The notes: generated by a model not told the origin, from the letters alone. DNA of 64,000 nucleotides from Rhynchopus sp. YZ270_cl-10 (GCA_964035575.1 OZ037839.1:1550001-1614000), one strand, 5' to 3'. Positions 1-64,000 are shown, counted from the stretch's first letter. Made by a program: numbers and translations.

Positions 1-139
1 TGCTTGCGTCCTCCTTCGTGGTTTTGGGCGTTCGCACGCGAGAATCATTATCGCATTCTCACATGTAATTCTCGCATCACGGAGAGGATTTTAGCGTCAC
101 GTGACCACAAAAAAAGTGCACAAAATTAGTTTGGTCAAA

Positions 140-1430
140 AATCACCTTGCACTTGTGAAGGAATTGCTAAGGAAATGTGAAATATGCGTGTTTTGGTACA
201 CAAAAGTGCGTTTTGGGTGGTTCTGAAGGGTCAAAACACCAAAAAAATGCGTTTTTTTTGCATTTTTGGTCACCCAAGGACCCACTATTTTGGTTGATAT
301 TTTTTTTTTCCCTTTGCGAAAAAATACCCAAAAACCACGTCTATAAAAACGCTAAGGAAAAATCGATATTCATTTTTTGGGCAGAGAAGTGCGTTTTAGG
401 CGCCCACAGATGGTCAAAACATCAAAAATTTTGTGTTTTTGGCATCTTTGGACACCCATGGACCCACTATCAGGGGTGAATTTTTTTTGCCTGAGATTTG
501 CCTTTGCCAAAAATCGAAAAAAAAAATTATGAAGGAAATTGCTAAGAAAAAGTCGAAATTGTGGGCCCCTGTAGTGCATATGGCGGTACCCCAGATCGTC
601 AAAACACCCGACTCTTGCGTTTTTTTGCACTTTTTGGTGCACAAAAACCCTACTCAGGGGTCAAAATTTTCCCGGATAAAAAAATTTTTTTTTTCGGGAT
701 TTTTCAAAAATCGACTTGTCTTTGGTAAAAACCACGAAATTTCGGGTTCGCAAAACCACGTTTTAGACCCCCACAGATGCTCAAAAGTGCCAAATTTTGC
801 TTTAAATGGCCTCAAATCGTCGAAATTAGCCCTATTTAGGGGCGAAAAAAAAAATTCGAGAGTCCCTTTCCCTGGGAGACAATAGCCAGAAATCTGAGAA
901 AAAAAAAAAAAAACTGGCCAGATTTCCAGATCTGGCCAGATCTGGGGGGTTTTTTTTTTTTTGAAAAAAAAAAATTTCCCAGATTCCCAGATCTGGCCAG
1001 ATCTGGCCAGATCTGGAAACAAGATCTCCACATCTGGAAAACGAGCCAGATCTGGGAAATTGGCCCCCAAATCTGGCCAGATCTGGCAGCATCCGTGCTT
1101 TTTCAAGCCTGGAAAAAATTTTTTTTTCGGGCCTGACCTTGGGACCTTGTGCACCGAAAAATTCAAAAAACGGCAAAATTTTGATGTTTTGAGCATCTGT
1201 GGGTGAATCATATGCACTGCTACAGTGGCCTATTATTGGGTGTTTTCCTTAGCAAATTCCTTCACAAAACTCATTTTTGATTTTGGCAAAGGCAAATTTC
1301 AGGCCAAAAAAAAGTCACCCCTGGTAGTGGGTCCTTGGGTGTCCAAACATGCCAAAAACACAAAAAAATTGATGTTTTGGCCTTCTGTGGGCACCTAAAA
1401 CGCACTTCTCTGCCCAAAAAATGAATCATT
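140..1430. repeat. Diverged foldback/satellite-like repeat block with direct and inverted copies
   Basis: ~371-546 is the diverged reverse complement of ~1248-1425. ~750-887 recurs at ~34890-35033. ~1115-1170 recurs at ~5245-5297. Confidence 0.6.
886..1110. repeat. Cluster of palindromic CCAGATCTGG motifs (MITE/subterminal-repeat-like)
   Basis: Many (GG)CCAGATCTGG copies separated by A/T homopolymers. Confidence 0.6.
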
Positions 1431-4400
1431 CACATTTCAGAGGTCCTGCATGAAAATGCCCATTTGAGCCCAAATTTTCGGTTTTTTTTCAACATTTCTT
1501 CAACACAGGCCCCGCCAGGTGGTCCGGGCGTCCAAAAAAAAATTTTTTTTTTTTTGCGAAAATTTTTTTTTTCGACAACTACTTTTCCAAGCCTGAAACC
1601 GATATTGACCGATATTGACCAACATTGGCTTTTACTCTACGACGGACTCTCTTCAGATACCGACTATTTTTACGTAGAAAAAAAATTTTTTTTTTCGACA
1701 ACTACTTTTTCAGGCCTGGAAAAAAACATAGTGTGAGAACGATCGTGACGGTTTTTTTCAAGATCTTGAACTTTTTTTCAAGATCTTGACATTTTTTTTT
1801 TTTTTTTCACGATCGTTTTTTTTTTTCACGATCGTTTTTTTTTTTCCCCCTAGTAGTACAAGGGGCATGGGCGTGAAATGGGTGGCAAGGGAGAGTTTCT
1901 GGGTTCTACTTGGAATTTTTGACCGACTCTTTTCCTTGAAACGATTTTGTGGCGAATCTTTCAAATAAAGCAAAAATCGAGAACATTCTCACACCAGAAT
2001 CCCCCCCAACGGATGTCGCCAGCGAGGCACTAAAACCAGAAAACCGTTTTTACCCATGGCAAGTGCCACTATAGTGGCGCACGAATGCCACACGTTGGTA
2101 GGGGTAATGGGGTTCTACTCATTTTCGTAAAAACATTTTTTTTCTGTGTGACAATAATAAGGCAAGAATCGACAACTTTCGTGAAAATGTCATATCGTTG
2201 GATGCTGGAGGGAGGTGGGTCAACCCTAGGAAAAGGACTTTTTTTGGCGCTCACCCCCAAAATCACCCCCTGCCTCGTGACTTCGCCCTGCAAACAGAAT
2301 TCTACTCAAAATCGTAAAATAAATTATATTTCGTAAGAATTGATGTCGATCTTTTAGATAAAGCCAAAATCGAGCAGTTTTGATGATTAGGTTAGTGCAG
2401 CCGTAACAAGGAGAACACAGGGTAAAATCCCTTGGTTTTCCCTTGCTGTACTGTATGTGTTAAAAAGTGTATATTGGTGTACGGGAGAGACGCGCGTTTA
2501 AAGTTGCAACATTTTTAGGCTGATTGACGTGGGATGCCCCATTTTTCACTTTTTACCACCGATTTAATTCGATCACCATCGAACACTGGGAAAATTTCTT
2601 GGTCAGTTTGGGGTATAACACGTGTATGACCTAATTTTAAGTGGTCAGAAGTGGAGTCTGACCCCCGTGCCCATCATTTTTGAGCATGTTTTTTGGTTTT
2701 CCTTAGCACAACGTAGGAGAAGGCGAACTGTTTACAAGGAGGGACAGGGTCGAGCGTGAGTGGGTCACTGCAGTGGCTCACGATACACTGAACGGGTTTG
2801 CGGCTGGGAGGGAAACGTTTCCACTGTTACAGGCAAGTCACAAGGGGGTGGTGACTTGTGTGGGAGAAATGGGTACGGACAAGACTGTATGCGTTTAGTC
2901 CCAAGAGCCTTCACTGATGTCAGAGTCGTGATGCTCAGCATCATCATCAACCTTGGGGTCCTCAGCTGTCGCGTCGCAGTCAATATAGCTCCCGCACGCT
3001 CCTTCTCCTCCTGCACCAGCTTCTCCTCATCCCACCAACCATTCTCTTGTGGCGGCTTGCTCTCGCGCAAACTGCGTGCTACGACCACAAGCTTGTGCAG
3101 CTTTGGTGCAACTAGCCAGTTGCGCCTCTTCTCGCTCATCCACCCATCGTACTGAAGATGCGCTCAGCATGTTGAGGCACAAATGGAACTCAGGGGAAGA
3201 GCTGTGTGCTGTGGACAGAGAGGCCAGGGTTTGGGGTGCTGTGTGAGCTACAAACGCTCCCCTTCCCTCCTTAGAGCTAACAAACATTACCCGTTGTCTA
3301 GCAAGAACTTGCCCAATTCTGCAAATTGACCCCACCACTGCACGGGCGGCTTCCAAAAATGCAAATAAGGACCCTTTTCCACAACCTTCCTTCACAGAAG
3401 GGTCAATTTTACAAACCCGGATTTTGAGGAAAATTTTAGCCGAAAATGGGCCCACGTATAAGTGACCGGGCTCATATTTCTCAAAATTTAAGTGGTCAAA
3501 AAATCCAATTTTCGAGATTGACCCCACCACTGCACGGGCGAATCCCAAAAATGTAAATAAAGACGTTTTTGGCCCAAAATAAATCTGCCAAAATTGTGTC
3601 CCGGATTGGATTTTGGACTCCGGACCCCATATTTAGAAATAGCCCTGTGTTCTAAACAATGAGCATCACAGCGGTTGACCCTGGTATTTTTGGTATTTTT
3701 TGAAAATCTCAGCTCAAAAAATACCAAAAAAAAAAAATACAGGGTTTTGGATTGAGGCTGGGGTGGAGGAGTGGGGGCTCCGCCCACCTCTCACCTACCC
3801 CCCACAGAATTCTATTTTTAGAAGACAATTTTCTTCTATTTTACCGGAAAAGGAAGATGCACTGCGGCGCGAGCTTTCAACCCACCCTTCCCGCGACATA
3901 GTAGGCAATTTTAAGCGCAATTTTTAGAAATGTTGCGTACCGTGGCTTCGCCACGAGTTTAACACTGAAAAGATGGGGAATATGCTTGAACGCGCTGTTG
4001 CCCTGTTTCTCAGCAACAAGCGTCCCAGATTCAAGAGAAAACGGAGGTGTTCCTGCTGATGGCGGAGGAGTTGGAAAACGTCGCTCCCCCCGTATTTGTT
4101 TCCGGAATTGAGCTTCTGAGGACCTTTTTCGCGCGAAGCGCGAAAAATTTTTTTTTTGCCAAAAAGAAAGAAATTGGGCGTGGAATTCTAAAATTTTTCG
4201 GGGAAAACGGCATATTTAGCGATAAGTATGGGGAGCTGCGTAATCCCTGTTGCGTGACCCCCCCAAATTCTAAAATCTGTGGGACAGCGTGCTCTGACAT
4301 AGGTTGTACTCATTAAAAAACCGGTAAAAATACAAGTAATGTGTGATGGTCAAAAGTGCAAAATTCCTTCGCCAATGCATTATTTGGGCATTTGTTATAC

Positions 4401-5079
4401 CTGGAGAATATGGTCAGATCACTCTTCAGACCACCAGCCAACGAAATATACCGTAATTGTACAGAGGTTGGACAGTACAAAAGTTGGGCTTTTGGCCAAC
4501 TTGGCCTGGTGTTGAACGCCGCATCCCCCGCCACAATGGGCATAAATGTCCTCTTGGTCCGTAAAGGGTTAAAAAGAGTGTCTCACGATACACATACAAC
4601 CACTCGCGATTGGATAGATATTGTAACAAAGGGAATTCAGAACAAAACAACACCCTGCCCCATACACACTAAATTGCCATGCTTCAAGAGCATGCCTGCC
4701 GGGCCAAAAATTACTGTGGCAAAAAGGCAGCAAGACCACCCACAAAGAGTGTGAATTGTATTGGATGGACAGGGGTTTGCACAGTGATGATGTTACTACG
4801 ACTAGGTTTTTGGCGATATTACATGTGCATGTTACATGCCATGCCGTGACGTGCTGCTTCATGGTATACGCATGTCATAGAATGTCGCGATTTTTTACGA
4901 TTCGTATTTCGGGTTTTGCGAATTTTGTTCCAGAAAAGTACACCCCAAAAATGGCAAAAAAGGTGACATTTTACGTCAAAACACCGCTAAAAGTTACTCT
5001 CGGCCGATTTCAGGGGGGTTGTGGGCACCTGTGGGGGCTCCCTCCCTGGTGTGGGCCAGCGATCAACGACATAATATGG

Positions 5080-5240
5080 GAAAAAAAAAACGATCGTTTT
5101 TTTTTTCCTTCACGATCGTGAAGAAAAAGGTGCTTTTTTTTCACGATCGTGAAGAAAAAAAAAAAAAAAAAACGATCGTTTTTTTTTCTTCACGATCGTA
5201 AAAAAAAAAAAAAAAAAAAAAACGATCGTTTTCACCCTAT
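5080..5240. repeat. ACGATCGT palindromic motif cluster (a related cluster lies at ~1738-1845)
   Basis: Repeated CACGATCGTG / AACGATCGTT embedded in poly-A/T runs. Confidence 0.6.
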
Positions 5241-6066
5241 GAAAAAATTTTTTTTTCGGGCCTGACCTTGGGACCTTGTGCACCGAAAAATTCAAAAAAA
5301 AACCAAAATTTTGGGGGGTCCAGCGAATATCTATATAACTCCGAAGAAATAACAGTGCATAGCAACTGTAGGAAGTTTATTAAAAAGAGTGCCTCACGCT
5401 ACACAAACCACCACCCGCGATTGACTTAGATGATAACTAGAGAATTCAGAACAAAACAACACCCTGCCCCATACACACTAAATTGCCATGATTCAAGAGC
5501 ATGTCTGGGCCAAAATTACTGTGACAGAAAAGGCAACAGACCACCCACAAGGAGTGTGAATTGTGCACTGGTTTTCTGGGGGAACAAGCAATATTTTCTT
5601 GTGTCTAGTCCTCCGCAAGCAGAGGACATTCCGTTCCGTGCTTACCATAGAACCTGGCACCTTGTGTGTCTCCCAAAAACCAAAAGCGTTGTGTATGTAG
5701 TTTTGAAGGAAGGAAAAATAAAATTTGACACAAAATCGGGGTGGGTGGGCCATAATTTGCTCCAAATATGACCAGTCGAAAATTGGGATTTTTTTGAAAT
5801 TTGCATTGTGCCCAGCAAAAATCCTCGTTTTTTTGAAGAATTTTCCAAAAAATATGCTATACCCCCTATGACTGGACCCAACTCCCCTCACTATTTTTTG
5901 CCTAAAAAAGCCCCAAAAATCCTGCAGTTTTTTCAGGTTTTTCCCATTTTACGACATTTAGCGGACCCCCCAAAGTCCATAATTGTTCTGGTCCATCATT
6001 GTTCTGGTCCATGTTATTTCTGGTCCATCTGTGTTAGGCTTTTTTTTTTTGAACTTGTCCATTTTC

Positions 6067-6213
6067 AGACCCATTCCGAGCTTTCGGTACCGCACGTTGG
6101 CGGGGCATCTCGGCTCATATGTGGCCCGGTAGACCCATTCCGAGCTTTCGGTACCGCACGTTGGCGGGGCATCTCGGCTTATCTGTGGGCCCGGTAGACC
6201 CATTCCGAGCTTT
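6067..6213. repeat. ~64-bp tandem repeat, ~2.3 copies
   Basis: AGACCCATTCCGAGCTTTC recurs at ~6068, 6131 and 6196. Confidence 0.75.
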
Positions 6214-7149
6214 CTCCCCACACAAGCGGTCGTCGCACGCGCTTCGCGCGCGCGACTCCCTGTCAAAATTCTGGACAAGTACAAAAAAACCCCACACATA
6301 TGTCGGACCAGAAAAATAGGTCCATAAAAAAAAAAAATCCCAAAAGGTCCATAATTGTTCTGGTCCATCATTATTCTGGTCCATGTTATTTCTGGTCCAT
6401 ATTTTTTCAAAAGACGGTATTTGTGTTTCTGTCTATCTGATACACAAACAAGATGTGGACTGGTATTTGTTTGGATTGGTAGCAATTATTGTACGGAATA
6501 CTTTCCGTATACACTGCAGCCAAGCCTCTGTAGGTGCATATCCTGTGAGACAGAGATTCTGAGAGAATGGAAAGGAAGAATAAAACGTTTGTATTTTGTG
6601 TATTCCGTAGCCAAAAAAAACTGAAGTAGAAGGTACCAAATGTTCACACGAACATCAATTTGACGACCTTTGAATCACCTCAACTCTTCTGTGTGTCACC
6701 CCTTCTCTTAAAATATGCAGCAAAGGCTTCGGTAAGGTTGCTTACCCAACCAAAGGATGTTGCAGCCATCCTATCTTCTCGCATGGGTCTGAAAAAGAAA
6801 ACAAAAACAAGATCCTACCCCATAAACCATTTCGACCTGAAACAACCCCTCCCTATGTGTTCTTGGATCACTGCAGATGGTGTGTAGCTAGGAGGTGCAC
6901 ATTCATCTTACAAAAGCAACTTTTGTTCCATTCACTTAAACATCCCTTTACTCCGTTAGGATAAGCATCACAAGACAACACAGCATTGTGTGATGAGTTT
7001 TGTGTTGTCCACACAGACATGTCATGTACCTGTCAGTTCTTATTCAAATGGGGAGAAGTGGAAAAACAAAGAAAGCTATTTTGTTGTATCTTGCCTCCCT
7101 CCTCCTTCTCAACACCACCCCGCAACAGAGCAACACTTCACTCGAAACA

Positions 7150-8211
7150 ATGGAACTGTGTGTGCAGAGATATGATGATGAAACCAAATTCGTGATTGAG
7201 GTGGGTGAGAAGGACACAACGGAGACGATGCGGCAGAAGGTGGCGTCTGCAACAGGGTTGTGCGAAGACAGCTTCCGCATGGGCTTCGGAGGGAAGGAGG
7301 AAGGAGAGGACATCACAGAACTGAGTGCTGGAGACACAGTCGTGTTGACGAAAACTACTAAGTACGCATCTCTTGAAGCACTTCGTGCCTTGGGTGAGAC
7401 AGACATTTCCGAAGCGAGGTTGGCGACTGTGAGGGATCCTGAGGTGGCTTCTCTGCTTCTTCAGGCGGAGGTTGCGACTGTTATCCCGCACTATTTCTTG
7501 ATCGAAGCATCGTTTACGAGACTTGATCTCTCTGCTGTGTCTGGTGTGACGCAAATTGAGCAAGGCTTCCTCTGGAAGTGTGCGTCGGTGGAAACCGTTG
7601 ACTTGTCGGGATTGTGCAACGTTACGCACATTGAGGATGACTTTCTCTCTTACTGTACATCGTTGACAAGCCTTGACGTGTCAGGGTTCACTGGTGTGAC
7701 GGTGATAGGGGAGTCGTTCCTCCAAGGAAGTGGCGTCACAAATCTTGACTTATCCGCGATGACGAGTGTGACGAAGGTTGGTGACTACTTCCTGTACCAC
7801 TGCGAGTCGTTGACAAGTCTTGACATCTCAGGATGGCACAGAGTCACGCACATTCAGGCCGACTTCCTCTGGAACTGCACCTCGTTGGCAACCATTGATT
7901 TATCAGCTTTTTGCAGTGTCACGAAGATCGACACCGGCTTTCTCCGCTACTGCGAGTCGTTGACCACCATCAGCTTTTCAGGGATGACGAATGTGACGGA
8001 AATTGGGAGCGACTTTTGTTCGGCCTGCTCCGCGTTGACAACAGCAGACTTATCAGGAATGAGAAATATTAGTCGGATTGCTAGTGGTTTCCTGAAAGAT
8101 TGCACATCCTTGACCACGCTGGACATGTCAGGTTTTGGCAGGGACACAGAGATCGGGGACGACTTCCTGCTCAACTGCAACGCACTCACAAACAGTCGTC
8201 TTGCCAGGTAA
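7150..8211 (+). pseudogene. UBL + BspA-type LRR protein, copy 1 (~10 LRRs; +1 frameshift near 8190 and disrupted tail)
   Basis: ATG 7150 MELCVQ... begins a ubiquitin-fold-like N-terminus, followed by ~25-aa LRRs. An extra A (ctcacaAacagtc versus ctcacaacagtc in paralogs) moves the C-terminal TVVLPGNID segment into another frame (ORF 8135-8467). The tail homology resumes at 8720. Confidence 0.75.
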
Positions 8212-9106
8212 CATCGACATAGATGAGATTTCCCTCCCGCCTGAAGACCATGTCACGAGACAGGCCTTCGATGTACGTGTGCGTGAGATTTGCGCAAGGT
8301 TTACGGAACAGTTCGAAGATGTGTGGATAGAAGCTTTTGAGTCAGTACGAACAGACGTGTCTGGAAGTGCAAGACAATGCATCGCGATCGAAGGTGGACC
8401 CCCTTATTTTTATGGCCTCCCCTTAGAGAGCTTTTTTTTTGTCCTCCGTGAAGGAGGGTTTTTTTGAGTGTTTTCTTTGCATCGGACAGTGTTTCAAAGC
8501 TGTTCTCTTGTGAATACTGTTGCCCGCAGGTTGGCGAGCGACGATACCTGAAACACATTCGGTGTTCCGCTGTTGTTTATTCTTTGCCAGTTGTGAGCTG
8601 CATGACCGGAGTCGGTCCTAGCATGCAGACAGAATGAGAGTTTTTGATTAAGTCGAGAAAGGCAAAAGGTCCGCCCGCCATTGCCCCTGCCGCTACTGCG
8701 CTCCTGGAGCGCTACTTAGTTTGATGCAAGCACAAGAGGACAAAGAAGAGGAACAAAAAGAGGATTTGGAGAGTTGGGGGCAGCATAAACAGGAGCAGGA
8801 CAAGCTGGATGAACAGAGGGGTTTGGGGGGTTTGGTGATTAGTGTGAAGAACACTTCGGTGAAAATATCAACTTCATATATGGATTCACTTTTGAGCTGG
8901 GGTGGAATATTTGGCAGGTTTGGTGCACAACTCTGACAAACCGGAGTGTCCCACCACTTTTTGTGAACAACGTGTCAGCCCAGGGTCTTTTCTACCACAC
9001 ATAGTTAAGTGAAAAACAAACAAGAAAGCTATTTTGTTGTATCTTGCCTCCCTCCTCCTCCTTCTCAACACTTACCCCACAACAGAGCAACACTTTACTC
9101 GAAACA

Positions 9107-10732
9107 ATGGAACTGTGTGTGCAGGGATACGATGATGAAACCAAATTCATGATTGAGGTGGGTGAGAACGACACAACGGAGACGATGCGGCAGAAGGTGG
9201 CGTCTGCAACAGGGTTGTGCGAAGACAGCTTCCGCATGGGCTTCGGAGGGAAGGAGGAAGGAGAGGACATCACAGAACTGAGTGCTGGAGACACAGTCGT
9301 GTTGACGAAAACTACTAAGTACACATCTGTTGAGGAACTTCGTGCCTTGGGTGAGACAGACATTTCCGAAGCGAGGTTGGCGACTGTGAGGGATCCTGAG
9401 GTGGCTTCTCTGCTTCTTCAGGCGGAGGTTGCAACTGTTATTCCTGCCGGGTTCTTGAGCGAAGCATCGTTTACGAGACTTGATCTCTCTGCTGTGTCTG
9501 GTGTGACGCGAATTGAGTGCAGCTTCCTCTGCGGGTGTGCGTCGGTGGAAACAGTTGACTTGTCGGGATTGTGCAACGTTACGCACATTGGGAATCACTT
9601 TCTCTCTCGCTCCACATCGTTGACAAGCCTTGACGTGTCAGGGTTCACTGGTGTGACGGTGATAGGGAACGCGTTCCTCAAAGGAAGTGGCATCAGAGAG
9701 CTTGACTTATCCGCGATGACGAGCATGACGACGGTTGGTAAGAACTTCCTACACCGCTGCGAGTCGTTGGAAAGTCTTGACATCTCAGGATGGCGCAGAG
9801 TCACGCACATTGAGCACAACTTCCTGTCGAACTGCACCTCGTTGGCAACCATTGATTTATCAGCTTTTAGCAGTGTCACGAAGATCGACTCCGAGTTTCT
9901 CCGCAACTGCTCGTCGTTGACCACCATCAGCTTTTCAGGGATGACGAATGTGACGGAAATTGGGAACAGCTTTTGTTCGTCCTGCACCTCGTTGGAAACG
10001 ATTGACATGACAGCACTGCACAGGGTTGTGAAGGTAGGTCGCAACTTTCTTGAGAGGTGCACCTCGCTGGGAAGTATCGACCTTTCAGCTTTTGGCAGTG
10101 CGACAGACATTGGGTACGGCTTTCTTTTTCAGTGCTCATCATTGAAAACAGTTGATTTATCAGTGTTGCGCAGCATCACACACATTGAGAATAGCTGGAT
10201 GGAAGGGTGCTCCGCGTTGACAACAGCAGACTTATCAGGACTGAACAATGTTACGCACATTAGTGCACAGTTCCTGGATGAGTGCACATCCTTGACTACG
10301 CTGGACATGTCAGGTTTTGGCAGTGACACACTGATCCAACGTTACTTCCTGGACAACTGCAACGCACTCAGTGACACAAGGATCCAGCACAACTTCCTGG
10401 ACAACTGCAACGCACTCACAACAGTCGTCTTGCCAGGCAACATCGACATTGACGAGATGTCTCTCCCGAATGAAGCCCAAAAGAACCATGGCGCTGGCCT
10501 CACGAAGACCTTCCATGCATGTGTGCGTGAGATTTACGCAAGGTTTACGGAACAGTTCGGAGGTGTGCGGACAGAAGATCTGGTACGAACAGACGTGTCT
10601 GGAGATGCAAGACAATGTATTGCATTGAAAGCAGGACAAGAAGGAGAAGGTTTGATGCAAGCACAAGAGGACGAGGACAAGCAGGAACTGGACAAACAGG
10701 AGCATGACAAGCAAGGGTATTTGGAGGGTTAG
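9107..10732 (+). CDS. UBL + BspA-type (LRR_5-like) leucine-rich repeat protein, copy 2 (541 aa, ~13 LRRs, acidic tail)
   Basis: Intact ORF with consensus xIxxxFLxxCxSLxxxDLS. An upstream pyrimidine tract and ACAACAG acceptor are present. No signal peptide or TM segment is visible. Confidence 0.88.
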   Translation: MELCVQGYDDETKFMIEVGENDTTETMRQKVASATGLCEDSFRMGFGGKEEGEDITELSAGDTVVLTKTTKYTSVEELRALGETDISEARLATVRDPEVASLLLQAEVATVIPAGFLSEASFTRLDLSAVSGVTRIECSFLCGCASVETVDLSGLCNVTHIGNHFLSRSTSLTSLDVSGFTGVTVIGNAFLKGSGIRELDLSAMTSMTTVGKNFLHRCESLESLDISGWRRVTHIEHNFLSNCTSLATIDLSAFSSVTKIDSEFLRNCSSLTTISFSGMTNVTEIGNSFCSSCTSLETIDMTALHRVVKVGRNFLERCTSLGSIDLSAFGSATDIGYGFLFQCSSLKTVDLSVLRSITHIENSWMEGCSALTTADLSGLNNVTHISAQFLDECTSLTTLDMSGFGSDTLIQRYFLDNCNALSDTRIQHNFLDNCNALTTVVLPGNIDIDEMSLPNEAQKNHGAGLTKTFHACVREIYARFTEQFGGVRTEDLVRTDVSGDARQCIALKAGQEGEGLMQAQEDEDKQELDKQEHDKQGYLEG

Positions 10733-11658
10733 GGTACGGGACAGGCTGCAGCGATGTTGTGTCGAGCACAGTGTGGAACGGCGAGCAGAGGAAGTCAGTG
10801 GTTGAAGCCCGTCCGAAACGCAGTGCGACCCACAGGAGGATCCCCGCAAGTGGCGGAGACACGCAGAGTGACGCCGCCAGCTGCGCACTGCTCCCTCGAA
10901 GCTGCACGACACACACCCTCACAGGCCACTCCTCCCGCAAGCACTGCAGACAACAGAGCTGGAATCGCTGCTGCACAGCTTACTGGCAGCCCTACAATAT
11001 CATGACATGTACGACAGTTTGTGTGGAGAGAGGCTTAGGTTGATCTCAAGTGCAATACGCGTTTTCGGATGTCACGGGTCTTACTGTTTCCCCTTCCCCC
11101 CTTTTGTGTCTCAGCACCTTACTTTTTCAAGACACGGGTTTTCGAGCGTTTTCGGGTTTTTGGGCTATTTTCGGGGTTTCAAAAATATAGAGAAAGGATG
11201 AATACTATCAAGAAAGAGCAGGACGACAGCAAAATAGAGAACGGGGTGTGTTTCATTTTGTTTCATCCTTTCAAGGTGACCAAGCACGAGAGGCTTAGGT
11301 TCATGTTATAAACTTTTCATTTCTTTCTGTGAAAGAGAAAACTGACGCAGGAGCCTTTTATCGAATAAGCTTTTTCACACAACGTTTTTTGATGTTCTTC
11401 TCCTTTGTTCACTCCCGTGTCTGTGTGCTGCTGTTGCTTCATATTTGTATTCTATACCGAAAAAAATAAGGTAAGGGTACCGAAACTTTTTTTTTTGGTA
11501 AGCGTCACCGCCCGCACTTTTTTTTGGATTTTGCGAAAAAAAAATTATGAAGAAAAAAAAATTATGCAGGTGTTTTTTCTACTGGGGGGGGGGGGATTCC
11601 CGGGGGGGGAAGCTGGTGTCGGTGACGATTCACCTGCAAGGGAAACGCTTCGAGAACG

Positions 11659-12816
11659 TGTACTGTACTGTACTGTACTGTACTGTACTGTACTGTACTG
11701 TACTGTACTGTACTGTACTGTACTGTACTGTACTGTACTGTACTGTACTGTACTGTACTGTACTGTACTGTACTGTACTGTACTGTACTGTACTGTACTG
11801 TACTGTACTGTACTGTACTGTACTGTACTGTACTGTACTGTACTGTACTGTACTGTACTGTACTGTACTGTACTGTACTGTACTGTACTGTACTGTACTG
11901 TACTGTACTGTACTGTACTGTACTGTACTGTACTGTACTGTACTGTACTGTACTGTACTGTACTGTACTGTACTGTACTGTACTGTACTGTACTGTACTG
12001 TACTGTACTGTACTGTACTGTACTGTACTGTACTGTACTGTACTGTACTGTACTGTACTGTACTGTACTGTACTGTACTGTACTGTACTGTACTGTACTG
12101 TACTGTACTGTACTGTACTGTACTGTACTGTACTGTACTGTACTGTACTGTACTGTACTGTACTGTACTGTACTGTACTGTACTGTACTGTACTGTACTG
12201 TACTGTACTGTACTGTACTGTACTGTACTGTACTGTACTGTACTGTACTGTACTGTACTGTACTGTACTGTACTGTACTGTACTGTACTGTACTGTACTG
12301 TACTGTACTGTACTGTACTGTACTGTACTGTACTGTACTGTACTGTACTGTACTGTACTGTACTGTACTGTACTGTACTGTACTGTACTGTACTGTACTG
12401 TACTGTACTGTACTGTACTGTACTGTACTGTACTGTACTGTACTGTACTGTACTGTACTGTACTGTACTGTACTGTACTGTACTGTACTGTACTGTACTG
12501 TACTGTACTGTACTGTACTGTACTGTACTGTACTGTACTGTACTGTACTGTACTGTACTGTACTGTACTGTACTGTACTGTACTGTACTGTACTGTACTG
12601 TACTGTACTGTACTGTACTGTACTGTACTGTACTGTACTGTACTGTACTGTACTGTACTGTACTGTACTGTACTGTACTGTACTGTACTGTACTGTACTG
12701 TACTGTACTGTACTGTACTGTACTGTACTGTACTGTACTGTACTGTACTGTACTGTACTGTACTGTACTGTACTGTACTGTACTGTACTGTACTGTACTG
12801 TACTGTACTGTACTGT
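11659..12816. repeat. (GTACT)n pentanucleotide microsatellite, ~1.16 kb
   Basis: Perfect tandem repeat read directly. Confidence 0.98.
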
Positions 12817-12900
12817 TTACTGTACTGTTACTGTGTTTTGACCATCTGGGGGTACCAAATACACGTTTTTGTATAACCCCTCCCCATAACCCCTCCCCAA

Positions 12901-13081
12901 GTGTACAGTGTGTACAGTGTGTACAGTGTGTACAGTGTGTACAGTGTGTACAGTGTGTACAGTGTGTACAGTGTGTACAGTGTGTACAGTGTGTACAGTG
13001 TGTACAGTGTGTACAGTGTGTACAGTGTGTACAGTGTGTACAGTGTGTACAGTGTGTACAGTGTACAGTGTATTGTACAGT
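12901..13081. repeat. (GTGTACAGT)n 9-mer tandem repeat
   Basis: Read directly. Confidence 0.95.
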
Positions 13082-13285
13082 GAATTTTTTCTATAGGTCA
13101 ACAACTTGGCCATTTCTGCAAAATGACCCCACCACTTCCTGGGATTGGCTCAAAAATGCAAATGCCAGCGTTTTCCTTCACATTCCCGCAAACCTTGAAA
13201 AATCTTGACACACCAAAAACACCTGCATATTTTTTTTTCCCTACCATAATTTTTTTTTCTTCATAATTTTTTTGGGGTAATTATC

Positions 13286-15352
13286 ATAACACCCACGTTA
13301 CTACATTTACGATAATACCCACTGGGTATTATCGTAAACTTTTTGGGTATTATCGTAAACTTTTTGGGTATTATCGTAAACTTTTTGGGTATTATCGTAA
13401 ACTTTTTGGGTATTAGTTTTGGGTATTATCGTAAACTTTTTGGGTATTACCCAGGTTGGGTAGTACCCAGGCACCCAGGCACCCAGGCACCCAGGCACCC
13501 AGGCACCCAGGCACCCAGGCACCCAGGCACCCAGGCACCCAGGCACCCAGGCACCCAGGCACCCAGGCACCCAGGCACCCAGGCACCCAGGCACCCAGGC
13601 ACCCAGGCACCCAGGCACCCAGGTACCCAGGTACCCAGGTACCCAGGTCCAGGTCCAGGAACAGGTACCCAGGAACAGGAAAAAAGTCGTGAAAGAGCAA
13701 CCACAGCTCCACATGACAAACACAAAAGTGTCCAGTCACATGGGGCATTCATGCACTGAGGAGATAATGATCCAACAATTTACAAGAAAGATTACTTAAC
13801 CTACTGCTGGAAATTGCCAGGTCGTAGTAACACACAAAGTGTGCCTCCGTTCGGGAAGACCGGATATTCTAGAGACCAAAAAGGCCTCAAGAATATCTTC
13901 CGGTAGTCAAGGTAGAACCGAGTGAACGGCCCAAGACCCCCGTGGAGAAGTTAAATGTTGTAATGCTATCAGGTAGAAACTGCGAACACTGTCTTACCCT
14001 CCTCAATGCATGGTGGAAGATGTCTTACACAACCAATATCCTGTACCCAGGTACCCATATTCCCAGACCCACGCAGTACCACGTCGCAGTACTACGCAAA
14101 ATTTACCACCAGACCCTGTCTTCGTGCACCTTAAGTACAACGCCGCAGACAGGCCAAACATGCGTTGGACTCAGAGGAATGCCCGCTGTGCAGGTATCAT
14201 GAGAACCAACTCCCAGCAACAAGGGGCGCCTTTTGGCGGGCGTTGTTGAGGGTGTTTGGGGTGCAAAGTTTTCCACAATTTTGATGCGCGGGTACAGAAG
14301 TGTTGTCTTGTTCTTTCATCTCTAGGAATGTAAATGTCAATCGCGTTTAACTACCACTAGGGCTTGTTCAGTGAACCCACAAGGGGTCGAAGGGGGTTGG
14401 TTATCCCATATCTATCAAAGGTTGTGTCGACCAGGCGAAACCACTATGTTACGCTGTACGTTGTTAAATCCGAAGAAATAACACTTTAGCAGCCGCAGGA
14501 AGTTTGCTAAAAAGAGTGCCTCACGCTACACAAACCACCACCCGCGATTGACTTAGATGTTATAACAAAGAGAATTCAGAACAAAACAACACCCTGCCCC
14601 ATACACACTAAATTGTCATGCTTCAAGAGCATGCCTGGGCCAAAATTACTATGACGAAAAGGCAACAAGACCACCCACAAGGAGTGTGAAATGTGCACTG
14701 GTTTTCTGGGGGAACGCAATATTTTCTTGTGTCTAGTCCTCCGCGAGCAGAGGACAGACTTTCCGGAAGGTTGCCAAAGTCGAATTTCTTGCACTAGCTA
14801 TGCTCCCTGGGTTAATGGCTATAGCAGTGACTGACTAAATGTTCCCACCCAGGTCTTCGTATGTTGAGGTGTAGAATGTCGGAGACGGAGAAGCGCAATC
14901 GCTGATGCAGTTCAGATTTCGCGATCCTGTGATGAGTGTAAATGTGGGTGTAATTAAGTTATGTCGCTTGGAGAAAGATTAATTGTTAATTGTCAAGAAA
15001 AATGGTTACCCTGAATTTGAGGATGTAAGACAGGGATGCAAAAAGTTGTGTAAAAAAAACCCCCCCCCCCATATATTTAGTGAAAATTGTATTTTCTCTG
15101 GGGTCGATGAAACCATACCTTGTCTGCACATTCACCAGCGTGCGAGCGCCTCTGATACCTTGCGCGAGTAGCCAGCTAAATCACATCGTACCTGGGTACC
15201 TGGGTAATACCCAAAAAGTTTACGATAATACCCAAAACTAATACCCAAATAGTTTACGATAATACCCAAAAACTTTACGATAATACCCAAAAAGTTTACG
15301 ATAATACCCAGTGGGTATTATCGTAAATGGGTATTAGTAACGTGGGTGTTAT
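13286..15352. mobile_element. Nested foldback-type element with ~170-bp inverted ends built from 21-bp subrepeats
   Basis: ATAACACCCACGTTAC...(GGGTATTATCGTAAACTTTTT)n on the left, and its reverse complement at ~15190-15352. Possible TA/AT TSD. Confidence 0.75.
13465..13650. repeat. (CCCAGGCA/CCCAGGTA)n 8-mer repeat
   Basis: Read directly. The same motif occurs at ~31545-31612. Confidence 0.95.
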
Positions 15353-15494
15353 AGTCATTTTCCCAATTTTTTTTCCCGCACGCCCGCACTTTTTTTGGAG
15401 ATGTGCCGGGACGCTTACAAAGAAAAAAAGTTACGGTACCCTAACATTTTTATTGATTCCTACACCGGTAAGTGGGGGGACAAAGCTATTTTGT

Positions 15495-15850
15495 TGCACA
15501 CGACCGGACGTATCTACGTGGTACGGTGTCAGAGGTTGGGAAAGGCTTCCTCAAGCTGCATCGCGTTGGAAACCATAGAATAGAATTGTCAGTGTTTTGG
15601 CGGTGTTGGTGATATGTGGGAGTGGTGTCCTTCGTGCACAGGGTTGACGTCCCTCTATTGCCATCACTTCGCAGTGCCAGACGTATTGATAGCTGGTTCC
15701 TTTCGCACTGCACGACTAGATTTGTCAGGATTGAGCAACGTGGTGAGCGTTGGGGCACAACTTCCTCAATGGCTGTGATGCACCACCTTCAAATGTCTTG
15801 AGCGGGTAATCTCGTGTCGAGCTGTGTCCCCAACACCACCGTGACGAAGA
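15495..15850 (+). pseudogene. Degenerate LRR gene relic (further copies at ~21880-22330 and ~24635-24780 + 25514-25680)
   Basis: Frameshifted LRR-like pieces such as RLDLSGLSNVVSVG and VLDLPGLEGVVPVGDWLLSHC are repeated in each intergenic unit. Confidence 0.55.
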
Positions 15851-16169
15851 ACGCCACAACAAAAGCAAGACAAGCAGCAGACAGCCCTAACCTAGGCAAC
15901 ACTGACTTGTACTGCGGACAACGTGTTTTTGCTATCAAAAATACCCACAAGGAGGAGGGGATACAACAGCCTCGTGGGTACACCGCTGACACACCCTGGA
16001 AGCGAGCAACTAACAATCTTGGTTTTCCTTTTCACGTTTTTCAGTCTTTTGAGCAACAAATAGAAACGAGTCTCTCGAGCATGTTATCCCCCCATTTTGT
16101 TGTATCTTGCCTCCCTCCTCCTCCTTCTCAACACTTACCCCACAACAGAGCAACACTTCACTCGAAACA

Positions 16170-17735
16170 ATGGAACTGTGTGTGCAGGGATATGATGATG
16201 GAACCAAATTCGTGATTGAGGTGGGTGAGAACGACACAACGGAGACGATGCGGCAGAAGGTGGCGTCTGCAACAGGGTTGTGCGAAGACAGCTTCCGCAT
16301 GGGCTTCGGAGGGAAGGAGGAAGGAGAGGACATCACAGAACTGAGTGCTGGAGACACAGTCGTGTTGACGAAAAATACTAAGTACGCATCTGTCAAGGAA
16401 CTTCGTGCCTTGGGTGAGACAGACATTTCCGAAGCGAGGTTGGCGACTGTGAAGGATCCTGAGGTGGCTTCTCTGCTTCTTCAGGCGGAGGTTGCGACTG
16501 TTATTCCATACGAGTTCTTGAGCACAGCATCGTTTACGAGACTTGATCTCTCTGCTGTGTCTGGTGTGACGCGAATTGAGGACCGCTTCCTCTTAGGCTG
16601 TGCGTCGGTGGAAACCGTTGACTTGTCGGGATTGTGCAACGTTACGCACATCGGGGACTACTGTCTCTATGGCTGCCCATCGTTGACAAGCCTTGACGTG
16701 TCAGGGTTCACTGGTGTGACGGTCATAGGGAGGTCGTTCCTCCATGAAAGTGGCGTCACAAATCTTGACTTATCCGAGATGACGAGTTTGACGGAGGTTG
16801 GTGCATACTTTCTTGCCTACTGCGATTCATTGGAAAGTCTTGACATCTCAGGATGGCGCAGAGTCACGCACATTCAGAACAACTTCCTCCAGAACTGCAC
16901 CTCGTTGGCAACGATTGATTTATCAGTTTTTTGCAGTGTCACGAAGATAGCCACCGCCTTTCTCGTCAACTGCTCGTCGTTGACCACCATCAGCTTTTCA
17001 GGGATGACGAATGTGACGGAAATTGGGAACAGCTTTTGTAGGATCTGCACCTCGTTGGAAACGATTGACTTGACAGTACTGCACAGAGTTGTGAAGGTGG
17101 GGGACGACTTTCTTTGGGGTTGCACCTCGCTGGGAAGTATCGACCTTTCAGCTTTCGGCAGTGTCGCAGTCATGGGTTCCGCGTTTCTTAGTCACTGTTC
17201 ATCATTGAAAACAGTTGATTTATCAGTGTTGCGCAGCATCAAGCGCATTGAGCGCGGCTGGATGCAAGGGTGTTCCGCGTTGACAACAGCAGACTTCTCA
17301 GAACTGAGCAATGTTAGACGGATTGATGCAGATTTCCTGCAAGATTGCACATCCTTGACGACGCTGGACATGTCAGGTTTTGGCAGGGACACAGTGATCC
17401 AGCGCAACTTCCTGCTGAACTGCAACGCACTCACAACAGTCGTCTTGCCAGGCAACATCGACATTGACGAGATGTTGTCTCTCCCGAATCGAGACCCAGC
17501 CCTCTCCTACAAGCTGACCTTCCGTGAACGTATGCGTGACATTTACGCAAGGTTTACAGAACAGTTCGAAGATGTGCGGATAGAAGCTTTTGAGGCAGTA
17601 CGAACAGACGTGTCTGGAAGTGCAAGACAATGTATTGCATTGAAAGCAGGACAAGAGAGAGAAGGGATTGATGCAAGCACAAGAGGACAAAAAAGAGGAA
17701 CAAAAAGAGGATTTGGAGAGTTGGGGGCAGCATAA
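16170..17735 (+). CDS. UBL + BspA-type LRR protein, copy 3 (521 aa, ~13 LRRs, basic tail)
   Basis: Intact ORF, paralogous to 9107-10732, with the same upstream acceptor region. Confidence 0.88.
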   Translation: MELCVQGYDDGTKFVIEVGENDTTETMRQKVASATGLCEDSFRMGFGGKEEGEDITELSAGDTVVLTKNTKYASVKELRALGETDISEARLATVKDPEVASLLLQAEVATVIPYEFLSTASFTRLDLSAVSGVTRIEDRFLLGCASVETVDLSGLCNVTHIGDYCLYGCPSLTSLDVSGFTGVTVIGRSFLHESGVTNLDLSEMTSLTEVGAYFLAYCDSLESLDISGWRRVTHIQNNFLQNCTSLATIDLSVFCSVTKIATAFLVNCSSLTTISFSGMTNVTEIGNSFCRICTSLETIDLTVLHRVVKVGDDFLWGCTSLGSIDLSAFGSVAVMGSAFLSHCSSLKTVDLSVLRSIKRIERGWMQGCSALTTADFSELSNVRRIDADFLQDCTSLTTLDMSGFGRDTVIQRNFLLNCNALTTVVLPGNIDIDEMLSLPNRDPALSYKLTFRERMRDIYARFTEQFEDVRIEAFEAVRTDVSGSARQCIALKAGQEREGIDASTRGQKRGTKRGFGELGAA

Positions 17736-18388
17736 ACAGGAGCAGGACAAGCTGGATGAACAGAGGGGTTTGGGGGGTTTGGTGATTTGTGTGAAGAACA
17801 CTTCGGTGAACCTATGGACCTCCATTTTTTGATACATTTTTGAACTGGGTAAAATATTTGGCAGGTTTGGTGCACAACTCTGACAAACCGGAGTCCACCC
17901 CTTTTTATGAACAACCTGTCAGCCCAAAGTCTTTTCCACTCGAGATATGTGTCAGGGTGAGGATAAGTGAAAAACAAACAAGAAAGCTATTTTGTTGTAT
18001 CCTGCCTCCCTCCTCCTCCTTCTCAACCCCTCCCCCGCTACTGAGTAAAACAAAAGCCTTTAGTGCCACACCCCTTCTCTTGCTCGCTTATCAGTGCTGC
18101 TCTCGTTGCAATGACGAAAACAACAACAGTCCTTCACGGTAATGAGTTTGTAACAACTCACCTCACGAATGCAGATGGATGGTACACAAGCGACCCATAA
18201 CCAGACGTGCTCCTTTATTAACACAACACACACCTTGGATCACTGTACAGTCACTCTACTCTACCACGTCAGTGGTCCATGCTACGTGAGGCACGTCCCT
18301 CTTGCATTTTCTGTGACCAAGCACGGAGACGCTAACATCCATTACCTTATCCTCCTATTCAGAGTCGAAGGGTCTTTGTGGGGGAAAT

Positions 18389-21300
18389 ATGCCAGAAATG
18401 AGTGCCGCAGATGTGCAGTCTTTGTTGGAATGTCCCGATCGCAGTCGTCATATGTATGTTGCTTTGGTTTTCCTGGGTGTACTGCAGCAGTGACGTAACA
18501 GTGGTCCAAAAATGAGTTGGAGGGCATTTAGGTTTGGATTTTTGGTGAATTTTGGGTGCTCGGGGAGGGGGAGGGGGGGGTTCGATGGCATGGCAGCAGA
18601 CGAACTGCCCTCCAGTTGGGTTAGGGTGGTGTGGTGTTCTGCTTTGATTTTCTCTTACCTTAAGAATTCCACATACACCCCCTTCCCCTTCCCTTGCTTG
18701 GCAGTTGTTTCCTGGGCGATGTTGGCCACGGACGGAGCACCCTTGCCAAATGCCTTGCCGCAGAGTATTCCATTATAGAGCCACAAGAGAGCAGATGTCT
18801 TGACCGCCGCCATGACTCGCGAGACGTATGTTGCTCAAAAAGAAAAGAAAGAATACTCTAAGAAGTTGCGGACCCCCTCCTTCTGCTCAATGCATAAAGA
18901 GGTACACTGCCACCCTCTCATCGCAATGCTTGTTTTCTGCAAAAAAAATAACAACGGAATTCATCCTCGGGTGTCTACAGTAATACAACCAATACATGCT
19001 CTAAAAAGTTTCCCCCTTCTTCTGCTCGCATCAAAAAGTACACTGGCACCCTCTCAGCGCAAAGCTTTTTTTTCCCTGCAAAAACATAACAAAAGACAAC
19101 AGAGAGAACCAAATCAATATTTTTGAAAACCGCTTGTTCTCACCACCCACCCCACACCCCCCCTCAGCGCTACGACATACCGCCGTCACCCAGCGTCGGT
19201 CTGCATTACGATGATGGGGAGGGGTTCTTGGTTAATGTGATTGGGTTGTGTGAGGAGGACTTGGCACATGGTGTGCACACCACGCTGCGCATATGCGACG
19301 GCGCTGTTATTGTCGTGAGCGTGGGTGATGGGGACAGCACCTCAAACCACACCCCCTCATGCGAAGCTGTCTCCACAGACAGGCTCTCAGGCGACGCCCT
19401 CCCCACACAGACCGCGACACTCCTGCGCAGTGCCCTCGCACTCCGCATCCGCCCCTTGCTTATGCTCAACAAACTTGATGTCCCCCTCGCCTCTGGCACC
19501 CCTGAAGCCACCTACCAGCGCTGTCTTAGGATCATTGCCTCCACCAATGACGTCACCTCACTCTACAATGATGATACCCATACCGAACTCCATCCGTCCC
19601 TCGGTAACGTCGTTTTTGGGTCGGGTCTCGGGTCTTGGTCGTTTACGCTGAAAGATTTTGTGGGATTGTATTCGAAGAAATTGGAGATCAATGAAAGCAA
19701 ACTTCTGAACCGGATTTGGGGGGATCATTTCTATGATGCTAAGACGAAGAGGTGGGGGGAGGATTCGGGGAGCGGGGAGAGGGGGTTTTGTCAGTTCTGT
19801 TTGGAGCCGTTGTGGGGGTTGGCGGAGGCGGTGTTGAATGGGAAGGAAGAGAAGCTGGCACGGATGCTGCGCAGTCTGAAGATCACTGTGAACAGGACAC
19901 AACGTGACCTGACCCCGTCACGCCGTCTTCAAGCCATTCTCAAGAAACTGCTGCCTTCCAAACAGCTCCTCCACGCTGTTGTCACTGCCCTCCCCTCCCC
20001 CCTTGAGGCTCAGACCTACCGCACACCCCTGCTCTACGACGACAGCACCATTGACATCCACGACCCCGGATACCTCGGTGTCAGCCACTGCAGTCCCACC
20101 GCACCTCTCACCCTCTTCATCGCATCTGTTGTCCCATATGACGGACGACTCTTCGCATTTGGCAGAGTATTTTCCGGAACAGTCTCCCGCGGGGAAAAGC
20201 TTCGCGCCGGAAGAGACCATATCAGGCAAGGAAGCATGGTGGCGGTGTTTGGAAAATGGCATCATCCGGTGGGGAGGTTGGTTTGTGGGAACCTTTGTGC
20301 ATTGGATCTGAATGTGAAGGTGGGGGCAACGGTGTCGGATGGGGTGGTGTGTCCATTGAAGAGCGATGTAGGGGGTGTCAGTGTGGTGCAGGCTGAGGTT
20401 GCGTGTGAGGTTCGGGATCTTCCAAAATTGGTGAATGCGTTGCGCCACGCGGCGAGGCGTGAACGTACCGTGGACATTGCAGTATCGGAAACGGGTGCCC
20501 ACACGGTTGCCGGTTCTACAGAAGATGCGGTACTTCACTGCCTGGCGCGTCTTCGCAGTGCAGACTACCCTGAGGCAGGCTACAGAGCACCGTGCTTTAC
20601 AGTCTCCGATCTTTCCATCCGACTTCGCGAAACCATCACCGAAGCAAGCAACCGTCAATGCACCGCAATGTCACCCAACAGACACAACGTATTGTACTGC
20701 AAAGGCTTTCCTCTACCAGACGCTGTCTGCACACAGATTGAAGAGGGGACATACAAAACACCGGTATGGTGCTTTGGGCCGGCCGGAGGGCCGAATGTTG
20801 TGGTCGATGTTACGAAGGGTGTGCAATATATGCAGGAGCTGAAAGACTCAGTTGGGGCGGCGTGGACGTGGCTGACGGGGGAGGGTGTGTTGTGTGGGGA
20901 GGTGATGAGAGGGGTGCGGGTGGACATCGAGCATGCGACGTTGCACGCAGATGCTATCCACCGTGGTGCAGGACAGATCATTCCCACCATGCGGGATGCA
21001 GCGCGTGCCTGCATTCTCACGGCAGCGCCGCGGTTGATGGTGCCGATCTTCCGTCTGGATGTGACCACCACACTCACATCAATCGACTCCGTCTACACAA
21101 CTCTGCAACAACGAAGATGCACGGTCCTTGGAGAGAGCACCCGCGGTACTATGTTCAATGTATGAATCAAAGGGGTTTTTTCTTTTTACTTTTTGGACTG
21201 GCGTACACGTCACACCCTTTAACGGTATTGTGTAAAGTTGTCTTGTTGTTGTACGATTCACTCTTGTGGTCAAGGTGGCTTCAGTCTAGATATCTTTCTT

Positions 21301-21851
21301 TTCTACCTTTCTCCCTGCAGGTCCGTGCACACCTTCCTGCAACAGAGTCCATCGGGCTTTCTGCGGAGCTTCGCAACAAAACTGGGGGACAGGTATGGCA
21401 CGTTCCAGGAACGCGAATAAGATATGTTGCTTTTTGTTTCAAATATCAAGTCCTCGGCAATAAGAAGCAGACAACCACGTACGGTGCACCTCCCCTTTTG
21501 CAATTCAGAAGCAGTCACTGCATTCACTATTTCAGTAGGGGGGAAAAGAAGAGCGGTGAAGCTTTTCATCAGCACCATTTGTCTTTGTGTACAGCCACCA
21601 TTGTCTCCTGCACGCAGGAGGGTCTTTGCACTTTACACTTCTGTTTTTCCTCCTTTCCCCCTCCCCTCCCACAACCCGCTCCCTTGCTACAGGCGGTGCA
21701 GAGCAGTGTCTTTGATCATTGGGCGTTGTACCCGGGTGACCCGCTTGCTCTTGAGACACCTGCAGCGGACATGGTACGTCAGATACGCGTGCGCAATGGC
21801 CTTCCAGAGACACTGGAAAGCTTCCACGACGCACGAACATGTGTGCTGTAG
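18389..21851 (+). CDS. Divergent eukaryotic elongation factor 2-like protein, 5 exons: 18389-18453, 18705-18825, 19168-21159, 21321-21392, 21693-21851 (~802 aa)
   Basis: Four GTATG...CAG introns join the exons in frame. The N-terminus MPEMSAADVQSLLECPDRSRHICFLGDVGHGRST is colinear with eEF2. Also seen: NKLD, GNVVFGSGL, FAFGRVFSGTV, MSPNRHN, WCFGP, LHADAIHRGAGQIIPT, TGGQAVQSSVFDHW. Confidence 0.88.
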
Positions 21852-22614
21852 AGAGGGGGTGCACACAAGCCTTGCTGTTGGTCGTTGGGGTGGGGGTGGT
21901 TGCAGGCGTTCGGGTCCACTACTGCTCTGTATGGTGAGTTGCTGAGGCGAGCAGTGTCACTTCCATCGGGTAATTGTCTTTATGGCGTCGAGTGGACAGT
22001 GCTTGACTTGCCTGGGTTGGAAGGGGTGGTGCCTGTTGGAGATTGGTTGCTTTCGCACTGCAGCGTGTTGACACGACCGGACGTATCTACGTGGTACGGT
22101 GTCAGAGGTTGGGAAAGGCTTCCTCAAGCTGCATCGCGTTGGAAACCATAGAAGAGAATTGTCAGTGTTTTGGCGGTGTTGGTGATATGCGGGAGTGGTG
22201 TCCTTCGTGCACAGAGTTGACGTCCCTCTATTGCCATCACTTCGCAGTGCCAGACGTATTGATAGCTGGTTCCTTTCGCACTGCACGACTAGATTTGTCA
22301 GGATTGAGCAACGTGGTGAGCGTTGGTGCGTGTTACACTGACTTGTACTGCGGACAACGTGTCTTTGCTATCAAAAATACCCACAAGGAGGAGGGGATAC
22401 AACAGCCTCGTGGGTACACCGCTGACACACCCTAGAAGCGAGCAACTAACAATCTTGGTTTTCCTCTTCACGTTTTTCAGTCTTTTGAGCAACAAACAAA
22501 TAGAAACGAGTCTCTCGAGCATGTTATCCCCTCATTAGATTTTGTTGTATCTTGCCTCCCTCCTCCTCCTTCTCAACACTTACCCCACAACAGAGCAACA
22601 CTTCACTCGAAACA

Positions 22615-23817
22615 ATGGAACTGTGTGTGCAGGGATATGATGATGAAACCAAATTCGTGATTGAGGTGGGTGAGAAGGACACAACGGAGACGATGCGGCA
22701 GAAGGTGGCGTCAGCAACAGGGTTGTGCGAAGACAGCTTCCACATGGGCTTCGGAGGGAAGGAGGAAGGAGAGGACATCACAGAACTGAGTGCTGGAGAC
22801 ACAGTCGTGTTGACGAAAACTACTAAGGTCGCATCTGTTGAAGCACTTCGTGCCTTGGGTGAGACAGACATTTCCGAAGCGAGGTTGCGGACTGTGAAGG
22901 ATCCTAAGGTGGCTTCTCTGCTTCTTCAGGCGGAGGTTGCGACTGTTATTCCTAACTCGTTCTTGATCGAAACATCGTTTACAAGACTTGATCTCTCTGC
23001 TGTGTCTGTTGTGACGCGAATTGAGGACAACTTCCTCTACGGGTGTGCGTCGGTGGAAACCGTTGACTTGTCGGGATTGTGCAACGTTACGCACATTGCG
23101 CATCACTTTCTCTCTTACTGCCCATCGTTGAGAAGCCTTGACGTGTCAGGGTTCACTGGTGTGACGGTCATAGGGGAGTCGTTCCTCCAAGGAAGTGGCG
23201 TCACAAATCTTGACTTATCCGCGATGACGAGTGTGACGAAGGTTGGTACATACTTTCTTGCCTATTGCCACTCGTTGGAAAGGATTGACATCTCGGGATG
23301 GCACAGAATCACGCACATTGAGGACAGCTGGATGGTAGAGTGCTCCGTGTTGACAACAGCAGACTTATCAGGACTGAGGAATGTTAGTCGGATTGATTGG
23401 TCTTTCCTGCAAGATTGCACATCCTTGACGACGCTGGACATTTCAGGTTTTGGCAGCGTCACAGAGATCCCGTGCAACTTCCTGCTCAACTGCAACGCAC
23501 TCACAACAGTCATCTTGCCAGGCAACATCGACATTCACGAGATGTCTCTCCCGAATGAAGCCCAAAAGAACCATGGCGCTGGCCTCACGAAGACCTTCCA
23601 TGCATGTGTGCGTGACATTTACGCAAGGTTTACGGAACAGTTCGGAGGTGTGCGGACAGAAGATCTGGTACGAACAGACGTGTCTGGAGATGCAAGACAA
23701 TGTATTGCATTGAAAGCAGGACAAGAAGGAGAAGGTTTGTTGCAAGCACAAGAGGACGAGGACAAGCAGGAACTGGACAAAAAGGAGCATGGCAAGCGAG
23801 GGCATTTGGAGGGTTAG
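22615..23817 (+). CDS. UBL + BspA-type LRR protein, copy 4 (400 aa, ~8 LRRs, acidic-type tail)
   Basis: Intact ORF. It has an in-frame loss of 5 LRR units relative to copy 2, and its tail and 3' flank are nearly the same as copy 2. Confidence 0.88.
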   Translation: MELCVQGYDDETKFVIEVGEKDTTETMRQKVASATGLCEDSFHMGFGGKEEGEDITELSAGDTVVLTKTTKVASVEALRALGETDISEARLRTVKDPKVASLLLQAEVATVIPNSFLIETSFTRLDLSAVSVVTRIEDNFLYGCASVETVDLSGLCNVTHIAHHFLSYCPSLRSLDVSGFTGVTVIGESFLQGSGVTNLDLSAMTSVTKVGTYFLAYCHSLERIDISGWHRITHIEDSWMVECSVLTTADLSGLRNVSRIDWSFLQDCTSLTTLDISGFGSVTEIPCNFLLNCNALTTVILPGNIDIHEMSLPNEAQKNHGAGLTKTFHACVRDIYARFTEQFGGVRTEDLVRTDVSGDARQCIALKAGQEGEGLLQAQEDEDKQELDKKEHGKRGHLEG

Positions 23818-24780
23818 GGTACGGGACAGGCTGCAGCGATGTTGTGTCGAGCACAGTGTGGAACGGCGAGCAGAGGATGTCAGTGGTTGAAGCCCGTCCG
23901 AAACGCAGTGCGACCCACAGGAGGATTCTCGCAAGTGGCGGAGACACGCAGAGTGACGCCGCCAGCTGCGCACTGCTCCCTCGAAGCTGCACGACACACA
24001 CCCTCACAGGCCACTCCTCCCGCAAGCACTGCAGACAACAGAGCTGGAATCGCTGCTGCACAGCTTACTGGCAGCCCTACAATATCATGACATGTACGAC
24101 AGTTTGTGTGGAGAGAGGCTTAGGTTGATCTCATAAACACATTTCAAGTGCAATACGCATTTTCGGATGTCACGAGTCTTACTGTTTCCCCTTCCCCCCT
24201 TTTGTGTCTCAGCACCTTACTTTTTCAAGACACGGGTTTTCGAGCGTTTTCCGAGGTTTTCGGGTTTTTGGGCTATTTTCGGGGTTTCAAAAATAGAGAG
24301 AAAAGATGGATACTATCAAGAAAGAGCAGGACGACAGCAAAATAGAGAACGGGGGGGAGTTTCATTTTGTTTCATCCTTTCAAGGTGACCAAGCACGAGA
24401 GGCTTAGGTTCATGTTATGAACTTTTCATTCCTTTCTGTGAAAGAGAAAACTGACGCAGGAGCCTTTTATCGAATAAGCTTTTTCACACAACGTTTTTTG
24501 ATGTTCTTCTCCTTTGTTCACTCCCGTGTCTGTGTGCTGCTGTTGCTTCATATTTGTATTCTATACCGAAAAAAAGAAGGTAACATTTTTATTGATTCCT
24601 ACACCCGTAAGTGGGGGGACAAAGCTATTTTGTTGCACACAACCGTACGTATCTACATGGTACGGTGTCAGAGGTTGGGAAAGGCTTCCTGAAGCTGCAT
24701 CGCATTGGAAACAGAATAGAATTGTCAGTGTTTTGGCGGTGTTGGTGATATGCGGGAGAAGGTTCTTTCGTGCACAGGGT

Positions 24781-25513
24781 CAGGGCTTTCCGCAGGATTT
24801 GTGGTTTTGGCCTCCCAGGGGTACCAGCCAAAAAAAGGTGGAAAAAAAATTTTTCCGCGCCTTGTTGTCAGGGCTCTTATCAATCACCCCTACGGGGGTG
24901 ATTTGGGCCCGCCAGTAAATGCGGCTGCTTCGTGCGTGCGACTCCCTTCCAGTGCAGAGGGGGTGACGCGCTTTCCCCCCTCTGATGCACAAAATCGTGG
25001 AAGGTGCGAGGGTGGGAGGGTGAACCACAAGCCGCAGGGAGTGTCAGACTTCTGATCAGTAACCTCAGTACATCTATAAAAGAAGCGGCGGTCATGCACC
25101 CAAAGGTTCCAGGCGAAGCCACGGTACGCAACATTTCTAAAAAATGTTGACATAAAAATGACACTGTCGTTGGTAATTATCGTCAGAAACGTAAATTTTA
25201 CTTCCATATTTTGCGAAAACAAAATTTTCTGGCGACGCCACGGTACGCAACATTTTAGATCTCCTCCGTCTTCCAACCCTCATAATTGAATGAGATTGGC
25301 ACCTTCTTGTGTACAACCTCAAATGTCTCTGATGCTGGTTTGCCTGCAACTGACGCGAACATAGGGTTCGCGGTTGCCTCCCGTTGTTGCCTTATTATTG
25401 AGAGGAGCAGGGGAAGCTGTAACCTTATTTTATGCCTGTATTTGAACGTGCGGGGACAGGACGGCACGAAAAAATGTAAAAAATCTGGAAAAGTCCAAAT
25501 AGGAAGCCTCAGA
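24781..25513. mobile_element. ~730-bp insertion/replacement in the LRR relic (MITE-like, CAGGGCTTTCC...GGAAGCCTCAG ends)
   Basis: Absent from the paralogous intergenic copies (~15645-15696 and ~22215-22270). The internal part resembles ~28660-28985. Confidence 0.55.
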
Positions 25514-25989
25514 GTTCCTTTCGCAATTCACGACTAGATTTGTCAGGATTGAGCAACGTGGTGAGCGTTGGGGCACAACTTCCTCAGTGGCTGTGATGCA
25601 CCACCTTCAAATGTCCTGAGCGGGTAATCTCGTGTCGAGCTGTGTCCCCAACACCACCGTGACGAAGAACGCCACCAAAAGCAAGTCAAGCAGCAGACAG
25701 CCCTAACCTAGGCAACACTGACTTGTACTGCGGACAACGTGTTTTTGTTATCAAAAATACCCACAAGGAGGAGGGGATACAACAGCCTGTCTGGCACACC
25801 GCTGACACACGCGAGAAGCGAGCAACTAACAATCTTGGTTTTCCTTTTCACGTTTTTCAGTCTTTTGAGCAACAGACAAATAGAAACGAGTCTCTCGAAC
25901 ATGTTATCCCCCCATTTTGTTGTATCTTGCCTCCCTCCTCCTCCTTCTCAACACTTACCTCACAACAGAGCAACACTTCACTCGAAACA

Positions 25990-28180
25990 ATGGAACTGTG
26001 TGTGCAGGGATATGATGATGGAACCAAATTCGTGATTGAGGTGGGTGAGAACGACACAACGGAGACGATGCGGCAGAAGGTGGCGTCTGCAACAGGGTTG
26101 TGCGAAGACAGCTTCCGCATGGGCTTCGGAGGGAAGGAGGAAGGAGAAGACATCACAGAACTGAGTGCTGGAGACACAGTCGTGTTGACGAAAACTACTA
26201 AGTACGCATCCGTTGAGGCACTTCGTGCCTTGGGTGAGACAGACATTTCCGAAGCGAGGTTGGCAACTCCCGACGGCGGACCGCCCCCCATAGCACATTT
26301 TTGCGGTGCACGGGCGTACGGGATTAGTATCTTTTTTCGAGAGAACCCAAGAGCGGCCAGGTCCTGGACAAGTACGTTGTGCTTTTAGACCTACAAACTG
26401 TCTGGGGTGGTGGGACCTCGGGGCGAAGGGTGCTTCCCGGGACCCCAATATCCTACCACAAGGAGCTCGAGTCGTGCATGGAATGCAGGGTACTCTGAGC
26501 CGATTACTTCCACAAAACTCCCAGATCCCAAGACCTCCACGGGGGGCAGGCCTCCACGGAAACCCGCGACCGCCGACACCTTAGCTCCGTACTGCCTCTG
26601 TCTGTAACCTGCCGGTCCCCCACCTACCTACGCTTTTTGTGGTGTCTTTTTACGACGGTGGACCAAGGGGCTTTGCAGTGCAGTCAACGCCGACGGAGCG
26701 AGACTCGATTGTGACCGGGTGAAAAGGGAACCTTAGCCAGCGCTAACCAGCGGCAGTTTTGACTCAGGGAGGAGTTTCTCACCGCAGACTGGCGACACAC
26801 CCCCACTTTTTCGGGGTGGCTGCATTCCTCTTCGGAACGGGGTGTTCCATCCTATTTTTAAAAACGTTTATCGAAGCGAGGTTGGCGACTGTGGAGGATC
26901 CTGAGGTGGCTTCTCTGCTTCTTCAGGCGGAGGTTGCGACTGTTATTCCGACCTCGTTCTTGATCGAAGCATCGTTTACGAGACTTGATCTCTCTGCTGT
27001 GTCTGTTGTGACGCGAATTGAGTACCGCTTCCTCTACGGGTGTGCGTCGGTGGAAACAGTTGACTTGTCGGGATTGTGCAACGTTACGCACATCGGGGAC
27101 AAGTGTCTCGATGGCTGCACATCGTTGAGAAGCCTTGACGTGTCAGGGTTCACTGGTGTGACGGTCATAGGGGAGTCGTTCCTCCGAGGAAGTGGCGTCA
27201 CAAATCTTGACTTATCCGCGATGACGAGTGTGACGAAGGTTGGTACATACTTTCTTTTCAACTGCCAGTCGTTGGAAAGGATTGACATCTCAGGATGGCG
27301 CAGAGTCACGCACATTGAGAACGGCTTCCTCACGAACTGCACCTCGTTGGCAACCATTGATTTATCAGCTTTTTGCAGTGTCACGAAGATCGGCATTGAC
27401 GTTCTCTTCAACTGCAAGTCGTTGACCACCATCAGCTTTTCAGGGATGACGAATGTGACGTACGTTGGGCACAGTTTATGTAGGGACTGCACCTCGTTGG
27501 AAACGATTGACTTGTCAGCACTGCACAGAGTTGTGAAGGTAGATTTCGGCTTTCTTTGGAGGTGCACCTCGCTGAGAAGTATCGACCTTTCAGCTTTCGG
27601 CAGTGCCACACACGTTGGGCACAGCTTTCTTAGTCACTGTTCATCATTGAAAGCAGTTGATTTATCAGTGTTGCGCAGCATCAAGCGCATTGAGCCAAGC
27701 TGGATGTACGGGTGCTCCGCGTTGACAACAGCAGACTTATCAGGACTGAGCAATGTTACGCAGATAAATGCAGATTTCCTGCGAGAGTGCACATCCTTGA
27801 CGACGCTGGACATGTCAGGTTTTGGCAGGGACACAGAGATCGAGGACGACTTCCTGCACAACTGCAACGCACTCACAACAGTCGTCTTGCCAGGCAACAT
27901 CGACATTGACGAGATGTTGTCTCTCCCGAATGGAGACCCTAGAATGAGCACCTACAAGGAGGCCTTCTATGTACGTGTGCGTGAGATTTACGAAAGGTTT
28001 ACGGAACAGTTCGAAGATGTGCGGATAGAAGCTTTTGAGGCAGTACGAACAGACGTGTCTGGAAGTGCAAGACAATGTATTGCATTGAAAGCAGGACAAG
28101 AGAGAGAAGGGATTGATGCAAGCACAAGAGGACAAAAAAGAGGAACAAAAAGAGGATTTGGAGAGTTGGGGGCAGCATAA
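25990..28180 (+). CDS. UBL + BspA-type LRR protein, copy 5, interrupted by a 607-bp insertion (intact 522 aa if 26259-26880 is spliced)
   Basis: Both halves are open and paralogous to copy 3. Removing GT(26259)...AG(26880) restores ARLATV exactly. Confidence 0.72.
26265..26871 (+). mobile_element. Short non-coding insertion (SINE/introner-like) with 15-bp TSD CGAAGCGAGGTTGGC
   Basis: Direct repeat at 26250-26264 and 26872-26886. The site is empty in copies 1-3 (and slightly variant in copy 4). AT-rich 3' end and no evident TIRs. Confidence 0.88.
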
Positions 28181-30275
28181 ACAGGAGCAGGACAAGCTGG
28201 ATGAACAGAGGGGTTTGGGGGGTTTGGTGATTTGTGTCTGAAGAACACTTCGGTGAACGTATCGAACTCCCTGTTTAGATAGCTGGGGTAAAATATTTGG
28301 CAGGTTTGGTGCACAACTCTGACAAAACGGAGTGTCCCCACCACTTTTTATGAGCAACCTGTCAGCCCAAAGTCTTTCTGGATAAGGGTACTCACACTTT
28401 TTCTTTTGTTTCTTGTCCTTGGGCTTCCCAAAAATCCGAGCGGGCGGGCGGGAAAAAAAAAGTGAAGCAAAAAAAAAAAAAGTGGACTGGTGTGGCCCGC
28501 CCCAAAATAAAGTCAAAAAAATGTACTTCTAATGTACTTCTAATGTATGGTAAAAAAAAGGGGGTAAAAATTTTTTTCCCACCCATACTGACATAGTCAG
28601 TGTGCATAATAAAAGGGTCCCGAGCTTTCCCCCAGCAAAAAGCGGTCGCTGCGCACGCTTCGCGCGCGCGACTCCCTGCTAGTGCAAGAAGGTGAGGCTC
28701 TTTCTCACCTGTGATGCACGAAATCGTGAAAGGCGGGTGGGGAGGGTGAACCACAAGCCGTAGTGGGTGTCAGCCTTCTTATCAGTAACCTCAGTGCATC
28801 TATAAAAGAGGCGGTCATGGCATCCAAAGGTTCCAGGCGAAGCCACGGTACGCAACATTTCTGAAAAATGTTGCCATAAAATGGCGCTGTCGTTCGTAAT
28901 TAACGTCACTTTCCGTAAATTACTTACGTATTTCGCTAAAAACGAAAGCTTCTGGCGAAGCCACGGTACGCAACATTTCAAAAAAATGCGCTTAAAATTG
29001 AACATTTCACAGCCAAACTACGAGAGTTCTGTGGGGGGTAAGGTGAGGGGTGGGGCTCCGCACCAAACCTGAAAATAGCCTGTAAAACTGATACATGCAT
29101 TTTAGGTCCAAAATACTCATTTCTCAGCGCAAAATGACCCCACCACAACACGCACGGACTCCGGAGAATCGGGAAAGAATTTTTTTCCCCCCGATTTTTT
29201 GTGGGCAAAAATTGGCCGAAAATTTTTTCGCCCCCCCGGACCCCCCAAAAAAAGTCACCTATAAAAAAAGTTTTTTCCCTTAATCACGCCTAAAATAAAG
29301 TCAAAAAAATGTACTTCTAATGTACTTCTAATGTACCCCAAAAACCGGGTTTCGGGCCACACCAGTGGAGGGAAAAAAAAGTGAAAGGGGGAAAAAAATC
29401 TGTGCGGTATTTTTCCGCCCAAGAGGGCGTTTTGTTGCAGTTCCGAGCCAATCCCGGCTTGTGGTGGGGGATATTCGGAAAAATGGACAAAATTTCAGTG
29501 ACTTAATTCCGACATTTGGAAGCAATTTTTTCCCCTGAAAAAAGTGGGTGTTCAGCCCCAAAACGTACCACGGGTGGCATTTCCGGAACCCGTCTGCACT
29601 GTGGTGGCCAGGGTGGGGTCACTTTACCGAAATGGCCAAATTCTTGGTTTTAGTCAAAATCCATGTAGGGAAATCCCAAATCCAGATTTTCTCTCCCTGA
29701 TCCTGACGTCTGAAAACACGAAAGTGCCCGAAAACACCGGCATTTGCATTTCCGGAATCCGTCCGTTGTGTGGTGGGGTCAATTTGCCAAAATGTACAAG
29801 TTTTTGGTCAAAACCCGTCAGTGTAAGGTAAAGGGGGCCAAGTGTTTGCCTTAGTGTAGACACCCGAGGATGAACTCCACTACTTGCCCGGCTACAACGT
29901 GCCAAATGCTCTGGTCGCATGACCACGGGGGGTCATGCGGAGTCATCTACAACCTCCAAACCCCATTTTTCTCGGGGGTCACCATGTACCCCCGAACCCT
30001 GTGAAAATCCGGATTTTTCTGGAAAAAATAATGGGCATGGTCCCACCCCGGTCCACCTTGGTGGAAACCAGGGCATATCCTAAATATGAGGTCTGAGCGG
30101 CCAAATTTGCCAAAAGGGTGCAAAAAAAAGGGGCGGATTTTTTTTTGATTTTTTTTCCAGGTTTCATCGTTGGTGGCGCTTTTAAACATCGGTATTTGCA
30201 TTTCCGGAATCCGTCCGGCCAGTGGTGGGGTCAATTTGCCGAAATGGACAGGTTCTCGTTTTTGGTCAATTTCCT

Positions 30276-30337
30276 CAGTACACAGTATACACAGTACACA
30301 CAGTACACACAGTACACACAGTACACACAGTACACAC
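30276..30337. repeat. (CAGTACACA)n 9-mer repeat
   Basis: Read directly. Confidence 0.9.
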
Positions 30338-31427
30338 GGGGTCCACCAATCGTTTGGATTGTCGACATTTCGCAGAGTCACCAAAGTGTAAGATTTTTTC
30401 GGCATTGGAAAGATTGGGCCATTTCTGAGAACTTCAATAAATCAGATCTCTGAGAGATTTGTTTTTAATTCCCATTTTCATGTCGCGAGTTTACGTGGAA
30501 ACGCCTTTGAAACCGTGTGTTCTTTAAGGATTCTTTAGGTAAAACAGGCGTTTTGCACCAAAAACCACAAGTTTCAACACAAAACCCGGTTTTTTGGCCC
30601 AGACCCGTGTATGTGGCGCCGAAAACACGCTTGCGCGGTATCAGAACCCTGCGTGGGCCACACACGGTCGTGCACACGTGCCCTTTGCCTTGTCACACAA
30701 CCCACGTTTTCACACCCAAAAACGACAAAGCCGTTTGTGGGCAAAAACCACCCAAAAACCCACACACAGGGGTTTGCGAGTGTTAAGGATTAGCAAACCC
30801 AAATATACAGTACACAGTACACAGGTACACAAAAAACTAGAAAACGACACTTCGCTGCGACCACGGGCCACCCCATAGGGGGTGAATTTTTTCCCACCGA
30901 AAATGGTGTTTTTGGACTGTTTCGCACCAGATCTTTCCAAATATTTTTTTTACGGGCACTTTTGTCAAGTAGGTTTCCCCTTAGACCCCCTAGACCCCTC
31001 GTGCAAAAAAAGGGGCAACGTGGGACCTTATAGCCGTGCAAAAAAAAGGGGCGCACTTTTTTTCAAAAACCCGCGGGTACCGGGTACAGACTTAGGATAT
31101 GCCCTGGTGGAAACCCTGTACACTTTTCAACTTACCTTCCTTCACCCCCCCTGTAAGGGCAACCGTAGGTGAAGTAAGGTATAGTATTGAAATCGATGTG
31201 GGGGGGGAGTAAAGGGTCAATTTTACAAAACCTGATTTTGAGGAAAATTTTAGCCAAAAATGGGCCCCACGTATAAGCAACCGGGCTCATATTTCTCAAA
31301 ATTTAAGTGGTCAAAAAATTGTCCAATTTTCGAGATTGACCCCACCACTGCACGGGCAGAGCCCAAAAATGCAAATAAGGACCCTTTTTCAACTTACCTT
31401 CCTTCACCCCCCCTGTAAGGGCAACCG

Positions 31428-33181
31428 CACGACGGACTAGTTATGACCATGACAGGTGATTTTACTAGTAAAATGACAGGTGAAAATTTTTGACAGGTGG
31501 CACCTGTCATTTTGACAGGTACCACCTGTCAAAATACAGGCACCACCCAGGTACCCAGGTACCCAGGTACCCAGGTACCCAGGTACCCAGGTACCCAGGT
31601 ACCCAGGTACCCCCAATGACATAACGAAGTATCGCTTGAAAGTACCGTTCAATAACCTTTCTTGGGTGTGCATGAAGTAGCACACAAGGTATATCAAACG
31701 ATAAATCAATCAGATAAACGTTACATCATCGGAAAATTGTTGGCACCGCCGCCCTGTCTTCGTATTTATTACGTCGACAGGCCAAACAGCGTTGGGCTCA
31801 GAAGAAGCAGTGCAAAACACTGGGGATCAACATGAGAACCAACTCCCAACAACACAGGCTACCAAAGTAGCAGGTGGGGTGTTGCGGGTGTTTGGGGTGA
31901 AAGAAAATCGATTTTGGTAAGTTCCAGCAGAAAATTCTTAAGTTTGCACTAGTCGAGAGAGGCTTACCCGCTGCAGTGAAGCAGTGCACCCATTTAAGGA
32001 TGGAGAAGCGTGACACGCACATACAAGTATGTACGTTACTTCAACAAAGGCTGAATTCTGGTAATTCTAAGGGATGTGAATTCAGCCACCACGCAGGTAG
32101 TGTTTTAAGGTTCCTCGCTTTGTTCTGCACAGCGGGCTTATGATACAAAGGAGTTGCCCCCGCTCTCTTTCGCGCAAACTTAAGAAAATTCTGAAGTAAC
32201 TACAACCTGGCGTGCGGGTACAGATGCATTGCTTTGTTCTTTCCTCAAAGTCATGTGTGATCTCTCGGGTCTGTACTAAAGTCAGTGTTTAGATAAGCAT
32301 CCACTTGACTCGTTCTAACAACCGTCGAAATCTAGAACAAAACAATACACTGCCCCTTCTCACACCAAGCCGCCATGCTTCAAGAGCATGCCCTGGGCAA
32401 AAATTACTGTGACAAAAACTGGTTTCTGGGGGAACGCAATATTTTCTTGTGTCTAGTCCTCCGCAAGAGCAGAGGACAGACTTTCCGGATCCCGAAGTCG
32501 AATTTCTTGCACTAGCTATGCTCCCTGGGTTAATGGCTATAGCAGTGACTGACAAGAGTTTCCCACCCCCAGATGAAGAAAGAACCGACGCAGAGTTGTG
32601 GCTTCTTCATAGTTTTTTCTGCATTTTATAAGTTCATCCTGTGAGGGAGGGTGTTTTTGGAGGTGTGATGGGAAGAGGAAAAGAAAAAGCAAGAAGGGAG
32701 GGTGTTCAAATTTCCCGTTTTTACCTTTTCTCCCGTTTTTCCCTTTGTCTTTGCCATTTTTTTTTTTCAAAAAAAAAAAAAAAAATTTTTTTTTTTTTTG
32801 ACAAGGCAATTTTCAGGTGAAAAAAAAATTTTTTTTTCGAAAAAATTTTGGCCCCCTGGGGTGGGTCTTGGGGCACCGAAAAATGCCAAAAAACGCAAAA
32901 ATCGGCTGTTTTGACCATCTGTGGTTACACCATATACACGTCTCTGTACAAGCCTATACTATACCCAAAAGTGGATAGGCAAGGCCGTGTTTGACCAAAA
33001 AAAATTTTTTTTTTCAAAAAAATCGAGTTTTCGTCACCTGTGGGTGGTCGTAGGATCGAAATTTGTGAAAAATTTTCACTTTTTTTTTTTGACCCAAAAA
33101 TTTTTTTTTCGACAAGGCAACGGGAAAAATGACTAAGGGGAAAGGGGAAAAAAGGGAAAAACGGGAATTTGGAGGATCCCC

Positions 33182-33222
<41 letters not shown>

Positions 33223-33664
33223 GATTTTTTGGATTTTTTTTGAGGATCCTCTATTTTGAGGATCATTTTTCACAGTCACATTTTACCTTAGCAAAATCCG
33301 AAAAAAAAATTTTTTTTTTTCGAAAAATTTTTGGCCCCCTGGGGTGGGTCTGGGGGCACCGAAAAATGCCAAAAAACGCAAAAATCGGCTGTTTTGAGCA
33401 TCTGTGGTTACACCATATACACGTCTCTGTACAAGCCTATACTATACCCAAAAGTGGATAGGCAAGGCCGTGTTTGACCAAAAAAAATTTTTTTTTTCAA
33501 AAAAATCGAGTTTTCGTCACCTGTGGGTGGTCGTAGGATCGAAATTTGTGAAAAATTTTCACTTTTTTTTTTTGACCCAAAAATTTTTTTTTCGACAAGG
33601 CAACGGGAAAAATGACTAAGGGGAAAGGGGAAAAAAGGGAAAAACGGGAATTTGGAGGATCCCC

Positions 33665-33705
<41 letters not shown>

Positions 33706-35327
33706 GATTTTTTGGATTTTTTTTGAGGATCCTCTATTTTGAGGATCATTTTTCACAGTCACATTTTACCTTAGCAAAATCCGAAAAAAAAATTTTTTTT
33801 TTTCGAAAAATTTTTGGCCCCCTGGGGTGGGTCTGGGGGCACCGAAAAATGCCAAAAAACGCAAAAATCGGCTGTTTTGAGCATCTGTGGTTACACCATA
33901 TACACGTCTCTGTACAAGCCTATGCCAGACGCAAGGCGCTGTTTGACCCAAAAAAAAATTTTTTTTTTTCAAAAAAACCGAGTTTTCGTCACCTGTGGGT
34001 GGTCGTAGGATCGAAATTTGTGAAAATTTTTCACTTTTTTTTTTTGACCCAAAAATTTTTTTTTCGACAAGGCAACGGGAAAAATGACTAAGGGGAAAGG
34101 GGAAAAAAGGGAAAAACGGGAATTTTGAGGATCCTCTATTTTGAGGATCATTTTCAGAGTCACATTTTACCTTAGCAAAATCTGGAAAAAAAAATTTTTT
34201 TTCGAAAAATTTTTAGACCCCTGGGGTGGGTCTTGGGGCCGAAAATGCAAAAAAACGTAAAAATTGGGTGTTTTGAGCATCTGTGGTTACACCATATTCA
34301 CGTCTGTAACCCCACATAGGCCCATTACCATGGTTTCGTTAGCCCTTGTGGCATGCCCTCCTGCAGTTTCCTGCTCATTGGCGGCCTCTAGTCCGTGTGG
34401 ACTTGCTGGTGTCTCCAAGCTTCAACCTCTTCTTGTGACCCACCGAGCACGCAGCCAACAGTGCGTCAAACCCTCAAGATCCTGTAGCACCGAGGGTGTG
34501 TGAGCCCCAAGCGTCTGCGCCAGGACATACGCCGTCTGCCATCAAGCGGAGGGTGCTCCAATACTCCTCAGACACGAAGGAGCGATCACAGCGATCACGA
34601 ACCACGCGATTGAGGCGGTTTCACAGGTGGTCAGCGGGAGGCTTCACAAAGCAACACCGCTTCCGGAGATGACCGGCTCCCCTCTTCCTCAACATGCACC
34701 AGAGCCCTATTTTTCACAAGCGGTTGGTGGCTATTTGTGTGTACCATCAAAAGTGCTCGTAAGTGCCTTCATTTCCATTTTTCCCCCAGGATTGAGGACA
34801 TGTGGGCCACCAAGGCCAATTTGTGATGTCGAAAAAAAAAGTTTTGGTCAAAAAATGGACTTGTCTTTCGCTAACACCACGAAAAAATCGGCTGCGCAAA
34901 ACCGTGTTTTAGACCCCCACAGATGCTCAAAACTGCCAAATTTTGCTTTTAATGGCCTCAAATCGTCGAAATTCGCCCTAAAAGGGGGCAAAAAAAAAAA
35001 TTCGAGAGTCCCTTTCCCTGGGAGGCAATAGCCACCGGCAAAAACACCTGTCATATGACAGGTGGTACCTGTCAAAATGACAGGTACCACCTGTCATATG
35101 ACAGGTACCACCTGTCAAAATGACAGGTGGTACCTGTCATCTTACAGGTACGACCTGTCATATGACAGGTGGTACTTGTCACCACCTGTCATTTTACAGG
35201 TGGTACCTGTCATTTTACAGGTACCACCTGTCATATTACTAGTAATATTCAATTATCACCTGTCATATTTATAACTAGTAACACCACCTGTCATATCACC
35301 TGTCATGGCCATAACTAGTCCGTCGTG
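31428..35327. mobile_element. Nested CACTA/CMC-like non-autonomous element
   Basis: TIRs CACGACGGACTAGTTATG... / ...CATAACTAGTCCGTCGTG, with many TGACAGGT subterminal repeats at both ends. 2-bp CG TSD. The empty site gggcaacCGtaggtgaag is in the adjacent tandem copy at ~31157-31174. Confidence 0.8.
32700..34310. repeat. 483-bp tandem repeat, ~3.3 copies
   Basis: Identical ORF shadows are offset by 483 (32921 versus 33404). The outer copies are diverged. Confidence 0.88.
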
Positions 35328-35771
35328 CGTAGGTGAAGTAAGGTATAGTATTGAAATCGATGTGGGGGGGGAGTAAAGGGTCAATTTTACAAAACCTGAT
35401 TTTGAGGAAAATTTTAGCCAAAAATGGGCCCCACGTATAAGCAACCGGGCTCATATTTCTCAAAATTTAAGTGGTCAAAAAATTGTCCAATTTTCGAGAT
35501 TGACCCCACCACTGCACGGGCAGAGCCCAAAAATGCAAATAAGGACCCTTTTTAATTTGTTCTCTTGAATGGTGTTACCGAAAGGGCCCATATTGACAGG
35601 TCCTTGACAGGTCCTTGACATGTCCCCGACAGTGGGGGGTGTCATTTTATAATTTGCTTTATAGTGGGTTTTTTTTTTGCCCGGGAAAATCACCCACTAA
35701 GGAAGGGGCAGTGCTCAAAACCGGCCGAAGTCTGGAAATAGCCATCTTCTGGGCTATGTAGGCATCATAGG

Positions 35772-36101
35772 TAGTACCATAGTACCATAGTACCATAGTA
35801 CCATAGTACCATAGTACCATAGTACCATAGTACCATAGTACCATAGTACCATAGTACCATAGTACCATAGTACCATAGTACCATAGTACCATAGTACCAT
35901 AGTACCATAGTACCATAGTACCATAGTACCATAGTACCATAGTACCATAGTACCATAGTACCATAGTACCATAGTACCATAGTACCATAGTACCATAGTA
36001 CCATAGTACCATAGTACCATAGTACCATAGTACCATAGTACCATAGTACCATAGTACCATAGTACCATAGTACCATAGTACCATAGTACCATAGTACCAT
36101 A
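35772..36101. repeat. (GTACCATA)n 8-mer microsatellite
   Basis: Read directly. Confidence 0.97.
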
Positions 36102-36354
36102 ACAGCCGTCCCTGTATCAGTTGAGGAAGGGTTTGGGGAATGGTCGAGGACATCATAAGCCTACGTGGGGGCGATACGTGGCCAATAGCTCACCTGTCAC
36201 ATCAGCAGCGATGCGACGTACGATTCTGTAACGAAGGAACACTTTGATTGAGTGGTGACGCTGGAGGACAGGATCCGAGCGTTCTGCCTACAGGACAAGG
36301 AGCTGCGCGAGGGGTTCGACACAGCGCCAACGTAGGGCGTTGACCTCTTCCTTC

Positions 36355-36599
36355 GTACACAGTACACAGTACACAGTACACAGTACACAGTACACAGTAC
36401 ACAGTACACAGTACACAGTACACAGTACACAGTACACAGTACACAGTACACAGTACACAGTACACAGTACACAGTACACAGTACACAGTACACAGTACAC
36501 AGTACACAGTACACAGTACACAGTACACAGTACACAGTACACAGTACACAGTACACAGTACACAGTACACAGTACACAGTACACAGTACACAGTACACA
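36355..36599. repeat. (GTACACA)n 7-mer microsatellite
   Basis: Read directly. Confidence 0.97.
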
Positions 36600-37202
36600 C
36601 CGGCAAACATGGTCAAAATCAGGTGGAAAAAACATAAGTACATCATGGGGGGGTAGGGAACAGGTAGCGCCGCAGGCGCACGGTACCCAACTTTTTTCTT
36701 TTATATTTTCCCTTTTCTCTGCTTTCTTTTGATTGCGCGAGCCGATTGCTCTCCACGGTGGGGTCACATGTGTGTCCAAAACTATCTGAAGTACACAGTA
36801 CACAGTACAGTACTGTGGGGAAAAAATCCACTGTATAACCAAATTATAAAATGACACACCCCCTATTTTGACAGGTCCTTGACAGGTCCTTGACATGTCC
36901 TTGACAGGTGTACGGTAACACCATTGAAATGTGTAATTTCATGTTTTCGCGAAAAAAAATAACAATGATCCTACAAAGGTTGAAAGAAGGTGGTTGAAAG
37001 CAACAATAACAACAAGGACAGGTAATTGCTAAGAAAAAAGCGGGGTGTGCTGTGGAAAACTCCGCACGATTTTCGAAACCACCGTAGCATCCTGGCGATT
37101 TGCTGGAGGTGCTGATGCGCCTGGTGTGATCGACGTGTTGTAGTCTGTGCATTCTGTGTTCCTTCCGCACTGCTCCAACGACGACGACAATGTGGGGAGC
37201 CT

Positions 37203-37421
37203 GTGGACAAAAACGAGCTGGGCCACGCCGAGCCTGCCGAGCCGACGTCCAACAACGCTATCGAGCAGATGGTGCTGGACGAAGAGGACAGCCCCCCTTC
37301 TTTAACGTTTCAGATGCTGGCGTCCCAGTGGGTCTGGCAGCGTACGAAGAGCGTTAGCATACCTGCAGAAGAGCAGAATGCTGGGCGTGTTGTAGATTAT
37401 TTCTACAGGATGGAGTTCCAC
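37203..37421 (+). pseudogene. Possible Helitron Rep-domain fragment
   Basis: The translation ends GRVVDYFYRMEF, which resembles the segment before the EFQxRGxxHxH motif of Helitron Rep. It is truncated there. Confidence 0.35.
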
Positions 37422-46400: not shown

Positions 46401-49400
46401 GGTTCGCGACCTGCCGGGGGTGGATCTGTCGGTTTGGTACCTGGATGACGGGACGCTCATGGGATCGCCTGCGGCAGTTGCGAAAGCCTTTGAGGTACTA
46501 AAGTCGGAGAGCCTGAAGTTGGGGCTATCGGTGAATTCCTCCAAATGCGAACTCATCCCCCTCGGAGGTGAGAAGAACCACACTGATGCCGTCCTCCAGG
46601 ATGCAGGATTTGCCGTGGCGGACCTGAAGGTGCTCCGAGAGGGATTCAGCTTTCTGGGGGCCCCCATCGGCACTAACGAGTACTGCGACGAGTTCATGGA
46701 GAGCACGATGCTTGAATTCTCGAAGAAACTCCGCCTGCTGGGTAAACTGGGAGATGCTCAGGTGGCTCTGTCTCTCTTGCGCCACTGTGAAGGATTTTGC
46801 AAAACTGTCTTCTACATGCGGGCCCTTCGTCACCAAGGGGATCACAAGTGGCTGGACAAGTACGACAAGGAGGTGGACCGGGTGCTGGCACAGATTCTGA
46901 GTTCGCCAGGGTCGGACCCGGACGCATTGATGCCGGATGCGGCTCGAGTGCAAGCTGCCCTCCCCGTGCGTATAGGGGGCTTGGGGGTGCGCCGTGCATA
47001 CGACCACTGGACTGCTGCCGCTATGGGAGCTGCTAGTGGCACCTTCGATTTATGCAAGCACCTGGACAAACACTACCGTTGGGATGCTGGAGGGTGGAGC
47101 CACACTGCCACCCGGTACAATGAGCTTGTGGACGCCGATGCCCGCGTGAACCCAGAGGAACAGCCCCAGCAAATCCTCAAACAGCGTGATCTGTCTGCCC
47201 CGATCATCACACGTCAAGTGTCTGAGTTGCGCGACACAGGGGACATCCAGGACCGTGCTCGGCTGAATTCCCTTCAGCTGCCCTTGGCGGGGGCGTGGAT
47301 TACCGCATTACCCACCCCAGAAAACGTCATCAACCCGGAAGAGTTTCGAGCAGTGGTCCGTCTCAGACTGGGTCTTGCGGTACACAGGGACAAGGCACTA
47401 TGCGAACAATGTGGTCGGCCCATGGATGAGTTCGGGATACACGCCCTCAACTGCAGCCATGGGGGTTGCACGATTCGCAGGCATGACCGGCTACGCGATC
47501 TGGTGGGCATGCTGGGTTCGAAGGCGGGCCTCGCTCCGTCCCTGGAGCCTAAGCACATCGTCCTCGGAGGGACCAAACCGGCAGACATCTTCTTCTCCAT
47601 CGGAGTCGGTGATGGCAAGCCTCGAGCGGTGGACTGCGTGGTAGCGAATCCCCTCGCCAAGTCGCATGTCCAAGGGGCGGCCCGGGCGGTGGGACACGCC
47701 GCGGTCACACATCAGACGGCGAAACGGGGCAAGCACGGCGAAGCCTGCAGGAAAGCTCATATTTCCTTCACAGCCTTTGCAGCCGAGGTCCTTGGGGGGC
47801 TAGGTCCGGAGGCAGACACGCTGTGGCGCCATCTGAACAAGATGGCTGCGGAGCGAGCGGACGGGGATAAAGTTCTGGCATCGGTCAAGTGGAACGAACG
47901 TCTGGCCGTGTGTGTCCAGCGGGAGGTGGGCGCCACATTGCTGAAGAGAGGCGCCCTGTGCTTCAGCCTTGCGGTCACGCGCACAGCAGTGCCAGCGAAA
48001 GCAGTGTCCCTCGACAAAAGCTACTACGTCTCGCCAGACCCTCCCGATGACCGTTTCCCTTCGTACGTGGATGACCATCTGTACCGCTTGTCTGAGAACG
48101 ACTGTGAAGTTGAAGAGGAACCTGTCGCTCCCGTCGCCCCTGATCCCCTTTATGACGTCGACGAAGCCACGGCAGCGATGGAGGCATGGCTGAGCCGACA
48201 AGCGGGCAAGGAATCCACCCATCCGTCCACCCTTGAAGTACCCTCCACTCCCTGCGAAGACCCTGCAACAGCATTCAAGGCGCTGGAGACATGTGACCCC
48301 CCGCCGGCCCTGCCGCTACAGCTGTCCTCCCTCGGGTGCTCCGTTCCCGCGGACTTCCGCTACACAGTGGGCGACTGTTGCTTCGATGCCGTGGCGTACC
48401 AGTGCGGGAGGAGTGCGGGGTCCCTGAGACAGGCGGCGATTGCACAGGTGGTCCAAGACGAGGACTTAGCGGCTCGCGCTGAACCAAGTGTCGGAGTATG
48501 GGCGCGACAGATGAGCATCGCTGGGTGTGCGCGTCCTGACACTTGGGCTGACATGGTGACGGTTAGCGGCCTGGCCCGAGCTCTGCATTCCCTGGTGGTG
48601 GTGTTCATTGGTGGCCATCGACCGTCGGTCTTCACCCCCTCAGGCGAAGTGGGATACCGTCAGGTGCTCGCACTAGCCCACGATGGCCGCACCGCAGGTC
48701 ACTTCACGCCGGTCAATATCCCCGAGAAGCTGACGCAGTTCCTCCTCATGCATGAACCGACCCCGCGCCTGCCGCCTCTCACTTGTGTGTCACGCGAGGG
48801 GCTTCTGGACTGCCCCCTGGAAGACTCACGGGCGGATTTCGGGAAATGCGAGCTGTGCTCGGCTGCGGTCCTCGGTCGTGAACGTCATTGGGAGTGTCGG
48901 GAGTGCTCAGTTTGGGTGTGTGTGCCGTGTCGTTCCCTCCCCTCAACCTGCCCGCGGGCCCTGCCAGTGTCCAGCAAGCCATGCGCGGCGAGGATCATTG
49001 CGCGCGCGCACGAGATGATTGACCCCAAGAGCATTAACTTGGTGAAGGTACAGCGTGAAGCTCGCGTGACCAGCCAAGTGGAGACTGCAAAGGCGCGGAG
49101 GGCACAGACGCAACGCAACATGAGACAGGCATCATCAGACGTCCAGGGACAAGAGAGCGGCTACTCCACCACACATTCAGCCCTCCCTACTCCGGTCGCG
49201 TCCTCGGTGCCCCCTGTCGCACAAGCAGTTGCCCGTCCCGGCGCCTCTGCGCAGACACACCCTGGTTCGGACGGGGCAACACAACCTCAGACCGGTACGG
49301 AGAGTGGCTTCTCAAACACCCACTCAGCCCTCCCCGTATCTTCTTCCTCTGAGGCAGTTCCCTCTTCCGTCCACCCGAGAGAGCAGCCGCCCGCCGCATC

Positions 49401-49830
49401 GCAGGGCAGCGAGTTCTCTATGGACCTCATCGACGAATCAGAACTCGCAGTCCCCATGTCTGACGCCACTTCGGCCCCCAGCACGTACACGCAATCGGAG
49501 AGTGGCTCTCAACCCGCACCTACAGCCCTCCCGACCAACGTGCCGTTCTATGCCGGTATGGCGCCCTGCCCAGGATTCAACAACATGGGGTGTCCAGCGA
49601 CCGCCGAGGCGTGGAAGGACACGTTCTACCCGAACACGCTTCAGCACCAGTCGCTGGCAGCGGGAGGGGATTGGCAGTCGGTGGATGACGCCCTCACCTG
49701 CCTCTACCTGTGGAAAGAAGCGAAGAAGCCGTCGATGAGCTCCGACGAGGTGGAAGAGGCTTACACCCTCTACAACCGTCTGCGGGGCCTAAAGCGGAGC
49801 AGGAACTCGCGGCCGTCCCAGAGCACTTGA
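42019..49830 (+). CDS. Retrotransposon polyprotein: OTU-like, Zn fingers, reverse transcriptase, CCHC + restriction-like endonuclease, second OTU-like, Cys-rich Zn finger
   Basis: RT motifs RPIAVGE, KIDFSNAFN, GVQQGDPLGPLLF, WYLDDG (~45800-46680). RLE motifs CEQC..HALNC, RRHD, KPADI, VDC (~47400-47900). DNCLF...GNHFD (~44410-44800). GDCCFDA...GHF (~48360-48715). Start uncertain; 42019 is the first ATG after the SL. Confidence 0.88.
43324..43876. repeat. Degenerate (CAG/CAA)n trinucleotide tract inside the retrotransposon ORF
   Basis: Read as poly-Ser/Asn in the RT frame. Confidence 0.95.
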
Positions 49831-50135
49831 GTTTTTCTTTTTCATTCTTTACTTTTGTTTGGCTTTTAGCCTCCCCCCTCCCCCTTTGCCTATTGGTTTT
49901 ATTTTATTTTATTTTTAGAATTAGAGTGTACAGCTAGGTAGGACCAGACGTCGTTAACAGCTATGAACCAAAGAGGTTCTCAGTGTCGTCGGCCAAGCCC
50001 CTTCACCAAAAAAGACTACAACAAGAAAACAAACACACAGAAAAAAAAGTAAAAGAATGCCCTTCCTCAGTCCGGAAGTATCACCTCAACCGGTCACACC
50101 TGCCGTAAAATAGAGAGAGGTTACAGAATACAGAT

Positions 50136-50189
<54 letters not shown>

Positions 50190-50197
<8 letters not shown>

Positions 50198-53100
50198 AGA
50201 CAAAGTGATTTTTACCTGGATTTTTGCCTGTATTTTACTAGGGATTTTCCCTTAGTAAAATACAGGGGAATTATCTAACACCTCGTCCCGAGTTTTTGTC
50301 CGAGAATGCGATTACTAATTAGTTACTCCACTAATTAAATCGAGCAAAAATATGGTGAACTCAGCGGAGCCCGGTTTTAAAAGTGCCAAAAACGACCTTT
50401 TCGTTTTGACGCGTTGTGAGTTCCTCAAATGCAATTTTGAAGGGTAAAAAATTCGGGTTTTCTAAGCACATGCAGTGCTAAGTTAAAAAAAATCGCGAAA
50501 AAAAAATACAAAAATTTTGTGTTGGAAGCTCGGAACCCAGAAACGTCCAATGGTGAAGTTTTTTTCTGGTTTCGTTGCACCCTGTATTTTTACTTAAAAA
50601 TCAAGACAAAGTGATTTTTACCTGGATTTTTGCCTGTATTTTACTAGGGATTTTCCCTTAGTAAAATACAGGGGAATTATCTAACACCTCGTCCCGAGTT
50701 TTTGTCCGAGAATGCGATTACTAATTAGTTACTCCACTAATTAAATCGAGCAAAAATATGGTGAACTCAGCGGAGCCCGGTTTTAAAAGTGCCAAAAACG
50801 ACCTTTTCGTTTTGACGCGTTGTGAGTTCCTCAAATGCAATTTTGAAGGGTAAAAAATTCGGGTTTTCTAAGCACATGCAGTGCTAAGTTAAAAAAAATC
50901 GCGAAAAAAAAATACAAAAATTTTGTGTTGGAAGCTCGGAACCCAGAAACGTCCAATGGTGAAGTTTTTTTCTGGTTTCGTTGCACCCTGTATTTTTACT
51001 TAAAAATCAAGACAAAGTGATTTTTACCTGGATTTTTGCCTGTATTTTACTAGGGATTTTCCCTTAGTAAAATACAGGGGAATTATCTAACACCTCGTCC
51101 CGAGTTTTTGTCCGAGAATGCGATTACTAATTAGTTACTCCACTAATTAAATCGAGCAAAAATATGGTGAACTCAGCGGAGCCCGGTTTTAAAAGTGCCA
51201 AAAACGACCTTTTCGTTTTGACGCGTTGTGAGTTCCTCAAATGCAATTTTGAAGGGTAAAAAATTCGGGTTTTCTAAGCACATGCAGTGCTAAGTTAAAA
51301 AAAATCGCGAAAAAAAAATACAAAAATTTTGTGTTGGAAGCTCGGAACCCAGAAACGTCCAATGGTGAAGTTTTTTTCTGGTTTCGTTGCACCCTGTATT
51401 TTTACTTAAAAATCAAGACAAAGTGATTTTTACCTGGATTTTTGCCTGTATTTTACTAGGGATTTTCCCTTAGTAAAATACAGGGGAATTATCTAACACC
51501 TCGTCCCGAGTTTTTGTCCGAGAATGCGATTACTAATTAGTTACTCCACTAATTAAATCGAGCAAAAATATGGTGAACTCAGCGGAGCCCGGTTTTAAAA
51601 GTGCCAAAAACGACCTTTTCGTTTTGACGCGTTGTGAGTTCCTCAAATGCAATTTTGAAGGGTAAAAAATTCGGGTTTTCTAAGCACATGCAGTGCTAAG
51701 TTAAAAAAAATCGCGAAAAAAAAATACAAAAATTTTGTGTTGGAAGCTCGGAACCCAGAAACGTCCAATGGTGAAGTTTTTTTCTGGTTTCGTTGCACCC
51801 TGTATTTTTACTTAAAAATCAAGACAAAGTGATTTTTACCTGGATTTTTGCCTGTATTTTACTAGGGATTTTCCCTTAGTAAAATACAGGGGAATTATCT
51901 AACACCTCGTCCCGAGTTTTTGTCCGAGAATGCGATTACTAATTAGTTACTCCACTAATTAAATCGAGCAAAAATATGGTGAACTCAGCGGAGCCCGGTT
52001 TTAAAAGTGCCAAAAACGACCTTTTCGTTTTGACGCGTTGTGAGTTCCTCAAATGCAATTTTGAAGGGTAAAAAATTCGGGTTTTCTAAGCACATGCAGT
52101 GCTAAGTTAAAAAAAATCGCGAAAAAAAAATACAAAAATTTTGTGTTGGAAGCTCGGAACCCAGAAACGTCCAATGGTGAAGTTTTTTTCTGGTTTCGTT
52201 GCACCCTGTATTTTTACTTAAAAATCAAGACAAAGTGATTTTTACCTGGATTTTTGCCTGTATTTTACTAGGGATTTTCCCTTAGTAAAATACAGGGGAA
52301 TTATCTAACACCTCGTCCCGAGTTTTTGTCCGAGAATGCGATTACTAATTAGTTACTCCACTAATTAAATCGAGCAAAAATATGGTGAACTCAGCGGAGC
52401 CCGGTTTTAAAAGTGCCAAAAACGACCTTTTCGTTTTGACGCGTTGTGAGTTCCTCAAATGCAATTTTGAAGGGTAAAAAATTCGGGTTTTCTAAGCACA
52501 TGCAGTGCTAAGTTAAAAAAAATCGCGAAAAAAAAATACAAAAATTTTGTGTTGGAAGCTCGGAACCCAGAAACGTCCAATGGTGAAGTTTTTTTCTGGT
52601 TTCGTTGCACCCTGTATTTTTACTTAAAAATCAAGACAAAGTGATTTTTACCTGGATTTTTGCCTGTATTTTACTAGGGATTTTCCCTTAGTAAAATACA
52701 GGGGAATTATCTAACACCTCGTCCCGAGTTTTTGTCCGAGAATGCGATTACTAATTAGTTACTCCACTAATTAAATCGAGCAAAAATATGGTGAACTCAG
52801 CGGAGCCCGGTTTTAAAAGTGCCAAAAACGACCTTTTCGTTTTGACGCGTTGTGAGTTCCTCAAATGCAATTTTGAAGGGTAAAAAATTCGGGTTTTCTA
52901 AGCACATGCAGTGCTAAGTTAAAAAAAATCGCGAAAAAAAAATACAAAAATTTTGTGTTGGAAGCTCGGAACCCAGAAACGTCCAATGGTGAAGTTTTTT
53001 TCTGGTTTCGTTGCACCCTGTATTTTTACTTAAAAATCAAGACAAAGTGATTTTTACCTGGATTTTTGCCTGTATTTTACTAGGGATTTTCCCTTAGTAA

Positions 53101-56100
53101 AATACAGGGGAATTATCTAACACCTCGTCCCGAGTTTTTGTCCGAGAATGCGATTACTAATTAGTTACTCCACTAATTAAATCGAGCAAAAATATGGTGA
53201 ACTCAGCGGAGCCCGGTTTTAAAAGTGCCAAAAACGACCTTTTCGTTTTGACGCGTTGTGAGTTCCTCAAATGCAATTTTGAAGGGTAAAAAATTCGGGT
53301 TTTCTAAGCACATGCAGTGCTAAGTTAAAAAAAATCGCGAAAAAAAAATACAAAAATTTTGTGTTGGAAGCTCGGAACCCAGAAACGTCCAATGGTGAAG
53401 TTTTTTTCTGGTTTCGTTGCACCCTGTATTTTTACTTAAAAATCAAGACAAAGTGATTTTTACCTGGATTTTTGCCTGTATTTTACTAGGGATTTTCCCT
53501 TAGTAAAATACAGGGGAATTATCTAACACCTCGTCCCGAGTTTTTGTCCGAGAATGCGATTACTAATTAGTTACTCCACTAATTAAATCGAGCAAAAATA
53601 TGGTGAACTCAGCGGAGCCCGGTTTTAAAAGTGCCAAAAACGACCTTTTCGTTTTGACGCGTTGTGAGTTCCTCAAATGCAATTTTGAAGGGTAAAAAAT
53701 TCGGGTTTTCTAAGCACATGCAGTGCTAAGTTAAAAAAAATCGCGAAAAAAAAATACAAAAATTTTGTGTTGGAAGCTCGGAACCCAGAAACGTCCAATG
53801 GTGAAGTTTTTTTCTGGTTTCGTTGCACCCTGTATTTTTACTTAAAAATCAAGACAAAGTGATTTTTACCTGGATTTTTGCCTGTATTTTACTAGGGATT
53901 TTCCCTTAGTAAAATACAGGGGAATTATCTAACACCTCGTCCCGAGTTTTTGTCCGAGAATGCGATTACTAATTAGTTACTCCACTAATTAAATCGAGCA
54001 AAAATATGGTGAACTCAGCGGAGCCCGGTTTTAAAAGTGCCAAAAACGACCTTTTCGTTTTGACGCGTTGTGAGTTCCTCAAATGCAATTTTGAAGGGTA
54101 AAAAATTCGGGTTTTCTAAGCACATGCAGTGCTAAGTTAAAAAAAATCGCGAAAAAAAAATACAAAAATTTTGTGTTGGAAGCTCGGAACCCAGAAACGT
54201 CCAATGGTGAAGTTTTTTTCTGGTTTCGTTGCACCCTGTATTTTTACTTAAAAATCAAGACAAAGTGATTTTTACCTGGATTTTTGCCTGTATTTTACTA
54301 GGGATTTTCCCTTAGTAAAATACAGGGGAATTATCTAACACCTCGTCCCGAGTTTTTGTCCGAGAATGCGATTACTAATTAGTTACTCCACTAATTAAAT
54401 CGAGCAAAAATATGGTGAACTCAGCGGAGCCCGGTTTTAAAAGTGCCAAAAACGACCTTTTCGTTTTGACGCGTTGTGAGTTCCTCAAATGCAATTTTGA
54501 AGGGTAAAAAATTCGGGTTTTCTAAGCACATGCAGTGCTAAGTTAAAAAAAATCGCGAAAAAAAAATACAAAAATTTTGTGTTGGAAGCTCGGAACCCAG
54601 AAACGTCCAATGGTGAAGTTTTTTTCTGGTTTCGTTGCACCCTGTATTTTTACTTAAAAATCAAGACAAAGTGATTTTTACCTGGATTTTTGCCTGTATT
54701 TTACTAGGGATTTTCCCTTAGTAAAATACAGGGGAATTATCTAACACCTCGTCCCGAGTTTTTGTCCGAGAATGCGATTACTAATTAGTTACTCCACTAA
54801 TTAAATCGAGCAAAAATATGGTGAACTCAGCGGAGCCCGGTTTTAAAAGTGCCAAAAACGACCTTTTCGTTTTGACGCGTTGTGAGTTCCTCAAATGCAA
54901 TTTTGAAGGGTAAAAAATTCGGGTTTTCTAAGCACATGCAGTGCTAAGTTAAAAAAAATCGCGAAAAAAAAATACAAAAATTTTGTGTTGGAAGCTCGGA
55001 ACCCAGAAACGTCCAATGGTGAAGTTTTTTTCTGGTTTCGTTGCACCCTGTATTTTTACTTAAAAATCAAGACAAAGTGATTTTTACCTGGATTTTTGCC
55101 TGTATTTTACTAGGGATTTTCCCTTAGTAAAATACAGGGGAATTATCTAACACCTCGTCCCGAGTTTTTGTCCGAGAATGCGATTACTAATTAGTTACTC
55201 CACTAATTAAATCGAGCAAAAATATGGTGAACTCAGCGGAGCCCGGTTTTAAAAGTGCCAAAAACGACCTTTTCGTTTTGACGCGTTGTGAGTTCCTCAA
55301 ATGCAATTTTGAAGGGTAAAAAATTCGGGTTTTCTAAGCACATGCAGTGCTAAGTTAAAAAAAATCGCGAAAAAAAAATACAAAAATTTTGTGTTGGAAG
55401 CTCGGAACCCAGAAACGTCCAATGGTGAAGTTTTTTTCTGGTTTCGTTGCACCCTGTATTTTTACTTAAAAATCAAGACAAAGTGATTTTTACCTGGATT
55501 TTTGCCTGTATTTTACTAGGGATTTTCCCTTAGTAAAATACAGGGGAATTATCTAACACCTCGTCCCGAGTTTTTGTCCGAGAATGCGATTACTAATTAG
55601 TTACTCCACTAATTAAATCGAGCAAAAATATGGTGAACTCAGCGGAGCCCGGTTTTAAAAGTGCCAAAAACGACCTTTTCGTTTTGACGCGTTGTGAGTT
55701 CCTCAAATGCAATTTTGAAGGGTAAAAAATTCGGGTTTTCTAAGCACATGCAGTGCTAAGTTAAAAAAAATCGCGAAAAAAAAATACAAAAATTTTGTGT
55801 TGGAAGCTCGGAACCCAGAAACGTCCAATGGTGAAGTTTTTTTCTGGTTTCGTTGCACCCTGTATTTTTACTTAAAAATCAAGACAAAGTGATTTTTACC
55901 TGGATTTTTGCCTGTATTTTACTAGGGATTTTCCCTTAGTAAAATACAGGGGAATTATCTAACACCTCGTCCCGAGTTTTTGTCCGAGAATGCGATTACT
56001 AATTAGTTACTCCACTAATTAAATCGAGCAAAAATATGGTGAACTCAGCGGAGCCCGGTTTTAAAAGTGCCAAAAACGACCTTTTCGTTTTGACGCGTTG

Positions 56101-59100
56101 TGAGTTCCTCAAATGCAATTTTGAAGGGTAAAAAATTCGGGTTTTCTAAGCACATGCAGTGCTAAGTTAAAAAAAATCGCGAAAAAAAAATACAAAAATT
56201 TTGTGTTGGAAGCTCGGAACCCAGAAACGTCCAATGGTGAAGTTTTTTTCTGGTTTCGTTGCACCCTGTATTTTTACTTAAAAATCAAGACAAAGTGATT
56301 TTTACCTGGATTTTTGCCTGTATTTTACTAGGGATTTTCCCTTAGTAAAATACAGGGGAATTATCTAACACCTCGTCCCGAGTTTTTGTCCGAGAATGCG
56401 ATTACTAATTAGTTACTCCACTAATTAAATCGAGCAAAAATATGGTGAACTCAGCGGAGCCCGGTTTTAAAAGTGCCAAAAACGACCTTTTCGTTTTGAC
56501 GCGTTGTGAGTTCCTCAAATGCAATTTTGAAGGGTAAAAAATTCGGGTTTTCTAAGCACATGCAGTGCTAAGTTAAAAAAAATCGCGAAAAAAAAATACA
56601 AAAATTTTGTGTTGGAAGCTCGGAACCCAGAAACGTCCAATGGTGAAGTTTTTTTCTGGTTTCGTTGCACCCTGTATTTTTACTTAAAAATCAAGACAAA
56701 GTGATTTTTACCTGGATTTTTGCCTGTATTTTACTAGGGATTTTCCCTTAGTAAAATACAGGGGAATTATCTAACACCTCGTCCCGAGTTTTTGTCCGAG
56801 AATGCGATTACTAATTAGTTACTCCACTAATTAAATCGAGCAAAAATATGGTGAACTCAGCGGAGCCCGGTTTTAAAAGTGCCAAAAACGACCTTTTCGT
56901 TTTGACGCGTTGTGAGTTCCTCAAATGCAATTTTGAAGGGTAAAAAATTCGGGTTTTCTAAGCACATGCAGTGCTAAGTTAAAAAAAATCGCGAAAAAAA
57001 AATACAAAAATTTTGTGTTGGAAGCTCGGAACCCAGAAACGTCCAATGGTGAAGTTTTTTTCTGGTTTCGTTGCACCCTGTATTTTTACTTAAAAATCAA
57101 GACAAAGTGATTTTTACCTGGATTTTTGCCTGTATTTTACTAGGGATTTTCCCTTAGTAAAATACAGGGGAATTATCTAACACCTCGTCCCGAGTTTTTG
57201 TCCGAGAATGCGATTACTAATTAGTTACTCCACTAATTAAATCGAGCAAAAATATGGTGAACTCAGCGGAGCCCGGTTTTAAAAGTGCCAAAAACGACCT
57301 TTTCGTTTTGACGCGTTGTGAGTTCCTCAAATGCAATTTTGAAGGGTAAAAAATTCGGGTTTTCTAAGCACATGCAGTGCTAAGTTAAAAAAAATCGCGA
57401 AAAAAAAATACAAAAATTTTGTGTTGGAAGCTCGGAACCCAGAAACGTCCAATGGTGAAGTTTTTTTCTGGTTTCGTTGCACCCTGTATTTTTACTTAAA
57501 AATCAAGACAAAGTGATTTTTACCTGGATTTTTGCCTGTATTTTACTAGGGATTTTCCCTTAGTAAAATACAGGGGAATTATCTAACACCTCGTCCCGAG
57601 TTTTTGTCCGAGAATGCGATTACTAATTAGTTACTCCACTAATTAAATCGAGCAAAAATATGGTGAACTCAGCGGAGCCCGGTTTTAAAAGTGCCAAAAA
57701 CGACCTTTTCGTTTTGACGCGTTGTGAGTTCCTCAAATGCAATTTTGAAGGGTAAAAAATTCGGGTTTTCTAAGCACATGCAGTGCTAAGTTAAAAAAAA
57801 TCGCGAAAAAAAAATACAAAAATTTTGTGTTGGAAGCTCGGAACCCAGAAACGTCCAATGGTGAAGTTTTTTTCTGGTTTCGTTGCACCCTGTATTTTTA
57901 CTTAAAAATCAAGACAAAGTGATTTTTACCTGGATTTTTGCCTGTATTTTACTAGGGATTTTCCCTTAGTAAAATACAGGGGAATTATCTAACACCTCGT
58001 CCCGAGTTTTTGTCCGAGAATGCGATTACTAATTAGTTACTCCACTAATTAAATCGAGCAAAAATATGGTGAACTCAGCGGAGCCCGGTTTTAAAAGTGC
58101 CAAAAACGACCTTTTCGTTTTGACGCGTTGTGAGTTCCTCAAATGCAATTTTGAAGGGTAAAAAATTCGGGTTTTCTAAGCACATGCAGTGCTAAGTTAA
58201 AAAAAATCGCGAAAAAAAAATACAAAAATTTTGTGTTGGAAGCTCGGAACCCAGAAACGTCCAATGGTGAAGTTTTTTTCTGGTTTCGTTGCACCCTGTA
58301 TTTTTACTTAAAAATCAAGACAAAGTGATTTTTACCTGGATTTTTGCCTGTATTTTACTAGGGATTTTCCCTTAGTAAAATACAGGGGAATTATCTAACA
58401 CCTCGTCCCGAGTTTTTGTCCGAGAATGCGATTACTAATTAGTTACTCCACTAATTAAATCGAGCAAAAATATGGTGAACTCAGCGGAGCCCGGTTTTAA
58501 AAGTGCCAAAAACGACCTTTTCGTTTTGACGCGTTGTGAGTTCCTCAAATGCAATTTTGAAGGGTAAAAAATTCGGGTTTTCTAAGCACATGCAGTGCTA
58601 AGTTAAAAAAAATCGCGAAAAAAAAATACAAAAATTTTGTGTTGGAAGCTCGGAACCCAGAAACGTCCAATGGTGAAGTTTTTTTCTGGTTTCGTTGCAC
58701 CCTGTATTTTTACTTAAAAATCAAGACAAAGTGATTTTTACCTGGATTTTTGCCTGTATTTTACTAGGGATTTTCCCTTAGTAAAATACAGGGGAATTAT
58801 CTAACACCTCGTCCCGAGTTTTTGTCCGAGAATGCGATTACTAATTAGTTACTCCACTAATTAAATCGAGCAAAAATATGGTGAACTCAGCGGAGCCCGG
58901 TTTTAAAAGTGCCAAAAACGACCTTTTCGTTTTGACGCGTTGTGAGTTCCTCAAATGCAATTTTGAAGGGTAAAAAATTCGGGTTTTCTAAGCACATGCA
59001 GTGCTAAGTTAAAAAAAATCGCGAAAAAAAAATACAAAAATTTTGTGTTGGAAGCTCGGAACCCAGAAACGTCCAATGGTGAAGTTTTTTTCTGGTTTCG

Positions 59101-62100
59101 TTGCACCCTGTATTTTTACTTAAAAATCAAGACAAAGTGATTTTTACCTGGATTTTTGCCTGTATTTTACTAGGGATTTTCCCTTAGTAAAATACAGGGG
59201 AATTATCTAACACCTCGTCCCGAGTTTTTGTCCGAGAATGCGATTACTAATTAGTTACTCCACTAATTAAATCGAGCAAAAATATGGTGAACTCAGCGGA
59301 GCCCGGTTTTAAAAGTGCCAAAAACGACCTTTTCGTTTTGACGCGTTGTGAGTTCCTCAAATGCAATTTTGAAGGGTAAAAAATTCGGGTTTTCTAAGCA
59401 CATGCAGTGCTAAGTTAAAAAAAATCGCGAAAAAAAAATACAAAAATTTTGTGTTGGAAGCTCGGAACCCAGAAACGTCCAATGGTGAAGTTTTTTTCTG
59501 GTTTCGTTGCACCCTGTATTTTTACTTAAAAATCAAGACAAAGTGATTTTTACCTGGATTTTTGCCTGTATTTTACTAGGGATTTTCCCTTAGTAAAATA
59601 CAGGGGAATTATCTAACACCTCGTCCCGAGTTTTTGTCCGAGAATGCGATTACTAATTAGTTACTCCACTAATTAAATCGAGCAAAAATATGGTGAACTC
59701 AGCGGAGCCCGGTTTTAAAAGTGCCAAAAACGACCTTTTCGTTTTGACGCGTTGTGAGTTCCTCAAATGCAATTTTGAAGGGTAAAAAATTCGGGTTTTC
59801 TAAGCACATGCAGTGCTAAGTTAAAAAAAATCGCGAAAAAAAAATACAAAAATTTTGTGTTGGAAGCTCGGAACCCAGAAACGTCCAATGGTGAAGTTTT
59901 TTTCTGGTTTCGTTGCACCCTGTATTTTTACTTAAAAATCAAGACAAAGTGATTTTTACCTGGATTTTTGCCTGTATTTTACTAGGGATTTTCCCTTAGT
60001 AAAATACAGGGGAATTATCTAACACCTCGTCCCGAGTTTTTGTCCGAGAATGCGATTACTAATTAGTTACTCCACTAATTAAATCGAGCAAAAATATGGT
60101 GAACTCAGCGGAGCCCGGTTTTAAAAGTGCCAAAAACGACCTTTTCGTTTTGACGCGTTGTGAGTTCCTCAAATGCAATTTTGAAGGGTAAAAAATTCGG
60201 GTTTTCTAAGCACATGCAGTGCTAAGTTAAAAAAAATCGCGAAAAAAAAATACAAAAATTTTGTGTTGGAAGCTCGGAACCCAGAAACGTCCAATGGTGA
60301 AGTTTTTTTCTGGTTTCGTTGCACCCTGTATTTTTACTTAAAAATCAAGACAAAGTGATTTTTACCTGGATTTTTGCCTGTATTTTACTAGGGATTTTCC
60401 CTTAGTAAAATACAGGGGAATTATCTAACACCTCGTCCCGAGTTTTTGTCCGAGAATGCGATTACTAATTAGTTACTCCACTAATTAAATCGAGCAAAAA
60501 TATGGTGAACTCAGCGGAGCCCGGTTTTAAAAGTGCCAAAAACGACCTTTTCGTTTTGACGCGTTGTGAGTTCCTCAAATGCAATTTTGAAGGGTAAAAA
60601 ATTCGGGTTTTCTAAGCACATGCAGTGCTAAGTTAAAAAAAATCGCGAAAAAAAAATACAAAAATTTTGTGTTGGAAGCTCGGAACCCAGAAACGTCCAA
60701 TGGTGAAGTTTTTTTCTGGTTTCGTTGCACCCTGTATTTTTACTTAAAAATCAAGACAAAGTGATTTTTACCTGGATTTTTGCCTGTATTTTACTAGGGA
60801 TTTTCCCTTAGTAAAATACAGGGGAATTATCTAACACCTCGTCCCGAGTTTTTGTCCGAGAATGCGATTACTAATTAGTTACTCCACTAATTAAATCGAG
60901 CAAAAATATGGTGAACTCAGCGGAGCCCGGTTTTAAAAGTGCCAAAAACGACCTTTTCGTTTTGACGCGTTGTGAGTTCCTCAAATGCAATTTTGAAGGG
61001 TAAAAAATTCGGGTTTTCTAAGCACATGCAGTGCTAAGTTAAAAAAAATCGCGAAAAAAAAATACAAAAATTTTGTGTTGGAAGCTCGGAACCCAGAAAC
61101 GTCCAATGGTGAAGTTTTTTTCTGGTTTCGTTGCACCCTGTATTTTTACTTAAAAATCAAGACAAAGTGATTTTTACCTGGATTTTTGCCTGTATTTTAC
61201 TAGGGATTTTCCCTTAGTAAAATACAGGGGAATTATCTAACACCTCGTCCCGAGTTTTTGTCCGAGAATGCGATTACTAATTAGTTACTCCACTAATTAA
61301 ATCGAGCAAAAATATGGTGAACTCAGCGGAGCCCGGTTTTAAAAGTGCCAAAAACGACCTTTTCGTTTTGACGCGTTGTGAGTTCCTCAAATGCAATTTT
61401 GAAGGGTAAAAAATTCGGGTTTTCTAAGCACATGCAGTGCTAAGTTAAAAAAAATCGCGAAAAAAAAATACAAAAATTTTGTGTTGGAAGCTCGGAACCC
61501 AGAAACGTCCAATGGTGAAGTTTTTTTCTGGTTTCGTTGCACCCTGTATTTTTACTTAAAAATCAAGACAAAGTGATTTTTACCTGGATTTTTGCCTGTA
61601 TTTTACTAGGGATTTTCCCTTAGTAAAATACAGGGGAATTATCTAACACCTCGTCCCGAGTTTTTGTCCGAGAATGCGATTACTAATTAGTTACTCCACT
61701 AATTAAATCGAGCAAAAATATGGTGAACTCAGCGGAGCCCGGTTTTAAAAGTGCCAAAAACGACCTTTTCGTTTTGACGCGTTGTGAGTTCCTCAAATGC
61801 AATTTTGAAGGGTAAAAAATTCGGGTTTTCTAAGCACATGCAGTGCTAAGTTAAAAAAAATCGCGAAAAAAAAATACAAAAATTTTGTGTTGGAAGCTCG
61901 GAACCCAGAAACGTCCAATGGTGAAGTTTTTTTCTGGTTTCGTTGCACCCTGTATTTTTACTTAAAAATCAAGACAAAGTGATTTTTACCTGGATTTTTG
62001 CCTGTATTTTACTAGGGATTTTCCCTTAGTAAAATACAGGGGAATTATCTAACACCTCGTCCCGAGTTTTTGTCCGAGAATGCGATTACTAATTAGTTAC

Positions 62101-64000
62101 TCCACTAATTAAATCGAGCAAAAATATGGTGAACTCAGCGGAGCCCGGTTTTAAAAGTGCCAAAAACGACCTTTTCGTTTTGACGCGTTGTGAGTTCCTC
62201 AAATGCAATTTTGAAGGGTAAAAAATTCGGGTTTTCTAAGCACATGCAGTGCTAAGTTAAAAAAAATCGCGAAAAAAAAATACAAAAATTTTGTGTTGGA
62301 AGCTCGGAACCCAGAAACGTCCAATGGTGAAGTTTTTTTCTGGTTTCGTTGCACCCTGTATTTTTACTTAAAAATCAAGACAAAGTGATTTTTACCTGGA
62401 TTTTTGCCTGTATTTTACTAGGGATTTTCCCTTAGTAAAATACAGGGGAATTATCTAACACCTCGTCCCGAGTTTTTGTCCGAGAATGCGATTACTAATT
62501 AGTTACTCCACTAATTAAATCGAGCAAAAATATGGTGAACTCAGCGGAGCCCGGTTTTAAAAGTGCCAAAAACGACCTTTTCGTTTTGACGCGTTGTGAG
62601 TTCCTCAAATGCAATTTTGAAGGGTAAAAAATTCGGGTTTTCTAAGCACATGCAGTGCTAAGTTAAAAAAAATCGCGAAAAAAAAATACAAAAATTTTGT
62701 GTTGGAAGCTCGGAACCCAGAAACGTCCAATGGTGAAGTTTTTTTCTGGTTTCGTTGCACCCTGTATTTTTACTTAAAAATCAAGACAAAGTGATTTTTA
62801 CCTGGATTTTTGCCTGTATTTTACTAGGGATTTTCCCTTAGTAAAATACAGGGGAATTATCTAACACCTCGTCCCGAGTTTTTGTCCGAGAATGCGATTA
62901 CTAATTAGTTACTCCACTAATTAAATCGAGCAAAAATATGGTGAACTCAGCGGAGCCCGGTTTTAAAAGTGCCAAAAACGACCTTTTCGTTTTGACGCGT
63001 TGTGAGTTCCTCAAATGCAATTTTGAAGGGTAAAAAATTCGGGTTTTCTAAGCACATGCAGTGCTAAGTTAAAAAAAATCGCGAAAAAAAAATACAAAAA
63101 TTTTGTGTTGGAAGCTCGGAACCCAGAAACGTCCAATGGTGAAGTTTTTTTCTGGTTTCGTTGCACCCTGTATTTTTACTTAAAAATCAAGACAAAGTGA
63201 TTTTTACCTGGATTTTTGCCTGTATTTTACTAGGGATTTTCCCTTAGTAAAATACAGGGGAATTATCTAACACCTCGTCCCGAGTTTTTGTCCGAGAATG
63301 CGATTACTAATTAGTTACTCCACTAATTAAATCGAGCAAAAATATGGTGAACTCAGCGGAGCCCGGTTTTAAAAGTGCCAAAAACGACCTTTTCGTTTTG
63401 ACGCGTTGTGAGTTCCTCAAATGCAATTTTGAAGGGTAAAAAATTCGGGTTTTCTAAGCACATGCAGTGCTAAGTTAAAAAAAATCGCGAAAAAAAAATA
63501 CAAAAATTTTGTGTTGGAAGCTCGGAACCCAGAAACGTCCAATGGTGAAGTTTTTTTCTGGTTTCGTTGCACCCTGTATTTTTACTTAAAAATCAAGACA
63601 AAGTGATTTTTACCTGGATTTTTGCCTGTATTTTACTAGGGATTTTCCCTTAGTAAAATACAGGGGAATTATCTAACACCTCGTCCCGAGTTTTTGTCCG
63701 AGAATGCGATTACTAATTAGTTACTCCACTAATTAAATCGAGCAAAAATATGGTGAACTCAGCGGAGCCCGGTTTTAAAAGTGCCAAAAACGACCTTTTC
63801 GTTTTGACGCGTTGTGAGTTCCTCAAATGCAATTTTGAAGGGTAAAAAATTCGGGTTTTCTAAGCACATGCAGTGCTAAGTTAAAAAAAATCGCGAAAAA
63901 AAAATACAAAAATTTTGTGTTGGAAGCTCGGAACCCAGAAACGTCCAATGGTGAAGTTTTTTTCTGGTTTCGTTGCACCCTGTATTTTTACTTAAAAATC
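50190..64000. repeat. 406-bp satellite, 34 further units running off the window
   Basis: 50196 to 64000 = 34 x 406 exactly. No unit differences were seen by eye. Each unit contains the hairpin CCTGTATTTTACTA-gggattttccct-TAGTAAAATACAGG. Confidence 0.98.

Follow-up and report, generated by a model that had tools for sequence, protein, structure and literature searches.

An eEF2 paralogue of Rhynchopus with degenerate GTPase motifs and a retained domain IV tip

What could an elongation factor still do once the motifs for GTP hydrolysis have gone and the tip of domain IV has stayed? This question is raised by a gene of the eEF2 family in a 64,000-nucleotide stretch of DNA from Rhynchopus sp. YZ270_cl-10 (hereafter the window; coordinates are counted from its first nucleotide). 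The initial annotation of the window had described a full-length spliced reading frame at this locus, and the gene model bears this out: five exons join to 2409 nt and give an eEF2-like frame of 802 aa with zero internal stops, and the four introns (251, 342, 161 and 300 nt) all have the form GTATG..CAG and compatible phases. GT-AG cis-introns are reported to be common in Diplonema papillatum (PMC10161547). The gene is built as follows.

18389..18453, plus strand: exon 1, with the start codon and the N-terminal helix of the G domain; 3' junction predicted
18705..18825, plus strand: exon 2, with the degenerate P-loop GDVGHGRST and the first half of switch I; junctions predicted
19168..21159, plus strand: exon 3, 664 codons, with degenerate G2/G3, intact G4/G5, G', domains II-IV and part of domain V
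21160..21320, plus strand: intron 3, spliced out of a contig of run X5
21321..21392, plus strand: exon 4, domain V
21393..21692, plus strand: intron 4, spliced out of the same X5 contig
21693..21851, plus strand: exon 5, C-terminus and stop codon

The product belongs to the EF2 family by descent, with a G domain, domains II-V and homology to eEF2 in both sequence and fold. Exon 3 alone matches the Pfam families EFG_IV, GTP_EFTU and EF-G_D2, and against PDB chains it scores 283-384 bits with eEF2, at most 196 with Snu114 and 124 with EFL1. The AlphaFold model of this exon, built from a 13-row alignment, has a pLDDT of 71 and a pTM of 0.56, with low confidence in a G-domain insertion and in parts of domain II, and its top Foldseek matches are eEF2. 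Alignment to canonical eEF2 gave the following positions for the motifs and for the largest changes.

18715-18741, plus strand: GDVGHGRST, aligned to canonical G1
19168-19182, plus strand: RYDIP, aligned to canonical G2
19243-19257, plus strand: GLCEE, aligned to canonical G3
19330..19395, plus strand: 22-aa G-domain insertion that follows the G3 strand and is modelled as a coil with low confidence
19468-19479, plus strand: NKLD, aligned to canonical G4
20671..20688, plus strand: domain IV loop 2, SPNRHN (canonical SPNKHN)
20746..20769, plus strand: site of a 23-aa deletion in domain IV; the residues corresponding to yeast K613 and R617 are lost with it, and a non-basic residue stands at the R631 position
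20941..20988, plus strand: diphthamide loop, with the target His (aa 660) at 20959-20961

The readings of G1, G2 and G3 in the initial annotation hold at these positions. In G1, the Lys and Asp of the canonical P-loop AHVDHGKS/T are gone, the Lys being replaced by Arg at aa 32; in G2, which reads RYDIPP, an Ile stands in the column of the switch-I Thr (RxITI); and in G3, whose register differs by a few columns between alignments, none of the alignments restores DxPGH. Switch II, which in yeast eEF2 contains the catalytic His, H108 (PMC4896748), retains 0/12 invariants. The near-canonical state claimed for G4 and domain IV was likewise confirmed. G4 (NKLD) and G5 (GSG) are present, and across the domain IV loops (HxDxxHRG, SPxKHN and the loop-3 Glu) the sole change is a Lys to Arg in loop 2. 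We counted retention over 262 columns invariant in 188 canonical eEF2, a set picked by motif among 407 proteins and rich in euglenozoan and fungal sequences. The paralogue retains 10/33 invariants in G1, switch I and switch II, 14/15 in the three tip loops and 118/214 elsewhere (Fisher p 0.009 for the catalytic set and 0.003 for the tip set). By part, retention is 11/14 in G', 23/29 in domain IV, 15/39 in domain III and 17/37 in domain II. By this count, the tip loops are the most strongly constrained part of the paralogue's surface. The diphthamide loop has RGAGQ in place of RGGGQ, a form present in 15/188 canonical eEF2, and the loop-2 Arg is present in only 1/188.

Because the catalytic His, the switch-II Asp and the switch-I Thr are absent, the paralogue would be unable to hydrolyse GTP, and we predict that both ribosome-stimulated GTPase activity and translocation are absent; G4 and G5 may still bind guanine nucleotide weakly. 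The loss of these residues, of the P-loop Lys and Asp and of DxPGH as a whole supports the earlier description of the gene as an eEF2-derived pseudo-GTPase. The second His of the loop is the diphthamide site in the definition of the tip loops that we followed (PMC6143161), and thus His660 is the corresponding residue here, which presumably carries diphthamide. The 22-aa insertion, the 23-aa deletion and the sister copies described below were not part of the initial annotation. Bacterial EF-G functions without the subdomain deleted here. In yeast eEF2, the K613/R617/R631 cluster sits over 18S helices 33 and 34 in the 40S head, and switch I contacts 18S helix 14 (PMC4896748).

A phylogeny against eEF2, EFL1 and Snu114, by which the origin of the gene was to be judged, placed it among glycomonad eEF2, away from Snu114 and EFL1. 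Under both LG+G and a C20 mixture, the latter in its quick version, the paralogue groups with diplonemid and kinetoplastid eEF2 at 99 SH-aLRT, on a very long branch of 1.4 changes per site (LG+G); in all five trees with these rows it is nested in glycomonad eEF2 or stands among eEF2-like rows. AU tests of constrained clades rejected a grouping with Snu114 (p 0.035) and with a fungal eEF2 (p 0.003), and did not reject one with EFL1 (p 0.066) or with kinetoplastids (p 0.19). In addition, the protein has an eEF2-like start without the N-terminal extension of Snu114, and its 802 aa fall short of the length of EFL1 (about 1050-1100 aa). The EFL1/Ria1 score of 124 bits compares with 383 for eEF2, and the best trees exclude that grouping, so that the AU test is alone in not rejecting it. 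On these trees and scores, the gene is a lineage-specific, glycomonad-level duplicate of eEF2. Its placement, the GT-AG cis-introns and a spliced-leader-like 39-mer elsewhere in the window together point to a diplonemid as the likely host. No orthologue was found by a word search with exon 3 (23 hits) or in a full HMMER scan of the 50% clusters, where the best non-self match has 42% identity, and a search of the ESM Atlas returned EF2-family clusters only. With the proteins P0049 and P0045 as queries, the 120 best matches in each case were eEF2, 41-53% identical to the query, and included no second paralogue of that kind.

Five runs with matches to the gene were found (X1-X5), none of them recorded as RNA. 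X1-X4 behave as DNA: their contigs run through introns 2 to 4, and no splice is among the joints listed. In X5, a run of unrecorded kind that was compared over 20300-21760, a 1312-nt contig skips 21160-21320 and 21393-21692, both GT..AG; in the same comparison, X1 and X3 have no splice joint across introns 3 and 4. The spliced contig lacks 15 nt at 20565, as the sister type does, and departs from the window copy at three further points; it thus demonstrates splicing for the gene family. The junctions of introns 3 and 4 are therefore seen in a contig of the sister type, while introns 1 and 2 stand as predictions. Another piece in X5, 163 nt long, matches the window copy exactly, at a depth of 8.8 versus 4.9 for the sister type; this points to transcription of the window copy as well. 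The window form of the 15 nt at 20565 is in none of the listed contigs of any run, and contigs drop variants; the X5 contig depth of ~10 is a poor gauge of expression.

Several observations bear on selection. Identity to the consensus follows conservation, being 142/239 at invariant columns and 8/71 at the most variable columns. When neutral decay to 45% identity was simulated, 60/60 runs had at least 13 stops, as against 0 in the actual gene, and neutral point-mutation simulations to 60% and 80% identity produced stops in 60/60 runs each. Neutral evolution, which the initial annotation had named as an outcome that would undo its reading, is contradicted by these results, by which the gene is maintained as a protein under purifying selection.

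Three related proteins of the collection, P0002, P0025 and P0026, are recorded on a contig of 1,487,168 bases. The sister proteins P0025 and P0026 show no difference where they overlap, and their identity to the window protein is 95.6%; the 64-kb window itself contains no second copy. Since the depth in X1 at 20372-20534 is 115 for the window type and 202 for the sister type, the genome likely carries three copies. The amino-acid substitutions between copies are concentrated in helix A of domain III, where aa 474-508 hold 13/22 of them.

20402..20504, plus strand: domain III helix A and the next strand, with 24 differences to the sister type, 17 non-synonymous and 7 synonymous

Helix A of domain III packs on uS12 (PMC4896748). 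Positive selection on this patch was considered and is unsupported, its pN/pS being 0.91 (binomial p 0.82 against neutrality); outside it, a partial list of ten other sites has 6 non-synonymous and 4 synonymous differences. The differences in the patch fit patchwork conversion or relaxed constraint.

On both sides the paralogue has neighbours of a different family.

16170..17735, plus strand: upstream neighbour, intronless ubiquitin-like and BspA-type LRR gene by domain match, of the same family as the downstream gene
22615..23817, plus strand: downstream neighbour, another BspA-type LRR gene from this family

The ubiquitin-like and BspA-LRR genes are intronless, lie on the paralogue's strand and have at least 6 starts in the window. 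Members were found at 7150-8211, 9107-10732, 16170-17735, 22615-23817, 25990-28180 and 39899-40297; their N-terminal 90 aa are 92-97% identical and their LRR parts 78-80%, the number of repeats differs, and the C-terminus comes in two alternative forms. In X1, LRR stretches have a summed contig depth ~30 to 200 times that of the eEF2 paralogue, a ratio that is not a copy number. The LRR family is likely very large, and its adjacency to the eEF2 paralogue is therefore weak evidence of a link; a functional link between the two has no direct support. At 26269-26871 and from 40178, two genes of the family are interrupted at a shared point about 279 nt past the start; in the first, some 600 nt of different sequence intervene before the gene picks up again at 26872. 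Directly downstream of the eEF2 paralogue, 21850-22430 is a degenerate LRR-like remnant with frame breaks, and the stretch behind this remnant has related pieces at 15492-15756 and 24631-24780.

Based on its sequence, we tentatively favour the view that the paralogue is a non-translocating ribosome binder, GTPase-dead and with its tip kept. This eEF2 duplicate has lost the motifs for GTP hydrolysis and the switches and has kept the domain IV tip; its product would dock in the factor site of the ribosome without translocating, and once docked would damp translation or occupy idle ribosomes. The binding would be looser than that of eEF2, or differently controlled, because the basic patch facing the 40S head is missing and the copies differ in the helix that faces uS12. 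Such a role would be regulatory and not housekeeping. The selective retention of the tip fits a ribosome regulator. Ribosome binding without turnover would be favoured since G', G4 and domains IV-V are kept and since EF-G lacking the His is not released: in EF-G, loss of the same His is reported to abolish hydrolysis, hydrolysis is required for release, and H91L was recovered in a dominant-lethal screen (PMC9636962). According to their entry titles, several solved structures have eEF2 on dormant ribosomes with SERBP1 or Stm1. The known partners of the tip loops are the decoding centre, the diphthamide enzymes and the diphthamide-specific toxins; that the protein works with other partners, such as the Dph enzymes, seems very unlikely to us. 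What counts against a ribosome binder is that the switch I that would contact helix 14 is remodelled, that the K613/R617/R631 cluster is lost, that domains III and II retain 15/39 and 17/37 invariants, with domain II poorly modelled, and that no orthologue above 50% identity was found to show a conserved function. Furthermore, the comparison with H91L holds only if GTP is bound tightly, and the altered P-loop may no longer allow this; part of the diphthamide loop may also be structural, since P0178, a Snu114-type protein and no translation factor, retains LHRGGGQ.

It is also possible, if somewhat unlikely, that the gene is under a relaxed and mostly structural constraint, in which an eEF2-like fold would serve a minor or moonlighting role and the tip, though unused, would survive in a slowly evolving domain IV. 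The long branch and the lack of a detected orthologue agree with this, as do the amino-acid changes between copies, which are not clearly depleted either in the patch or at the ten other listed sites, and the absence of the loop from 18/38 similar relatives. However, retention lies well above that of the remaining invariants in the tip and well below it in the catalytic set, and the frame is intact and spliced. Hardly credible is the idea that the gene is an ordinary Snu114 or EFL1 orthologue, or the only working eEF2 of the organism. The AU test of the EFL1 clade leaves it formal room, but the PDB scores of exon 3, the five trees, the rejection of the Snu114 clade and the missing Snu114 extension and EFL1 length all oppose it, and a factor without the catalytic His could not turn over, as described for EF-G (PMC9636962).

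The initial annotation had named a decoy or sensor as one of its two readings, beside a ribosome hibernation or regulatory factor, and for the decoy or sensor the analysis gave no direct support. A diphthamide-bearing tip held off the ribosome would soak up or report microbial or viral enzymes that attack eEF2, possibly together with LRR proteins. In its favour, the tip is retained and several parts that would contact the ribosome are missing, the gene exists in several copies that diverge in one patch, and it lies inside an array of ubiquitin-like and LRR genes whose LRR part is more variable than their N-terminus; moreover, diphthamide is described as the target of a toxin family (PMC7354439). 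On the other hand, the pN/pS of the patch does not depart from neutrality, the tip is invariant between copies, and 18/38 similar relatives with dead G motifs lack D-x-x-H-R. At the depth of ~10 seen in X5, a scarce decoy could hardly protect the abundant eEF2 from a catalytic toxin, the size of the LRR family means that adjacency may be chance, and no such attacker of diplonemids was identified. As to a decoy integrated in an LRR receptor, the paralogue is a separate gene in the gene model, with no fusion to LRR. We regard a decoy as unlikely. A broader proposal, decidedly unlikely in our judgement, is that eukaryotes repeatedly made GTPase-dead, tip-keeping pseudo-eEF2 for cell-autonomous defence, in which it would be induced as a brake on ribosomes or as bait, and that here it was amplified and shuffled within a large variable ubiquitin-like/LRR repertoire as one defence system.

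Compared with known systems, the paralogue is a variant among the non-catalytic paralogues of translational GTPases. Canonical eEF2 (yeast Eft1/2, PDB 1N0U; D. papillatum P0226; Bodo saltans P0236) is ~37-41% identical over its length and has the same domain order, fold, G4, G5 and three tip loops, whereas the paralogue has lost the G1 Lys/Asp, the G2 Thr and the G3 DxPGH, has the 22-aa insertion and the 23-aa deletion of the 40S-head basic patch, and sits on a very long branch. The eEF2 copies of Naegleria gruberi are likewise species-level protist duplicates and often highly divergent (Atkinson 2015, PMC4342817); they belong to another lineage, are likened here by description, and in that account come with no description of GTPase-motif loss with tip retention, or of a function. 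The Asgard aEF-2p is likewise a second EF-2 paralogue beside a canonical factor and is thought to be non-translocating (Narrowe 2018, PMC6143161). As described there it is a mirror image of the window paralogue, since it keeps G1-G5 and has lost the tip loops. Yeast Ski7 (PMC4509514) and archaeal aSelBL (PMC4342817, PMC6143161) are further translational-GTPase paralogues whose G domain is non-catalytic, but they derive from Hbs1/EF1 and SelB, respectively, and not from EF2. Ski7 is reported to bind GTP stably in a near-intact pocket (PMC4509514), whereas the window paralogue has changes in the P-loop and in both switches. Other eEF2 duplicates with new roles are Snu114 and EFL1/Ria1; they are older, pan-eukaryotic and keep G1 and G3, and Snu114 keeps part of the HRGGGQ loop, whereas the window gene arose later, by duplication at the glycomonad level, and has the H-x-D-x-x-H-R-G loop in full.

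The class to which the gene belongs is recurrent. The G1 Lys or the G3 His is missing in 38/103 full-length divergent relatives, the 103 being left by a coverage filter (46 dropped) from the best 149 of 358 non-self representatives at E 1e-30 or better, and 20 of these 38 keep D-x-x-H-R; the column calls are rough, and the survey is biased to tip retention because the query carries the tip. Mean retention in the 38 is 0.32 for the catalytic set, 0.68 for the tip and 0.55 for the rest, with the tip above the rest in 28/38. Of 20 divergent representatives that were looked up, nine have an organism name, namely Artemidia, Diplonema japonicum, Aphanomyces, Arcella, Mastigamoeba, Dictyostelium purpureum, Nonionella, Cladochytrium and Mycena, and altered G motifs with a kept loop occur among the oomycete, amoebae, foraminiferan, fungi and another diplonemid. 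The losses differ between relatives: the Artemidia protein retains DSPGH, and the D. japonicum paralogue (P0065) lacks the loop His.

Degenerate eEF2 paralogues likely arose independently, to judge from their sequences. An ancient euglenozoan clade of pseudo-eEF2, recovered at 98 SH-aLRT, was rejected as likely long-branch attraction, since constrained trees were 25-29 lnL higher. Derived residues are shared with the window gene at 10-19% by 11 mostly euglenozoan-type paralogues, which is the background level (8-21% for 8 unrelated paralogues). Of the diagnostic residues, the Artemidia paralogue has 23 in common with one type of diplonemid eEF2, versus 10, and two fungal paralogues fall with fungi in the tree. 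These results together argue for independent origins. P0272, a moderately diverged diplonemid-type eEF2 recorded on a contig of 806,888 bases, keeps its G motifs, has SxNRHN in loop 2 as the window paralogue does and an altered diphthamide loop, and may represent divergence of this kind at an early stage. Numerous divergent eEF2-like proteins, many of them from JGI/Logan contigs, have intact G motifs and altered tip loops.

In the literature searched, with subscription journals outside its coverage, we found no description of a GTPase-dead, tip-keeping eEF2 class, and the main text of the D. papillatum genome paper does not mention "elongation factor" or "leucine-rich". eEF2 is one of the most conserved proteins, and copies that keep the tip and drop catalysis split its job into its two halves. 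If they are ribosome binders, they would form a class of translation regulators not described so far and would offer natural tools for separating the contributions of GTP hydrolysis and diphthamide. Given the recurrence, the single gene in the window is one case among many; it adds splicing evidence, several copies and a deleted 40S-head contact.

Other features of the window lie at a distance from the gene. A 388-aa ORF at 38359-39525 has several hydrophobic stretches and no Pfam match. An AT-rich 406-bp satellite, with units 100% identical, occupies 40768-41907 (2.8 copies) and 50190-64000 (34 copies); Rfam over 40000-52000 gave two low-complexity matches only, and none for the part of the satellite in that range. 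An 8.3-kb retroelement at 41907-50194 sits in this satellite, with the same unit position on both flanks, and has a 2642-codon stop-to-stop frame with an RVT_1 domain. It begins at its 5' end with a spliced-leader-like 39-mer (41907-41945) and a 16-nt partial repeat and closes with 55 nt of poly(A); a trans-spliced RNA seems to have been the template from which it was copied. The entry "Euglenozoa 14" is one that we take to be Diplonema. The 39-mer resembles this entry by eye (PMC3795323).
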